64,000 nucleotides of DNA from positions 248,306 to 312,305 of the forward strand of contig CAZXFD010000001.1 in the NCBI GenBank assembly GCA_964640635.1, read 5' to 3'. Source of the stretch: an uncultured Gammaproteobacteria bacterium. GTDB lineage: Bacteria; Patescibacteriota; Patescibacteriia; UBA1558; S5-K13. Shown here one piece after another: positions 1 to 64,000 of the stretch. Both the position numbers and the translations under genes were made by a program. Positions within the stretch are counted from its first letter, which is position 1; the number at the start of each line of letters is the position of its first letter. The notes beneath the pieces were generated by a model. That model was given only the letters and a program-made list of their open reading frames with translations. It searched no databases and was not told the DNA's origin.

Positions 1-768
1 ATTACCAAGTCTAATAGCTCTCATATTGGTTCCTGTTTTAGTATTGTTGAGATCTTGACAGCTTTATATTTTGAAATATTAAATATTAATCCAAATGATC
101 CTTATAATGAAAATAGGGATATTTTTGTTTTAAGCAAGGGACATGCAGCAGTCTCTCTTTACGCGACTTTAGCAGAGGCGGGGTTCATTTCAAAAGAAAG
201 GCTTAGTGAATATGCTCAAAACGGAAGTATTCTGTGTGGTCACATTATAAAGAAAAGCCTCCCTGGTATAGAAGTCTCGTCTGGTTCTTTAGGGCACGGA
301 CTTTCAATTGTAGCTGGAATGGCATGGGCTTCTAAAAAAAATAATGATAATAGAAAATTTTATTGTATTCTAGGAGATGGAGAGTGCAATGAAGGATCTG
401 TTTGGGAAGCCGTAATGTTTGCTACACAAAATAAATTAGATAATCTTACTATAATTATTGATTTTAATAATCAGCAAGGAATGGGAGATGCAACGAAAAT
501 TATTGATCAAACAAATATTTGTGAACGCTTAGATGCTTTTGGTTGTAATGCAAAAATTATTGATGGACATAGTTTTTTAGAAATATTAAAAGTATTTGAT
601 AAGAAGAATATAGAAAAACCGAGGGCTATCGTATTAAAAACTATAAAAGGTAAAGGTGTTTCATTTATGGAAAATTCAATAGATTGGCACTATAAGACTC
701 CAAATTCAGAACAGTATGAACTTGCAAAAAAAGAATTATTATCACAACAATCATGCGAAATACAATAA
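1..768 (+). CDS. Transketolase, N-terminal (TPP-binding) subunit; 5' partial, the frame is open from window base 1
   Basis: GDGECNEGSVWEA TPP-binding motif; GHAAVSLY; ~240 aa N-subunit length of split transketolases; the in-frame translation continues upstream of the first ATG to nt 1. Confidence 0.8.
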   Translation: MTKSNSSHIGSCFSIVEILTALYFEILNINPNDPYNENRDIFVLSKGHAAVSLYATLAEAGFISKERLSEYAQNGSILCGHIIKKSLPGIEVSSGSLGHGLSIVAGMAWASKKNNDNRKFYCILGDGECNEGSVWEAVMFATQNKLDNLTIIIDFNNQQGMGDATKIIDQTNICERLDAFGCNAKIIDGHSFLEILKVFDKKNIEKPRAIVLKTIKGKGVSFMENSIDWHYKTPNSEQYELAKKELLSQQSCEIQ

Positions 769-1685
769 TTAATGAAATTTATAAATCTGCAGAAAATAAT
801 CCAAATATAATCTTGCTTATAGCTGATTTAGGATATTCTGCTGTTGAAAAATTTATAGAAAAATTTCCAAATCAATTTTTAAATGTTGGAATAGCAGAAC
901 AAAACGCAATGGGCATAGCAGCAGGACTAGCACTAAGTGGGAAAAAAGTTTTTGTTTATAGTATTGTGCCCTTTGTTACAATGCGTTGTTTTGAACAAAT
1001 AAGAGTTGATATTTGCTACCAGAATTTGGACGTAACAATTATAGGTGTTGGTGCTGGGTTTGCTTATGGTACTTTAGGTGTTACTCATTATGGTTTAGAA
1101 GATATTTCCATTATGAGATCTTTACCAAATATGAAAATTATGTGCCCATCTGATCCATTAGAGACAAAATATATTTTTGAAAAAGTAATAAAAATAGGTG
1201 GACCTTCTTATATACGCATAAATAGGGGCGGAGAGCAGGAAATATATGATAAAGAAATTAATCAATCAATAATTAATAACCAAGAGATTATAAGGGTTAT
1301 AGGAGAAAAGGATGATGAAATTTCTATATTAGCTAGTGGAAATATATTAGGAGAGGCAAAAATAGCAGTAGATATTTTAAGAGAAAATAATATAAAAATA
1401 TCCCTTTACAGTTGCCCATTTATTAAACCAATGAATAAAAAAGAGTTATTATCAGAGATTAAAAATAAAAAAATAGTTTTTACCGTTGAAGAAAATACTA
1501 TTATTGGTGGTTTTGGCTCTTCAATTGCAGAATTTATAACAGAAGAAAATTTAAATATCGGATTAATAAGAATAGGGGTAAATGATGAGTATTGTAAGTT
1601 TATAGGTAAACAAGACTATATGAGAGATATAAATAATTTATCCAGTGATAAAATTATAAAAAATATAATCAAATATATTAATTAG
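753..1685 (+). CDS. Transketolase, C-terminal (pyrimidine-binding) subunit
   Basis: 310 aa; GIAEQNAMGIAAGLA motif; overlaps the upstream N-subunit gene (split tkt pair). Confidence 0.8.
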   Translation: MRNTIINEIYKSAENNPNIILLIADLGYSAVEKFIEKFPNQFLNVGIAEQNAMGIAAGLALSGKKVFVYSIVPFVTMRCFEQIRVDICYQNLDVTIIGVGAGFAYGTLGVTHYGLEDISIMRSLPNMKIMCPSDPLETKYIFEKVIKIGGPSYIRINRGGEQEIYDKEINQSIINNQEIIRVIGEKDDEISILASGNILGEAKIAVDILRENNIKISLYSCPFIKPMNKKELLSEIKNKKIVFTVEENTIIGGFGSSIAEFITEENLNIGLIRIGVNDEYCKFIGKQDYMRDINNLSSDKIIKNIIKYIN

Positions 1686-1686
1686 A

Positions 1687-2565
1687 ATGAAAATTTTTTT
1701 AACAGGCGGTAGTTCCTTTATAGGAAAAAATTTTATAGAGAAGTTCTCTAGAAAGTATGATTTATATTTTCCTACGCATCAGGAATTAAATTTAGAAGAT
1801 GCAGAATCTGTATTTAAATATTTAAAGGATAATTGTTTTGATATTGTATTACACGTGGCTAGCGCTGGAACAACTAGAAAAGATGTGGGGTTGTCAGATA
1901 TCTATTTTAAGAATCAAAAAATGTTTTTTAATTTAATTAGAGGAAAACAATTCTTTAATAGAATGGTTGTTATTGGTTCAGGAGCAGAATATGATAAAAG
2001 AAGAAGTATTATAGACATAGAAGAGGATCAATTTGATAATTTAATACCAATTGATCAATATAGTTTTTCAAAGTACTCAATGGCAAAATATGCTCAAAAC
2101 GTTGACTTCATTACACACTTAAGACCATTTGCTGTTTATGGCAAATATGAAGATTATCAAACTAGGTTTATATCAAATTCTATATGCAAAGCTCTTATGG
2201 ATTTACCAATTACAATAAAGCAAAATGTTTATTTTGATTATCTTTATATAAATGATTTTATAAATATATTAGATTATTTTATAGAAAATAATTCAAAGCA
2301 AATTTTTTACAATATTGCTAGAGGAAAAAAGATAGACTTGGTTTCTATTGCAAAGAAAATTTTATTAATAGTAAAAAAAGATTTGCCAATTATTATTAAT
2401 AAAGATGGATTGAATAATGAATATACTAGCAATATCAATAGATTAAAAGAAGAAATAAAAAATCTACAATACACTGATTTTGATAAGAGTATTGAAGATC
2501 TAATTTCTTATTATGAAAATATTTTACCACAATTAGATAAAGAATTATTTTTAAAAGATGTATAA
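1687..2565 (+). CDS. NAD-dependent sugar epimerase/dehydratase/reductase (SDR family)
   Basis: N-terminal Rossmann motif LTGGSSFIGKNF; the YxxxK region is compatible; sits inside a sugar operon. Confidence 0.65.
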   Translation: MKIFLTGGSSFIGKNFIEKFSRKYDLYFPTHQELNLEDAESVFKYLKDNCFDIVLHVASAGTTRKDVGLSDIYFKNQKMFFNLIRGKQFFNRMVVIGSGAEYDKRRSIIDIEEDQFDNLIPIDQYSFSKYSMAKYAQNVDFITHLRPFAVYGKYEDYQTRFISNSICKALMDLPITIKQNVYFDYLYINDFINILDYFIENNSKQIFYNIARGKKIDLVSIAKKILLIVKKDLPIIINKDGLNNEYTSNINRLKEEIKNLQYTDFDKSIEDLISYYENILPQLDKELFLKDV

Positions 2566-3877
2566 AAATATGAACAAAGAATTAAAAGAATTATTAACTA
2601 AAGAATATCAAGAAAAATTTCAGGAAAAAGATTTTATTCCAGGGGTGACTTCTATCCCTGTGTCTGGAAAGTCTTTTAATCAAGAAGAAATTATTTTAAT
2701 GACAGAAGCGGTTCTAGACGCCTGGTGGACAGAGGGTAGATTTACAGGTGAATTTGAAAGTAAATTTGCAAATTATTTTAATAAAAAATATTGCATTACA
2801 GTAAATTCTGGTTCTTCGGCAAATTTGCTCGCACTTACTGCACTATGTTCAAGTAAGATTTCTGAAGAAAAAAGATTGAATCCTGGTGATGAGGTTATTA
2901 CGGTTGCAGCAGGATTTCCAACAACAATAAATCCAATAATTCAAAATGGACTTATTCCAGTTTTTTGTGATGTTGAACTTCAGACATACAATATAGACAT
3001 TGAAGAAATAAAAAAAGCTATTAATTCAAAAACAAAAGCAATTTTTATTGCTCATACACTTGGTAATCCATACAATCTAAATGAAATTGTAAAAATATGT
3101 AGCGATAATAATTTATGGTTAATAGAGGATAATTGTGATGCGCTGGGATCAAAATTTGACAATAAATTAACAGGAACATTTGGACATATTTCTACATTTA
3201 GTTTTTATCCAGCCCATCATATTACGATGGGTGAGGGTGGTGCTATTGTAACTGATGATCTAATGCTAAATAAAATCATTAGGTCTTTACGTGATTGGGG
3301 AAGAGATTGTTGGTGTAAAACGGGTCATGATAATACATGCAAAAACAGATATAATTGGCAACTTGGAAATTTACCACTTGGCTATGATCATAAATATATT
3401 TATAGTGAGCTAGGTTATAATTTAAAAATTACAGAAATGCAAGGTGCTCTTGGCTTAGCACAAATGAATAAATTAGAAAGTTTCACAAATAAAAGAAAAG
3501 AGAATTTTAATCTTTTATATGATGGTCTAAAGCAATTTGAAGATTATTTTATACTTCCGCAAAAACATGAATTAGCTGATCCAAGCTGGTTTGGACTTCT
3601 TCTAACAATAAAAGACAATGTTAAATTTACCAGAACAGATATTCTAAGGTTTTTAGAGGAAAAGAAAATAGGAACAAGACTCCTTTTTGCTGGTAATATT
3701 ATTAAGCAACCGTATTTTGTTGATAATAAATTTAATTACAGAATTGTAGGAGATCTAAAAAATACAGATAAAATAATGAATGATACTTTTTGGATAGGAG
3801 TTTATCCCTTGATAAATGAAGAAATGATAAATTACACAATTAATTGTTTTAAAGATTTTACCCAGAAATATGAATAA
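2558..3877 (+). CDS. PMP-dependent sugar 3-dehydrase of the DegT/AHBA_syn family (E1/RfbH/ColD-like)
   Basis: 439 aa (RfbH is ~437). DegT-fold motifs are present. The position that normally holds the PLP lysine reads SFYPAHHITMGEGG (His instead of Lys), as in E1/ColD dehydrases. The Cys cluster RDCWCKTGHDNTC is compatible with the E1 [2Fe-2S] site. Confidence 0.6.
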   Translation: MYKNMNKELKELLTKEYQEKFQEKDFIPGVTSIPVSGKSFNQEEIILMTEAVLDAWWTEGRFTGEFESKFANYFNKKYCITVNSGSSANLLALTALCSSKISEEKRLNPGDEVITVAAGFPTTINPIIQNGLIPVFCDVELQTYNIDIEEIKKAINSKTKAIFIAHTLGNPYNLNEIVKICSDNNLWLIEDNCDALGSKFDNKLTGTFGHISTFSFYPAHHITMGEGGAIVTDDLMLNKIIRSLRDWGRDCWCKTGHDNTCKNRYNWQLGNLPLGYDHKYIYSELGYNLKITEMQGALGLAQMNKLESFTNKRKENFNLLYDGLKQFEDYFILPQKHELADPSWFGLLLTIKDNVKFTRTDILRFLEEKKIGTRLLFAGNIIKQPYFVDNKFNYRIVGDLKNTDKIMNDTFWIGVYPLINEEMINYTINCFKDFTQKYE

Positions 3878-4808
3878 TACAATTTTGAGCATATGTATTC
3901 CTACATATAATAGGGCGCAATATCTAAAGAAAACTCTTACTAGTATTGTTTCTCAATTTAAAAATGAAGATATTCGTAGACAAGTTGAAATTGTTATTTC
4001 TGACAATGCAAGTGAGGATAATACTAGGGAAGTGGTTGAAGAATTTAAAAATAGATTTGAAAATGTTAAATATTTTAGAAATAACAAAAATCTTGGTTTT
4101 GACAGAAATCTTTATAATGCAATAAGAAAGTCAGAAGGGCTTTTTTGTTGGACGCTAAATGATGACAAAATTTTGAATTCAAATGCACTTGATTACATGT
4201 TGAATATTTTAAAAAGCAATCAGACTATTGGATTTTTTTGTGTCAATCAAGATATCCCTTTTTCTGAAAGTAGGGAAAAAATATTTCAAAATGGAAATTA
4301 TTGGTTAAAAGAAATGGGCTTAACTGGTGGAAGATTGTCCCAGTGTATTTTAAAAAAAGATTGTATACCAACCGATGTTCAAAAATATTTTGGTAATTAT
4401 TGGTTTCATTTTTCAATTGCATTAGAAATAATAAAAGATAAGCCAGTCTTATTTATAAGGAATGTTTTAGAGAAAGACGATGATAATAGAATCTGTCGTT
4501 GGGCAGAAAATGGAGCTACGTTAACAGTTTTTATTGAGTTGAAAAATATTGTTAATAATTTAATAAATTTTGGATATGAACCAGAAGTAATTAAAGATAT
4601 TTGTACTAGTATGGCAAAGAATTTACCTAGACAGATGATTACCGCAAAAATTTATGGGTTAAAAATTAATTTTAAAGGATTGAGAATATTAATAAAGAAT
4701 TTTTATAAATACCCAATTTATTTGTTTATATCAATATTTATATTTTTTACTCCATCTTTTGTTTTTAAATTTTTGAAAAAAATGAAAAAGTTTTTAAATA
4801 ATAAATAA
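3870..4808 (+). CDS. Family 2 glycosyltransferase
   Basis: LSICIPTYNRAQYL ... ISDNASEDNT (GT-A DxD-type N-terminus); C-terminal TM segment. Confidence 0.7.
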   Translation: MNNTILSICIPTYNRAQYLKKTLTSIVSQFKNEDIRRQVEIVISDNASEDNTREVVEEFKNRFENVKYFRNNKNLGFDRNLYNAIRKSEGLFCWTLNDDKILNSNALDYMLNILKSNQTIGFFCVNQDIPFSESREKIFQNGNYWLKEMGLTGGRLSQCILKKDCIPTDVQKYFGNYWFHFSIALEIIKDKPVLFIRNVLEKDDDNRICRWAENGATLTVFIELKNIVNNLINFGYEPEVIKDICTSMAKNLPRQMITAKIYGLKINFKGLRILIKNFYKYPIYLFISIFIFFTPSFVFKFLKKMKKFLNNK

Positions 4809-4814
4809 AATCTT

Positions 4815-5870
4815 ATGAATAATGAATCTAAATTAGTGGTGTTTGATATTGATGTTCCTGAGCTTTTAAATAATAAAGTTTTTGATCCTAGTGAAGCAAC
4901 TAAGATAAGCCATACATATTTACCAACATGTTATTTATTCAATGAGGCTAAAAATAATGGTATTGATTTTATTACCCCAGATGTATATTTTAGTCTTTCA
5001 GAAAAACCTAAAAAAGTATTTATGATAACCCATTTAAAATCTACTTACACTAGTAAGCTCATAGAAGCAGGCGTTGTACCACTTATTTTAACATGCCAAG
5101 AATCGCCATTTATTGCAACTAGATTTTATATGGGGTTAAAAAAATATTCTGCTAAATTTAAGTATTCATTTGTTTTTTCTGGTATGAAAAAAATGCTTAG
5201 TAATAAAACTATTTATAAGCAGATGTTTTTTCCTGAATCATATAGTTCGATTAACGAAAACCCTTTGGATTATAAAGATAGGCTGTTTTTGGTTGTAATA
5301 AGTAGTGCAAAGGGTGTTGGAAGTTTGATAAAGTCTGTGTTATTAAAATTAATTTATGGATTTGGAGTCAAAGAGATTTATCCAGAAAGAAGAAGGTCTA
5401 TTAAGTTTTTTTCACAAAAACAAGGGTTTGACTTGTATGGTTTTGGTTGGGATAAAGCAAATTTCAAAGATTTAAAAAGAGAGGATATAGATAAATGTTA
5501 TCGTGGTACAGTTATAGATAAAGTTAAAACACTTAGTCAATATAAATTTGTTTTATGTTTTGAGAACGCTATTTTTCCAGGATATATTACTGAAAAGATT
5601 TTTGATCCAATGTTCGCTGGTTGTGTGCCAGTATATTTTGGTGCACCTGATATAGAAAAATATGTTGATAAGGAAGCTTTCATTAATTTTGCAAATTTTA
5701 AAAATTATGATGCTCTTTATGAATATTTATTAGTCATTGATGAAAATCAATACAATAATTATCTGAGTAATATAAAAAAATATTTAAACTCTGAAAATTA
5801 TAAAAAGTTCACTCAAGAATACTATGCTAAACAGTGCTTAGATATTATAACACAAGAATTTCAAAAATAA
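4815..5870 (+). CDS. GT10 alpha-1,3(/4)-fucosyltransferase-like glycosyltransferase
   Basis: The motif YKFVLCFENAIFPGYITEKIFD matches the alpha-1,3-FucT signature (FxLxFENSxxxxYxTEK) seen in H. pylori FutA and eukaryotic FUTs. Confidence 0.65.
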   Translation: MNNESKLVVFDIDVPELLNNKVFDPSEATKISHTYLPTCYLFNEAKNNGIDFITPDVYFSLSEKPKKVFMITHLKSTYTSKLIEAGVVPLILTCQESPFIATRFYMGLKKYSAKFKYSFVFSGMKKMLSNKTIYKQMFFPESYSSINENPLDYKDRLFLVVISSAKGVGSLIKSVLLKLIYGFGVKEIYPERRRSIKFFSQKQGFDLYGFGWDKANFKDLKREDIDKCYRGTVIDKVKTLSQYKFVLCFENAIFPGYITEKIFDPMFAGCVPVYFGAPDIEKYVDKEAFINFANFKNYDALYEYLLVIDENQYNNYLSNIKKYLNSENYKKFTQEYYAKQCLDIITQEFQK

Positions 5871-6811
5871 TGCCAAAAATTACAATAGCCATTACAACTT
5901 ACAACAGAAGGGAATATCTATTGAGTTCCATCAGGAGTATTTTAAATCAAGCATTCCAGGATTTTAAAATTATTGTTTTTGATAGTGGTAGTGACTATGA
6001 TATAGATAAATTTATCAAAGACTTTGATGATTCTAGAATATATTTAGAAAAGAGCTCAGAAAAAATAGATAGTTTCAATAATTTTAAAAGAGTTTTTAAT
6101 TTTGGATATGAATCAGAATATTTAATGGTTTTTCATGATGATGATGTTATGCATCCAAAACTTTTAGAAACAGAGGTTGGGATAATGGAAAGAAATAAGA
6201 GCTTAATTTGGGTTGGATCTGGATTATCTTTTGTCAGTGATAACTCTAAAATGAATTGTTTCAAGGATAAGTTAAGACTAAAACTTGAAGAAGTATATGA
6301 TACAAAAAATTTAATAAGATTGATTTTAAAAAACTTTCACTTAGCTTATGATAGTGTTGTGTATAGAGTTGTCTATATTGAAGATATAAGTCCGTTTTTT
6401 AAAAAATTTGACAAATGGAATGATAGGCCATTTTTAATTGAATTATCGAAAAAAGGGAAGGTAGCAATTACAAGAGAATCTCTTGTTAATTATAGAATAC
6501 ATAAAAATCAAGATTCACAGGGTAATAATAGTGATAAATTAATTTATTTAATAAATTTATTTAATTTTTATAAAGAAAACTTATCTGTTATTGAAAGCCC
6601 AGAAGATAAAAAGTTATTTTATTCTTGGTCTATTAATAATAGTATATTATCAGCTATCAGTTTTTCAGGAAGTTTTAAGGAATATATTAACTCAATAAAA
6701 GAATTTAAAAAACAAGAACTATTTAAATTTAGTTACGTTAATTTGAAAGGTTTAATTTATTTTATAAAAGCGTTATTTGTCTTAGTCAAAAGAGAATTTA
6801 TAAAAAAATAA
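5870..6811 (+). CDS. Family 2 glycosyltransferase
   Basis: MPKITIAITTYNRREYL ... VFDSGSDYD. The likely true start is the ATG at 5870, overlapping the upstream stop by 1 nt; the ORF track opens at 5834. Confidence 0.7.
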   Translation: MPKITIAITTYNRREYLLSSIRSILNQAFQDFKIIVFDSGSDYDIDKFIKDFDDSRIYLEKSSEKIDSFNNFKRVFNFGYESEYLMVFHDDDVMHPKLLETEVGIMERNKSLIWVGSGLSFVSDNSKMNCFKDKLRLKLEEVYDTKNLIRLILKNFHLAYDSVVYRVVYIEDISPFFKKFDKWNDRPFLIELSKKGKVAITRESLVNYRIHKNQDSQGNNSDKLIYLINLFNFYKENLSVIESPEDKKLFYSWSINNSILSAISFSGSFKEYINSIKEFKKQELFKFSYVNLKGLIYFIKALFVLVKREFIKK

Positions 6812-6820
6812 GTACTATTT

Positions 6821-7741
6821 ATGTCGTTAATAATTTTAACAAAATCTCCTATAATAAATATATTATCACTTGAATTTTATAAGAATATTATAAAGAGACT
6901 AACTTATCGTACACGTGGACCACAAGCAGTCATACAAAGCCTTATAACTGGCTTAGATGAGATAGGATTTGAATATAAACTAAATCCAAATATTCAAGGT
7001 ATTAACGAAAATTCTACTGTGTGGGTTAACGAGAGTATAGAAACATTAAAATTTGCTATTGGTTTAAAGAAGCTTAAAAGAATAAAAAAATTAATCGTAG
7101 GACCAAATATTGTTATAACGCCAGATGATAAAGATAAAATTATTCAAGATGACAACATAGATATTTGTTTGGTGCCATCACAATGGGTCAAAGATTTTTA
7201 TAGCTGTTTTGGGACAAATGAATTCAAGAATAGGTTAAAAATTTGGGCAGCGGGTGTGTTACTTAAAGAAATAATAGAAAATAGTGATGAATTATGTTTG
7301 GTTTACAAAAAAGATATAAATTATGAAGTTTTTAAAATGGTTGTAGATGAGTTGACAAAAAGAAATCTGAAATACAAAATCATAGAATATGGAAAATATA
7401 GGAGAGAGGATTATTTTAAGCTTTTAAATGAATCTAAATTCATGATTTATCTTCAAAGCATTGAGAGCCAAGGTATTGCGATGTTTGAGGCATGGGAAAG
7501 GGATGTTCCAACTTTAATTTATCTTAATAATACATATATAAACAAAAATGTTAGTATATTTGGGAATATCTCAGCTCCTTATTTAAGTAATCAATCAGGC
7601 ATGTTCTTTGACTATAATAATTTCAATCAAAAATTAGATCATTTAATTAATAATATTGATAATTTTCAACCGAGAGAATACATTAAACAAAACTTTACTA
7701 ATAAATTATGCGCAGAAAAGTTTTTAGAATTAATTAAATAA
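6821..7741 (+). CDS. Hypothetical protein (possible glycosyltransferase-like accessory protein)
   Basis: 306 aa ORF in an operon of GTs; no recognisable motif. Confidence 0.35.
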   Translation: MSLIILTKSPIINILSLEFYKNIIKRLTYRTRGPQAVIQSLITGLDEIGFEYKLNPNIQGINENSTVWVNESIETLKFAIGLKKLKRIKKLIVGPNIVITPDDKDKIIQDDNIDICLVPSQWVKDFYSCFGTNEFKNRLKIWAAGVLLKEIIENSDELCLVYKKDINYEVFKMVVDELTKRNLKYKIIEYGKYRREDYFKLLNESKFMIYLQSIESQGIAMFEAWERDVPTLIYLNNTYINKNVSIFGNISAPYLSNQSGMFFDYNNFNQKLDHLINNIDNFQPREYIKQNFTNKLCAEKFLELIK

Positions 7742-7749
7742 TTATATAA

Positions 7750-8478
7750 ATGAAAAATATTATTAAAAAAATAATTAAATTTATATTATTTCCATTTATT
7801 CTTTTTGATTATATAAAATTTTATAAGATAAAAGATAATCGTTTTATTTTTAATCTAAAAGATGCCTATCCTTGCATAAAAGATAAAACAATAAAAACAG
7901 GATTTGATAGGCATTATGTATATCATACTGCCTGGGCAGCTAGAAAAGTAAAAGAAATAAATCCTGAGTTTCACATTGATATTTCTTCAAGTTTATATTT
8001 TGCTAGTATTGTGTCTGCATTTATTCCAGTAAAATTTTATGATTATAGACCAGCAAATATAGAACTATCTAATATGGAGAGCTTATGTGGAAATTTAATG
8101 AGTTTGCCATTTGAAAGTAATAGTATTAGATCTCTGTCTTGTATGCATGTAGTAGAGCATATTGGTCTAGGTCGTTATGGGGATAAAATTGATTCATCTG
8201 GTGATTTAAAGGCTATAAATGAGTTAAAGAGAGTTTTGGCAGTGAATGGATCTTTATTGTTTGTAGTACCTATGGGAAAAACTTCTAAAATAGAATTTAA
8301 CGCTCATAGAATTTATATATTCAAACAAATAAAGGAATATTTTTCAGATTTAGAATTAAAAGAATTTTCTTTAATTCCAGAAAAAAATGGTTCCATAATA
8401 TATAATGTAACAGAAAGTGACGTAAATAAAGAAAATTATGCTTGTGGATGTTTTTGGTTTATAAAAAAAATCATATGA
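7750..8478 (+). CDS. SAM-dependent methyltransferase-like protein (DUF268-like)
   Basis: The pattern HYVYHTAWAARKV ... LPFESNSIRSLSCMHVVEHIGLGRYGD ... LAVNGSLLFVVPMG resembles DUF268 / class I MTase motif post-I/II regions. Confidence 0.45.
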   Translation: MKNIIKKIIKFILFPFILFDYIKFYKIKDNRFIFNLKDAYPCIKDKTIKTGFDRHYVYHTAWAARKVKEINPEFHIDISSSLYFASIVSAFIPVKFYDYRPANIELSNMESLCGNLMSLPFESNSIRSLSCMHVVEHIGLGRYGDKIDSSGDLKAINELKRVLAVNGSLLFVVPMGKTSKIEFNAHRIYIFKQIKEYFSDLELKEFSLIPEKNGSIIYNVTESDVNKENYACGCFWFIKKII

Positions 8479-9326
8479 CAACAATAAAACTAAAGGGTGG
8501 TCTTGGTAATCAATTATTTCAATATTCATTCGGAAGATTTTTGTCTATAAAAATAAATGAAGAGGTAAAATTGGATGCAAGTAGTTTAAGTGGTCCAAAA
8601 GACACGCCCAGAACTTATGCTCTAGATGTTTTTAACATTTATTTAAAAATGGCAACAAATATTGAAATTGAAAAAACTAAATATCCTTATGGTTTTTTAT
8701 CTAAGATTTTTAGAATTATCAATCAAAAGGTATTAAAAAGATATAATATTGGATATGATGAATATCTATTGAAATCAAGATCAAAATATTTTGAAGGATA
8801 TTTTCAAAGCTATAAATATTTAGATCCAATCAGAGATGTGTTGTTAACAGAAATTACTCTAAAAGAATCAATAGAAGATAAGTGTAAAGAAGTTTTAGAA
8901 AATATTAAAAAATCAAATTCAGTATCAATTCACATAAGACGTGGAGATTATGTAAATGATGAAAAAACAAAACAAGCTCATAATGTTTGTGATTTAGAAT
9001 ATTATAAAAAAGCTATTAATATTATTAATGACAAAATTGAAAATCCGGTATTTTTTATTTTTTCAGATGATATAAATTGGGTAAGGGAAAATTTGAAAAT
9101 AAATGCTGAAACTCATTATGTTTCAAATGAAGCCATAAAAGATTTTGAAGAACTTATCATTATGAGTAAATGTTATAATAATATTATTGCAAATTCTAGT
9201 TTTAGTTTTTGGGGTGCATGGCTTAATCAAAATGAAAATAAAATTGTTATTGCCCCAGGAAAATGGCACAATAAACTGGACTATGAATACAAAGACTTAT
9301 TACCAGGGTCATGGATAAAAATATAA
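8475..9326 (+). CDS. GT11 alpha-1,2-fucosyltransferase
   Basis: N-terminal IKLKGGLGNQLFQYSFG and HIRRGDY motifs are hallmark GT11 (FutC/WbsJ) signatures. The start is probably M at 8475; the track opens at 8442. Confidence 0.75.
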   Translation: MTTIKLKGGLGNQLFQYSFGRFLSIKINEEVKLDASSLSGPKDTPRTYALDVFNIYLKMATNIEIEKTKYPYGFLSKIFRIINQKVLKRYNIGYDEYLLKSRSKYFEGYFQSYKYLDPIRDVLLTEITLKESIEDKCKEVLENIKKSNSVSIHIRRGDYVNDEKTKQAHNVCDLEYYKKAINIINDKIENPVFFIFSDDINWVRENLKINAETHYVSNEAIKDFEELIIMSKCYNNIIANSSFSFWGAWLNQNENKIVIAPGKWHNKLDYEYKDLLPGSWIKI

Positions 9327-10108
9327 ACTATATGTCCAAAGTAAGTATCATAATAATCACATACAATAGAGAAGAATTTATCAAAGAAGCTATTGAAAGT
9401 GTTTTATTTCAATCATTTCGAGATTGGCAACTAATAATCATTGATGATGGATCAGATGACAAAACAAAAGAGCTTGTTAAGGAGTATTTAAATATAGGTC
9501 TTAATATCAAATATGTTAGAAATGAAAAAAGATTAGGTATTTCAAAGGCTAGAAATTTAGCATTATCGCTATGTGAAAGTAAATATATAGCGGTATTAGA
9601 TAGTGATGACCTGTGGTGTGATAGTGAAAAATTACAAAAACAAGTTGATTTTTTGGAAAAAAATAAAGAATATGCACTTGTTGCTACAAATGCAATTTTT
9701 ATAAATAATAGAGGAGAAAGCATTAAAAAATCAAATATAAGACTAACTGACAAAAATATACGAAAGTGTATTTTGTTAAGAAATCAATTTTTTCATTCAA
9801 GCGTAATGTTTAGAAATGATATTTTCAAAATTTTAAGTGGTTATGATGAAAGTTTAAAAATAGGTGAAGATTATGATTTGTTTTTAAGGATCGGTAAAAA
9901 ATATAAATTTGCCAACATAAAAGATTATTGTATTAAATATAGGGTTCACAATAATAGTATTTGTGTTTCAGATAAAATATGCGCATCGCATGATACTCAA
10001 AATATTATAAAAAAATATAGGACCTATTATCCTAATTATTTTTTTGCACTTATTAAATCTTATTTACGAATTCTTTTAGCTTATTTATCTAAATTTTTAT
10101 CCCGCTAA
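9311..10108 (+). CDS. Family 2 glycosyltransferase
   Basis: VSIIIITYNREEFI ... IIIDDGSDD ... LDSDD (DxD). The alternative start is 9332. Confidence 0.7.
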   Translation: MDKNINYMSKVSIIIITYNREEFIKEAIESVLFQSFRDWQLIIIDDGSDDKTKELVKEYLNIGLNIKYVRNEKRLGISKARNLALSLCESKYIAVLDSDDLWCDSEKLQKQVDFLEKNKEYALVATNAIFINNRGESIKKSNIRLTDKNIRKCILLRNQFFHSSVMFRNDIFKILSGYDESLKIGEDYDLFLRIGKKYKFANIKDYCIKYRVHNNSICVSDKICASHDTQNIIKKYRTYYPNYFFALIKSYLRILLAYLSKFLSR

Positions 10109-10140
10109 ACAATTAATCTGTTATCCTATTAAGCAATTAA

Positions 10141-11511
10141 TTACATTCCGCCTCCCTTGACGACCGCATCAATAGTTTTAAGTATAATAGAAATGTCGAG
10201 TGCGAGATTTCTATTTTTGATATAGTATAAATCGTATTCTAGTTTTTCTATTGCATCATCAATTGTGTTACCATAGGGATAGTTTATTTGAGCCCAGCCA
10301 GAAAGGCCTGGTTTTACAAGTAGTCTATGACTGTAGAAGGGGATTTCTTTTTCAAGAGACTCAATAAATTCTGGTCTTTCGGGGCGAGGACCGATAAGAC
10401 TCATATCGCCTTTTAGAATATTTATAAATTGTGGTATTTCATCTAATCTTGTTTTTCTTAAAAATTTTCCAAACTTTGTAATTCTGGAGTCATTTTTTGA
10501 TGCCCATTGTGCGCCATTTTTTTCTGCATTATCAATCATTGTTCTAAATTTCATTGCAAGAAAATTTTCTCCATTTTTTCCGGTTCTGTATTGTTTAAAA
10601 AATATTGGTCCACGAGAGCCAACCTTTATTCCAATAATTATGAAAGGAACTATTATAAGTGATAGTATTAGTAGAATGAATGTGAAGATTTTTTCAAAAA
10701 TATTTTTACCAAAATCAAATATGAATTTTTTATTTTCATTTAGATTGCTTATAAGCCACATTTGATTGATATTTTTAAGCACCACTTTGCCAAGATATTT
10801 TTCATAAAACTCTGTAGTTTTTATTACTTCTATTTTGAGATTAATACATTTTAAAAGTTTGCCAGATATATTATTGTCAAAAAGTAAATCATCGTCTATT
10901 ACAATGCTTTGAATTTTATTGTTTTCTAAATAGTCTTCTAGATTTTCAATACTTGTTTTTTCAATTAGATCTAGGTTAATATTATTTAAGGGATTAATGT
11001 ATGTTTTTATATTTAATTCAAGTTCCGGTTTTTGATTGATACTTTTTAATAAATCGGGGTTGTTTGTTATAACAAGAGAATTTTGTTGAATTTTGTATCT
11101 ATACAAAGCTTTATTTGCAAAAAATCTCCAAATATAAAAAAGAATTCCAAATATTAATATATTTAAAACAAGTATAGTTTTTGGAGTAATGATATTTTGA
11201 GGGGTTATATAAAAATACAAGACGCTAAGAAAGAAATTCATTATAGAAAAATTTATTATACTTACAATAATTTCATATTTATTTTTTATTATTTTATTTG
11301 TTTCATACAATCTTAATGCATACAATATAACAAGCCACATTATATAAAGAGTTGTAAAATATGGAATATGTTTGAAAAATAGATTGTCCGATATATTAAA
11401 ATTATATCTTATCAGGAGTGCTAAAAATAAAGCAAAATAGAGACATATTGTGTCCCCAGTAAAGAAAATTATTTTTTTAATTTTTAATTTTAGATCCGTG
11501 TCTAATGTCAT
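10141..11511 (-). CDS. Polyprenyl-phosphate hexose-1-phosphate transferase (bacterial sugar transferase, WbaP/EpsL family)
   Basis: 456 aa. N-terminal TM helices; the C-terminal catalytic domain reads GPRPE ... LLVKPGLSGWAQINYPYG, typical of the Bac_transf family. Confidence 0.75.
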   Translation of the reverse strand: MTLDTDLKLKIKKIIFFTGDTICLYFALFLALLIRYNFNISDNLFFKHIPYFTTLYIMWLVILYALRLYETNKIIKNKYEIIVSIINFSIMNFFLSVLYFYITPQNIITPKTILVLNILIFGILFYIWRFFANKALYRYKIQQNSLVITNNPDLLKSINQKPELELNIKTYINPLNNINLDLIEKTSIENLEDYLENNKIQSIVIDDDLLFDNNISGKLLKCINLKIEVIKTTEFYEKYLGKVVLKNINQMWLISNLNENKKFIFDFGKNIFEKIFTFILLILSLIIVPFIIIGIKVGSRGPIFFKQYRTGKNGENFLAMKFRTMIDNAEKNGAQWASKNDSRITKFGKFLRKTRLDEIPQFINILKGDMSLIGPRPERPEFIESLEKEIPFYSHRLLVKPGLSGWAQINYPYGNTIDDAIEKLEYDLYYIKNRNLALDISIILKTIDAVVKGGGM

Positions 11512-11683
11512 ATGCTAATTTTATCAAATTTATCTTATTTTTACTATATTTTTGGATATTTATCAATATTGAATATTTATGAAAAATATTATATTATAAT
11601 AGTATTAAAGATTAAAAATGTCAATCCCGTTTGGCGGGATAAGTTTCTTTAAGAACTATTTATATTTAAAAATAAAATTTTAT

Positions 11684-13003
11684 ATGTCAAATAAAAAAAT
11701 ATTATTATTTGTTTTTATTTTTTTCTTCCTTTTTGTATCAAAAAATGCTTTAGCTGAGATTACTTTTAATAATATTGAGGTTTTTGATATAGTGGATAGA
11801 ACGGCAAAGGTAAGATGGAATACCAGTCAAGAAACAAAAGGAGATGTTTATTACGGTGAAAATCAAAATAATCTAGATAGGTGGATGGGCTATAGCTTGT
11901 ATAGCATTCAACATGAAACCGTTTTAAGCGGGTTAGATGATGATAAAGATTATTATTATAAAATAGTAGCTACAAATTCTGCAGGAGAAACATCAGAGAC
12001 CTTTATTAATTCATTTAACACAGATAATATAGCAGACACAATAAGGCCAACTTTTTTAAATCAAGAAATAGTTCAGACAACATCAGATGCTGTTACTGTA
12101 TCTTGGGTAACTGATGAAGATACAAAGGCAGAGATTTGGTATGGCTTTGAAGATGATAGAGATAAAAAAGTTATTTACTCTGGTTATAAGAAAAATCATA
12201 TTTTACCAATTTATAAATTAGATAATGATTCAAGATACAGTTTGATGATAATAGCTGAAGATAGATCCAAAAATAAAACAGAAAGTAGAGTTTTGTTTTT
12301 TAACACATCAAGTGGTGATACTACTCATACGCTTGTTATTTCTAATATCAAGCCTCAGGGTCCAGGAGACCAAATGATAGGATTAAGAGATGCTAAAATT
12401 ACATGGAATACAAATTTCATAGCAAAAGGACTTCTTACATATGGAACAAGTGAAAATAGTTTAAATAAAAAGATTTATGTATCACCAGATAAGGCAACAG
12501 AACATATTGCTGTTTTATCTGGATTAGAACCAAATACAAGGTATTATTACAGGATTAAAGCCTATGAAAGTCTTTATAATAAAACCGCACAAACTGCAGT
12601 TTTAAATTTTACAACCAAAAATATCAAAACAAATTTGAAAACAGGAGATATAGTGAAGGGTTCTGGTCCAAAAGTATACATAATAAAAGGAAATAATAAA
12701 TATTCTATACCAAATGAAACGGTTTTTAATGCTTTAGGTTTGAAATGGTCATGGCTTGATGACGTTGATGATTCAAAATTGGCAGAATATAAAAATTTGG
12801 GAGATATTTCTTCTACTAAGCATCCAGATGGAGCACTCATAAAATATGATGGTAAATCAACTGTTTATGTTATTGAGGGTGGAAAGAAAAGACCAATACT
12901 AACAGCATCTGCCTTTAATAAGCTTGGATATGATTGGTCTAAGATTATAAACTTATCAAAGACTAGTAAATTCAAATATACAACTGGTAAAAATATTCAG
13001 TAA
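11684..13003 (+). CDS. Secreted protein with fibronectin-III-like repeats
   Basis: Signal peptide MSNKKILLFVFIFFFLFVSKNALA; four repeated modules of the form VxWxT...YGxxxxxL...GL.P.T.YYY(K/R)I (PAP-N/FN3-like). Confidence 0.5.
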   Translation: MSNKKILLFVFIFFFLFVSKNALAEITFNNIEVFDIVDRTAKVRWNTSQETKGDVYYGENQNNLDRWMGYSLYSIQHETVLSGLDDDKDYYYKIVATNSAGETSETFINSFNTDNIADTIRPTFLNQEIVQTTSDAVTVSWVTDEDTKAEIWYGFEDDRDKKVIYSGYKKNHILPIYKLDNDSRYSLMIIAEDRSKNKTESRVLFFNTSSGDTTHTLVISNIKPQGPGDQMIGLRDAKITWNTNFIAKGLLTYGTSENSLNKKIYVSPDKATEHIAVLSGLEPNTRYYYRIKAYESLYNKTAQTAVLNFTTKNIKTNLKTGDIVKGSGPKVYIIKGNNKYSIPNETVFNALGLKWSWLDDVDDSKLAEYKNLGDISSTKHPDGALIKYDGKSTVYVIEGGKKRPILTASAFNKLGYDWSKIINLSKTSKFKYTTGKNIQ

Positions 13004-13197
13004 ACAAAAAATATCTTATCTCAGATATTTCATAAAATTCGAAATTCAAACTTCTAAATTTAAAATTATTTTGGTACACTGCCGTGCTCTAACAACTATG
13101 TGCATACAATGTCCATAGGCTTTTTTAGGGTCTTTTTGATATTCTAAATTAGGCACATTAGTCATGGCTAAAATATTGCCCTAAGCACTATGTACCA

Positions 13198-13226
13198 TTG
13201 ACAATGTCAATTTAATATGATAATGT
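13198..13226 (+). promoter_or_regulatory. Sigma70-like promoter (TTGACA-17-TAATGT) in front of the 13272 ORF; the -35 lies in the palindrome TTGACAaTGTCAA
   Basis: Read directly from sequence, followed by a strong RBS AAGGAGG 6 nt before the ATG at 13272. Confidence 0.45.
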
Positions 13227-13271
13227 AATCTGTTAAATAATAACAAATAACTAAATTCTAAGGAGGATCAA

Positions 13272-13811
13272 ATGGACAATTTACTTATTATACTGTTAAA
13301 TCTCATATATGGATTCATTCCTTATGGGAAAAACATGGTATGTCTTTTTGGTGGAATAAACAAAAATGGGAGTGTCTACTCTCTAATTAGTTTATTCACT
13401 AAAGCAGAAAACGCCTATTCAATAATTAATATTTCTTCTGTGGTTAAAAACAATTTGTGGACTCTGCTCAATATATTGGGGTTCGCGAATGGATCAAGTG
13501 GAAACATACTATCGTTGATAAGTTTTGCAGCCGATGCAAAAAAGGAAATTAAAATTGCTTTTAGCGTTCTTGCTTTTTCTTCTGGAAATTTAAGAACATT
13601 TATTAACTTTGTTGGCATGGCAGACGAAAATATTGATGTTTATCTTTTTTCTTTCTTTGCGGCATCAACAAGTGTAAAAATAACGTTTTTCAGCTTTATT
13701 GCTATTGCCTTTAATTATGTAGAAGCAAAAATAAGCTTCTTTGCGATAGGACCAAAGGTAAAAGTTATTGTTGGGGCGTTGAGTTTAAGACAAAATTCGA
13801 ACATAGTGTAA
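13272..13811 (+). CDS. Hypothetical hydrophobic, low-complexity protein
   Basis: Strong promoter and SD upstream; the translation is Ser/Gly/Phe-rich with hydrophobic stretches; no homology recognised. Confidence 0.35.
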   Translation: MDNLLIILLNLIYGFIPYGKNMVCLFGGINKNGSVYSLISLFTKAENAYSIINISSVVKNNLWTLLNILGFANGSSGNILSLISFAADAKKEIKIAFSVLAFSSGNLRTFINFVGMADENIDVYLFSFFAASTSVKITFFSFIAIAFNYVEAKISFFAIGPKVKVIVGALSLRQNSNIV

Positions 13812-13834
13812 AATAATCGACCACGCTATTTAAA

Positions 13835-13866
13835 AGACTCGTTATAATTATGCGGGTCTTTTTTAT
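13835..13866 (+). terminator. Rho-independent terminator (AGACTCG-N11-CGGGTCT + T6)
   Basis: Hairpin followed by TTTTTT, downstream of the 13272 ORF. Confidence 0.4.
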
Positions 13867-13953
13867 TTCTCAAAAACAAAAAACACCTATTTCTAGGTAT
13901 TTCATGGTTCTCGCCACGACAAGGTGTTGAGGTCTCTTGAATCTCTCAAGGGG

Positions 13954-14028
13954 TGGTACCGCCACGGAGAATCGAACTCCGGTTACCAGGATGAGAACCT
14001 GACGTCCTAACCACTAGACGATGACGGC
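13954..14028 (-). tRNA. tRNA-Glu (anticodon CUC)
   Basis: Reverse complement GCCGTCATCGTCTAGTGGTTAGGACGTCAGGTTCTCATCCTGGTAACCGGAGTTCGATTCTCCGTGGCGGTACCA folds as a 75-nt cloverleaf. It has a 7-bp acceptor stem (2 G.U), a GTTCGATTC T-loop, the anticodon loop TTCTCAT, and an encoded CCA. Confidence 0.8.
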
Positions 14029-14039
14029 ATTAGAATAGT

Positions 14040-15056
14040 TTAGTACTTTTTGAATATTTTTTCAATATCACTAACCTTTTTTATACTAACCAACTCTTTT
14101 CTCATTTCTCTTGCATTTTCTTGGTTTTTTGTATAAAAGAGAAGATGTTTTCTCATTTCTACCATTCCATAATCATTACTAGATTTTTCAACTAATTTTG
14201 CATGAGATAGGGCAATTTTTTTTATTTGTGCCCAAGTTTTTTCTTTATATTTATTTTCTTTAAGATATTTTTTAATTTGATCAAATATCCAGGGTTTTCC
14301 ATAAACACCACGAGCAATGCCAACTCCATCAGCTTGAGTTAAAAATAGAGTTTTTTGTGCTTGTCCTGGATCATAGATATTTCCATTTGCTATTATAATA
14401 CCACTGAAATATTTTCTAACTTTTTTTATATAGTTATAATCAATTTCACCAGAAAAACCTTGTTCATAAGTTCTTCCGTGGATCATTATTGTAGAAACTC
14501 GTAAATCCTTAATTTTTTTTATTAGATCGATAGACTCAATAATATCTTTTTTACTTTTAACATCTAATTTTTTTGCTTTACAACTTTCTGCTTTTATAGA
14601 TTTTCTTACTTTTATTGAAACTGGTAAATCTGTATTATCACAAACTGTTTTAATAATTTTGTAACATAAATCTAAATCACGCATTAGAGTTGCACCACCT
14701 CCGTGACCAGCGACTTTTTTTGCCGGACATCCGAAATTGATATCAATTCCTGAAAAACCAAGTTTTGTGATTATTTGAGTAGCGCGTGCAAATTTTTCGG
14801 GATCTTTTCCAAATAGCTGGACTACAACAGGTTTTTCACCTTTAAGGATTTTTAACATATTATGAGTTTTTTTTGAATTGAAATGAAGACCGTCAGCAGA
14901 GATCATCTCAGTATAAACTACATCAGCTCCATTTTTTCGGCATATCGTACAGAACGCAGGATCTGTAATTCCTGCCATAGGAGCTAGTACTAAAATAGGC
15001 TTTCGCAGTGAAAGCCAGAAGTTTTTGGTATTAATTTGCGTTGTCTTTTGTATCAT
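14040..15056 (-). CDS. dus: tRNA-dihydrouridine synthase
   Basis: LVLAPMAGITDPAFCTICRKNGADVVYTEMISADGL ... FGCP; TIM-barrel FMN Dus signature. Confidence 0.8.
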   Translation of the reverse strand: MIQKTTQINTKNFWLSLRKPILVLAPMAGITDPAFCTICRKNGADVVYTEMISADGLHFNSKKTHNMLKILKGEKPVVVQLFGKDPEKFARATQIITKLGFSGIDINFGCPAKKVAGHGGGATLMRDLDLCYKIIKTVCDNTDLPVSIKVRKSIKAESCKAKKLDVKSKKDIIESIDLIKKIKDLRVSTIMIHGRTYEQGFSGEIDYNYIKKVRKYFSGIIIANGNIYDPGQAQKTLFLTQADGVGIARGVYGKPWIFDQIKKYLKENKYKEKTWAQIKKIALSHAKLVEKSSNDYGMVEMRKHLLFYTKNQENAREMRKELVSIKKVSDIEKIFKKY

Positions 15057-15069
15057 TTATTTTAATCTA

Positions 15070-15993
15070 TTAGTCCATCCACTTTTTATTTTTGAATACT
15101 GACAATATAAACAAAGTAAATGCTATCATGAGTCCTACTGCAAATAAAAATCCCCAAGGCTGTTTTTGGAAAGGTATAATATAATTCATACCAAAAGTAG
15201 AGGAAACAAGTGTCAGTGGCATGAGAGTTACAGAAATTATTGTGAGTGTTTTCATTATACTGTTTAATTTGAATGAAATTAGAGATTCATTTGTGTTGTG
15301 CAGTGCTTCAATATTTTCTTTTTGATTTTCAAGCATTTCCCAAATTTCCTTTGATTGTTCTAGTACGCTATCGAAATAAACAGACATATTCTTGTCATCT
15401 AATATCGAACTAGCTATAGAAGATAGTTTTTTCATTGTATTTTTGTGGGATTGGACACTTTTTCTAAAGTTTACAATATTTCTTTTGACAATTAATATTT
15501 CATTTACCATTTTTCTTTCTTGATGATTGAATATCTGGTTTTCAATATTTTGCATGTCTTGAGATATGTGGTTTAAAATAGGGAAACAATATTTTTGTAA
15601 CTCGGTAAGTAGTTGATACAATAAAAATGGAATACTCTTATTTAGATATTTTTCTCTTTCTGTTTCGTTTCTTTGACAAGTTTCAAATATTTTATTAATT
15701 GGATCTAATTTTTTATCGTTTAACGTTACTATGTAGTCATGTCCGATAAATATATCTACCTCTGATAATGATATTGCCCTTGTGTCTCTATCAAAGTATG
15801 GAAAATTCAAGACGATAAAGGCATAGTTATCATATTGTTCTATTTTTGCTCGCAAACTTATATTAAGACAATCATCTAAATTAAATGGATGAAATTGATA
15901 ATTGTGTCTCAAGTATTCAATAGATCCAAGATTTGGATTTGTTATATGTGTCCAAGTAAAGTTTTGTGTTTTTATTTTTTGTATTAAACCCAT
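15070..15993 (-). CDS. corA: Mg2+/Co2+ transporter CorA
   Basis: Two C-terminal TM helices with the GMN motif (STFGMNYIIPF); ~310 aa. Confidence 0.85.
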   Translation of the reverse strand: MGLIQKIKTQNFTWTHITNPNLGSIEYLRHNYQFHPFNLDDCLNISLRAKIEQYDNYAFIVLNFPYFDRDTRAISLSEVDIFIGHDYIVTLNDKKLDPINKIFETCQRNETEREKYLNKSIPFLLYQLLTELQKYCFPILNHISQDMQNIENQIFNHQERKMVNEILIVKRNIVNFRKSVQSHKNTMKKLSSIASSILDDKNMSVYFDSVLEQSKEIWEMLENQKENIEALHNTNESLISFKLNSIMKTLTIISVTLMPLTLVSSTFGMNYIIPFQKQPWGFLFAVGLMIAFTLFILSVFKNKKWMD

Positions 15994-16199
15994 GGTGTTA
16001 AGTTTTAAGTATAAAGTTTGAAGTTTGAGGCATGCGGTGTATTTTAAGTAATTAAGTATAGGGCTTGAAGTAAAAATTACTTTACTTCATTCTTCACACT
16101 TCATTCTTCATCACTTAACATTATATCATTGTAGTATATTACTTGCAAAATGTGATATAATATATTTAAGTAAAAATATAAAAATTTCATAGAAATAAT

Positions 16200-16703
16200 A
16201 TGCCTGATTTAAAAAATCCTCTTGAAAAAATATCACAAGAGCAATTAAAAAATTTAAATACTTCTTCAGAACAAAAAAGAGGAGAGACAATTCCTGTTAA
16301 AGAAAAAAATCAAGAAATACAAAATAATCAAATACAAACACAACAAGATCCCCCGTCTTCTATAAATCAACAAATTCAAGTCAAGCACAATGCGCAAGCA
16401 TCTTCTGTGGGTCAGGATGAATTGGCAAAAGAAATAGAGAATATCTTAGAGAGCGGATTAGAAAATCTTTATATGAAGATGCCTAAGGAAAAACAACTTC
16501 AATTTAGACAAAAAGGAGAAGAAGTAAGTAATAAAATAGCAATAATTTTAAAAGAGGTAAAAATTAAGACATCTAAAATTTTAAGCCTCATAATGTCATG
16601 GTTGTCTATTATTCCAGGAGTTAATAAATTTTTTATACGTCAAGAATCCAAGATAAAAACAGACAAGATTATAGCATTAAAAAATAAAAACCCACGTTTA
16701 TAA
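16200..16703 (+). CDS. Hypothetical protein (Q-rich N-terminus, C-terminal TM helix)
   Basis: ORF only. Confidence 0.35.
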   Translation: MPDLKNPLEKISQEQLKNLNTSSEQKRGETIPVKEKNQEIQNNQIQTQQDPPSSINQQIQVKHNAQASSVGQDELAKEIENILESGLENLYMKMPKEKQLQFRQKGEEVSNKIAIILKEVKIKTSKILSLIMSWLSIIPGVNKFFIRQESKIKTDKIIALKNKNPRL

Positions 16704-16748
16704 TTCGCTTTTAAATATAATAGCGAGGTAAATGAGGTAAGTAAAATT

Positions 16749-19256
16749 ATGAATTTATTTGATTTTAATCTTCAAATAGGGAATTTTTCAATCCCATTAT
16801 TGGTATTTTTGGTATTGTGTATTATGGGTTTGCTCATAATATTTTTTATTATTTATTTATTATTTAAAATTATTAATAAATCCAATACTAGTCCGTATTT
16901 TACTATCAAGCTTATTAGTGTAAAGGTTCCTAAATATGAAGATGTGAATTTTGCAAATTCTAATCAGAGTCAAGATACTATACAAAAAACTCAAGAACAA
17001 ATTGCTGTTGCTGAAAATTTATACAGTATTTTAGGTGGCATGAAAGCTCAAAAGGGATTAAAGGCAACTTTTGGTAAAAGAGATGATCATTTTTCATTGG
17101 AAATGGTTTTAAAAGACGGACTTATTAATTTTTATGTAGGAGTTCCAGAAAATAATTTGAATTTTTTCCAAGAACGTATTCATGCTATTTATCCACATGC
17201 AGAAATAGAATCTATTGACGATTATAATGTTTTTACTTCAGATGGTGTTACTTTGGGGGAGGTTTTGAAATTTAAAGAAAGTTTTATCTTTCCTTTAAAA
17301 ACTTATAAGAAATTAGAAGTAGATCCACTTGATTCTATTCTTAATTCGATGTCAAAAATAGGAGACAATGACTCTGTGGCTATTCAAATAGTTGCAAGAA
17401 GTGCGAATAAATCATGGCATAAAATATGTAGAAAATTCACTCAGAGCATTTCAAGGGGTAAAAATCTCAAAGAAGCAAAAATTGCTGCAGGACTTGAAAG
17501 TCCATGGGCAACATTTTTTTATGGTATTGGACAATTATTAGATACTATGAAAACAAACAAAGAAGAGAAACAAACACAACAACATCAGCCACTTTCTCAA
17601 ATGGAGACAGATATGATAAAAAATATTGAAGAGAAAAATTCAAAGGCGGGGCTTGATGTAAATATTAGAATTGTTGTAAATTCTCAAAACGAAGTAATAG
17701 CTAAAACATATTTAGATAATATAAGAAATTCTTTTTCTCAATATAATCTATATCAATATGGAAATCTTTTGGAGCGCGCAAAACAAAATAAAGATGAGCT
17801 TATAAATGATTTTATTTATAGAAGATTTAATGAATCTTATAGAATGATTTTAAATACCGAAGAACTTGCAAGTATTTATCATATGCCTCTTGCAACAACA
17901 GAAACTCCAAACGTTGCCTGGCTTGAAGCAAAAAGATCTGGTGCCCCAAGTAATATTCCTCAAGAAGGTCTTTTGTTAGGAAAAAATGTTTATAGAGACA
18001 AAGAAACTGTTATAAGAATAAAAGATAGAGATAGATTGCGTCATACATATATCATTGGTAAGTCAGGTACTGGTAAATCATATTTACAAGTAAATATGAC
18101 CATACAAGATATCAAAAATGGAGAAGGTGTTTGCGTTATTGATCCACATGGAGACTTGATTGAAGATATTTTGAAACATATTCCAAAAGAAAGGGCTGAG
18201 GATGTAATATTGTTTGACCCTTCAGATGTTGAGCGACCCATTGCTGTAAATATGCTTGAGTTTGAAACACAAGATCAAAAAACTTTTGTAATAAATGAAA
18301 TGATAAAGATTTTTGATAAATTATACGATCTTAAAGCAACAGGTGGACCGATATTTGAACAATACATGAGGAATACAATGCTTCTTGCAATGGAAGATGT
18401 TGAGTCTGGTTCGACTCTACTTGAAATTCCAAGAATTTTAGCAGATGAAGAATTTCGAAAATACAAACTTTCAAAATGTAAAGATTATTTGGTGTCTGAT
18501 TTTTGGCAAAAGCAAGCAGAGAAAGCTGGGGGAGAAGCAGCGCTTGCAAATATGGTTCCCTATATCACTAGCAAACTTACACCGTTTATTTCAAATGATA
18601 CAATAAGACCTATTATATCTCAGCAAAAAAGTTCTTTTAATTTTAGAAGTGTTATAGATGAAAGAAAAATTTTACTTATTAATCTAGCAAAAGGAAAAAT
18701 AGGTGAATTAAATAGTAGTCTTATTGGAATGGTATTTGTAGGAAAAATACTTATGGCAGCTTTGTCTCGTGCAAATATTGAAGATACAAAACGACATAAT
18801 TTTTATCTTTACATAGATGAGTTTCAAAACTTTATTACAGACAGTATTGCGGTTATATTGTCTGAGGCAAGAAAATATGGACTTGGCCTTATAATAGCGC
18901 ACCAGTATATTACCCAACTTGTAAACAAAGGAGATGAAACAATAAAAGACGCTGTTTTTGGTAATGCTGGAACATTCATAACATTTAGAATAGGAACAAA
19001 AGATGCTGAAACTGTTGTAAAACAATTCGCACCTGTATTTAATGAATTTGATCTTGTAAATGTTCCCGCTTACAACGCATATGTAAGACTACTAGTAGAC
19101 AATTATAATCCACCAGCATTTAGTATGAAAGTTGAATCCCGTATAGAGCCAACTCAAGATTATACAAAAGAAATAAAAGAATTGTCACGACTCAAATATG
19201 GAAAAGATAGAGAGCTTGTTGAATCTGAAATCAGAGAAAGAATGAAATTGATATAA
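16749..19256 (+). CDS. Membrane-anchored P-loop NTPase of the TraG/TraD/VirD4 (T4SS coupling-protein-like) / DUF87 class
   Basis: N-terminal TM helix; Walker A GKSGTGKS; Walker B LYIDEFQNF; IIAHQY motif; ~835 aa. Confidence 0.5.
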   Translation: MNLFDFNLQIGNFSIPLLVFLVLCIMGLLIIFFIIYLLFKIINKSNTSPYFTIKLISVKVPKYEDVNFANSNQSQDTIQKTQEQIAVAENLYSILGGMKAQKGLKATFGKRDDHFSLEMVLKDGLINFYVGVPENNLNFFQERIHAIYPHAEIESIDDYNVFTSDGVTLGEVLKFKESFIFPLKTYKKLEVDPLDSILNSMSKIGDNDSVAIQIVARSANKSWHKICRKFTQSISRGKNLKEAKIAAGLESPWATFFYGIGQLLDTMKTNKEEKQTQQHQPLSQMETDMIKNIEEKNSKAGLDVNIRIVVNSQNEVIAKTYLDNIRNSFSQYNLYQYGNLLERAKQNKDELINDFIYRRFNESYRMILNTEELASIYHMPLATTETPNVAWLEAKRSGAPSNIPQEGLLLGKNVYRDKETVIRIKDRDRLRHTYIIGKSGTGKSYLQVNMTIQDIKNGEGVCVIDPHGDLIEDILKHIPKERAEDVILFDPSDVERPIAVNMLEFETQDQKTFVINEMIKIFDKLYDLKATGGPIFEQYMRNTMLLAMEDVESGSTLLEIPRILADEEFRKYKLSKCKDYLVSDFWQKQAEKAGGEAALANMVPYITSKLTPFISNDTIRPIISQQKSSFNFRSVIDERKILLINLAKGKIGELNSSLIGMVFVGKILMAALSRANIEDTKRHNFYLYIDEFQNFITDSIAVILSEARKYGLGLIIAHQYITQLVNKGDETIKDAVFGNAGTFITFRIGTKDAETVVKQFAPVFNEFDLVNVPAYNAYVRLLVDNYNPPAFSMKVESRIEPTQDYTKEIKELSRLKYGKDRELVESEIRERMKLI

Positions 19257-19405
19257 AATTTATAAATATTAGTTTTCAAAAACAAAAAAATATTGTATAA
19301 TTATCTTGTATAAACAAAAATAAAACTGTGCACAAAAATAAATATAAAATAATTCAATCCAAAAACATATAAATTCATGTTGAGGTGAGATAAACAAAAA
19401 CAAAA

Positions 19406-20017
19406 ATGTTTAATAAAATAGATGAATTAAAAGACATTCTCTCTAATATAGAACTTGAACTAAATAAAGCAAAAATAATCTTTAATGAATTGGGAGTGGA
19501 TATTAATCCACCTTCTCATGATTTTTCTCGTATAGCACAATCAGTTGGATCTGAAAAAATAGATGGCGATAATAAAGTGGTTGAAGGAGTTTTTGATGGA
19601 GGACAGATGATAGGTCCTGATGGAAAAAAATATTCTATTCCTGCGAACTATTGTTCTAAGTCAAAACTTGTTGAAGGAGATATATTGAAACTCATTATCA
19701 AAAAAGACGGTAGCTTTGTTTATAAACAAATAGGTCCAGTAGAAAGAAAGAGAATAAAAGGAATCTTGATGAAGGACCCAATAACAGGAGAATTCAAAGT
19801 AAAAACTCAAGATAGATTTTATAAGATTTTGAAAGCCAGCGTTACTTATTTTCATGGTAATGATAATGACGAAGCAATAGTTTTGGTTCCACAAGATGGA
19901 GAGTCTATTTGGGCATCAGTAGAGAATATAATAGTTGGAAGTGGATCTAATTCTTCAAGACTTTTGGATAATACCCCATTTTTACAAGATGATGAGATCA
20001 ATGATTTGAGTTTATAA
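19406..20017 (+). CDS. Hypothetical protein
   Basis: ORF with a downstream terminator. Confidence 0.4.
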   Translation: MFNKIDELKDILSNIELELNKAKIIFNELGVDINPPSHDFSRIAQSVGSEKIDGDNKVVEGVFDGGQMIGPDGKKYSIPANYCSKSKLVEGDILKLIIKKDGSFVYKQIGPVERKRIKGILMKDPITGEFKVKTQDRFYKILKASVTYFHGNDNDEAIVLVPQDGESIWASVENIIVGSGSNSSRLLDNTPFLQDDEINDLSL

Positions 20018-20047
20018 TATTAATATATTTAGACTAAAATGAAAAAG

Positions 20048-20069
20048 ACCAAGCAATTTGGTTTTTTTT
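20048..20069 (+). terminator. Rho-independent terminator (ACCAA-gcaat-TTGGT + T8)
   Basis: Hairpin plus T-run. Confidence 0.55.
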
Positions 20070-20119
20070 GTTATTTGTTATAAAATATGTATAGTTGATA
20101 ATAACTAAACACCAATTAA

Positions 20120-21709
20120 ATGTCCAAAACTCTTTATAGAAAATATAGACCTCAAAAATTTGAAGAAATAATAGGTCAAGATCATATTAAAATTACCCTT
20201 CAGAATGAAATAGAAAATGGATCTATATCGCATGCCTATTTATTTTTTGGTCCAAGGGGTACTGGAAAAACAACACTTGCAAGGGTTTTTGCAAAGTCTA
20301 TAAATTGTAAAAATAAAAAGACATCAGAGCCTTGTAATGAGTGTGAGATTTGTACATCTATAAACAATGGAAACTTTTTGGATCTTATAGAAATAGATGC
20401 TGCTTCAAATCGTGGTATAAATGAAATTAGAGAATTGCGCGAAATGGCAAAATATTCCCCATCAAGAGGACAATATAAGGTTTTTATCATAGATGAAGCG
20501 CACATGCTTACTATAGAGGCTTTTAATGCACTTCTAAAAACCCTTGAAGAGCCACCAAAGCATGCAATTTTTATACTTGCAACGACAGAATTTCATAAAC
20601 TACCAACTACAATAATTTCTAGATGTCAAAAATTTGAATTTAAAGTAGTGGACCTTGATAAACTTAAAATGCATTTGAAAAATGTTTGTGATAAAGAAAA
20701 TATCAAAGTAGATGACGATGTAATTAGTCTTATTACAAAGCATTCTGGTGGATATGTCAGAGACGCCCTTTCAATGCTTGGCCAAGTGCTTGCTCTTTCT
20801 GAAGATAATAATGTAGATATGGCAACGGCAAGTCTTATTTTTCCAAAATCAAATATAGAAATTATAGTAGAACTTATTGATAATATATTGTTTCAGAAAT
20901 TTGATTTTGCCATAAGAGGTCTCAATAAAATAGTATCTTCCGGAATTGATTTGGAGTATTTCACAGAAGAGCTTATTAATTATCTAAGAAAAATAGTATT
21001 GATTAAGTTGTCTGGCGCTTCTCAAGATTATTTGTGGGACGTTGAAAAAGATATTGAAGAAAAAATTATAGAACAATCTGAACAACTAGATTTAAATATT
21101 TGGCAAGGCATTTTAGAAGAATTCTATAGTGCTTTTGAGCATTTAAAAAATGAAAGATTCAAACAACTTCCACTTGAAATAGCAATTGTTTCTCTAAAAA
21201 ATAAGTTTTTTACTACTAATAATAACGAAGATAGTTTTAAGGGTGGAGGAAATATATTTTCAAATAAGCTTAAACAAGAAAAAGAAAATAATAAAAAAAG
21301 TGATGAACAAGCAAATCATATAGAAACTAGTAATCAAACTACTTTAACTTGTTCCATAGATAGTATAGTAAAAATTTGGCCACAACTACTTATAAATCTT
21401 AAGGATTACAATCATTCCTTATCTGCCTTTGTAATGGTGGGACATCCGCTTAAAATTGATAAAGATAGAATAACTCTAGGATTTCAATATAAATTCCATT
21501 TAGACAGAATTCTGGATGATAAAAACAAAAAAATTATAGAAGAGATTTTATCAGGAATATTGAATGAAAAAATAAATATTGCTGGAGAAATAGATGATAA
21601 TTATGAAGAAAATCATAGGAAAATGATTAGGGTAGATAAAAAAGAAGATGTTGATGGGGGAATTATGGAAGATTTGATGCAAAACTTTGGGGGTGAGGTA
21701 GTTGGGTAA
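20120..21709 (+). CDS. dnaX: DNA polymerase III subunit gamma/tau
   Basis: YRKYRPQKFEEIIGQ ... HAYLFFGPRGTGKTT ... Cys4 zinc module CKNKKTSEPCNECEIC ... IIDEAHML. Confidence 0.9.
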   Translation: MSKTLYRKYRPQKFEEIIGQDHIKITLQNEIENGSISHAYLFFGPRGTGKTTLARVFAKSINCKNKKTSEPCNECEICTSINNGNFLDLIEIDAASNRGINEIRELREMAKYSPSRGQYKVFIIDEAHMLTIEAFNALLKTLEEPPKHAIFILATTEFHKLPTTIISRCQKFEFKVVDLDKLKMHLKNVCDKENIKVDDDVISLITKHSGGYVRDALSMLGQVLALSEDNNVDMATASLIFPKSNIEIIVELIDNILFQKFDFAIRGLNKIVSSGIDLEYFTEELINYLRKIVLIKLSGASQDYLWDVEKDIEEKIIEQSEQLDLNIWQGILEEFYSAFEHLKNERFKQLPLEIAIVSLKNKFFTTNNNEDSFKGGGNIFSNKLKQEKENNKKSDEQANHIETSNQTTLTCSIDSIVKIWPQLLINLKDYNHSLSAFVMVGHPLKIDKDRITLGFQYKFHLDRILDDKNKKIIEEILSGILNEKINIAGEIDDNYEENHRKMIRVDKKEDVDGGIMEDLMQNFGGEVVG

Positions 21710-21732
21710 TAAAAAAATATTATAAAATAAAA

Positions 21733-21760
21733 AGAGACATCTTATTCAGGTGTCTCTTTG
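21733..21760. terminator. Bidirectional hairpin terminator between convergent genes
   Basis: AGAGACA-N11-TGTCTCT flanked by A/T runs. Confidence 0.45.
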
Positions 21761-21778
21761 ATTGTTGGGAATTATGGT

Positions 21779-22288
21779 TTACTTTAGTACATTAGGTTTG
21801 TCAACTTTGATATGGCGATCATGTGGTCCATTTGGATTTTTTGGACCATTATCTTTTTTTTTCGGTTTGGGTGGAGGATCGATTTGTATAAGATCTTCCT
21901 CATCAAACGATTCTGTTTCACGAATATTTCCATTTTCATCTAATTTGTCAGGTTGAATAACATATCTGTTACCTGAACGTGCACGTTTCATACAGGCAAC
22001 TATGATACCAGTGAAGCCAGTAATAATGTGTCGAACCTTAACATTAAATTCAAAGGCATTCGGAGTTTCTATTACGGGTGGTATATCATTATCGGGTGGC
22101 GCAATAATTTGAAGCCCTGGACCACCCAACATTATACTTTCTGGTAATTTACCATCCTTTGTGACTTTGGGTTGTACTTCATATCGAATACAATCCCACA
22201 TATGTTCAATTCGGCCGACTACAACCCCCTCAAAGCCAGTCATTTTATGGCGCACTAGGGAATTGAATGGAATGATTTCTTGTTTCAT
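21779..22288 (-). CDS. Hypothetical protein with an internal tandem ~40-aa repeat and a Pro/Lys-rich tail
   Basis: Repeats VRHKMTGFEGVVVGRIEHMWDCIRYEVQP and VRHIITGFTGIIVACMKRARSGNRYVIQP. Confidence 0.4.
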   Translation of the reverse strand: MKQEIIPFNSLVRHKMTGFEGVVVGRIEHMWDCIRYEVQPKVTKDGKLPESIMLGGPGLQIIAPPDNDIPPVIETPNAFEFNVKVRHIITGFTGIIVACMKRARSGNRYVIQPDKLDENGNIRETESFDEEDLIQIDPPPKPKKKDNGPKNPNGPHDRHIKVDKPNVLK

Positions 22289-22410
22289 CTGTTCCTCCTG
22301 TTATTATTTTGAGAATATTTTATTATATAACTTATTAAGGAAAAGTCAAGTTGTTACAAAGTAAACAAAAAATAGAGTTTTAAACTCTATTTTTTTATGG
22401 CCATTAATAA

Positions 22411-22445
22411 AAAACCCGCAGATATTTTGCGGGTAATTTTTTATT
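22411..22445. terminator. Bidirectional rho-independent terminator (CCCGCA-N7-TGCGGG flanked by A6/T-run)
   Basis: Read directly from sequence. Confidence 0.55.
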
Positions 22446-22749
22446 TTAGACTAAAAGTAAAAGATGGTTCATAATTTTCATTATATCCAGGTTTGTCGTA
22501 TTTAACTGTCCAACCAACTGATCTGTAGACCTCTTCTATGTTTAACCAGCCTTGATTAGATATCTCTTCTTTTTTTAATCCCTTTTTTATCATTAGATCG
22601 ATAACATCTTTTTGTTTTATGTTAACTGAATGACCACACCATTGTTGAGCAATTAATTCATTGAACGATTCAAATACTTCATCAGGAAATATTTTGACTT
22701 TTGTTTCTGGTATTTCACTCGGTCTAATGGGCATTGTTTTGTTAGACAT
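22441..22749 (-). CDS. Hypothetical protein
   Basis: 102 aa ORF. Confidence 0.4.
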   Translation of the reverse strand: MSNKTMPIRPSEIPETKVKIFPDEVFESFNELIAQQWCGHSVNIKQKDVIDLMIKKGLKKEEISNQGWLNIEEVYRSVGWTVKYDKPGYNENYEPSFTFSLK

Positions 22750-22922
22750 TTTGTATACCTCCTAATATTATTATTGTAATTTGATAATAACATAATGATT
22801 TAAATAGTCAATTATCTTATGTTTACTATTTAATCTTTATATAGTATAATGTTGCTATCATTTAAGGATCGTTTGTTTTTATTAAAATTTCTGTATAATA
22901 TATTTTAATAATTAAAAAATAT

Positions 22923-22996
22923 TCGGGGATCGTCTAATGGTAGGACAACAGGTTCTGGTCCTGTTTATTGGAGTTCGAATCTCTATCCCCGAGCCA
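22923..22996 (+). tRNA. tRNA-Gln (anticodon CUG)
   Basis: TCGGGGATCGTCTAATGGTAGGACAACAGGTTCTGGTCCTGTTTATTGGAGTTCGAATCTCTATCCCCGAGCCA has a U1-A72 acceptor pair typical of bacterial tRNA-Gln, a TTCGAAT T-loop, the anticodon loop TTCTGGT and an encoded CCA. Confidence 0.85.
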
Positions 22997-23031
22997 TAAA
23001 AGAAACATTGTGAAAATCAGTGTTTTTTTGT

Positions 23032-24147
23032 TTATTGAAATGCTAGAATTGGAATATTATTGATGTGCTCAAACCCGATTGTGACACTATTGTGACAATT
23101 ATTATCCATTTGCTTACTTAATACACTTATTGCATCTGTTGTTGCAAGTGGTCCTAAATGAGAATATCTCATTGTAGTTTTAACATCAGAGTGTCCTAAT
23201 AATTCTTTAACGATAAGTATTGAAACTCCACTTTGAACTAAATGAGAAGCAAAAGTGTGTCTTAAAGCGTGCCAACCTATTCTTCTTAATCCTGCTAATT
23301 TACAAGCATCATGAAGTCCTTCTAGAGCCACACTGGAGGTATAAGGCTTTTCACCAACGTTTGGAAAGACTAAACCAGTTTTTATTGATCTGCTGTTCAA
23401 TAAATAAAAGAGTTGTGAAGCTAGTGGAACATATCTTATCTTATTACTTTTCGTACTTCCAATTAAGCCCCTAGTAATAGATCTTCTAACAATAATTTTT
23501 CTATTGTTGAGATCAATATCGCTCCAATCAAGAATAGCAAGCTCTCCAAATCTCAATCCAGTCATAGAGTCCATTAAAATCATCTCTTTTATCATCCCAT
23601 TAGACGCGAATAAAAGTGATGACAATTCTTCGTTGCTCAGAAAATCAAATTTCTGTGGAGGAACTTTTAATAGTCTCATTTTAGGTACCTTATTTATACA
23701 CTCCCATTCTTGGGCTGTCTTAAGACATTTACTTAGAATCGTTAGAAGATTATTTATTGTTTTTGGGTTTAGTTTTTCCGATAGCTTTTTTGCTTTAAAT
23801 TCTTCTATCTGCAATACGGTTATTTTATCTAAGTGTAATTTTCCAAAAAATGGAATTAAATGTCTATTAAGAGCATATCTCTTACTAGCTTGTTCAGATT
23901 CTTTGTTGTTATTTACAACATAGGTTTTGTGCCATTTTAGCGCAAATTCAGAAAATATAGGTGCCTTGGTATATTTCTCTATTTTCTCGATTATATCTTC
24001 ACCACGGGCTAATTTAGAGCGAATAATACCCTCATAAACCTTGGCTCCGGTAAAACTATTTTCTGGACTAGGCATTCTATGTCTTTGTCTATTAAACATG
24101 AAATCTATCCAATATTTATTTCCTCTTTTACGTATACTCATATTCAT
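23032..24147 (-). CDS. int: Tyrosine-type site-specific integrase
   Basis: C-terminal catalytic motifs GWHALRHTFASHLVQSG ... LLGHSDVKTTMRYSHL (R..HxxR..Y); N-terminal SAM-like domain; adjacent to the tRNA. Confidence 0.9.
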   Translation of the reverse strand: MNMSIRKRGNKYWIDFMFNRQRHRMPSPENSFTGAKVYEGIIRSKLARGEDIIEKIEKYTKAPIFSEFALKWHKTYVVNNNKESEQASKRYALNRHLIPFFGKLHLDKITVLQIEEFKAKKLSEKLNPKTINNLLTILSKCLKTAQEWECINKVPKMRLLKVPPQKFDFLSNEELSSLLFASNGMIKEMILMDSMTGLRFGELAILDWSDIDLNNRKIIVRRSITRGLIGSTKSNKIRYVPLASQLFYLLNSRSIKTGLVFPNVGEKPYTSSVALEGLHDACKLAGLRRIGWHALRHTFASHLVQSGVSILIVKELLGHSDVKTTMRYSHLGPLATTDAISVLSKQMDNNCHNSVTIGFEHINNIPILAFQ

Positions 24148-24353
24148 CTTGAGATTATTTTGACTTGAACATTATTCAAATAAGCCTCAACATCTTCTCG
24201 TTTAAATCTTAAGCTTCCACCTATTTTATAAAACTGAATTACTCTTTGATTTATCAGTCTATAAATAGTTGGTTTAGAAATACTTAAAAATTTAGCAAGA
24301 TCATCTGGCGTTAAAAATGGTTTATTTATAATATTGTTCGCATCGTCAATCAT
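24144..24353 (-). CDS. xis: Excisionase / AlpA-like helix-turn-helix DNA-binding protein
   Basis: 69 aa; LSISKPTIYRLINQRVIQFYKIGGSLRFKREDVEAYL (HTH_17 excisionase pattern); overlaps the int start by 4 nt. Confidence 0.7.
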   Translation of the reverse strand: MIDDANNIINKPFLTPDDLAKFLSISKPTIYRLINQRVIQFYKIGGSLRFKREDVEAYLNNVQVKIISR

Positions 24354-24379
24354 ATAAGTTGTTAAAGAACAATATTGAT

Positions 24380-24401
24380 GAGATAAATATATATTTATCT
24401 C
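24380..24401. promoter_or_regulatory. Perfect 22-bp palindrome GAGATAAATATATATTTATCTC upstream of xis-int (candidate operator)
   Basis: Read directly from sequence, 27 nt upstream of the xis start codon. Confidence 0.45.
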
Positions 24402-24449
24402 TAAGCAATATTATCCTATCATTTTTTGTTATTCATTTAAAGATACTTC

Positions 24450-24914
24450 TTATTTAGCTTCTTTCATTATTCGATAAATTTCTGATTCTGGTAAAAAACG
24501 ACTAAATATTTTTTCTATTCTTTTATTTGACTCTTCTCTTTTTCTAGCTAATTCTTCTGGATCTTCTTGGATTTGAATTTGTTGAATATAACTATCATTA
24601 AACATTCCAATTGATTTTCCGATCCAAATATTAGCATTTAATCTTACGTTTTCATTCTTAGACGATTCGGCTAAATGTTTTAAGTTTTTTAAAACGTAAT
24701 CTGAATTTAGCTCTAGAACATCGAACCTTCGTTGCAAATATATCTTAACCTTAGTTATTCTTAGCAATTTACTAGCATTAACAGCCGCAACTTCATCGCT
24801 CAGTGTTTGTCCATATACTTTTTTATATGCTTTAGTAGCATTGCGATTACAATTTATGTATTCTTCTGCAAAAACTAATTGCTTATCTATTTCTTTTGTT
24901 TTTGTTGTGTTCAT
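24450..24914 (-). CDS. Phage terminase small subunit-like protein (Terminase_2 family)
   Basis: KQLVFAEEYINCNRNATKAYKKVYGQTLSDEVAAVNASKLLRITKVKIYL matches the TerS N-terminal HTH consensus (KQxxFxxEY...NAT.A........A...AS.LL...V). Confidence 0.55.
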   Translation of the reverse strand: MNTTKTKEIDKQLVFAEEYINCNRNATKAYKKVYGQTLSDEVAAVNASKLLRITKVKIYLQRRFDVLELNSDYVLKNLKHLAESSKNENVRLNANIWIGKSIGMFNDSYIQQIQIQEDPEELARKREESNKRIEKIFSRFLPESEIYRIMKEAK

Positions 24915-25117
24915 TATCTTATTATTTGTTAATTGCTTGTTAAAATATTTTTAACAAACTAATTATGGCTTAAAATAGATATTATTTGTTATTTGTGGGA
25001 TGAACTTATTGTTTTCTACCAATAAGGAAAGATAGCTTCCTTGATTGATTCCGAAGGAATCAAGGTAGCTAGCTTATTAACTTGTTAATATATATATGTA
25101 TATTAAAAGTTAACAAG

Positions 25118-26254
25118 CTAGTTTTTGGTTGCTGGAAAATAATAATTTGCTTGTCCCTGTTTACCTACATCTAAAATTTCAGCATCTACTAATTCTTTAA
25201 ATGCCGACCTTAAATTACTATCTTTAATATCTGTTTGATTTAGTACGTCTCTAATTGTTAATCCAGAGACCTCTTTTAGCATCTCTAAAATCTTTTCTTT
25301 GGCCTCGTCGACTTTTTTTGTCTTTTCTTGAGCTTCTCCTAGAAATTCCCATCTTATTTTTTTTTCTGTGTCTATAATTCTAATCACCACCTTTTGCTGT
25401 AATTTTTTTGACGACCTTGCTTTTTCTTGTGAAATTGTTATATCTAAAGCATTTTCACCTTCTTCAGTTATAGAATTTTTTGATTCCAGTGCTAAATGAG
25501 AAGATGTTTTACTTACAATTTCTGAACTACCCCTCATTGAATTTTGACTTATTTTCTCTCCTTGATATGGCTTACGGTTATGGTGTGTAAAAATCACAGA
25601 AATTTTGGTTTGTCTGATTAACTCTAATAATTGACTTGTAATTTTTTTCATTTCTGTTGAACTATTTTCCTCTTTATCATGAATTGTAGTAAGGGTATCT
25701 AATATTATTACCCCGTAATTATTTTTTTGTATTTTGAGTACTAAATTATTGAAATCTTCAGGATCGTCAATTTTAAAATTCTGATCTATCATATAGTCTA
25801 AACCCGCTATGTTGTCATTCGCTATTTTTTGTAGTCTTAATGCAATTTCATTCTTGTTCATTTCGCCATCCACATAAAGCACTTTTGTTTTCTCTACTTC
25901 ATATTCCCCAAAGACTTTTTTTCCTTGGATTATTTGATATGCCATAATTAATACTAATAAAGATTTTCCGGCTCCAGACTGTGCAGAAATCGCTGTAATG
26001 CTTTCTTTGGGAATCAGTGGATTAATAATGAAATATTCCGGTTGAACTTTATATTTCATTAATTCTTGAGCAGTTGTAATAACAAAATCATTAGACTCAT
26101 CAATAATCTTTGATTCATCTTGTTGTTCAAATTTTGGAAATTTCATATCTTCTAATCTTGAAGTTTGTATATCATCCCAATTAGGAGCCTCAATCAATTT
26201 AATTTCTCCATCCATAGAACCTTTTGTTTCATTATTAGTCTCATTTGTTGGCAT
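25118..26254 (-). CDS. RecA-fold replicative ATPase (AAA_25/RepA-like) with a C-terminal winged-helix domain
   Basis: Walker A SAQSGAGKS; YVDGE; Walker B VIILDTLTT; FTHHNRK; C-terminal wHTH. Confidence 0.6.
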   Translation of the reverse strand: MPTNETNNETKGSMDGEIKLIEAPNWDDIQTSRLEDMKFPKFEQQDESKIIDESNDFVITTAQELMKYKVQPEYFIINPLIPKESITAISAQSGAGKSLLVLIMAYQIIQGKKVFGEYEVEKTKVLYVDGEMNKNEIALRLQKIANDNIAGLDYMIDQNFKIDDPEDFNNLVLKIQKNNYGVIILDTLTTIHDKEENSSTEMKKITSQLLELIRQTKISVIFTHHNRKPYQGEKISQNSMRGSSEIVSKTSSHLALESKNSITEEGENALDITISQEKARSSKKLQQKVVIRIIDTEKKIRWEFLGEAQEKTKKVDEAKEKILEMLKEVSGLTIRDVLNQTDIKDSNLRSAFKELVDAEILDVGKQGQANYYFPATKN

Positions 26255-26262
26255 ATTATTAT

Positions 26263-26565
26263 TTAGTTAATCGTCTTTATCGCAGATTCTTGAATATTTT
26301 TTTCTGCTATAGAATAATCTGCATTCAATTGACCATGTTTATTTATTTTATATCCAAAATCTAAAGAAGCTTTTATAAATGACTCTCTTGAAATATATCC
26401 GCCAAGAATATTCCCCATACTTTTTTCAACACAATGTTTTAGGTTTTGAGCAGTATATTTTTTATTAATATTTTTTTTTATTTTTACAAACTTTTGAAGC
26501 CATTCTTTACATAATTGAACTTCTTTTTCATTTATATATTTAATATCTAAATTTTTTATTTTCAT
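26263..26565 (-). CDS. Hypothetical protein
   Basis: 100 aa ORF within the element. Confidence 0.35.
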   Translation of the reverse strand: MKIKNLDIKYINEKEVQLCKEWLQKFVKIKKNINKKYTAQNLKHCVEKSMGNILGGYISRESFIKASLDFGYKINKHGQLNADYSIAEKNIQESAIKTIN

Positions 26566-26658
26566 ATTATTATTTTAATTTATAAACTTATAATGAGACT
26601 CATTCATGGCCCATGATTTTTGGGTAATGTGTAAATTCTAAAATTGTTTTTATGTGGT

Positions 26659-26928
26659 TTAAGTTTCATAAATCCTTGATTTAATTTCTTTTATTAAACT
26701 AAAAAATACTAGTGGTTCAACTAATAACTCTTTTTTCCAGAATCTATTGAGAATTATTTCCAGGTTTTTATCTATTTTGAAATAGAATATAGTCCTTTTA
26801 GGATTTTCTTTATCCATTTTTTCTATTTTGTAATTGAAGTAAGACAATACGACTATTGTATTAAAGTCCGTTGTTGAAAATAATTTTTTATTATTCATTA
26901 TTATGCTCATATAATTTTTTCCTTTCAT
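26659..26928 (-). CDS. Hypothetical protein
   Basis: 89 aa ORF. Confidence 0.3.
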   Translation of the reverse strand: MKGKNYMSIIMNNKKLFSTTDFNTIVVLSYFNYKIEKMDKENPKRTIFYFKIDKNLEIILNRFWKKELLVEPLVFFSLIKEIKSRIYET

Positions 26929-27046
26929 ATTAAAATTATATGCCTATATAGAAAGACAAAAAATTTGTTTAGATTCTAAACAAATCAAAAAAACGCTTAA
27001 TTTTATTAGCGTTTTTTTATATTTCTTTTATGGGTTTCTTTAGATT

Positions 27047-27787
27047 CTAAACAGTATACTTATTTTCTAATTTTTTATATTCTTCTTCGTTTTTTAATGT
27101 TTCTATGTGGATAACTTTTGTAATAGTATTCGCTCTCTTTTCTAATATAGAGGTTGGAGTAAAAATTTTATCACAATAGAATTTTAATCTTTTATTATAA
27201 TTAATACTCATTAATGTTTTGATGTTGCAATCTTTCAAAATATCTATATTAACGTCTTTATTTCTTATTTCTGCTAAATTATATAAGCTATCCGCCCAAC
27301 CCTTTTTATCATTAGCACTCATATTTCTTGGAAATATTGACGCATTCTTTATCTCGCCAATCACAATATATTTATATCCTTTGGAACCATCTTTAAATAT
27401 ATACAATTTCTTGATTTTGTTTTTCTCCTTTTCATCCATAATTTCTCTACATAATTTATTGAATTCGTTGCTTATATTAATTACATATTGATATGGGTAT
27501 TTAAAATACATTCCTAAATATTTACTAGGCACTAATTCATCTTCTTCTGAATTTGGCCTTACGCTTTGTAAAAATCCTGAATTTTTTAACTCATCCAAAG
27601 CTATAGGAAATAATGAATTCACAAAGCCGCTATTTTTCAATTCCTCGTCTTTAATTATTAAGTCTATTTGGTCAAATTTCTCATTTAGTGGGTGGTATTC
27701 ATAAAATGGGTCTGATTTTAAAGTTTTCAATTTAATCTTTAATAATCCAATTATAAACTTTTTGCCATCTTCAATATTGGTATTCAT
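27047..27787 (-). CDS. Hypothetical protein (internal DELKNSGF repeat)
   Basis: 246 aa ORF. Confidence 0.4.
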   Translation of the reverse strand: MNTNIEDGKKFIIGLLKIKLKTLKSDPFYEYHPLNEKFDQIDLIIKDEELKNSGFVNSLFPIALDELKNSGFLQSVRPNSEEDELVPSKYLGMYFKYPYQYVINISNEFNKLCREIMDEKEKNKIKKLYIFKDGSKGYKYIVIGEIKNASIFPRNMSANDKKGWADSLYNLAEIRNKDVNIDILKDCNIKTLMSINYNKRLKFYCDKIFTPTSILEKRANTITKVIHIETLKNEEEYKKLENKYTV

Positions 27788-28255
27788 ATATTTTTCATTT
27801 TAATCTTAATATATTTCTATAATATCTCTATTGCATAGGCTTGTAAACAATATATTGATTACCTAGGTGTTTTAACATATAATAAAAGAGCCAAACGATA
27901 GAAGAAATTTATAGGGATTTTAATAAAATCACAGCTTTTTGTGACATTCTCATTTGTGACAAGGATCGGGCATACCGACCAAAACACAAATGGGAATTCC
28001 TATGGATACCTTTTGTCGTTTGGCAGGTCGGGTGTCCGTTTTTGTTTATATAAATAAATTAAATAACTATGGAAATAAGACAAATGATAATTGCATTCAC
28101 GTGGATAATGTTTTGGGGATACGTTATTGCAAATATTAGTCATGCACAAAAAGAATCCAAGGTGTTTTATTGGCTTCTTTTAATCTCTATAATGATATCA
28201 TTAACAATTATTAAAATTTAAAAGCCACATAAATATTATAGGGTAAATTAATAAT

Positions 28256-29098
28256 ATGAAAAAAATATTACATTTTGATGATGAGTCAGTGTTGGGTAAT
28301 ATGTTTAAGTTAAAATTTGAAAAAGCTGGATTTATTGTTCAGTATTATGAAAAACTTCCAAAAGATGAAGAAGAATTTATTAATTTAGTCCTATCAGAAA
28401 ATCCAAATATTATTTTGACTGATATTATTCACCAAGGATTAGATGGATTTGAAATGACAGAAATATTAAAAGGTGATGATAGAACAAAAAACATTCCAAT
28501 TATTGCTTTTACAAACATGAATCAGGAAGAAGACATAAAAAGAGGCATTGATTTAGGAATGAGTGATTATATTGTTAACACAACAAAAATAGAGGAAATT
28601 GTCAGTAGAATAAACAACATAATAAATAATAAGATTTCTAAGAAACAAAAAACTATGAAGCAGATTCTAGACAAAACAATGGAGCTTATTGAATCTTCGA
28701 AGAGGACTATGGCGGCAAGATTTTGCAGTGGAGATGGGAGAAATGAAACTTTTGGTATTGATTTTGGTCCGATCACTCCAGAAATTGACTCGAATATGGC
28801 GGCAGAAGCCTATGGCTCAATAGGCATATATTTTTCTAAGAACAAAACGGATCGCAGTTTATCTGAAGGTCAATTTTGTTTAATATTAATGATGGGCGAA
28901 GATATAATGGTTGGATCATTTATTATTGCAAAACTTGGTGGAGAAGAAATGATAAATGAAATGAGAAAAAGAATTATAGACTTAAGAATTAAGAATGTTG
29001 GTGATAGGATAGATGGATTAGAAGAAGCTGTTTTACTAAAAGAAACAAACGATTATTTTGACCACTGTTTAAATTTTGGAAATAATTTAGCTAAGTAA
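28256..29098 (+). CDS. Orphan response-regulator receiver (REC) domain protein with an uncharacterised C-terminal domain
   Basis: The acidic pocket DDE and ILTDIIHQGLDGFEM ... IIAFT ... GMSDYIVN follow the CheY-like REC pattern; the ~150-aa C-terminal domain is unknown. Confidence 0.55.
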   Translation: MKKILHFDDESVLGNMFKLKFEKAGFIVQYYEKLPKDEEEFINLVLSENPNIILTDIIHQGLDGFEMTEILKGDDRTKNIPIIAFTNMNQEEDIKRGIDLGMSDYIVNTTKIEEIVSRINNIINNKISKKQKTMKQILDKTMELIESSKRTMAARFCSGDGRNETFGIDFGPITPEIDSNMAAEAYGSIGIYFSKNKTDRSLSEGQFCLILMMGEDIMVGSFIIAKLGGEEMINEMRKRIIDLRIKNVGDRIDGLEEAVLLKETNDYFDHCLNFGNNLAK

Positions 29099-29122
29099 TT
29101 TAAATTATTTAGTCATATTAGA

Positions 29123-30157
29123 ATGTACAATTATCTTAAACCAAAAGAATACTACGAAGATCTATATGATAAATTTACCGTAAAAAGATGCCTTGATCAT
29201 GAAAGATTCTTTTTAAAACAACAGATAGATCCAAATGATAAGGATGCTAAAGAAAAAGAAAGGGTCTTAAATGCAGCACTTGGGGTGTCTCTATATTTCA
29301 TAAAAGGATATAGATATAAAGAAAAAGAATCCACTATTCAAGAATGGATGAATAGAGATAAGGAGATTGATAGAAGATTGGAGGAAGCTATACTATATAA
29401 CGTAAAATGTCCTTTTTGTCACAGTGCTAATATGAGTCTAGAGTCTAAAGACGTGCTTGAAGAGCGTGTTTTATTTTTATATAAATGCGATGATTGCAAG
29501 AAAATAAGTTCTTTCAATGAATATGGTGAAAGAAAAACATTTGAATCAAGGTGTCCTAAATGTAACGATATATTAGAGGGTAAAGCGAAAAGAGAAAAAG
29601 ACAAAATAACATCTTATTATAAATGTCCTAGCTGTAATTATAAAGAAAAACCAGAGGTATATTTATTTAAAAATAAAAAGGAAGAAGATAACAGTTGGAA
29701 AAAATACAGAGAAATATGTTGTTTTAGCGAAATTAAGGGTAGAGAATTTATTGACGGAGAAATAAGATTAAAGGGTATGAGAGATCTTGTTGATGAAATA
29801 AAGACAATGGATGCTAACAAGGGGCTTTACGAAAGACTAGATAAATTAGAAAAATTAAATATTGCCAAACTAAAAGAACTATTAAATAAGTCTTTAGTAA
29901 AAAACAAATATACACAATTAAAATTTTCAGAACCTGAGATTGGTAAAGATGTCATTGTCAGCTTCAAAGTTCAAGACAACGACGCAGTAAGAGAAGAATA
30001 TGAAAGTAAAGATGAATTAAAAAAGACAATCAACGAAACACTTAAAAATACTAATTGGAGATTAATGAGTGATGGTGTTAATTATAGACTAGGCTTTTTA
30101 AGTGGGAGATTAAGAGGATATGAAAATAAGGACGATTTATTAAAGTTAGTGAAGTAA
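29123..30157 (+). CDS. Hypothetical protein with two Cys4 zinc ribbons
   Basis: Cys pairs CPFC...CDDC and CPKC...CPSC. Confidence 0.45.
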   Translation: MYNYLKPKEYYEDLYDKFTVKRCLDHERFFLKQQIDPNDKDAKEKERVLNAALGVSLYFIKGYRYKEKESTIQEWMNRDKEIDRRLEEAILYNVKCPFCHSANMSLESKDVLEERVLFLYKCDDCKKISSFNEYGERKTFESRCPKCNDILEGKAKREKDKITSYYKCPSCNYKEKPEVYLFKNKKEEDNSWKKYREICCFSEIKGREFIDGEIRLKGMRDLVDEIKTMDANKGLYERLDKLEKLNIAKLKELLNKSLVKNKYTQLKFSEPEIGKDVIVSFKVQDNDAVREEYESKDELKKTINETLKNTNWRLMSDGVNYRLGFLSGRLRGYENKDDLLKLVK

Positions 30158-30165
30158 AATTTATG

Positions 30166-30975
30166 CTATACATTAATTTGTTTATTCTTTATAATCACGG
30201 CACCATTTTCTTGGATTAATTTATTTACAGATAAAATTCTTTCTTTAAATTCATTTGGTTGACTTTCAAAACATTCTTGATAATCCTTGCTCCACTTTTC
30301 GATTAGTAGCATTGAAGCATTTTTGCCTATTTCATATAAATCTTCTGGGGATATAAATTTCAACTTAAAATTTGTAAGTTTCTCTAATTTTCTGGATTTA
30401 TTTTTTAGCATAGAATCCGAAATCTGCAATCCACGATCAACTGATAAAAAATGGGTCAAAGAATTTCTTAAATAACGCAATTCTTCTACGGTTATATTAT
30501 TTGCTCTTTCCTTATTTATTTGTACCCATTTATTATTTTTGTTGAGACAAAAATTGCCATAAAAGGATTTCCAGACTTTTTTATCTAAAGTTAATTTTCT
30601 GATTTCCGCTCCATCACTAATTTTATTTTCATAGGCAAATTCTAATCTCATTAATGTCTCTAGGTAAGCAAATAAAAATATCGCCTCTGATCGAACCGAA
30701 TTAACACCCATTAATTTTTCTGCGGTAGTGGTTGGATTCTCAGAAAGTGTGAATCTAAATTCGATTGAATTTTCTTTAAGTTTTTGAAAAAGTGCTTGTA
30801 TAAGTTTTAAATTTTCAGCATACTGTAGACCTATTTCCCATAGTTTTTTATTAAATCCTAAAATATCCTCAATCTCTTTTTCTATCTCCTGTAGAAAATT
30901 AACTATGGGCATCAAATTGGGAGAAATAACAATTTTCTTTCCATCAAAAACAATATGTGTATTTTGGTATTGCAT
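30166..30975 (-). CDS. Hypothetical protein
   Basis: 269 aa ORF. Confidence 0.4.
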   Translation of the reverse strand: MQYQNTHIVFDGKKIVISPNLMPIVNFLQEIEKEIEDILGFNKKLWEIGLQYAENLKLIQALFQKLKENSIEFRFTLSENPTTTAEKLMGVNSVRSEAIFLFAYLETLMRLEFAYENKISDGAEIRKLTLDKKVWKSFYGNFCLNKNNKWVQINKERANNITVEELRYLRNSLTHFLSVDRGLQISDSMLKNKSRKLEKLTNFKLKFISPEDLYEIGKNASMLLIEKWSKDYQECFESQPNEFKERILSVNKLIQENGAVIIKNKQINV

Positions 30976-31010
30976 ATTAATATTAAATAATTCTATTCTT
31001 TATAAGAATA

Positions 31011-33689
31011 TTACCTATTACCAAACAAATCAATTAATTGTTTAAAACTCGTTGGTTTATATTTATCCCACTCTTCTTGTTTAACATAAAGCATTTTATA
31101 TGAAATCTTTTTCTGTCTTTCGCTGGCGTCATCACACCATTGTGCTAATCTCTTTATTTTTTCAATATCATCTAAATCTTCCCTTCCTTTTGTTTCTACA
31201 ATATAAATTGTTTTATTATCTGGTTTCACAAAAAAATCTGGATAATAACTAGAAATTGCTCCGCTAGCATTTTTGTAGTCAATTTTAAAATGAATTTCAT
31301 AATAGTTTTTTGCAAAAGAAATTACATCATCCGCGGTTTCTAAAAAGTCTGCGAATTCTAATTCAAAATCACTATCGCCAACAATTTTATTAAAAACGCT
31401 TTTCTTTGGCAACAAATATTTTTTATCAGTAACTACAAATGGTCTAGCACTGCTTACTTTAAGATAGTTTTTTATTTCTGTATCACCAACATCTTGTACC
31501 GTTAAGTTATTTATTTCTTTTTTAAATGTTTCTACAATTGTTTTAACTGCTTCTAGTTCTGACAAATTTCTTAAAATATTTAAATCATTTAAATCAATAT
31601 TTTCATTAAACAAATGATTAATAATAAATTCTTTCACTTTACCAAATAAAATATCATAACAACCAAAAAGACGAAGTTCCTTCATTATCCTTTGTACGAA
31701 GAAACCGACAACACTTTGATAATTAGGTTCAATAAAAGTTTCTAAAATTGTTGTGTGGTGTATTTTATCGTCAATGACTTCTTTAAATACTATCTCTTTT
31801 TTTTCTGCTTCTGAAAACTGTTTTATTTTAATTTTCTCATGTTTAAAATTTGACGCATCTAACAAATTAAGATTTTTATATTCTCTTTGTATTCTTGGCG
31901 TTAATACTGGTAATTCTATATCCAAATTTTCAATATCTTTTTTTACATTTTCTGTATCAACTTCAATAACAGTTGGTGTAATTGGAGAACCACTACGATC
32001 CATTTTTCTTTTTTCCAACTCAACGCCTTCTGCTTTTATAGATTCAACGAACTCCATAAACGCAGGAGTTCCAATAACACTCACATATTCTTCTACGTCT
32101 TGACCAAAAAACATTCTTCTAAGACCACGTCCTAAAGTTTGCTCTGGCAATATTTTTGAATCAGATCCATATGGACGCAAACCAACTATTGTAGTTACAT
32201 TTTTCACATCCCAACCTTCTTTCAACATAAGAACGGATACGATTACTTTATACGGACTTTCTGAACTATCTATGTTATTAGCTTGCTTTCTCAATTCTTC
32301 AAGTTCTTCTTTGCTTTTTCCAGAAACACTTTCGGAAATTTCACCGCTTTGATTTGTGTGAATTGTTAAGACACAACCCTTTAATTTAGGGTAATGTTTT
32401 TCTAAAAATTCAGCTACATCATCGCAATTTCTAGTATTATCTGCCATTATAAATAAAATTGATTTTTTACCGGTTGGTTTTAATTCTTTATATGTCTTTT
32501 CCCATTCTTCAACTCCTAGTCTTATAAAATCTTCGTATTTTTCTGCAAAAAGAGAACTTTGTTTTTCTTGAAGTTTGGCTCTACTTGCTTGATCTGGTAA
32601 AACTGGATTTTTTACAACGCCTTGATGTATTGCTTCAACCAATGGATAATCCGAAACTGTTTGAACAAAAATTTCACCCCTATTGTTTTTTGGCGTTGCG
32701 GTTACATCAATCTGTAATGCTAATTTTTTATCTTTTTGTAATAATTTATTGTGTATATCTTCAATAGATTTAAACCAAGCCATTTTTGGATCGTGTATAT
32801 GATGAGCTTCGTCGTTTATAACCATGAGTTCATCGACGTCTCTGACTATTTCCCCCAAGTCTACTTTTGAATCATTTGTTTTTCCAACTACTTTATTGCC
32901 AAGAAAATAATCTGATGTATCTTCATCTTCAAAGCTTGATTCATTTATACTACCCTCATACACTCTATGAATATTTGTAAGAAAAATATTTCCAGATTTT
33001 GAAATCGTGCCAACTTCATCTTGTAAATGAAGTTTAATTTGAAAATCATCTTGCCAATTTTGTCCGCAATAACCATTATCAGGCAAAATAGGATCTTCAT
33101 AAAATATTTTTAATCCCTCGAAGTCATTTTTTATTCTATCTAAAACAATGATATTTGGAGTTATTAATAAAAAGTTTTTTGAAAGTTCTGAGTTTTCTTC
33201 ATATAGTTTATGAAAATAAGACCATGCTAAAATCAAACTCATTACTTTTGTTTTTCCTGCACCTGTAGCCATTTTAACAACAAAACGAAGCCAATCCTCT
33301 GTAAACATATTAGGGCTTACTCTACCTAACTTATCGAATTTAATTAAATCATATTTGTTTTCAACTTTTTCTACATCATAAAGCCAAATAATTGTTTCCA
33401 CTGCTTCTCTTTGTGCAAAATAATACTGAAAGGAAATACTTGTTCCGTCTTTAATAAAAATAGTGTGCGGTTCTTTAAACCACCAATTTAATAAAGCTTT
33501 TGAAGTTTCACTTGCCCCACTATAATCATTCTTTCTCCATTCATCTATTCTTTCTCTTAATTCTGGAACGAATGGTGGTAAAAGTTTTTCATATCCTTTT
33601 TCACGTAAATCTTCATCTGCAGGAAACCATCTAATAGATGGCTCTAGTATTTGAAACTTATCTTTTGGAAAATCTTTATGTAATGCCAT
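31011..33689 (-). CDS. res: Type III restriction enzyme Res subunit (SF2 helicase + C-terminal PD-(D/E)XK nuclease)
   Basis: Walker A MATGAGKTKV; DEAH box VINDEAHH; helicase motif VI; C-terminal YIVETKGRE (ExK). Confidence 0.8.
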   Translation of the reverse strand: MALHKDFPKDKFQILEPSIRWFPADEDLREKGYEKLLPPFVPELRERIDEWRKNDYSGASETSKALLNWWFKEPHTIFIKDGTSISFQYYFAQREAVETIIWLYDVEKVENKYDLIKFDKLGRVSPNMFTEDWLRFVVKMATGAGKTKVMSLILAWSYFHKLYEENSELSKNFLLITPNIIVLDRIKNDFEGLKIFYEDPILPDNGYCGQNWQDDFQIKLHLQDEVGTISKSGNIFLTNIHRVYEGSINESSFEDEDTSDYFLGNKVVGKTNDSKVDLGEIVRDVDELMVINDEAHHIHDPKMAWFKSIEDIHNKLLQKDKKLALQIDVTATPKNNRGEIFVQTVSDYPLVEAIHQGVVKNPVLPDQASRAKLQEKQSSLFAEKYEDFIRLGVEEWEKTYKELKPTGKKSILFIMADNTRNCDDVAEFLEKHYPKLKGCVLTIHTNQSGEISESVSGKSKEELEELRKQANNIDSSESPYKVIVSVLMLKEGWDVKNVTTIVGLRPYGSDSKILPEQTLGRGLRRMFFGQDVEEYVSVIGTPAFMEFVESIKAEGVELEKRKMDRSGSPITPTVIEVDTENVKKDIENLDIELPVLTPRIQREYKNLNLLDASNFKHEKIKIKQFSEAEKKEIVFKEVIDDKIHHTTILETFIEPNYQSVVGFFVQRIMKELRLFGCYDILFGKVKEFIINHLFNENIDLNDLNILRNLSELEAVKTIVETFKKEINNLTVQDVGDTEIKNYLKVSSARPFVVTDKKYLLPKKSVFNKIVGDSDFELEFADFLETADDVISFAKNYYEIHFKIDYKNASGAISSYYPDFFVKPDNKTIYIVETKGREDLDDIEKIKRLAQWCDDASERQKKISYKMLYVKQEEWDKYKPTSFKQLIDLFGNR

Positions 33690-33693
33690 AAAA

Positions 33694-35421
33694 TTATTTT
33701 TTCAACCATTGAAATATATCATTAAAATTAGATTTAGTTTTTTTATTGAATTTATCAATACTATTTTTAGAAAACTTAATATCCTCTAAGAATAATCTTG
33801 CAAGTAATTCTTTTTTTCTATCTTTTGCAATTTCAGAATTTGCCTTATTATAGGAATGACGCTCTTTTAAAATATACTTATTAAAATCGGTTTTGTAAAA
33901 TAAGTCTTCTACGCCCTCAAAGCCATCTAATTTTTTGATAGTTCTGCTTAAATCGTCTTCGTTATATGGAAAAAAATATTTTACAATATCCCTATAAACA
34001 CTTTTGCCCTCCTTACCATCATCAAAGATAACTTTAAATTTTACTCCCCAACCAATTAAAATACTTATTAGTGGGCGTATATTTTTTACACCACAAGCAG
34101 GAATAAATAGATAATCTTCTTTTATGTCAAGCAACTTTTTAAACGCCTGGAGATAATATTGATCCGTTATTCCTTCCACTACAATACAAGTTTTACTTGT
34201 ATCAATGATCTGGCCAAAATAACTGATACCCATTGCTGTGATTATTGGAGATAGAGCATCCTTACTTGCACCCTCTTTTGATGATGCAAATTGAGCAATG
34301 TTATTTATTTTAGTCCCACCATCCTTCATTTGAAAAATGAGTCTAATTCTTAATAATTCATCATCATTAACTCCAATAAGTGATGGATTGTGTGTGGTAT
34401 ATAAAATTTGCATCCCTTTTTTAGCAAGCTCCTCTAATACAACCTTTACATTTTTTTGAGCAGTCTCATGTAAGCCCTGCCCCGGCTCATCTATTAAAAG
34501 AATATAGTTATTGAAATTTTTATTTTCAACTCCAAGAGCTTTTAATCTAAGCATAAAAGCATTAAACCATTGAAACCCCTTGCTTTTTTGTTCCATAAAC
34601 AGAGGTATTCCATCTTCTCTATGAATAAGAAACTCTACTCTTGACTCTTCATTGTTTGGAATAAGATTAATATCAAAACGATATTTATCTTCAATGCCGT
34701 CAATTCTCTTTTGAGTCCAGTAAGTATTGAGATCTAGTTCTGCCATTTTTTCAATTGAATTTTTAATTGTACTTCTCTCTTGGGGAGTTTTATTCATCAC
34801 TTCTTTAAAATTCACATCAAAAATTTGTTGAAAATCTTGGACTGCTTGGTTAGATTCTATATTTGCTATATTTATTTCACCCGGCAGTAAATTAGAAAAC
34901 GAATCGTACATTATAAATTCTGGCAATAAATTTATAACATGAGACACCACAGTATCTAAAAATTCTTCTTTAGCTTTCAAAATTGCTTTTTCATGTTCTT
35001 CTCCCTCACTATCTATTCCTTGAGATAAATCAATTTTTGAAATTATCTCTTCCATTTTCAAAACACTTTCATCAGAAATATAAATATCCCCAGACTCTTC
35101 ATCTGAAGTTCCGCTTCTATAACAAGTGACTACTTTAAGTTCTTTTATAGTTTTATTTATTCTATCATCTTCTGAATTATAATCTTTATTTTCAAAACAA
35201 AAGATACACGTAATCTTAGGTTCCGAGTTAATTCTTTTAGAGAGCTTAATAAATTTTTCATCTGGGCCATTTTTAAAATAATTTAAAGCCTCTAGTATTG
35301 CACTCTTACCAGCTTCATTTTGTCCAGCAAGAACGGTTATATTATCTTTTTCTGAGAGATGACATACACCAGAGTTGATAATGGATTTTACATGCTCAAT
35401 TTGAAAGGATTGTAGTCTCAT
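33694..35421 (-). CDS. OLD-family ATP-dependent nuclease (ABC-type ATPase + C-terminal Toprim)
   Basis: Walker A GQNEAGKS; Q-loop/signature SKGFQW; Walker B ILLIDEPGQGLH; H-loop YTTHN; Toprim-like CIVVEGITDQYY and VIFDDGKEGK. Confidence 0.7.
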   Translation of the reverse strand: MRLQSFQIEHVKSIINSGVCHLSEKDNITVLAGQNEAGKSAILEALNYFKNGPDEKFIKLSKRINSEPKITCIFCFENKDYNSEDDRINKTIKELKVVTCYRSGTSDEESGDIYISDESVLKMEEIISKIDLSQGIDSEGEEHEKAILKAKEEFLDTVVSHVINLLPEFIMYDSFSNLLPGEINIANIESNQAVQDFQQIFDVNFKEVMNKTPQERSTIKNSIEKMAELDLNTYWTQKRIDGIEDKYRFDINLIPNNEESRVEFLIHREDGIPLFMEQKSKGFQWFNAFMLRLKALGVENKNFNNYILLIDEPGQGLHETAQKNVKVVLEELAKKGMQILYTTHNPSLIGVNDDELLRIRLIFQMKDGGTKINNIAQFASSKEGASKDALSPIITAMGISYFGQIIDTSKTCIVVEGITDQYYLQAFKKLLDIKEDYLFIPACGVKNIRPLISILIGWGVKFKVIFDDGKEGKSVYRDIVKYFFPYNEDDLSRTIKKLDGFEGVEDLFYKTDFNKYILKERHSYNKANSEIAKDRKKELLARLFLEDIKFSKNSIDKFNKKTKSNFNDIFQWLKK

Positions 35422-37532
35422 ATGTTTATTTCTATTACTTTAGTCGTATCATTACCAAAAATATCAATAACTTTTATTGCTATTTTTGTTTTGCCTTTTG
35501 GCATTTCTTTTGGAGCTGAAACAAGTTCTAAATTTCGATCTTTTTTAGTTCTAAAAGATTGCCATTCATTTTCAAAAATATAATTTCCCGTCCATTGTTC
35601 TTTTTCTTCTTGAGTTTTTTCATCAATTATTCGAATAATTTCTTTTTTGCTTTCAAAATTAAAATCAATAGACCAATAATCAATCCAATCAGTCCATTTT
35701 TTTGTTAAAATTTCTCTTTCGATAATATCTGTATTTTTATCTTTAGATATTTTTATAACTTGACCATTTTCGATAAGAATTTTACTTCCGCCAGCTTTCA
35801 ATGCTTCTTCTACTTCTCCGGTATTGTCTTGATTATAAAAAACACTAAAATCTGTTAATTCAATTGAGACATCCTTAACATTACCACGACCTTTTATAAT
35901 TGGCTTAACTTCAATATAGGCTATATCATAAAACTTTACCTGTCCTTTCTCTACGGCTTTTTTATCAAAAACTTCTCTTGGTATTACTTTGAATTGAATA
36001 TCTAATCCTTGTTTTTTAGTTTCTTCAAAATCTAATCCCATTTCATAATCAAATCCAAGAACATCCGCTTTTGTAATTCCTTTTTCTTTACATTCTTTAA
36101 TTATCTCATCTAAAAAATTGCTTGTAATAGGTGTATCTATTTGTCCTACAGCTACGAGTCTATCTCTTTTTTTACCAACAAAAAAATTGAACGAGTCTAC
36201 TAGTTCGGCTTTATAAGCAGATAAGATAAGTCTTATAAATTCTTTTTCTTTATTTTCTTTTTGAATTCTTTTTTCTTCTTCTCTTAAATTTTCATTTATA
36301 GTTAAAAATTTTTCTCTTTCATATTTTCCAATATTTAAAATTTCAAATGCTCTGAAATTTTTACCTTGTTTTTTTAATTCTCTTTGAACACCAATCATTC
36401 TTTTACGGGTAGTGTGAATAGAAAATTTACCCAAATCTGAACCAATCCATTTCCTACCTAACTTTTCTGCAACCGCCAATGTAGTTCCGGAACCAACAAA
36501 AAAATCAGCTATAAGATCTCCTTCGTTAGAGGATGCTTTAATAATTCTTTCCATTAATGCTTGTGGTTTTTGGGTAGGATATCCTATGTGTTCTGGTAGA
36601 GCGTGAAACACTTGGACAACATTATTTTCTTTTCTATCCAACCACGTCCAAACATCATCTGCCTTTCTACCCTCATCAGCATAATATCTAGTCGCGTTGT
36701 TATTTCCAGACATTCTATATTTTCTACCATCTTTATCAATTAGAGGGTAAATTTTTTCGTCTTTGACCAATAGTCTAATTGCATTATAGATATTTTGATT
36801 TTTAGTTTTAGTGTAAACTAAAATATTATCGTGTTTTTTTGCAAAACCCTTTAGTGGTGCTGTCCCGGCTTGATAATGCCAGATTAATTCATTGAGAAAA
36901 TTATCTTTTCCAAAAATTTCGTCTAATATCAGTCTAATAAAACTATTTACCCTCCAGTCACAGTGAACATAGATTGTTCCATCAGAAGCAAGTAAGTCGT
37001 ACATTAATTTTAATCTCTCATAAATCATGGCCACAAAACTATCCATGCCCCTTCCCCACGTATCTCTAAATGCAATCTCTTCAATCACTGATGGTTTTTT
37101 AGTAAAAGATTCTTCACCAATTTCAATATCCATAGAAAAATCTGCTCCAACATCAAATGGTGGATCAATATAAATAAGTTTTAATCCATCTTCAGCTTCA
37201 ATTTGTTTTCTGAGTGGACCATTTTTTAATGATGATAAAATTAATTTATTATCTCCCCAAATAAGTTTATTTGTCCATCCTTGAATTTGTCTTCCAGATG
37301 TATCAAAAATAGAACTTTGTAAATTCATAGTTTCCTCACTTCTTGGCTCATCAATATTTTCTATTGTTTGAAATGGTAATACGATATTTTCTACCTCATC
37401 AGTTTTGCCATTCCATAAAAGCTCAACTTCTCTATTATCATCAAACAGTAAAAATCTATACTTTTCCGGTAGTGGTTTTCCAACTTCTAGATATTTTATA
37501 ATATCTCGTTTTTCGTTATCTGTTAGTTGCAT
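35418..37532 (-). CDS. mod: Type III-like N6-adenine/N4-cytosine DNA methyltransferase (beta-class Mod)
   Basis: Motif IV IYIDPPF precedes motif I FFVGSGTT (beta order); 704 aa; the stop/start overlaps the next gene by 4 nt. Confidence 0.8.
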   Translation of the reverse strand: MQLTDNEKRDIIKYLEVGKPLPEKYRFLLFDDNREVELLWNGKTDEVENIVLPFQTIENIDEPRSEETMNLQSSIFDTSGRQIQGWTNKLIWGDNKLILSSLKNGPLRKQIEAEDGLKLIYIDPPFDVGADFSMDIEIGEESFTKKPSVIEEIAFRDTWGRGMDSFVAMIYERLKLMYDLLASDGTIYVHCDWRVNSFIRLILDEIFGKDNFLNELIWHYQAGTAPLKGFAKKHDNILVYTKTKNQNIYNAIRLLVKDEKIYPLIDKDGRKYRMSGNNNATRYYADEGRKADDVWTWLDRKENNVVQVFHALPEHIGYPTQKPQALMERIIKASSNEGDLIADFFVGSGTTLAVAEKLGRKWIGSDLGKFSIHTTRKRMIGVQRELKKQGKNFRAFEILNIGKYEREKFLTINENLREEEKRIQKENKEKEFIRLILSAYKAELVDSFNFFVGKKRDRLVAVGQIDTPITSNFLDEIIKECKEKGITKADVLGFDYEMGLDFEETKKQGLDIQFKVIPREVFDKKAVEKGQVKFYDIAYIEVKPIIKGRGNVKDVSIELTDFSVFYNQDNTGEVEEALKAGGSKILIENGQVIKISKDKNTDIIEREILTKKWTDWIDYWSIDFNFESKKEIIRIIDEKTQEEKEQWTGNYIFENEWQSFRTKKDRNLELVSAPKEMPKGKTKIAIKVIDIFGNDTTKVIEINI

Positions 37533-37883
37533 ATTGATTAATGTTTAGATATATTAATATGTTTAATAATCTCACATTTTAAGGCAAAAATCAATTTAAA
37601 AAACATCCCTGAAAATTAAGGATGTGTTTTTCTTATATCTCTAGAGATGCCATATGTAACTCAAAAAACTTTTTCAAAAGTCAGGGGTCAATTTAATCGA
37701 CGGGGGGTGGTCAACTCTATCAATATTGTTAGTGTCACATTGTGACACTATTGTGCCTAAGAGTTGACCCTCCATCTTAAAACTGATAATATTTAATCAC
37801 AATTGATAAGTTATATTTCTAGCATTTAAGAGGCTTTTATAAACTTTACACAGTATTAATCAATCATTATTAAAATAGCTTAC

Positions 37884-37932
37884 ACAGGTTCTGGTCCTGT
37901 TAATCTAGGTTCGATTCCTAGTCCCCGAGCCA
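37884..37932 (+). repeat. attR: partial diverged copy of the tRNA-Gln 3' half (anticodon stem through CCA)
   Basis: ACAGGTTCTGGTCCTGTTAATCTAGGTTCGATTCCTAGTCCCCGAGCCA; the T-stem carries compensatory changes relative to the intact tRNA. Confidence 0.8.
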
Positions 37933-38189
37933 CTATATTTAAAACTAGCTCCGTGCTATAATTGAATTTAGTTTTTAATCTTAAATAATCAATATTATGT
38001 ACAAAAAGAAAAAGGTAGCAAAAAGAAAGCATAGAAAAAATGCTGGTAAGGAAATTACAAATCTTAGAAATAGATAATTAAAAATATTTTTAAATATAAA
38101 TGACTGGGGTTGTTTCTGGTCATTTTTTATTTACGTGAATACAAAAAAGTTGTATAATAATATTGTTTTAATAATTAAAATAAAAACAA

Positions 38190-38399
38190 ATGCACAGATT
38201 AAACGCATTAGATTTCCTAGCTCTTATACTAGTTATAGTTGGGGCGCTAAATTGGGGAATGGTTGGGCTATTTAATTTAAACGTAGTATCAACTATTTTT
38301 GCTGATATGAACTTTGTAAGCAATTTGATATATGTATTGGTTGCTTCAGCTGGGCTATACTTATTGATAATGCTTGGCAAATTCAATAGAAAAAAATAA
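38190..38399 (+). CDS. DUF378 family small membrane protein
   Basis: LALILVIVGALNWGMVGLF is the characteristic DUF378 pattern. Confidence 0.6.
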   Translation: MHRLNALDFLALILVIVGALNWGMVGLFNLNVVSTIFADMNFVSNLIYVLVASAGLYLLIMLGKFNRKK

Positions 38400-38415
38400 A
38401 CATATTCATTCTATT

Positions 38416-38455
38416 AAAAAAGTCGTCTAGATGTTCATCTGACGACTTTTTATTT
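38416..38455 (+). terminator. Rho-independent terminator (AAGTCGTC-N13-GACGACTT + T-run)
   Basis: Read directly from sequence. Confidence 0.55.
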
Positions 38456-38545
38456 TACATCAAGAAAACAGTTATAAGTCAATATTCATTTTATTAGTAA
38501 TATGATAAAATATATAAATAATTGATACAATAAAATATTAGCAAT

Positions 38546-38857
38546 ATGAATAAGCTATTTAAACAATCTATTCTGTATTCTGTGTCAGCGCTTGCTTATA
38601 TTGTTTTAGTTGCCTTTTTTATGAATAATGCTTCAAGGTTGTTTGGAAATGATGATAAAGGTATCATGGCGCCAATAGCGGTTTTACTATTACTAGTTTT
38701 GTCAGTTTCAGTTATGGGGGTGCTCATGTTTGGCAAGGCAGTATTAATGTATTTAGACAACAACAAGAAAGATGCTGTAAAGCTTGTGATTTATAATATA
38801 ATAAGCTTATTTATAATCACGATAATATATTTTGGAATATTATTTTTGATTAAATAA
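38546..38857 (+). CDS. Small membrane protein (3 TM), hypothetical
   Basis: Hydrophobic ORF. Confidence 0.35.
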   Translation: MNKLFKQSILYSVSALAYIVLVAFFMNNASRLFGNDDKGIMAPIAVLLLLVLSVSVMGVLMFGKAVLMYLDNNKKDAVKLVIYNIISLFIITIIYFGILFLIK

Positions 38858-38858
38858 A

Positions 38859-39341
38859 ATGTTGGATATAGAAATAGTTACAATAGGTAGTGTTAAAGAA
38901 AAATGGATTAAGGAAGGAATCCAAGAATATTTGAAGCGTCTTAAGCCTTATGCGAGGATAAGAGTTATTGAATTAAAGGCAGAAGCATTTGGAAACACCC
39001 AAAAAGAAAAAGCAAAAAGTATTGAAAGTCAGAAAATAGTAGAATTCTTACAAAAAGAAACTGAAGCACAAATATATTTTCTTGATGAATATGGAAAAAA
39101 TCCCAATTCAAAGGAATTTGGATCAATGATTGATAAAATACCAAATAAAATAATATTTGTAGTAGCCGGCGCTTTAGGCTATGATAGAGATATATTGGAA
39201 AATAAATCCGCGCCATGGCGGGACAAGCAGACTATCTCTCTATCAAATATGACATTAACTCATGAAATGGCAAGACTTGTGTTATTAGAACAGATTTATA
39301 GGGGAATTTGTATTGCGAAAGATAAAAAATACCATTATTAA
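38859..39341 (+). CDS. rlmH: 23S rRNA (pseudouridine1915-N3)-methyltransferase RlmH (SPOUT)
   Basis: 160 aa; IEIVTIGSVKEKWIKEGIQEYLKRLKPY N-terminus; C-terminal KYHY; typical RlmH/YbeA length. Confidence 0.8.
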   Translation: MLDIEIVTIGSVKEKWIKEGIQEYLKRLKPYARIRVIELKAEAFGNTQKEKAKSIESQKIVEFLQKETEAQIYFLDEYGKNPNSKEFGSMIDKIPNKIIFVVAGALGYDRDILENKSAPWRDKQTISLSNMTLTHEMARLVLLEQIYRGICIAKDKKYHY

Positions 39342-39458
39342 TTTGCTATTTAAAATTTGGTAATTTTCAAATGATTTATTATTGATATATTTTCAATTAA
39401 AAATTGATAAATAATCAATCAATTATAAATAAAAAATAATAAATAATTAATAAAACGT

Positions 39459-40199
39459 ATGTATTTCTTCATTGGAATTGTCGTATTTATTATTCTTGCT
39501 TCAATAAAGCAGATAAATCAATACGAAAGAGGTGTAAAATTTGGTTTGGGTAAATTTATTGGAATTATGGAGCCGGGCTGGAGACTTGTGATTCCTGTAT
39601 TTCAATCATATCAAAAAATAGATATGAGAATAAAGGCGGTTGATGTTCCAGATCAAGAAGCTATTACAAAAGACAATATCTCAGTAAAAGTAAATGCAGT
39701 TATCTATTACAAAGTAAGTCATGCTGAAAAAGCTATTATAGAAGTAGAAAACTTTTATTATGCAGTAAGTCAGCTTGCTCAGACAACAATGAGAAATGTA
39801 GTAGGAGAAGTAAATCTTGACGAATTATTATCAGGAAGAGAAGCAATTGCTGAGAAAATTAGATTAATAGTTGATAAAGCATCTGATGTTTGGGGAATTC
39901 AAGTGGATTCAGTAGAGCTAAAGGATGTAACCTTACCAGAAGAAATGAAAAGAGTTATAGGAAAACAAGCAGAGGCTGAAAGAGAAAAAAGATCTGTAAT
40001 TATCAAGGCAGAGGGAGAAGTAATAGCCGCTGAAAATCTTGCAAAAGCAGCAACAACTTTATCATCTTCCGATGGTGCGCTACATCTGCGAACGCTTTCT
40101 ACAATAAATGATGTAAGTTCTGATCAATCAAATACAATTGTTTTTGCCTTACCACTAGAGGTCCTTCGTGCTTTTGAGAGAATTGGAAAGAAAGAATAA
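39459..40199 (+). CDS. SPFH/band-7 (stomatin/prohibitin-like) membrane protein
   Basis: N-terminal TM helix followed by an SPFH domain (INQYERGVKFGLGKF ... DNISVKVNAVIYYKV). Confidence 0.8.
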   Translation: MYFFIGIVVFIILASIKQINQYERGVKFGLGKFIGIMEPGWRLVIPVFQSYQKIDMRIKAVDVPDQEAITKDNISVKVNAVIYYKVSHAEKAIIEVENFYYAVSQLAQTTMRNVVGEVNLDELLSGREAIAEKIRLIVDKASDVWGIQVDSVELKDVTLPEEMKRVIGKQAEAEREKRSVIIKAEGEVIAAENLAKAATTLSSSDGALHLRTLSTINDVSSDQSNTIVFALPLEVLRAFERIGKKE

Positions 40200-40611
40200 T
40201 TAACCTTTGATTTAACAAAAATTACGATAGTATTATCATAAATGTTTATAGTTAATAAAACTTAATATTAATCAAAAAAATATGAACATGGAAATGCCAG
40301 GTTTTGATACAATTCCTAAGCAGGAAAAATAATTAAATCAAGAGGATGAAAAGCTTTTTTATAGAATTGCCTATAAAAGTCTTCTAACTGGTGTAACAGG
40401 AGAAGGAAAGTATCAGGTGGGAGAAGACGCAATATCTTTGGGTGAACTTCAGGACATTGTTAAAAAAAGAAATAAAAAGCATAATGGAAAAATAGAGTAT
40501 TGGGTTGAATCAATAACGGCAAGCGATCTTGATAAACAATTAGCAAATCAAGCAAAAACTTTAGAAGATAAAATTGATTCTGATAAAATAGTCTGATTTT
40601 AAAATAATCAT

Positions 40612-40640
40612 AAAAAACCGTGTTAATTCACGGTTTTTTG
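40612..40640. terminator. Bidirectional terminator (ACCGTG-ttaatt-CACGGT flanked by A6/T6)
   Basis: Read directly from sequence. Confidence 0.55.
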
Positions 40641-40735
40641 TTTGATAAAAAATTTAAAGGAATTTCTCATTATTTATTTGACTTTTCAAGAAATTATAGT
40701 AGTATAAAAGGCAATATATTTAAAAGGGAGGAAAG

Positions 40736-40879
40736 ATGCCACCACTATGTCCTTATCCTGGAATGACAGATTATTCCGCTAATTGGTGTCGTAATTGTGA
40801 GTTTAGAGAAAAGTGTAAAAAAAAGAGGCAAACAAAGCGAAGATTTCGTAGAAGAAAACGAAATAGAAACAAAGGATAG
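40736..40879 (+). CDS. Small (47 aa) Cys-rich, extremely basic peptide
   Basis: Strong SD AGGGAGG; MPPLCPYPGMTDYSANWCRNCEFREKCKKKRQTKRRFRRRKRNRNKG. Confidence 0.35.
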   Translation: MPPLCPYPGMTDYSANWCRNCEFREKCKKKRQTKRRFRRRKRNRNKG

Positions 40880-40888
40880 GAGAGTTTA

Positions 40889-41053
40889 ATGTCTGTTTGT
40901 GTATTTTATATCAACTGCATGTATAATAGAAAATGCGAAATTGGTAGATATTATTCACACGATCCTCATAAACAAAGTATTGTTTCAAGGTCTGTTCGTA
41001 AAAAAAGTAAGAAAAATCGCAAAAGAAGATTTGAAAAAAGTCGAAGATCTTAA
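40889..41053 (+). CDS. Small (54 aa) Cys-rich basic peptide, paralogue-like of 40736 ORF
   Basis: SD GGAG; MSVCVFYINCMYNRKCEIGRYYSHDPHKQ...KKSKKNRKRRFEKSRRS. Competes with the different-frame track ORF 40899-41135. Confidence 0.3.
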   Translation: MSVCVFYINCMYNRKCEIGRYYSHDPHKQSIVSRSVRKKSKKNRKRRFEKSRRS

Positions 41054-41323
41054 GTATTTATATTCCGTCAGGTTAACTCATCTGACGGTTTTTTTATTGA
41101 TTTTTGGGCTATTGTCTGATAAGCTATTCATATAATAAATTGTCAATACAACCCCTATATAACAAATAGGTGGTCGTTTGGGGTTATAATAACAAATTAC
41201 CAATGACAAATTTCAAATCAAGTTTAAATATCAAATGATTAATGACAAATATTTTTTGAAATTTGAAATTTAGGCTTTGAAATTGATTTGATATTGGAAA
41301 TTTGATATTTGAAATTAAACAGT

Positions 41324-43234
41324 ATGTCATTATTCAAACTACATTCATCATTTAAACCTGCTGGTGATCAACCAGAGGCGATATTAAAACTCAAAAAAGG
41401 TCTTGAGAAAGGTTTTGATTTTCAGACACTAATGGGTGTAACAGGAAGTGGTAAGACATTTACGGTAGCAAATATTATATCAGAGCTTGATAAGCCAGTT
41501 CTTGTAATTGCACCAAATAAATCATTAGCAGCTCAGCTTTATCGTGAATACAAAAACTTTTTTCCTGAAAATGCGGTGCATTATTTTGTATCATATTATG
41601 ACTATTATCAGCCAGAAGCATATTTGCCAATCACCGATACTTATATTGATAAAGAAGCGATGATAAATCAGGAAATTGATAAACTTCGTCATGGTGCTAC
41701 AACGGCACTTTCAACAAGACGCGACGTAATAATAGTTGCATCCGTCTCTTGCATATACAATCTTGGAGTTCCTGAGAATTATCAAGAATCATCAATTCAT
41801 CTTGAAACAAATCAGGTTATTACACGAGCCGATTTAATATTTCAACTTATCAAAATTCATTTTGAAAGAACAAATGGGGTTTTAACTCGTGGCCAATTTA
41901 GAATAAGAGGCAATGTTTTTGAAATAAAACCAATGAATGAAGATATTACCTATAGAATAGAGCTAGAAGATCAAATAATACAAGATATTAATATAGTAGA
42001 TAATGTATCTCAAAATATTTTGGAAAACTTAAATGAGATACTGATATTTCCTCCCAAACATTTCATATCATCGGCTCCTCAAACAATGGAGGCTATAAAA
42101 AATATAAAAAGTGAATTAAAAGAAAGACTAGCTTATTTTAAAAGAAATAAATTATATCTTGAAGCAGAGAGAATTGAAAGACGCACAAAATATGACATTG
42201 AAATGATGAAATCAATTGGCTATTGTCATGGGATAGAAAATTACTCTCGTCATTTATCTGGAAAGCTTGCAGGAGAAGCACCCGACTCTCTTTTGGCATA
42301 TTTTCCCAAAGTTGATGGAAAACCAGATTTTCTTACAATAATAGACGAATCACATATTGCAGTTCCACAAATTGGTGGAATGTATGCAGGTGATAAAAGT
42401 AGAAAACAGAATCTTGTTCAATATGGTTGGAGACTTCCATCAGCGCTTGATAATAGACCCCTTAGATTTACTGAATTTAGAGCTCGTGTTGGACAGGTTA
42501 TTTTCACAACAGCAACGCCAGGAAAGTTTGAAGTAGAGAATTCAAAGGTCGTTATAGAGCAAATTATACGTCCTACAGGGCTTATTGATCCAGAAGTTGA
42601 AATAAGACCCGTCTTTGATAAAAAGCGCAATAGAAGCCAAATAAATGACATAATGGATGAGATAGAAAGACTTGCAAAAAAGAATGAAAGAACTATTGTT
42701 AATACTCTTACAAAAAAACAAGCAGAGGACTTACATGCATATTTGACAGAAAGAAAGTTTAGATCAAATTATGTTCACTCTGATGTAAAAACATTTGAAA
42801 GAAATGAGATATTAAAAAACTTTCGTCTTGGAAAATTTGATGTGTTAATTGGAGTAAATTTACTTCGTGAAGGGCTTGATTTACCAGAAGTAACTCTTGT
42901 CGCAATTTTAGACGCAGATCGTGAAGGATTTCTAAGATCAGAGACATCACTAATGCAGACAATGGGTCGTGCAGCTAGAAATGTAAAAGGAAAAATAATT
43001 CTTTATGCTGATGAAACAACTGACTCAATGAAAAAGGCAATAAAAGAAGTAGAGCGTCGTAGAAAAAAACAAATTGAATATAATACGAAGTACAATATAA
43101 CGCCAAAGACTATTAAAAAAGATATTGAAGATTTCTTGGATATTTCAACTGAAGATGATAGAAATGTCAAATTACAAATGTCAAATATCAAATCAATATC
43201 AAAGATTAAAAAATCAAAAGTCAAAAGAATTTGA
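41324..43234 (+). CDS. uvrB: Excinuclease ABC subunit B
   Basis: [20 protein letters not shown] ... GVTGSGKT ... helicase motifs; C-terminal UVR-domain-like tail. The true start is the ATG at 41324; the track opens at a TTG at 41309. Confidence 0.95.
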
Positions 43235-43262
43235 AATTAAATAATTTGATATTTGGATTTGA

Positions 43263-43293
43263 TTTGACATTGGATATTGGAAATTTGTAATTA
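43263..43293 (+). promoter_or_regulatory. Sigma70-like promoter for uvrA (TTGACA-17-GTAATT/TAATTA) embedded in TTTGAAATT-type repeats
   Basis: Read directly from sequence. Confidence 0.4.
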
Positions 43294-43301
43294 ATACATA
43301 T

Positions 43302-45800
43302 ATGAACGAACAAATTATAATAAAGGGTGCTCGGATGCATAATCTAAAAAATATAGATTTAGAAATTCCGCACAATAAATTAACAGTAATAACTGGACTC
43401 TCTGGTAGCGGGAAGTCATCTCTTGCTTTTGATACAATTTTTGCTGAAGGGCAACGTCAATATGTTGAGTCATTGTCTCCTTATATGAGACAATTTTTGG
43501 GTCAGAAAAAACCCGCTGATGTAGATGAAATAATAGGACTTGCTCCATCAATTTCTATTGATCAAAAAGCTTTATCACACAATCCCAGATCTACAGTTGG
43601 AACACTTACTGATATTTATGATTACTTGAGAATTCTTTATGCAAGAGTTGGTGAAGTGTTTTGTCCATTATGTGGAACAAAAATAGAAAAATTATCTCTT
43701 GAGGAAATGATAGATATAATTATTTCTAAAAAAGTAGGTGATAAAGATTTCGCAGTAATACTTTCTCCAATAGTAATGGATAGAAAAGGAGAATATTATC
43801 AAATGCTTTATGATTATCTAAAACTTGGATACGGTGAAGCAAGAATCGACGGTGAGATGAAGTCACTTCGAGAAAAAGTAATTATTTCTCCTACTAAAAA
43901 ACATAGTATTGATCTAGTTGTAGATAAAGTATTGCTAAGCGATGAAACACGACTTTTTGAAGCTGTAGAAAATTCGCTTGCATATAGTAAAGGACTTGTA
44001 ATAGTTCAGATAAATGATGAAGAATTTTTGTTATCCTCAAACTGGACTTGTCCAAATGATAATTTCTCATTTCCAGAAGTAGAGCCAAGATTATTTTCAT
44101 TTAATTCTCCACACGGTGCTTGCACACAATGTTTTGGACTTGGAAAAGTAGGATTTAAAGGAAAAATATGTGATAAGTGTCATGGATTAAGACTAAGAGA
44201 TGAAGCATTATCTGTGCGAATAAACAAAAAAAATATTGCAGAAGTCTGTAATCTTACAATAGATAAAGCAGTAGACTTTTTCAAATCTTTTCAGAATAAA
44301 ATGACAAAGCGTCAAACTGAGATTGCAGACCTTGTAGTAAAGCAAATTATAAATAGATATGAATTTTTGCTAAAAGTAGGGCTTCATTATTTGAGCCTTG
44401 ATAGAGAAGCAGAAACACTATCCGGTGGAGAAGCACAGCGTATAAGATTGTCATCGCAAATTGGATCTCATTTGTCTCGTACTCTTTATGTGCTTGATGA
44501 GCCTACAATAGGACTTCATGAAAGAGATACTGACAAATTGATTGAAACCTTAAAAGCGCTACGCGACAAAAACAACACTGTAATAATAGTTGAACACGAC
44601 GAGAGAACAATACTTGAATCAGACTATTTTGTAGATCTTGGACCTCTTGCAGGAGTTCACGGTGGAGAAGTAGTAGCAATTGGAGATACTCTTGATCTAA
44701 TAGACTCTAAGAATAAGAAGTTCGACAAATCTTTGACCCTTCAATATTTAAGAGGTACAAGAAAAATAGAATTACCTGCACATAGACGAGATAAAAATAA
44801 AGGCTCGCTAAAAATAGTAGGAGCAAAAGCAAATAATCTAAAGGGAATAAATGTTGAAATTCCACTTGGTCGTATGATTGGTATTACTGGAGTTTCAGGA
44901 AGTGGTAAGTCATCACTTATCTATGATGTGCTTTATAAAAATATCATTAAGATACAACATAGACCTACAAAACCAAATTTAGAAAATGTGAAAGAAATAA
45001 AAGGGCTTGAGTATGTTGATAAGCTAGTAATTATAAATCAATCACCAATAGGACGAACTCCGAGATCAAATCCAGCAACATACACTGGAATATTTTCACC
45101 TATCAGAGAATTCTTTGCAGAACTTCCTGAGTCCCGTGAAAGAGCATACACATTATCTCGTTTTTCATTCAATCGCGCAGGTGGAAGATGTGAAGCGTGC
45201 TCAGGTGCAGGGTTTAATCTTATAGAAATGCATTTCTTGCCACCAGTACTTGTAGAGTGTGAAGTATGTCATGGAAGAAGATTCAATCGTGAAACACTTC
45301 AAGTAAAATACAAAAATCATAGCATTGCTGAGGTGTTAGACCTGACAATTGATGAGGCATACAAACTTTTTGATGGAAATTATTATATTACTGATAAACT
45401 AAAAGTTCTAATAGAAGTGGGACTAGGGTATTTGAAATTAGGACAATCTGCGACAACTCTTTCAGGTGGAGAAGCTCAGCGTATAAAACTCGCAAAAGAG
45501 CTTACAAATACACTTGGAAAACGCACATTATACTTGTTGGATGAGCCAACAACAGGACTTCATTATCATGATATTGAATTATTGCTTCACGTGCTAAACA
45601 AACTTGTAGAACGTGGGAACACAATTCTGATTATTGAGCATAATTTGCATGTTATAAAATCAATGGATTATATAATAGATCTTGGTCCTGATGGTGGAGA
45701 AAATGGAGGAAGGGTGATTGCTTATGGAACACCAGAGGAAATAGCAAATAATAGTAAAAGTGTTACGGGAGAATATTTGAAGCCGTACTTAAAGAAATAG
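43302..45800 (+). CDS. uvrA: Excinuclease ABC subunit A
   Basis: Two ABC modules ([10 protein letters not shown]; LSGGEAQR x2) and zinc modules CxxC; 832 aa. Confidence 0.95.
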
Positions 45801-45950
45801 TTATTGGCATAAGCACTAAATACGAAATATGAAGCACGAAACAATATTGAAATCAGAAATTTGAAATTATAAACCGTTTGAATTTTATGATTTAAGTATT
45901 TGAGATTTGTTTCGAATTTCGATATTATAATTTAGTGCTTCTTTCTAAAG
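45801..45950. repeat. MITE-like 150-bp insertion with terminal inverted repeats, flanked by duplicated uvrA 3' ends
   Basis: Terminal inverted repeats AAGCACTAAAT at 45811-45821 and ATTTAGTGCTT at 45930-45940. The uvrA 3' end GGrGAATATTTGAAGCCGTAyTTAAAGA at 45768-45795 is duplicated at 45951-45978, and both copies end in a stop codon. Confidence 0.45.
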
Positions 45951-46071
45951 GGGGAATATTTGAAGCCGTATTTAAAGAGGTAAAAACTATATTGCTTTTT
46001 AAAACAAAAGTTGTAAAATAAATACAAAGGCCGTAAAAGGCTTTTTTATTTAACTAAAAAATATCCAATGT

Positions 46072-46698
46072 ATGTTAGTTTTCATAGATGATTCTGGAGA
46101 CCCAGGATTTAAAATAGAAAAAGGCTCCACACCATATTTTGTTATTTCCATGGTTATATTTGACGATAATCTAGAAGCAGAAAAAACGGCTATTGCTATT
46201 AAAGAATTAAAAAGAAAAATACATTTTAGTGAAAATACTGAATTTAGATTTTTTAAAACGAGTTCAATTAATAAGAAGAAATTTTTAAATGTTATTAATG
46301 ATTTTAAATTTCGTGTTAGGTGTTTGGTCGTTGATAAATCTCTTATAAAAAGTCGGGAACTAAAACAAAATAAAAATTCTTTTTATTCATATTTCATTAA
46401 AGAGGTTTTGAGAAATAATAATGATACAATCTTAAACGCAAAAATAAAAATTGACGGCAGTGGCGACAGGATATTTAGACAAAATTTTCTTACATATTTA
46501 AGAAAAGAATTAAATTTAAGAGATAAAATCATAATGAAGCAATGTAAGATGATTGATTCAAAAAAAGATGTATTAATACAAATGGCTGACATGGTAGCTG
46601 GTAGTATAAATAGATTTTATAATAATGATAAAAAAGATAATATTATTTATAAAAATATAATAAAAAAGCACATAGAGGATGAGTGGAAATTCAAGTAA
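46072..46698 (+). CDS. DUF3800 family protein
   Basis: N-terminal MLVFIDDSGDPGF (DUF3800 hallmark) and QMADMVAG C-terminal motif. Confidence 0.6.
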   Translation: MLVFIDDSGDPGFKIEKGSTPYFVISMVIFDDNLEAEKTAIAIKELKRKIHFSENTEFRFFKTSSINKKKFLNVINDFKFRVRCLVVDKSLIKSRELKQNKNSFYSYFIKEVLRNNNDTILNAKIKIDGSGDRIFRQNFLTYLRKELNLRDKIIMKQCKMIDSKKDVLIQMADMVAGSINRFYNNDKKDNIIYKNIIKKHIEDEWKFK

Positions 46699-46705
46699 TA
46701 AAAAA

Positions 46706-46726
46706 ACCTCCTAAAAAGGAGTTTTT
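46706..46726 (+). terminator. Rho-independent terminator (CTCCT-aaaa-AGGAG + T5)
   Basis: Read directly from sequence. Confidence 0.5.
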
Positions 46727-46953
46727 CCAACCACGTCTCTATACTAGTTGTCCTAGTCACGCCACCATCCGGTGACAGTTCAAGATACAGGTTTATGTAA
46801 TTACATTATATCTTACGTAAGATAGCTTGTCAATAACCCTTTAAATAAAGGGTATTTTATATATAAATTATTCGTATAATTAGTACCATTGGTATATTGG
46901 CATTGTATGTTCATTCGTATAATTGCTTTTTAGCTTAAAAAATGGGAAAATAG

Positions 46954-47748
46954 ATGTATGATTTTTATCTTTTTTATATGCAATTACTTTTTAATACAGA
47001 ATTAGCAAATAACTATAACAGTGCGTCTCAGAAAATAAGAATTTTAACAGAGAATTGGGTTGATAATCATATTTTTTGTCCAAATTGTGGAAATTTGAGT
47101 ATTGATAAATATCCAAATAATCAGCCAGTAGCTGATTTTTATTGTTTTAATTGCAATGAAGATTATGAATTAAAGAGTAAAAAAGATACTATTGGAAACA
47201 AAATTGTAGATGGTGCCTATAAGACAATGATTGAAAGATTGAAAAGTAATAATAATCCAAATTTTTTCTTTTTAAATTATGGTTTAACAAATTTTGAAGT
47301 AATAAATTTTTTGGTTATTCCAAAACATTTTTTTATTCCAAGTATTATTGAAAAAAGAAAACCACTTTCAAATACAGCGCAACGCGCTGGTTGGGTTGGG
47401 TGTAATGTTATTCTTAAAAATATTCCTGAGACTGGAAAGATATTTTTTGTTCGCGATAAACAAATTGAGAAAAAAGAAAATGTTTTATCTAATTGGAAGA
47501 AAACATTATTTTTAAGAGAAGAAAATGAAATTCCTACAAAAGGTTGGTTACTAGATATAATGCGATGTCTTGATAAAATAAACAAAAAAGAATTTACACT
47601 TGATGATGTATATATCTTTGAAAATGAATTAAGTAAATTACACTCAGATAATAAACATATAAAAGATAAAATTAGACAACAATTACAAATTCTAAGAGAT
47701 AAAAATTATTTAGATTTTGTATCTCGTGGTTATTATAAAATGAATTAA
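46954..47748 (+). CDS. PD-(D/E)XK restriction endonuclease-like protein, DpnI/Dam-replacing-family-like, with an embedded Cys4 zinc ribbon
   Basis: The motifs CPNCG...VADFYCFNCNEDYELKSKK give D-x11-E-x-K spacing inside a Cys4 ribbon. The C-terminal KIRQQLQILRDK resembles the DpnI wH domain. Similarity is recalled from memory, not searched. Confidence 0.45.
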   Translation: MYDFYLFYMQLLFNTELANNYNSASQKIRILTENWVDNHIFCPNCGNLSIDKYPNNQPVADFYCFNCNEDYELKSKKDTIGNKIVDGAYKTMIERLKSNNNPNFFFLNYGLTNFEVINFLVIPKHFFIPSIIEKRKPLSNTAQRAGWVGCNVILKNIPETGKIFFVRDKQIEKKENVLSNWKKTLFLREENEIPTKGWLLDIMRCLDKINKKEFTLDDVYIFENELSKLHSDNKHIKDKIRQQLQILRDKNYLDFVSRGYYKMN

Positions 47749-47773
47749 ATGATAAACTTAAAAATTTTAAATA

Positions 47774-48190
47774 ATGTTAGATAATAATTTTCAATACAAA
47801 TCTGATTATAAATATTATTTAGATAAATTAGCAAATGGAGACGAAATTTTATTTAAAAAGAAATTTTTAAAACTTTTTGATTTTAGAGAGCCGATAGTAA
47901 AAAGAAAAGAGTTCAATAAAATAAGAAATAAAGTATTTAAAGAATTGGTTAGTAAGTACGGCAAAAGATGTCAATTAAATTTATCTCCAAATTGTGGAAA
48001 AGTTGAATTATTTGATGTTGATCATTTTATTCCACTTTCAACTAATGTCTTAAACAAAGAATTAAGACATTTACAAGCAGAAAAAGGACACAAAGTAAAA
48101 AGTCAAAGCTTTGGTTCAAATGATATTTCAAATTTAAGAATTGCTTGTAAAAAATGTAATAGCTTTAAAAAGCATAGAATCTTTTTGTAA
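47774..48190 (+). CDS. HNH endonuclease
   Basis: CxxC ... DVDHFIPLS ... N ... CKKCNSFKKHR (HNH with zinc-ligating Cys pairs). Confidence 0.6.
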   Translation: MLDNNFQYKSDYKYYLDKLANGDEILFKKKFLKLFDFREPIVKRKEFNKIRNKVFKELVSKYGKRCQLNLSPNCGKVELFDVDHFIPLSTNVLNKELRHLQAEKGHKVKSQSFGSNDISNLRIACKKCNSFKKHRIFL

Positions 48191-48366
48191 GTTTATAACC
48201 CACATGAAAATTAAAAAACTACTATACCTAATTCCATTAATACTATTCGGTATTTTTGTATTTATATATGGCGGATATGATGATAGTCCTGGTGCACAAG
48301 GATTGGGATTATTATTCGTGATTCTCGGGATTGTAGGGATAGTGAAGAAAAAGAAAAATAAATAAA

Positions 48367-48933
48367 TTATTTTTTATTGTTTCTATCGCAATCCCAATTT
48401 CTGGGGTTGTTTTTTATATATTCACGAATATTGTATAAATCCAGTTCTGTATGAATAATGTGTTCGTAATATGATTTTTGCCAACGAAAATATATTGCGT
48501 GATTTACCAAATTGATTTTTTTGGATGAAAACGTTTTAAATCCCCGAATCATTTCAAATAATGAATATTTTTTGTATCCCGTAGAGGCGGGTTTGTAACT
48601 CGCCTCTGAGATGGGTTGTAAACCCATCTCTACGTGGTTCGTGTGGCGAATACGTTTTATTTGTATTATCCCGTGGAAATGATTCGGCATTATTACATAC
48701 GAATCCAAAATACAATTTTTATAATGATTTGGTAAATCGCGCCAGCAATGTTTCACAATATACCCATATTTATTCAATGTCATTTTTCCATCTATGATTT
48801 CACCAAAACAATTAACCATATTTTTGGTACAAATAGTAACAAAATAAAAACCAGGATCAGAATAATCCCAGTATTTAAGACGAGTAGATTCAATTCTATA
48901 TTTATTTTTAAACAAAATAAGGTCCTTGTTCAT
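48367..48933 (-). CDS. tnpA: IS200/IS605-family HUH Y1 transposase (RAYT-like)
   Basis: HUH motif IMPNHFHGIIQI; catalytic-Tyr region SYYEHIIH...Y; helix FEMIRGFKTFSSKKIN; carries an atypical ~20-aa in-frame insertion encoded by two hairpins. Confidence 0.6.
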   Translation of the reverse strand: MNKDLILFKNKYRIESTRLKYWDYSDPGFYFVTICTKNMVNCFGEIIDGKMTLNKYGYIVKHCWRDLPNHYKNCILDSYVIMPNHFHGIIQIKRIRHTNHVEMGLQPISEASYKPASTGYKKYSLFEMIRGFKTFSSKKINLVNHAIYFRWQKSYYEHIIHTELDLYNIREYIKNNPRNWDCDRNNKK

Positions 48934-49018
48934 AAATTTGCTTTTCTATTTGTATATTATTATTTCTAATTTATATGTCAATATGGTCAAAAAATAGGAT
49001 TTATTATAATATTAATCC

Positions 49019-50179
49019 ATGACTAAACTAAAAGACAAAATAAAAAATATACCCCAGAAACCCGGCATATACTTTTTTCTAGACAAGAATAAAACCATTC
49101 TTTATGTTGGTCGTGCAATATCACTTAAAAATAGAATTTCTCAATATTTTCAAAAAAACATTGATATAAGAATTGCTGAAATGATTTCTCTTGCCCATGA
49201 TATTAAATTCATTGAAACAGAAAATTTATTAGAAGCAATAATACTAGAGGCAAAAAATATCAAGAAATATTGGCCAAAGTATAATATCAAAGACAAAGAC
49301 AATAGATCTTTTATTTACATCGCAATTGATAAAAATAGTGATTATCCAAAAGTTAAATTAATAAGACAGCGAGAACTAGATAAATTTCCTATAAATAAAT
49401 TTGCAGTCTTTGGTCCTTATCAATCTTTATATTTAATTCAAAATGCACTAAAAATTATTAGACGCATATTTCCATATAGTACTTGCGTACCAAATAATGG
49501 CAAACCTTGTTTTGATTATCAAATAGGATTATGCCCAGGAACTTGTATTGGTGAAATTAGTAAAAAGAATTATAAAAAGAATATTTCTAATATTATTTTG
49601 TTTTTGTCAGGTGAAAAAACTCGTCTCTTAAAAAAATTAATGAAAGAAGATCCAGAAAAAGCAAAATTTTTAAAACATATTCAAGATGTATCGTTATTAA
49701 CAAATGAAAATGATATAAATTTAAAAATTAACAGAATTGAAGGTTATGATATTAGTCATTTTGCTGGAAAAGAATCGTATGGCTCAATGGTTGTTTTTGA
49801 AAATGGTCAGGCAAATAAAAATGAATATAGATTATTTAAGATAAAAACTGCTCCTGCAAGTGACGATGAAAGAGCACTCGAGGAAGTTATTTCAAGAAGA
49901 TTGAATCATCACGAGTGGCAAAGCCCCGATTTTATTATGATAGATGGTGGCAAACCACAAGTTGATTATATAAGCAAACTATTTAAGGGTATAAATATAA
50001 ACATTCCTATCGTTGGAATTTCAAAATATGATAATGATAGATTGGTTTATGGAACAGGTATGAGTAAAAGTATCAAGGAATTATGTGAAAATATTAAATC
50101 AACACTACTAAAGACTCGAGAAGAAGCACATAGATTTGCAAATAAAGGAAGAAAAAATAGTTTTGGAAAGAGGAAATAA
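49019..50179 (+). CDS. uvrC: Excinuclease ABC subunit C, compact form (GIY-YIG + Cys motif + endonuclease core; no HhH tail)
   Basis: GIY-YIG PGIYFFLDKNKTILYVGRAISLKNRISQYF; Cys motif CVPNNGKPCFDYQIGLCPGTC; RIEGYDISHFAG ... IMIDGGKPQ ... EEAHRFA; ends 386 aa. Confidence 0.8.
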   Translation: MTKLKDKIKNIPQKPGIYFFLDKNKTILYVGRAISLKNRISQYFQKNIDIRIAEMISLAHDIKFIETENLLEAIILEAKNIKKYWPKYNIKDKDNRSFIYIAIDKNSDYPKVKLIRQRELDKFPINKFAVFGPYQSLYLIQNALKIIRRIFPYSTCVPNNGKPCFDYQIGLCPGTCIGEISKKNYKKNISNIILFLSGEKTRLLKKLMKEDPEKAKFLKHIQDVSLLTNENDINLKINRIEGYDISHFAGKESYGSMVVFENGQANKNEYRLFKIKTAPASDDERALEEVISRRLNHHEWQSPDFIMIDGGKPQVDYISKLFKGININIPIVGISKYDNDRLVYGTGMSKSIKELCENIKSTLLKTREEAHRFANKGRKNSFGKRK

Positions 50180-50210
50180 AAAATGCTCTGGATTGCTCCA
50201 GAGCTATTGT

Positions 50211-50900
50211 TTATCTTATTCTTATAATCATAAATTCCCCATGAAGCATAAATATACCTCTTGCCATTGGAATTTTCTCATCATTGGGCCAATTTACATA
50301 AACTCTATCATCTTTTTCTAAAGAATTTGTGTAGACGAAAGAATTTTTTGGCAACTTGATTTGAAGCACTTTTGATAAACAGCATAGTATGTATTTAATA
50401 ACGGATGCTTCCGGTATTTTTTCATCATTTTCCAACATTGATATTTTATCAAAACAAGATTCTCCAATTACTTCTGGAGTTTTTCTGACTAACATCCAAC
50501 ATGATTCCGATATGTGTGAAATATCCTCAAATCTATAGTCATAGAACATCTCCCTATCAGAATCTTTCAAATAAGGCATGAGTATATGAGTCTCCTTTAA
50601 GCTCTCAAGATCCTTAATTTGAGGAATCTTAGTAAGTCTTTCCATGTCGTCTAAATGTGGATCCAAATTAAGGGCTATAATCACATCCGATATTGATATG
50701 AAATTTTCGCCCATTATCTTTTTCGCATCTAGCTCATCCGACGTTAATTCATGGCCCTTGGTTTGGGCCATATTAACTATTTTTTGAGCCAATTCTTTTG
50801 ACTCGACGACCCTTGATGCGAGCTCTTCATCAAATCCCAGTCTAGTTAAGGTTTTCACTACTTTAGCCCAAGTATGGAATGGTATTGGTTTGCCATTCAT
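50211..50900 (-). CDS. Hypothetical protein; locally higher-GC cargo of an insertion flanked by duplicated uvrC 3' ends
   Basis: 229 aa ORF. It lies between two diverged ~70-nt copies of the uvrC terminus, at 50109-50179 and 51000-51071. Confidence 0.4.
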   Translation of the reverse strand: MNGKPIPFHTWAKVVKTLTRLGFDEELASRVVESKELAQKIVNMAQTKGHELTSDELDAKKIMGENFISISDVIIALNLDPHLDDMERLTKIPQIKDLESLKETHILMPYLKDSDREMFYDYRFEDISHISESCWMLVRKTPEVIGESCFDKISMLENDEKIPEASVIKYILCCLSKVLQIKLPKNSFVYTNSLEKDDRVYVNWPNDEKIPMARGIFMLHGEFMIIRIR

Positions 50901-51193
50901 GGCGGACCTCCTGCTTATTTAATTTTATAGTTACATATTAACAGTTTATTTTAAAAATACAAGATTAAATTACAATGTGAAAACATTAAACCAATACCAC
51001 TAAAAACTCATAAAGAAGCACATAAATTTGCAAATAGAGGAAGAAAAAATAATTTTAGAAAGAGAAAATAAAATCGCCTCTCAGGTCATCCTGAGTTTAT
51101 CTCAGGATCTCAATGAGAATGCAATTACAATGAGATCCCGAAACAAGTTCGGGATGACAGGTGAAGAGAGAATTGTAGACGATTTTTGTCTAT

Positions 51194-51493
51194 TTAATCA
51201 AAGTCTTTATAAAATAAATCAATCCAATTTGGATTATTTTTTTCAATCACATTTATTTTCCAATCCCTGTGCCAATTCTTTAATTGCTTTTCTCGCTCAA
51301 TAGCATTTCTTGGGTTATTAAAACCCTCGTAGTAAACTAATTTATCAATATTATATTTTGATGTAAAACCTTTATTTATTTTATCTTTGTGTTCAATTAT
51401 CCTTCTGTATAAATCGTTTGTAATACCAATATATAAAACACCACATTTTCTGTTTGTCAAAATATAAACAAAATATGTTTTATCGCTTTTCAT
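51194..51493 (-). CDS. Stand-alone GIY-YIG nuclease family protein
   Basis: YFVYILTNRKCGVLYIGITNDLYRRIIEH ... ; 99 aa. Confidence 0.75.
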   Translation of the reverse strand: MKSDKTYFVYILTNRKCGVLYIGITNDLYRRIIEHKDKINKGFTSKYNIDKLVYYEGFNNPRNAIEREKQLKNWHRDWKINVIEKNNPNWIDLFYKDFD

Positions 51494-51545
51494 ATTAATA
51501 TCTTATTATTTTCCAATAGAATGTCAATAATGTTATAATAATGTT

Positions 51546-52136
51546 ATGATTTTAGATCAGATTTTATCATTTTTACTTTTATATAAATATTTTGCGTTAT
51601 TTCTAATAACTTTTTTTGCATCTCTGACAAATCTTACGCCAGCAAGTCCATCACTTATTGCTTCTGGCTCTTTTGTCGCCGCGGGATACTTAAATTATTG
51701 GCAAGTAATTGTATTTGGATTTTTAGGAACAGTATTAGGAGATATTACAGCTTATTTTCTTTCTTATTATTATAGTAAAGAAATATTGATGAAAATTGGA
51801 TTTAAGAAAATTTTAAACTCCAAAAGTTTTTCAAAGGTAGAAATATTATTTGAAAAAAATTCCGGGAAAACAATATTTCTAAGTCGCTTTTTTCTTACTA
51901 GTTTTGGTCCTATTGTAAATTTGATAGCTGGATTATCAAAAATAAGTTTCAAAAAATTTATTGTCTGTGACTTATTAGGGGAGTTAATATATGTGTTTTT
52001 ACTTACAGGAATAGGATATTTATTTGCAGATAATTGGAAATATGTATCAAGCTTATTTTCTTATGCAAGTAATATTTTAATAATATTATTCATTTTTATA
52101 GTAATTATATATTTTCATAGAAAAAAGCTATTTTAA
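51546..52136 (+). CDS. DedA/TVP38-family membrane protein
   Basis: Multi-TM 196 aa protein; LGTVLGDITAYFL region typical of DedA. Confidence 0.55.
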   Translation: MILDQILSFLLLYKYFALFLITFFASLTNLTPASPSLIASGSFVAAGYLNYWQVIVFGFLGTVLGDITAYFLSYYYSKEILMKIGFKKILNSKSFSKVEILFEKNSGKTIFLSRFFLTSFGPIVNLIAGLSKISFKKFIVCDLLGELIYVFLLTGIGYLFADNWKYVSSLFSYASNILIILFIFIVIIYFHRKKLF

Positions 52137-52155
52137 AAATAGCAGATTAGCATAT

Positions 52156-52184
52156 TTGACAAAGTTTTATGAGCATAGTATAAA
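52156..52184 (+). promoter_or_regulatory. Sigma70-like promoter TTGACA-17-TATAAA upstream of the 52216 gene
   Basis: Consensus hexamers; followed by SD AAGGAGG. Confidence 0.45.
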
Positions 52185-52215
52185 TATCCATTGAATTAAA
52201 TTCAAGGAGGAAAAA

Positions 52216-52515
52216 ATGCAAAATCATGAATTTATCATGGGAAACTATTACATGTTTATTTTCCCATACGGTGTCCTTAATAGACCAGACGTAATCGTAG
52301 AAATGCCCACTCTTATTTATGAAAAAGAATTATTATTTCATTTTTTGTATAACTACAAATCTGAGGGGGAATTTGTTAAAAAAGAAGATATTCTTGCTGT
52401 CGGAGATAAAGATAATGGAACCGTAGAAATTAAGGGATGGGGTGGTAAATACACAATTCTAAATCAAGAATTATTTGATAAGTATGTTGTTGATGGAATA
52501 ATACAATTAAAATAA
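52216..52515 (+). CDS. Hypothetical protein
   Basis: Strong SD, terminator downstream. Confidence 0.4.
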   Translation: MQNHEFIMGNYYMFIFPYGVLNRPDVIVEMPTLIYEKELLFHFLYNYKSEGEFVKKEDILAVGDKDNGTVEIKGWGGKYTILNQELFDKYVVDGIIQLK

Positions 52516-52548
52516 ATTGGCAACGTAGATCATAATTAAGACAATTAG

Positions 52549-52572
52549 GCAGTTCTAAGAACTGCTTTTTTA
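52549..52572 (+). terminator. Rho-independent terminator (GCAGTTCT-aa-GAACTGC + T7)
   Basis: Read directly from sequence. Confidence 0.6.
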
Positions 52573-52692
52573 TTTAGCTATGTTTGGAAAATCCCGGTTA
52601 TATGCTATAATATCTCTAGCAATCAGTAATCGGCTATTAGCTTTTAGGAGTTAATGGCTGAATACTGAATGCCTATATAATAATTAAGCTAT

Positions 52693-52950
52693 GTGGCTAA
52701 GCGACTACATAGCTATGAAGCTAATAATATGGAACAATACTTAATACAAAATCAATGGATTTTCATTTTGCTTATGTTTTGGATATTGCCATGGAAGGGT
52801 GTAGCACTATGGCGTAGTGCAAAACTTAATAAAAAGGCATGGTTTATATCACTTTTGATTATAAATACACTTGGAATATTAGAAATATTATATATTTTCG
52901 TATTTAGCAAGGCAAAGAAGTCTCAAGACACGAGTCTTAATCAATTATAG
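52693..52950 (+). CDS. Small membrane protein, hypothetical
   Basis: Two predicted TM segments; the start is uncertain (alternative M at 52729). Confidence 0.3.
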   Translation: MAKRLHSYEANNMEQYLIQNQWIFILLMFWILPWKGVALWRSAKLNKKAWFISLLIINTLGILEILYIFVFSKAKKSQDTSLNQL

Positions 52951-52951
52951 A

Positions 52952-53344
52952 ATGCAACGCATTATAATCGCTTCTGGCCCCGTTATAGTAGAAAACAATA
53001 AAGCTCTCCTTGTAAAACATAAGGATAGCTTTTTTAAATTCTGTGGTGGTACTGTCAAAAAAACAGAAAACTTTATCAAATCAGCACAAAGAGAGGCAAA
53101 AGAAGAGCTCGGTATAAAAATTTCATTATTAGATAACACTCCATTTATAATGTATTCAAAAAAAGAAATAGATGGCATAGATTATGACGTTATACTCGTT
53201 CATTACCTAGCAAGTAGAGTCGGCGATATAAAACCAGGAAGTGACATAAAAGAATGGGCATGGATAGACATAGATAAGCTTGAAGAATTTGAACTTGCAC
53301 CAAATATTATTCCAACCCTCAAACATTTTAACTTTTTAAAATAA
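52952..53344 (+). CDS. NUDIX hydrolase
   Basis: Nudix box GGTVKKTENFIKSAQREAKEELGI (GX5EX7REUXEEXGU). Confidence 0.75.
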   Translation: MQRIIIASGPVIVENNKALLVKHKDSFFKFCGGTVKKTENFIKSAQREAKEELGIKISLLDNTPFIMYSKKEIDGIDYDVILVHYLASRVGDIKPGSDIKEWAWIDIDKLEEFELAPNIIPTLKHFNFLK

Positions 53345-53349
53345 AAACT

Positions 53350-53616
53350 ATGACAACAATAAAACCAGAGGAAGCAAAGATTATCGGAGAACAACTTGCT
53401 ATAGATTGGTTGAAATTTGATTTAGAACAATTTACAAAAGGAATGAATGTAGAATTAGAACATGGAACTCGTGACCCTCACACCAATGTAACTAGTGACG
53501 ACTACCTAATAACTGGAAAAATTGCTCTAGCACATCTAAATGAATTCCCAGATTATTATGACAGGCTAGAAAAAATGGAAGAAGAGGCAGAAAAGTATTG
53601 GAATAATAAAAAATAA
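53350..53616 (+). CDS. Hypothetical protein
   Basis: 88 aa ORF. Confidence 0.4.
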   Translation: MTTIKPEEAKIIGEQLAIDWLKFDLEQFTKGMNVELEHGTRDPHTNVTSDDYLITGKIALAHLNEFPDYYDRLEKMEEEAEKYWNNKK

Positions 53617-53632
53617 TTTTTAAAACAAATAT

Positions 53633-54103
53633 ATGAAGACATTGATTATATATTACTCAAGAACAGGACTTACAAAAAAGTTAGCAAATAGTATAAAGGA
53701 AAAATTAGAGGACTGCGATATAGAAGAGATAAAAACCAAGACAAATCGTCTAGGGGCAATACAATATTTAATTTGTGGAAAAGAAGCAATGCAAGAAAAA
53801 ATTACAAATATTGAAAATACTAATTATGATCCAGCAAATTATGATTTAATTATCTTAGGAACTCCTATTTGGGCATTTAATATTTCTTCGCCACTGAGAA
53901 CTTATATAGAAAAAAATAAAAACTCTTTTAAAAATGTTTTTGCATTTTTCACACAAGGATCATCTGGTGCAGATAAGGCCATTATTAGGCTTCAAAAATT
54001 GTTAGACAAAAACATATCAACACACCTTGCTTTAACGAGCAAAGAAGTCGCAAAAAGTCAATATCAAAACAAGCTAGATGAATTTTTGAAAAATATAATT
54101 TAA
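53633..54103 (+). CDS. Flavodoxin-like fold protein
   Basis: MKTLIIYYSRTGLTKKLA N-terminus typical of flavodoxin / NAD(P)H-dependent FMN reductase family. Confidence 0.5.
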   Translation: MKTLIIYYSRTGLTKKLANSIKEKLEDCDIEEIKTKTNRLGAIQYLICGKEAMQEKITNIENTNYDPANYDLIILGTPIWAFNISSPLRTYIEKNKNSFKNVFAFFTQGSSGADKAIIRLQKLLDKNISTHLALTSKEVAKSQYQNKLDEFLKNII

Positions 54104-54174
54104 AAATACAATCAAAAGAGTATTATTTATTATTTACTCTTTTTTGTTTTTCAAAAAAATGTTAAAATATATTT

Positions 54175-54576
54175 ATGTGGAATAAAAAAAAGAAAAAAAG
54201 TTTTAATATTTGGTTTTATATTGTAAACATTTGGACATTTGTATTCATCACTGTTATAATTTTGGATTTTTTAAATCACAATAGTCTAGAAGAATTTATA
54301 AACATAGCGGGATTTATTTACATTGGAGTTTTGGCAATATATTCAGGTGATAAAGAATTTGATAGATGGAACAAAATACAAATGGGAAATAGAAGGGGAG
54401 AGTTCTATGCAATTTTGTGGACTATACTTATTATATCTATAATTGGTTGGGACTTTGTTCTCGATAGAGGATATGAAATGCCAACAAGTGTTATATCTTC
54501 CTATACCGCAGTGCTTACAATTTTAGCTATTACTCAAAAATCTAAAAATCTATATACTCAAAAAAAGAAAAGATAG
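54175..54576 (+). CDS. Hypothetical membrane protein
   Basis: 4 predicted TM helices. Confidence 0.35.
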   Translation: MWNKKKKKSFNIWFYIVNIWTFVFITVIILDFLNHNSLEEFINIAGFIYIGVLAIYSGDKEFDRWNKIQMGNRRGEFYAILWTILIISIIGWDFVLDRGYEMPTSVISSYTAVLTILAITQKSKNLYTQKKKR

Positions 54577-54770
54577 CTTAAAATCACATTCCTTTTCAAA
54601 AGAATATTGAATTATAATCTCACAAAATAGAAGCAATGTGAGATTTTTTAAAACAAAAAGAAATGAATCGAATAACTCATTGACAAAGGATTAAAAATGT
54701 GCTAATTTTACATGTTAAATGTATTTTTGTGCTACAATAAAAATATATAATATATAACAATAAAAATACA

Positions 54771-56651
54771 ATGATATTCAACCGTTCAAAAAAAATAAAG
54801 ATAACAATACTAATTTTAGTAGTTTTTTGTGTTTTATATACCATATGGCTTGCTTTGGTACCAGTAAAAAATATATTAGCACTTAGTAATGAAAGCTATG
54901 ACTTGGTAAAGACTATAAATACGGACATTGATGAAGGCAACTTTGTTGCTCTCAATAAAGATGTTTATAAAATAAGAGAAAGAGTTGGACTTATAAAGAA
55001 TAATTTAGAATTTTTTGGATTTGTGAAAATAATGCCTTTTTTTGGAGATAAGTATAAAAAAGCAATGACTTCCATAAATGACGTTGAGGTGATATGTGAT
55101 AGCGTAAATACTATACTTGAATCTTCAAGAGACATGGGTCAATTAAACAAAGACAATATATTGATTAGTTTTTTAAATAATCCAGAGGAGTTTAAAAAAA
55201 TTAGTACTAGCTTCAACAATATATCATCAAATATTTATGAATTCAGTGATCTTTTTAACCTTAGCAACAAAGACTTTGTTCAAAATGTAAATTTACTTGC
55301 AAAAATTCTCAAAGTAAGTGAGCCTATAAGTCCAAATATTTTAGACATAATAGGACACAATGGACAAAGAAGATATCTATTGTTATTTCAAAACAACACA
55401 GAATTACGTGCTAGTGGTGGATTTATAGGAACATATGGAATCATAACCCTAGAAAATGGCAAGGTAAAAAATATTTATATAGATGATATTTATCATTTAG
55501 ATGTTCAATCTATTGGAAAATTGAAAAATCAGATGCCAGAGCCAATAAAAAAATATTTGAAAACAGAGGAATGGTATATGAGAGATTGCAATTGGCAGAT
55601 CAACTTTCCTGACGCAGCTCGTGATTGTCTCAGCTTATATGAGCAAGAAGTGAAAAACTTAGATAATAAAAATCCAGATAATGTTGATATTTACAACAAC
55701 AATCAGGGCAATATTGATGGAATTATAGCGTTAAACCCAGATCTTGTCGGAGAAGCATTGAAAATTATAGGTGATCAAGAAATAAGTGGAATTATGTTTG
55801 ATGGACAAAATTTTACAGATGATTTACAAAAGGCAGTAGAACTTTATTACAAAGAAAGAGGAGTAAGTCATTGGGATAGAAAAAATATTATAAGAGACTT
55901 GGCAAAAAATATATTGGAAGATTTGAAAAAATCAAATACTTATCAATATGGAAAACTTACAGATCTTGTGATAGAAAAATTAGAAAACAAAGATATTATT
56001 TTATATAGTAAAAATGAAGAGTTACAAAACAAATTAAGTTCTGCCGGCTGGACTGGAGAAGTAAAGAATTTCAGCGGAGATTATATAATGCTTGTAGATA
56101 GCAATCTAGCAAGTTTTAAATCTGATCAATTTATAGATAGAACTGTAAATTATCAGCTTACAAAGAACAAAGAAAACAATTTGATAGCAAAAGTTTCTAT
56201 TACATACAAACATAATGGAGGCTTTTCATGGAACTCAACGAAATATAGAGACTACGTTAGACTACTTGTGCCAAGTGGATCTGAGTTTATAAAAGTTACT
56301 GGATTTACAAATGACGAAAACAGTGATGAAATAATCCTTGACAAATCTGAAATGTATGGTAAGGTATCATATGGTTCGTTTATTAGTATAGATCCAAAAA
56401 CCTCAAAAACCCTTATTTTTGAGTATAAATTACCTGATTACGTTAAAGAACAGATCAAAAATAAGGAATATAAGCTTTATATTCAGAAGCAATCTGGAGT
56501 AAAGAACTTGTATTATATAATAAATGCAAACTTTGATGAGGATTTTAGAAAATTAAAAATAAACACCGATTCGATAATAGATAGTAACGTTTTTTCTGTA
56601 ATTGCAAAAAAGGCAATATCAAAAGACACTATAATAGAAATGAATTGGTAA
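54771..56651 (+). CDS. DUF4012 domain-containing protein (membrane-anchored, extracytoplasmic)
   Basis: N-terminal TM; LLLFQNNTELRASGGFIGTYGIITLENGKV is the DUF4012 core. Confidence 0.6.
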   Translation: MIFNRSKKIKITILILVVFCVLYTIWLALVPVKNILALSNESYDLVKTINTDIDEGNFVALNKDVYKIRERVGLIKNNLEFFGFVKIMPFFGDKYKKAMTSINDVEVICDSVNTILESSRDMGQLNKDNILISFLNNPEEFKKISTSFNNISSNIYEFSDLFNLSNKDFVQNVNLLAKILKVSEPISPNILDIIGHNGQRRYLLLFQNNTELRASGGFIGTYGIITLENGKVKNIYIDDIYHLDVQSIGKLKNQMPEPIKKYLKTEEWYMRDCNWQINFPDAARDCLSLYEQEVKNLDNKNPDNVDIYNNNQGNIDGIIALNPDLVGEALKIIGDQEISGIMFDGQNFTDDLQKAVELYYKERGVSHWDRKNIIRDLAKNILEDLKKSNTYQYGKLTDLVIEKLENKDIILYSKNEELQNKLSSAGWTGEVKNFSGDYIMLVDSNLASFKSDQFIDRTVNYQLTKNKENNLIAKVSITYKHNGGFSWNSTKYRDYVRLLVPSGSEFIKVTGFTNDENSDEIILDKSEMYGKVSYGSFISIDPKTSKTLIFEYKLPDYVKEQIKNKEYKLYIQKQSGVKNLYYIINANFDEDFRKLKINTDSIIDSNVFSVIAKKAISKDTIIEMNW

Positions 56652-56658
56652 TAATTTT

Positions 56659-57522
56659 ATGACAAATATAACAAGAACAGAAAACTTAATAGATAAAATA
56701 GTAGAAAGTAAATATTTTGTTTTGTTTGTGATTTCTATTTTTCTTGTTGTCTCAATAATACTTACAAGTTTACAAAAAAAAGAATACTCTTCTCAAGCTA
56801 GAGTTTTGATAATTCAAGATCAAGAACAAAAAATTGACGCTTATATTGCCTCAAAAGCATCTGAGAGTATTGCAAAAAATCTAAAAAAAGCATTATCAAG
56901 TTCTTCTTTTAGAAATAAGGTATTAGAAAATTTTTCAGACGCAAATACAAACTTTTCAAATTCAAGTGAAAAAGCAAGAAGAAAGCAATGGATTAAAACA
57001 CTAAATGTAAAACTGTTGCCAAATAGTTCTATATTAGAAATAACAGCATACAATGAATCCCCTGTATTTTCTGAAAAATTATTAAATAATGTTTTACTTA
57101 GTCTATTAGAAAATCATCAATCTTATCATGGCGGTGGTGCTTCAATTAATTTACAAATTATTGATTATCCACTTACATCAAGATATGCCGTCAAACCAGA
57201 TTGGGTTTTAAACTTAATATTGAGTATCATTTTGGGATTATTTTTTAGTGCAAGTATAATAAGTTTTTTCCCAAACAAAGCTTATAATTTAAATTACTTA
57301 CTTTACCCAAAGAAAAAAAGGGCTAAACAAATTCAAGAAACAAAAAAAATCTTTGAAACTTCAAGTCCAAATGAATTTGAAAAAAAAGAGCCACAAAGCA
57401 CAAATATTTATCAAAACTTATCAGAAGAAATAAAAAGAGATGCGGCTGGTGATATAGATATTGTATATGAAATAAAGAATAAAGTTCTAGATAACGATCA
57501 CTACCTAAGAAAAAAGGAATAA
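56659..57522 (+). CDS. Wzz-like polysaccharide co-polymerase (chain-length determinant) candidate
   Basis: TM helix, then a ~170-aa extracytoplasmic domain, then a second TM helix; fits PCP topology, with weak motif similarity only. Confidence 0.35.
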   Translation: MTNITRTENLIDKIVESKYFVLFVISIFLVVSIILTSLQKKEYSSQARVLIIQDQEQKIDAYIASKASESIAKNLKKALSSSSFRNKVLENFSDANTNFSNSSEKARRKQWIKTLNVKLLPNSSILEITAYNESPVFSEKLLNNVLLSLLENHQSYHGGGASINLQIIDYPLTSRYAVKPDWVLNLILSIILGLFFSASIISFFPNKAYNLNYLLYPKKKRAKQIQETKKIFETSSPNEFEKKEPQSTNIYQNLSEEIKRDAAGDIDIVYEIKNKVLDNDHYLRKKE

Positions 57523-57609
57523 TTTTTCGTCAGATTTGAAGTATATTGAATTTGCCGAAAAAGCAAAAATAAAAAAGTAAATTGAAATATATTATCTAGG
57601 AGGATAATA

Positions 57610-59193
57610 ATGAAAAAGATTTTTATAATCTTCGCTTTACTACTTGTTGCATTTTCATTCATGTATGCCTATGATTGGCCTACTATGAATAAACCCCACC
57701 CAACTCATGGTCAAAATGTTTTAAGAACGTTTGGGGACAATATCAGGTTTGGACACAATCGCGGAGACTTACCAGACTCTGTAGCAATCAGAATGGTGAG
57801 AAAATGGATAGGCAATGACGTCGAGTTTTTCACCGTCCCCTATGGTTATAAGTTCATGGGATGGATGTATTATGGAAAGATTAACGCAAGTACTCCCCGG
57901 GTGATAGATGGCCCAATATACATGAAAATTACCGCCGTTTATGATAGTTTGGGAAACATTGTCAGGCAAAATCCAAGAGGAGTTCCTATATATTGCAAGA
58001 TAGTAAAAGACACCTTGAGATATGAAGAAAGTCCAAATGTAATAAACGAGTGGATTAGAAGAAACAATCTCTCGGGATATGTTAATAACTCAATGATGGA
58101 TCTGGAATATACATTTATGTATTTCGGACCTGGCTATGCCAATTCTCCGCAATGCTCAAATGTATGTCTAGGCATAAAACTTGTGCCTAGAAGAGAAATC
58201 CGAATAATCAGAGAACCTTATCCAGTTCCAGTTCCAGTTTATCGAGACTCTGTAAGAACAATCAGAATTGAAGTTCCATCAGAGTCTTTTTCTCCAGAAA
58301 TAGAAGTTGATGGCTGGATGAACTCGTCGTTTACCCAGCTTTACAGACCTCTCGCAGACTCTGTTTATACCCCTGGCATGATTTCATACAATATTACCCG
58401 AAACTACAACGCTAAACAGTCATTCGACTTACTTGGTGGGGCTAGGGTAAGAATGTCCATTTCGGACAATTACAATTGTTATGGAGAAATCGGCGGTGGC
58501 GCAAAAGACGGAGTGGGAGAAATATATGCAAAAATTGGATTAAGACACCTATGGGAAACATCCCTCGGAACTTTTTCAATCGGAGCGGATATCAATCCTC
58601 AATGGTGGCAATTTGTCTATTGGACCTATAGAAAATTCAATATCATAAGCCCAACTCAATATTCTATTGAGTCTAGACAACATAAACCCTGGGTTGAAGG
58701 AATCAATCTTGGAGCTGAGTTGAAGCTTGCTGGAGAAAACAGCTATGCCCTCGTTCATGGATCTTTCGATCCTAGAGCCTGGAATAATGCGTTTGGCCTA
58801 GAGGCTAAAACAGAAGGAAGCTTCTATGGATCTTTATTGGGCAATTATCAATATTTCAGCCCAGATAAGTTCGTAGATGCAGATTCCTTGGTTTTTAAGC
58901 CGAAGAGAAATAATTATTTGGCTGAGGCTAAGCTTGGATTTCGTGTTAAAAAATCTGACTCCGGCAACACCTTCGTCTTTATCGATGGTAGAATGGATCA
59001 TCAAGAGATCCAACAACCTCGAGTCGATGGACATCCGTATTTATACAAGTATATACGGACCGATATAGGCGCTGGCGTACAATTTCCATTTTACTGGGAC
59101 AACGCTCAAGTCATACTGACCTATGTCGACATCAAAGATGGCGACTGGAAAAATTACGGCTGGTGCTTGCGAATCGTATGGAACATCTTTTAA
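57610..59193 (+). CDS. Secreted hypothetical protein
   Basis: Signal peptide MKKIFIIFALLLVAFSFMYA; SD GGAGGA. Confidence 0.4.
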   Translation: MKKIFIIFALLLVAFSFMYAYDWPTMNKPHPTHGQNVLRTFGDNIRFGHNRGDLPDSVAIRMVRKWIGNDVEFFTVPYGYKFMGWMYYGKINASTPRVIDGPIYMKITAVYDSLGNIVRQNPRGVPIYCKIVKDTLRYEESPNVINEWIRRNNLSGYVNNSMMDLEYTFMYFGPGYANSPQCSNVCLGIKLVPRREIRIIREPYPVPVPVYRDSVRTIRIEVPSESFSPEIEVDGWMNSSFTQLYRPLADSVYTPGMISYNITRNYNAKQSFDLLGGARVRMSISDNYNCYGEIGGGAKDGVGEIYAKIGLRHLWETSLGTFSIGADINPQWWQFVYWTYRKFNIISPTQYSIESRQHKPWVEGINLGAELKLAGENSYALVHGSFDPRAWNNAFGLEAKTEGSFYGSLLGNYQYFSPDKFVDADSLVFKPKRNNYLAEAKLGFRVKKSDSGNTFVFIDGRMDHQEIQQPRVDGHPYLYKYIRTDIGAGVQFPFYWDNAQVILTYVDIKDGDWKNYGWCLRIVWNIF

Positions 59194-59210
59194 ACCAAAG
59201 GAGGAAAAAG

Positions 59211-60197
59211 ATGAAAATATTCATGTTTATGGTTTGCCTAATCTTGGTCACCATGACTCTTATGTCGTGTGCGCCAAAAACTACAGAGGCAATAGTTCAA
59301 GAACAGCTGGGACAAATGGAGTTCATACTCAAGAACTCTAGCAATAAAAGCATTCCTACAGCCCCAAATAATGCAGAGACTTACATCTCCGGCACAATTA
59401 ATGGAGGTACTTCTGCACAGTATGATTCTTTACGGTTTGTTGGTTATTGGGGAAGCCCAATTACTGTCAATATCAATGTCAGCACTGGCAGAAAAAATAT
59501 CAAGTGCTGGTATAAACAAGATGAGAGGTATGTGCGGTTTTATCCATCAATGACAATGAAAGTGGTAACTCCTGAACATACAACATATATAGATTTACTA
59601 CATGTTGTTGTAAGAGACACACTCTTATCTGATCAAACCGGATATTCGTCACATATGTATTATGATATGGCAACTGAATTTATATTATCATTCAATCAGT
59701 ATGGATTAACGGTTAATCCACTTGAGAATTCAGCGCCATTTGTCAATACAAAAATCGAATATTCCGGCATTGCAGACCCGGCTATTCCCTGGCCAGATGG
59801 AGTCAATGCCTCTACATACAACGAAATTGGTTCTAGTGTTGTAGCTGGAGAACAACTATACATTATTTCAACCTACAACGATCTTCGTGGAGATCGAAAA
59901 ATTCCAATGAGCTATAATAGCACAACTGGAAAATGGGAATTTGAATTTCCCTATCTTCCAACTGCTGGCATGAATTTCAGAATTGAGAAGGCAAGTGGTC
60001 AGCCCTTATTTATGGGCGTAAGACTTATAACCCCACTCGGTTCTGTATCTTGTTACAACATTCATTACTTCCCAGATTCATCTGGGCAAAACACATGGAT
60101 GTTATTTGAAGCATCCTTGGTAAATGGAATTCCTCATATTCCATATCCAGGGGTAAATCAATTACTAAACATTCTTCAGTTGATCATAGGAGAATAA
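59211..60197 (+). CDS. Putative lipoprotein, hypothetical
   Basis: SD AAGGAGG; signal peptide with lipobox LMSC. Confidence 0.4.
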   Translation: MKIFMFMVCLILVTMTLMSCAPKTTEAIVQEQLGQMEFILKNSSNKSIPTAPNNAETYISGTINGGTSAQYDSLRFVGYWGSPITVNINVSTGRKNIKCWYKQDERYVRFYPSMTMKVVTPEHTTYIDLLHVVVRDTLLSDQTGYSSHMYYDMATEFILSFNQYGLTVNPLENSAPFVNTKIEYSGIADPAIPWPDGVNASTYNEIGSSVVAGEQLYIISTYNDLRGDRKIPMSYNSTTGKWEFEFPYLPTAGMNFRIEKASGQPLFMGVRLITPLGSVSCYNIHYFPDSSGQNTWMLFEASLVNGIPHIPYPGVNQLLNILQLIIGE

Positions 60198-60198
60198 A

Positions 60199-60627
60199 AT
60201 GAAGAAAATCATAATACTCGTCGCCTTACTTGTCGCAACAATAATGTTAAACGCTCAGATGCCTTCTGCGATGCAGATTACAACTTCCACGGACGGAACG
60301 TACAATATCGAGTACACAGTCCCATACGGACCTCGTTTCTCGGTCAATCCAGTCGTGGGTAGACAAAAATCCATTGGCAACGTAGCGCTCGATCAAATTC
60401 CAAATATTGAGAGCATTACACCGGTGTTAGTCATTTTTAAAACCAATGATGCAATTCCGGGAACTATAGACATGGAATCAAGAAAGATCACGTTTTCCGG
60501 AATCCAAGCGTCTGCCATCACTGGCAACGTTTGGAACATTGCATTTTTTGGAACCGATAATAATTATTGGCTCCACGGGTTGCAATATCCAGGGAAAGAC
60601 AAAAAACACCGAGGGTTTAAATTCTAA
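60199..60627 (+). CDS. Small secreted hypothetical protein
   Basis: Signal peptide; SD GGAGAA. Confidence 0.4.
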   Translation: MKKIIILVALLVATIMLNAQMPSAMQITTSTDGTYNIEYTVPYGPRFSVNPVVGRQKSIGNVALDQIPNIESITPVLVIFKTNDAIPGTIDMESRKITFSGIQASAITGNVWNIAFFGTDNNYWLHGLQYPGKDKKHRGFKF

Positions 60628-60649
60628 GCCCTCTACAAATAACAATGAA

Positions 60650-60686
60650 CCCCATCCGGTCGAATGACTTGATGGGGCTTTTTTTA
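60650..60686 (+). terminator. Rho-independent terminator (CCCCATC-N14-GATGGGG + T7)
   Basis: Read directly from sequence. Confidence 0.6.
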
Positions 60687-60696
60687 TTATTAGCGA

Positions 60697-60832
60697 GTTA
60701 GCTACTTAGTCTCGTAGCTTCTTAGATAAATACACAGATCAAACGACTACGAAACTACGAAGCTAAGCATCTAAACCAGCTACGTAGCTAAATAACTAAG
60801 TAGCTAACCAACTACGCAACTAAGTAGCTAAT
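60697..60832. repeat. Short-repeat array rich in CTAAGTAGCTAAC (three copies, one inverted) plus the 12-bp palindrome AGCTACGTAGCT
   Basis: Copies at 60697-60709 (inverted), 60796-60808 and 60820-60832; palindrome at 60778-60789. Confidence 0.5.
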
Positions 60833-62158
60833 ATACACCCACATAATCCAAAGAAGTGATGTAGAATCCAGTATATTATCTACAGAAGAAATCATAAATA
60901 TTATTAAAATCCCAATAAAAGAAATAAGATATTTTTTATCTTTACTGTGCAAAAATTTCTGTAGAATGATTCTTAATGTTTGAATTATTAAGTTTAAATA
61001 TAAAATTAGACCAATAATCCCAAGTTCTATAACTAAACGAAGATAGTCATTGTGAGCATAGGTGCTTTCATAAACATCCTTAATTTGTTTTTCGCGAAGT
61101 GTTTTGTATGAATCAATTCCATAGCCGATAATAGGAGAGTCATAAATATAACTTGTCATTTCTTGCCACATTTTATTTCTCCATTGCCATGAAGATAAAG
61201 TAGTTTCAGAGGTCGTAAGACGTCTTACAAATTTTATATCATTAAAATCATAATATTTTAAGGGTGTGTAATTAACAGTTACAACAAACAAAAATAATAA
61301 TGTACACAAGGCTAATATGTATTTTGGAAATTTTTTTAATTTATAAATAATAAGTAGTGCAAATATAAGAACTGATGCTCCTATCCAAACACTTCTTGTA
61401 AGAGTAAATAACATAAGAAATAATGTTGTAATTAAGTAGACAAACAACATTTTTTTGTAGTTTTTATTTTGTTCGTGCTGATATTGAATAAAAAACACAA
61501 AGAAGAAAAAAAACAAATTAAATGCATATGCATTTGGATGAGCAAATGTTCCATAGACTCTGCTCATATTTTCTTGACCTATGAATCCACGACTTGATAA
61601 AACTTGATAAATTCCAAATGCTATCGGCAAAATAGAAGATATAAAAATTGTTTTTATAAGATATCCCTTTTTTTCTTTGTATACGGAAAAATAAAAATAA
61701 GATACAAAATATAAAAAATATACTCCAACTAACCTCGTTAACATCCTAATGGAGTCTGAAAAATTTACAGTATATATCAAGCTACAACTTGCACACAGTA
61801 TAAAAAGTGTCCAGGGCCAAAATAGAGGAGTCTTTCTTAGTGTTATTTTTTCTTTCAAAATAATATAAATTGCCCATATTATTATCAAGACACCTAGAAT
61901 AGAAGAAAAATTAAGTTGCGTGATATTCAATATATCAATAAAAATATTTTCAGTATATACGTCAGTAGAGGCTCTTATTACAAGAATAAAAAGCATCCCA
62001 TAGTATGGTTTTAGTATAAAAAGAGGAATAAGAAGACATATTATAAGAACTCCAAGGCTTGATATAAGATCTATTTTTGTAAATATAATAAAAAACATTG
62101 TTGATACAAACAATATTCCTTCAAAAACTATAAAGATAAGATTTTTATTTAACTTCAT
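60812..62158 (-). CDS. O-antigen ligase / polymerase family membrane protein (Wzy_C)
   Basis: ~12 TM helices; periplasmic-loop motif TYAHNDYLRLVIELGIIG (Wzy_C/O-antigen ligase signature). Confidence 0.6.
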   Translation of the reverse strand: MKLNKNLIFIVFEGILFVSTMFFIIFTKIDLISSLGVLIICLLIPLFILKPYYGMLFILVIRASTDVYTENIFIDILNITQLNFSSILGVLIIIWAIYIILKEKITLRKTPLFWPWTLFILCASCSLIYTVNFSDSIRMLTRLVGVYFLYFVSYFYFSVYKEKKGYLIKTIFISSILPIAFGIYQVLSSRGFIGQENMSRVYGTFAHPNAYAFNLFFFFFVFFIQYQHEQNKNYKKMLFVYLITTLFLMLFTLTRSVWIGASVLIFALLIIYKLKKFPKYILALCTLLFLFVVTVNYTPLKYYDFNDIKFVRRLTTSETTLSSWQWRNKMWQEMTSYIYDSPIIGYGIDSYKTLREKQIKDVYESTYAHNDYLRLVIELGIIGLILYLNLIIQTLRIILQKFLHSKDKKYLISFIGILIIFMISSVDNILDSTSLLWIMWVYISYLVA

Positions 62159-62290
62159 AACATTTATTCTAATGAAAAAAAAGGGTTTTGTAAATGATTT
62201 AGAGGCTCAACCTTCGAGGTTGAACAACCTCGAAGGTTGAATGTATTTATCTATTGACAACTTCCTAATTCTGTTATAATATAACATATT

Positions 62291-63547
62291 ATGAATATAC
62301 TAATAATAAACAAATTTTATAAGACAAAAGGCGGTGTAGAGCGTCATATTCTTGATTTACAGAGACTTTTAGAACAAAATGGGCATAATGTGCTTATTTT
62401 TGCAACTCGTGATAACAGCACAATTTCAAGCCGATTTATCAAATATTTCCCTAAATATAGAGATTTTTCAAAAGATGCTAGTTTATGGTCGAATATCATC
62501 TCTTTATTTTCTTTTTTTATAAACTTTGAAGCAGTAAGAAAACTTAAAAAACTTATAAGAGAAAACAAAATTGACATTGCTCATGTTCACAATATTTATC
62601 ATCACTTGAGCCCTGCAATACTTAAGGTTTTAAAAAACAACAACATACCTATTGTAATGACTCTTCATGATTATAAACTGATTTGTCCAAATTATAGCTT
62701 ATTTGATTTTCAGACTAATAAGATATGTGAAAAATGTAAAAATGGTAACTATTTCAATTGTTACAGAAACAAATGTATTCAAAACTCCCATGCAAAAAGT
62801 TTTGTCGCAACTCTTGAAATGTATTTTCAGCAAAGATTTTTTCCATACTCAAAATTAGTTGATACATTTATTGCTCCAAGTAAATTTATAAAAAACAAAT
62901 TTTTAGAGTTTAATTTTCCAAATAAAAATATAGAACAAGTTTATAATTTTACCAAATTACAGAATAATACATTTGAAACAAAAGATTATTTCTTGTTTTT
63001 TGGAAGACTTTCAAAAGAAAAAGGATTACAACAATTTATTGAAACACTTTCCAATTTAAAAAGAGATTTTAATTTTTATATAGTGGGATCCGGTCCAGAA
63101 GAAAAAAGTCTCAAAAATTTAGTAAGAAATCTAAAATTAGAAGATAAAATAAAGTTTTTAGGATTTTTTGGAGACGACAGACAAGGTAAATTAGAAATAC
63201 TTATAAACGAAGCAAAATTTATAGTAGTTCCAAGTCTATGGTATGAAAATTGTTCTCTATCCATACTTGAATCTATGGCAAAATCAAAGCTAGTTTTCGC
63301 ATCAAATATTGGTGGAAATTCAGAGCTTATAGAAGATAATAAAGCAGGTATTCTATTCGATATTTATGACAAAAATGATGCTATTGACAAACTTACAAAA
63401 ATAATGGATAATAAAGAGTTAATTAAAGAAATCTCTAACAACGCAAAAGAAAGGGTAAGACAAGAATTTAATAGTGATATCTATTACTCAAAACTAATCA
63501 ATATTTACAACGATCTAATAAATAACAACCTGAAAGCTGGTAGCTGA
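62291..63547 (+). CDS. GT4 (GT-B) glycosyltransferase
   Basis: C-terminal GT4 E-x7-E region (ESMAKSKLVFASNIGGNSELIEDNKAGILF). Confidence 0.7.
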   Translation: MNILIINKFYKTKGGVERHILDLQRLLEQNGHNVLIFATRDNSTISSRFIKYFPKYRDFSKDASLWSNIISLFSFFINFEAVRKLKKLIRENKIDIAHVHNIYHHLSPAILKVLKNNNIPIVMTLHDYKLICPNYSLFDFQTNKICEKCKNGNYFNCYRNKCIQNSHAKSFVATLEMYFQQRFFPYSKLVDTFIAPSKFIKNKFLEFNFPNKNIEQVYNFTKLQNNTFETKDYFLFFGRLSKEKGLQQFIETLSNLKRDFNFYIVGSGPEEKSLKNLVRNLKLEDKIKFLGFFGDDRQGKLEILINEAKFIVVPSLWYENCSLSILESMAKSKLVFASNIGGNSELIEDNKAGILFDIYDKNDAIDKLTKIMDNKELIKEISNNAKERVRQEFNSDIYYSKLINIYNDLINNNLKAGS

Positions 63548-63559
63548 AGGCTGAAAGCT

Positions 63560-64000
63560 ATGCGTATCGCTTATATAGGACAAAAAGGTATCCCAATGAA
63601 ACAAGGTGGCATAGAAGCTCACGTTGAAAATCTTTCTATTGAAATGGCAAGTCGTGGCAATGATGTATTTGTTTACACAAGACCAAGTTATACAGATAAA
63701 AAATTAAAGAAATATAGTGGCATAAACTTAATAAGTATTCCAAGCATCCACACAAAACATTTAGATGCTATAAGTCATACATTTTTTTGCTCTATTCATG
63801 TCTGTTTTCAAAAATACGATATCATTCACTATCATGGAGTTGGTCCATCTCTACTTAGTTTTATCCCAAGGATTTTTTCAAAATCAAAAATAATAGGAAC
63901 TTTTCATTGCCAAGATAGATATCATAAAAAATGGGGTATTATTGCAAAATTTTTCTTGAGCTTAGGAGAGTATGCTGTATGTAAGTTTCCTCATCAAACA
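63560..64000 (+). CDS. GT4 glycosyltransferase, 3' partial (runs off the window)
   Basis: MRIAYIGQKGIPMKQGGIEAHVENLSIEMASRGNDV N-terminal GT4 pattern; not in the ORF track because no stop falls in the window. Confidence 0.55.
   Translation, partial: MRIAYIGQKGIPMKQGGIEAHVENLSIEMASRGNDVFVYTRPSYTDKKLKKYSGINLISIPSIHTKHLDAISHTFFCSIHVCFQKYDIIHYHGVGPSLLSFIPRIFSKSKIIGTFHCQDRYHKKWGIIAKFFLSLGEYAVCKFPHQT

Follow-up and report, generated by a model that had tools for sequence, protein, structure and literature searches.

The 3′ end of the uvrC gene is duplicated around an inserted one-gene cassette in the genome of an uncultured, ultra-small, Komeilibacteria-like CPR (Patescibacteria) bacterium. Two diverged copies of the gene end flank ~0.8 kb of DNA, uvrC itself is left whole, and no recombinase is encoded between the copies. 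CPR genomes are tiny and tightly packed, with few recognisable mobile elements, and gene gain in these bacteria is therefore poorly understood. The analysis covered a window of 64 kb, that is, the whole stretch of DNA. Its relevant features are:

45767..45983, plus strand: parallel case at uvrA (uvrA 3′ end at 45767-45800, insert at 45801-45949, relic at 45950-45983)
49019..50179, plus strand: uvrC, 386 aa, intact, with PF01541 (GIY-YIG) and PF08459 (UvrC RNase H) and no HhH tail
50083..50181, plus strand: repeat copy 1, the functional uvrC end (last 97 nt plus 2 nt)
50185..50204, bidirectional: terminator-like hairpin, GCTCTGGA-TTGC-TCCAGAGC, found on both strands by a terminator scan, between the convergent uvrC and 229-aa ORF
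50211..50900, minus strand: cargo gene, 229 aa, divergent member of the CPR DGR variable (target) protein family
50901..50974, minus strand: cargo upstream region, AT-rich, with an AGGAGG ribosome-binding site and promoter-like hexamers; right-hand part of the insert
50975..51073, plus strand: repeat copy 2, a relic of the uvrC 3′ end, displaced and non-coding
51075..51190, unstranded: palindromic double-hairpin element (hairpins 51088-51108 and 51135-51155, each TGTCATCC-stem-loop-stem-GGATC, in inverted orientation)
51080-51095, unstranded: short terminator-like hairpin, overlapping the hairpin at 51088-51108
51194..51493, minus strand: stand-alone GIY-YIG protein, 99 aa (PF01541, E = 3.9e-18), YhbQ/COG2827-like
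51546..52136, plus strand: DedA/VTT-domain membrane protein (PF09335), the conserved right flank, directly 3′ of uvrC in L003

An insertion between the uvrC copies had been proposed in an earlier, sequence-only reading of this DNA, together with a comparison to relatives lacking the 229-aa gene. This comparison confirms an insertion. In L003, the nearest relative whose site is empty, uvrC continues uninterrupted into DedA/VTT (uvrC stop at 9170, start of the VTT region at 9174), without any counterpart of window positions 50180-51497, which therefore represent acquired DNA. Five close relatives have sequence beyond uvrC, and the insert is missing in every one of them. Differing genes occupy the uvrC-DedA/VTT junction in L005, L002, L006 and L016. 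The junction is an insertion hotspot, and in the window it holds two independently acquired modules. Module 1 (~50182-50974) is the single-gene cassette of ~0.8 kb; module 2 (~51075-51497) comprises the small GIY-YIG gene and the conserved double-hairpin element. The contiguity of copy 2 with module 2 is the sole basis on which their order of arrival might be inferred.

Logan contigs from SRR10083292 and SRR10083310 were 100% identical to the window at the uvrC locus. The SRR10083292 contig covered the whole insertion region; that from SRR10083310 stops at 50263, within the 229-aa gene. A metagenome scan for closer relatives gave no uvrC with >67% identity. Rfam matches in the window were limited to two tRNAs and one DUF3800-IX RNA, with none for the hairpins at the uvrC locus or for the uvrA insert.

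The direct repeat (50083-50181 / 50975-51073) has 86 of 99 positions identical (87%) at a spacing of 892 nt, and is the sole long non-tRNA repeat within the 64-kb window. The sequence-only reading had the identity right, but its length of ~71 nt was too short by 28 nt on the 5′ side. The right edge lies 2 nt past the uvrC TAA. Local alignment against shuffles gave no significant similarity beyond either edge, neither leftward nor into the two terminator hairpins. The longest identical run between the copies is 14 nt, and the 13 mismatches are evenly distributed. At four-fold degenerate uvrC sites, the window differs by 26% from L005, a relative without the insert, as against 13% between the repeat copies. 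With its copies 13% apart, the insertion event appears local and fairly old. The age of the insertion could have erased a crossover core, had the uvrC repeat once carried one.

The uvrC protein is 91-95% identical to those of L002-L005. Copy 1 matches L005 at 89/97 positions (91.8%), and the remainder of uvrC at ~90%; in a sliding-window comparison with six relatives, L005 was the closest along uvrC up to the stop codon. This comparison gave no mosaic breakpoint and no sign that copy 1 is mosaic or foreign. The replacement of the uvrC 3′ end suggested earlier is not borne out, since copy 1 and the remainder of uvrC are equally near to the closest relative. All of this indicates that uvrC is intact and native, with copy 1 completing it.

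Copy 2 does end with TAA in the uvrC frame, as had been noted, but its supposedly open frame extends from 50955 only and has no ATG, GTG or TTG start. Nine of its 31 residues are altered, three of them in the REEAHRFAN motif that is kept in all relatives inspected. Ten of the 13 differences between the copies fall on codon positions 1 or 2, and ~8 changes, mostly G to A, are unique to copy 2, compared with ~3 unique to copy 1. A comparison of both copies with L005 by site pattern was ambiguous, with 3, 1 and 2 sites supporting the three groupings. Copy 2 is on this evidence an untranslatable, decaying relic, and most of the 13% difference is due to its decay.

Module 1 seems to be self-contained, with its own predicted promoter (minus-strand scan matches near 50948-50981), ribosome-binding site and terminator. 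The 229-aa minus-strand ORF, the only one between the repeats, is real as described before, with its AGGAGG ribosome-binding site in place. Its higher GC content was also confirmed: 0.343, against an average of 0.291 per gene (sd 0.041), which is elevated but not extreme (5th among 57 genes). GC3 is 0.322 compared with 0.211 (sd 0.061). The product had no Pfam, PHROG or NCBIfam match. Apart from the protein itself, none of 1.84 billion cluster representatives was a homologue with >37% identity, and a phage collection gave no match to the gene. A sequence profile search of the PDB was empty, and AlphaFold2 modelled the protein poorly (pLDDT 58, with <50 in the C-terminal half; 67 for a typical member of the family described below). 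With its raised GC and GC3 and only distant homologues, the cargo gene looks foreign, in agreement with the sequence-only reading.

The search for this protein elsewhere, also proposed there, returned 83 distant homologues (HMMER phmmer, best E = 1.3e-11, identity <=37%). They belong to a CPR-only family of ~255 aa whose genes adjoin bAvd and RVT_1 genes, and in which each gene ends in a 120-nt variable region (VR) paired with an adenine-mutated template repeat (TR). At true DGR loci of the family, 13/16, 15/16 and 17/17 of the VR/TR mismatches were at adenines. DGR variable (target) proteins of CPR bacteria have been surveyed before (PMC8144416, PMC11661182). This family, which has no Pfam model, is by its gene context and mismatch pattern a bona fide DGR target family. 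The 229-aa protein aligned to the family with E = 1e-11 to 1e-19 and 27-36% identity, and to the L084 target over residues 22-204 (tblastn, E = 5.5e-19, 28.6% identity). The homology covers the conserved body of the family, and ~25 C-terminal residues were not alignable to its variable region. These alignments identify the protein as a very divergent family member. Unlike CPR DGR targets, the gene stands in a 64-kb window that lacks a template repeat, an Avd gene and a reverse transcriptase: tblastn queries with two reverse transcriptases and two Avd proteins of DGRs gave only one spurious match (E = 0.48), and neither a second copy of the gene's 3′ end, nor a cognate template repeat, nor any other copy of the region was found in the window. 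The gene is an orphan copy, presumably frozen in its present state.

In module 2, the hairpins and the 99-aa GIY-YIG ORF are as the sequence-only reading described them. The TGTCATCC hairpin motif occurs twice, with 0.1 occurrences expected and no further copies elsewhere in the window; the element folds with z = -4.3 and contains a self-complementary stretch of 74 nt. The GIY-YIG protein has >1,400 homologues (~60-76% identity among the 120 listed), and its gene is absent at the uvrC junction in L003 and L005. In L174, a homologue of the hairpin element, with a compensatory change in a stem, adjoins a 76%-identical GIY-YIG gene. The same pairing was found in L067, L176 and L180, and in other genomes GIY-YIG genes with hairpins, homologues at stable positions, also stand beside unrelated genes. 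From this recurrent pairing, the double-hairpin element appears to belong to stand-alone GIY-YIG genes and to travel with them, and module 2 is, on the same comparisons, independent of module 1. As in YhbQ/COG2827-type proteins, which are very widespread, the GIY-YIG domain stands alone in ~100 aa, but unlike these proteins generally, the window gene is tied to a conserved double-hairpin element. We know of no earlier description of such an element tied to GIY-YIG genes, and found no report of COG2827-associated repeats in the literature.

The sequence-only reading had seen the same pattern at uvrA and had suggested a family of insertions that target gene termini and keep the frame. The pattern at uvrA was confirmed, and it was also found in other CPR genomes. 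At uvrA, a 34-nt repeat with 5 mismatches, each copy closing with an equally positioned stop codon, flanks a palindromic, MITE-like insert of 149 nt with 11-bp terminal inverted repeats. The insert is absent from the uninterrupted site in L003, and L004 has two further copies of this insert type. In L054, the uvrC end is duplicated around an NYN-domain gene; copy 2 lines up with the uvrC end plus downstream gene in insert-free relatives, and the repeat consists of a 26-nt core between much more diverged homologous arms. In L058, the murC end is duplicated around a 437-aa gene, with a 44-nt core containing 1 mismatch, followed by 8 mismatches in 20 nt. L003 carries a mirror-image case, a uvrA 5′-end duplication around a 408-aa gene. 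Repeat homology stops 0-2 nt from the stop codon in three of the four 3′-end cases. No recombinase was encoded in any of the inserts; Pfam, PHROG and NCBIfam were used for the window's 229-aa ORF, and NCBIfam only for the L054, L058 and L003 cargo ORFs. Junction motifs common to the five cassettes were not apparent by eye.

In a survey of 1,297 genes, seven had their last 60 nt repeated <=3 kb downstream, and three of these were DGR VR/TR pairs; none of 2,598 internal control segments recurred likewise. This enrichment is partly due to two cases in the window, which was itself chosen for them; outside it, two 3′-end events and one 5′-end event were found in ~1.6 Mb. The duplicated-terminus architecture recurs, at uvrA here and at three unrelated CPR loci. 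The literature held no report of terminal duplications in Patescibacteria.

Most likely, gene-end recombination of incoming DNA, either att-like or of Campbell type, left the 99-nt scar. For this mechanism we infer the following course. Incoming, probably circular DNA would have carried a segment homologous to the uvrC end. The resident uvrC end and the incoming gene-end segment would have undergone a single crossover in the final 99 nt of the gene, catalysed by host homologous recombination or by a recombinase supplied in trans. One copy of the segment would have stayed joined to uvrC, keeping its ORF and stop codon (copy 1), and the other would have been displaced beyond the cargo, no longer translated and free to decay (copy 2). 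The resulting geometry would be that of attL and attR around an island in a gene's 3′ end, and recombination between copy 1 and copy 2 could in principle excise the cassette again.

A crossover is favoured over a simple duplication because the L054 and L058 cores, identical or nearly so, sit between much more diverged arms. Homology ending at the stop codon is likewise predicted by an incoming gene-end segment, and not by a random staggered cut. The uvrC case itself has no identical core, evenly spread mismatches and a copy 1 that looks fully native; taken alone, it would be fitted equally well by a duplication at insertion. The L054 core overlaps the likely -35 element of the downstream gene, so its conservation is also explicable by selection without a crossover. 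Neither a donor locus with the 229-aa gene placed after uvrC nor a circular form of the cassette was found.

Islands in the 3′ ends of conserved genes are known from streptococcal ICEs and CIMEs at fda (PMC5704250) and from Dehalococcoides, in which islands are 3′-end integrated at ssrA (PMC3146451). As in ICE/CIME islands, the uvrC cargo lies between direct repeats that stem from the 3′ end of the target, the target itself is intact, the downstream repeat is a non-functional remnant, and the site is empty in relatives. An island or IME must encode a tyrosine or serine recombinase; a CIME by definition has none. No such enzyme was found between the uvrC repeats, where the sole ORF is without a database match, and none was identified for the cassette within the 64-kb window; in having no integrase of its own, the cassette is like a CIME. 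Unlike ICE/CIME islands, the cargo is one 0.8-kb gene (uvrC) or a 149-nt MITE-like insert (uvrA), no cognate integrase-bearing element is known for the uvrC cassette, its repeats are 87% identical without an identical core, and the hosts are CPR bacteria, with a mirror-image 5′-end event in L003.

A second known parallel is Campbell-type single-crossover integration, together with homology-facilitated illegitimate recombination in transformable bacteria (PMC3410848, PMC8116780). Here too, foreign DNA enters via short homology to a resident gene without an element-encoded enzyme, and in the Campbell-type case one crossover leaves the insert with a copy of the homologous segment on either side. 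Both processes are, however, laboratory-defined, and repeated one-gene insertion at the gene termini of CPR bacteria has not been attributed to them.

A long target-site duplication is a plausible, if distinctly less probable, origin. Nicks 30-100 nt apart, followed by cut-and-fill, would give copies that were identical at first, with copy 2 drifting afterwards, and the MITE-like element at uvrA would have inserted in the same way. The survivors would be duplications spanning a gene terminus, because such insertions leave the gene whole; finding duplications at gene termini and none at internal controls is what this selection filter predicts. The even mismatches at uvrC, the native-looking copy 1 and the neutral-type decay of copy 2 agree with such an origin, as does the collinearity of both uvrA copies with the native L003 flanks. 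Drift is a poor description of L058, where 1 mismatch in 44 nt gives way to 8 in 20 nt, and three of four right edges lying 0-2 nt from the stop would have a probability of ~2e-4 under random placement (a rough estimate assuming ~50-nt intergenic space). The uvrC insert also has neither terminal inverted repeats nor a transposase, and to our knowledge no prokaryotic transposition system yields duplications of variable length between 34 and 99 nt. The lack of terminal inverted repeats and the diverged 99-nt repeat also set the uvrC cassette apart from an IS, transposon or MITE. The uvrA insert resembles the IS/MITE class in its 11-bp terminal inverted repeats and its copies in L004, yet its 34-nt duplication is not short.

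One-sided homologous recombination during natural transformation, in the homology-facilitated illegitimate form, is improbable. A linear fragment from a related strain, in which the 229-aa gene naturally came after uvrC, would have been anchored by uvrC homology on the left and joined illegitimately on the right, 99 nt upstream of the recipient uvrC stop. Such an event would account for the end of homology at the stop, the sharp left edge of copy 2 and the absence of a recombinase. Competence genes are encoded in CPR, such as a ComEC gene in L174, and L095, with an NYN-domain gene directly after uvrC and no duplication, may show the donor-type arrangement for L054. For the window, no known genome has uvrC followed by the 229-aa gene, and uvrC carries no mosaic signal. 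The L054 copy 2 left arm differs from the resident gene at 9 of 18 positions, which is unpredicted unless a long later decay is assumed. In Acinetobacter and Streptococcus, moreover, the illegitimate form usually deletes recipient DNA and does not duplicate it.

In a homing scenario that follows the sequence-only reading, the GIY-YIG neighbour would be a homing-type endonuclease which cuts the uvrC end, or targets uvrC by way of its GIY-YIG-coding region, and so brings about the insertion while the 3′ end is repaired. We consider this very unlikely. Its position is suggestive, as the gene with its structured flanks lies 120 nt from copy 2, is absent in L003 and L005, and comes with a hairpin element that abuts the copy 2 stop codon; PHROG matches to homing endonucleases were weak. 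Unlike I-TevI-type homing endonucleases, however, the 99-aa protein consists of the catalytic domain alone, without the defining DNA-binding domains, scoring 21.9 bits against TIGR01453 (group I intron endonuclease), below the cut-off of 56.05. Similarity to the N-terminal GIY-YIG domain of uvrC was undetectable, and while that domain is N-terminal, the insertion is at the other end of uvrC. The L054, L058, L003 and uvrA cases have no GIY-YIG neighbour, and the homologues are stably placed beside unrelated genes. We also know of no flanking duplications left by homing via double-strand-break repair.

That the repeat is trivial or unrelated is barely credible, even for a metagenome-assembled genome with a cargo gene of the DGR target family: a strain chimera or assembly artefact is ruled out by the identical independent Logan assemblies; a tandem uvrC pseudogene remnant, which the sequence-only reading had allowed for, is contradicted by a repeat of just 99 nt with sharp edges and the cleanly empty site in L003; and a DGR VR/TR pair was rejected, with no reverse transcriptase or Avd in the window, a uvrC end that is conserved among relatives, and mismatches that are not adenine-specific (7/13 at copy 2 adenines, all A/G transitions, and 2/13 at copy 1 adenines).

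Gene-end recombination of incoming DNA thus remains our preferred reading. A speculative and, in our view, unlikely extension of it is that CPR genomes hold an unrecognised class of minimal, recombinase-free cassettes, which carry 30-100-nt ends of conserved housekeeping genes (uvrC, uvrA, murC), recombine at the corresponding termini and can be excised as circles, with the GIY-YIG gene and TGTCATCC hairpins as a second mobile unit. Each cassette would combine one gene, or an insert of MITE size, with a copy of the last or first part of the target gene. Its insertion would restore the host ORF with its stop codon and leave a relic beyond the cargo, and an excised circle could go on to insert at the corresponding gene end of related genomes.

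Insertion scars at gene ends are familiar; here such a scar surrounds a one-gene cassette without a recombinase. Two by-products are the assignment of a CPR-only family without a Pfam model to the DGR targets, and a conserved hairpin element tied to stand-alone GIY-YIG genes. The uvrC locus provides a concrete, repeatable footprint of gene gain that leaves essential genes intact and involves no element-encoded recombinase. If this footprint reflects a dedicated mechanism, it would represent a simple route of gene flow in a large, mostly uncultured group of bacteria, and would offer a practical marker of recently acquired genes in metagenome-assembled genomes.

The end of uvrC is present twice in the window. 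A 99-nt direct repeat (86/99 identical, spacing 892 nt) comprises the 3' end of the gene (copy 1, 50083-50181) and a second copy at 50975-51073, upholding the duplicated terminus that the sequence-only reading had put at 71 nt. This was the only long non-tRNA repeat within the 64 kb. Its right edge lies 2 nt past the uvrC stop codon, and no similarity was found past either edge of the 99 nt.

Gene order around the uvrC-end repeat (window coordinates)
41309-43234, uvrB
43302-45800, uvrA
between uvrA and DpnI, DUF3800 gene and DUF3800-IX RNA
between DUF3800 and the RAYT-like gene, DpnI, then an HNH gene
48367-48933, minus strand, RAYT-like (REP-associated tyrosine transposase-like) gene
49019-50179, uvrC
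50211-50900, minus strand, 229-aa ORF; then the second uvrC-tail copy, then hairpins
51194-51493, minus strand, 99-aa GIY-YIG gene
51546-52136, DedA/VTT gene

Two independent Logan assemblies were 100% identical to the window at the repeat region, so an assembly chimera was ruled out; the SRR10083292 contig covers the whole region and the SRR10083310 contig stops at 50263. Both break at 48709, inside the RAYT-like gene. This ORF contains two tandem perfect 10-11-bp hairpins (~48583-48630, fold z = -6.9), in a segment whose equivalent is variable and GC-rich in the related loci L002 and L005. In the window, L002, L073 and L130 this gene is found upstream of uvrC, and in L005 downstream of it.

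The window is AT-rich (29% GC). Its uvrC protein shares 91-95% identity with counterparts from uncultured Patescibacteria, including Candidatus Komeilibacteria S5_K13 (L003). UvrC is only ~380-415 aa long in these CPR genomes, and the C-terminal helix-hairpin-helix domain of canonical UvrC is absent (window 49019-50179; all uvrC loci L002-L170). The interval between uvrA and uvrC (46072-46793, 46954-48190) is occupied by the DUF3800 gene with its RNA (Rfam RF02968, 52.9 bits) and by genes encoding a DpnI-type restriction enzyme and an HNH protein. Part of this stretch (window 45950-46951), including the DUF3800 gene, is also present in L003, and different genes occupy most of the DpnI/HNH positions there; the stretch is probably another variable island. 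A three-gene block at 57610-60627 stands out from the window mean of 0.29 with GC 0.38-0.42 and GC3 reaching 0.46, and could have been acquired horizontally as well.

Alignment to relatives without the 229-aa gene bore out the proposed insertion, with L003 providing an uninterrupted uvrC-to-VTT site. From 4 nt after its uvrC stop, L003 aligns with window 51498 onward (VTT promoter and gene), so window 50180-51497 is extra DNA. The same junction holds a RAYT-like gene in L005, a 128-129-aa ORF in L002 and L006, and unrelated ORFs in L016. With such different genes among close relatives, the junction is an insertion hotspot. A second uvrC-tail copy was not found in L003, L005, L002, L006 or L016. 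The DNA between uvrC and VTT represents two insertions: a ~0.8-kb cassette with the 229-aa gene (module 1), and the GIY-YIG gene with a double-hairpin element (module 2).

Copy 2 does end with TAA in the uvrC frame, as first read. That frame is open from just 38 codons upstream and has no start codon, and copy 2 is thus not a gene. Copy 1 matched L005 at 89/97 positions (91.8%), level with the rest of uvrC, and no shift in phylogenetic affinity was seen along the gene. Copy 2 matched L005 at 86/97 positions, with ~8 unique changes, mainly G to A. Codon positions 1 or 2 account for ten of the 13 mismatches between the copies, and 9/31 residues are altered in copy 2, three of them in REEAHRFAN, a motif conserved in all relatives examined. 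These codon-position changes and motif substitutions show that copy 2 is decaying as a relic. The copies diverge by 13%, compared with 26% at four-fold degenerate sites of uvrC between the window and L005, which places the duplication after the split from L005, yet not recently. The comparison accommodates either copy 1 arriving with the cassette or both copies forming in place.

A strong ribosome-binding site and promoter-like hexamers precede the 229-aa ORF, which shares a bidirectional terminator with its neighbour. The ORF's raised GC, noticed by eye, was confirmed: GC is 0.343 and GC3 0.322, exceeding the mean of the window's genes by ~1.3 and ~1.8 sd. It had no Pfam, PHROG or NCBIfam match, and a search of 5.8 billion clusters gave no close match other than itself. 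An exhaustive HMMER search, following the suggestion to look for the protein elsewhere, retrieved 83 distant relatives (~250 aa, 26-37% identical, best E = 1.3e-11). Searching with a profile of these relatives yielded 208 proteins, and all those with a taxon label came from Patescibacteria. The family (P0002-P0203) is CPR-only, with ~255-aa proteins and no Pfam model. Structure prediction for the protein and the family gave nothing useful.

In three of four genomic contexts, bAvd and RVT_1 genes follow the family gene by ~520 nt. At these loci the last 120 nt of the gene are repeated ~480 nt downstream (86-87% identity), and the mismatches fall at adenines of the downstream copy (15/16, 13/16 and 17/17 at three loci). 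Adenine-specific mismatches of this kind define a diversity-generating retroelement (DGR), and they identify the family as DGR variable proteins. The target genes of L082, L084 and L086 lie at 5001-5774, and their template repeats near 6116-6250; the L082 locus has prophage-like surroundings, with terminase and methylase genes. The window's protein aligns to the family over residues 22-204 only, with no alignable variable region, and no template repeat, Avd gene or reverse transcriptase gene was found in the 64 kb. It is a far-diverged orphan member of the DGR target family.

The hairpins and stand-alone GIY-YIG nuclease described beyond copy 2 are present, but they form an independent module, and no tie to the uvrC duplication was found. 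The hairpins (51075-51190) lie outside the repeat, as an inverted pair TGTCATCC-stem-loop-stem-GGATC within a 74-nt palindrome. In L174, the same element adjoins a 76%-identical GIY-YIG gene between aroE and comEC (3801-3945); one hairpin of it is identical at 28/31 positions, and a C:G pair in the stem is replaced by T:A, a compensatory change. The GIY-YIG genes of L067 (10540-10940), L176 (1590-2100) and L180 (3410-3860) have hairpin variants on both sides as inverted repeats. The element thus accompanies ~100-aa stand-alone GIY-YIG genes in several genomes, paired in opposite orientations at one side or flanking the gene as inverted repeats, and the TGTCATCC-type hairpin and gene may constitute an undescribed mobile or regulatory unit. 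The proposed homing at uvrC did not survive: the protein consists of the catalytic domain alone (99 aa), scores well under the intron-type endonuclease cut-off, and has no detectable similarity to the uvrC GIY-YIG domain. A homing-endonuclease event was rejected for the uvrC insertion. Homologues of the protein are extremely common, with stable positions where checked. The uvrC 3' region (50021-50049, SKYDNDRLVY) and the GIY-YIG gene (51333-51361, SKYNIDKLVY) share a 29-nt stretch in inverted orientation (86% complementary), probably by coincidence, with a rough chance estimate of ~0.03.

The parallel drawn with uvrA was sound. Its last 34 nt are repeated 183 nt downstream, with the stop codon at the same position in both copies, around a 149-nt palindromic insert (45801-45949) with 11-bp terminal inverted repeats (AAGCACTAAAT); the L003 site is uninterrupted. 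L004 has two further copies of this insert (1151-1278, 7870-7981), one exactly at the uvrC start codon, with a new start codon after the element. These MITE-like elements are ~130-150 nt long.

We surveyed 146 non-redundant CPR loci (1.69 Mb) for the last 60 nt of each gene within 3 kb downstream. Repeats were found for 7/1,297 genes and for 0/2,598 internal control segments. Three of the seven were variable region/template repeat pairs of DGRs; the others were window uvrC and uvrA, the two cases that had prompted examination of the window, and L054 uvrC and L058 murC. Outside the window, the frequency was ~3 events per 1,300 genes. The suspected wider set of terminus duplications gained L054 uvrC, L058 murC and the uvrA start of L003. 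In L054 the uvrC-end copies enclose an NYN-domain gene and its GC-rich structured tail (9216-9994); copy 2 there lines up with the uvrC end and the gene after it in relatives without the insert. The conserved tail contains TAGCC..GGCTAG and CGCGGG..CCCGT..CGCGGG. The L058 insert is a 437-aa gene. L003 is a mirror image: a 408-aa ORF of unknown function lies between uvrB and uvrA, and 52 nt covering the uvrA start and sequence upstream of it are duplicated on either side of the ORF (759-810, 2191-2242). No recombinase was recognised in the inserts (Pfam for the window's 229-aa ORF only; NCBIfam only for the L054, L058 and L003 cargo).

Most likely, incoming DNA carrying a gene-end segment recombined at the gene end, att-site-like or by a Campbell-type crossover. 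Two features favour such recombination: homology ends 0-2 nt from the stop codon in three of four 3' cases, and identical or near-identical cores (26 nt in L054, 44 nt in L058) lie between far more diverged homologous arms. The L058 arm still has the stop codon at the same position. However, in the uvrC case the mismatches are scattered evenly and copy 1 looks native, the L054 core shares sequence with a probable -35 element of the downstream gene, so that selection could keep it, and neither a donor arrangement nor a circular form nor a recombinase was found for the uvrC cassette. A long target duplication at insertion, surviving only if it spans a gene terminus, consequently stays a serious rival. 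The third possibility is one-sided homologous recombination during transformation. The NYN gene and tail directly follow uvrC in both L054 and L095 (1585-2340), from genomes only ~74% identical, and the duplicated uvrC end is present in L054 and absent in L095, which might represent a donor-type arrangement for L054. A DGR repeat pair was rejected for the uvrC repeat, as was a classical transposon insertion for the cassette.

Islands and cis-mobilizable elements inserted in the 3' end of a gene are known (PMC5704250, PMC3146451); the uvrC cassette has the same geometry, but the lack of an integrase sets it apart from that class. The longest identical run shared by its two repeat copies is 14 nt, and age could have erased a longer crossover core. 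The uvrC locus is a real, well-explained insertion scar at a hotspot, with an orphan gene of a DGR target family as cargo. It belongs to a small but recurrent class in CPR genomes: insertions, recombinase-less by Pfam or NCBIfam, that duplicate a gene terminus.
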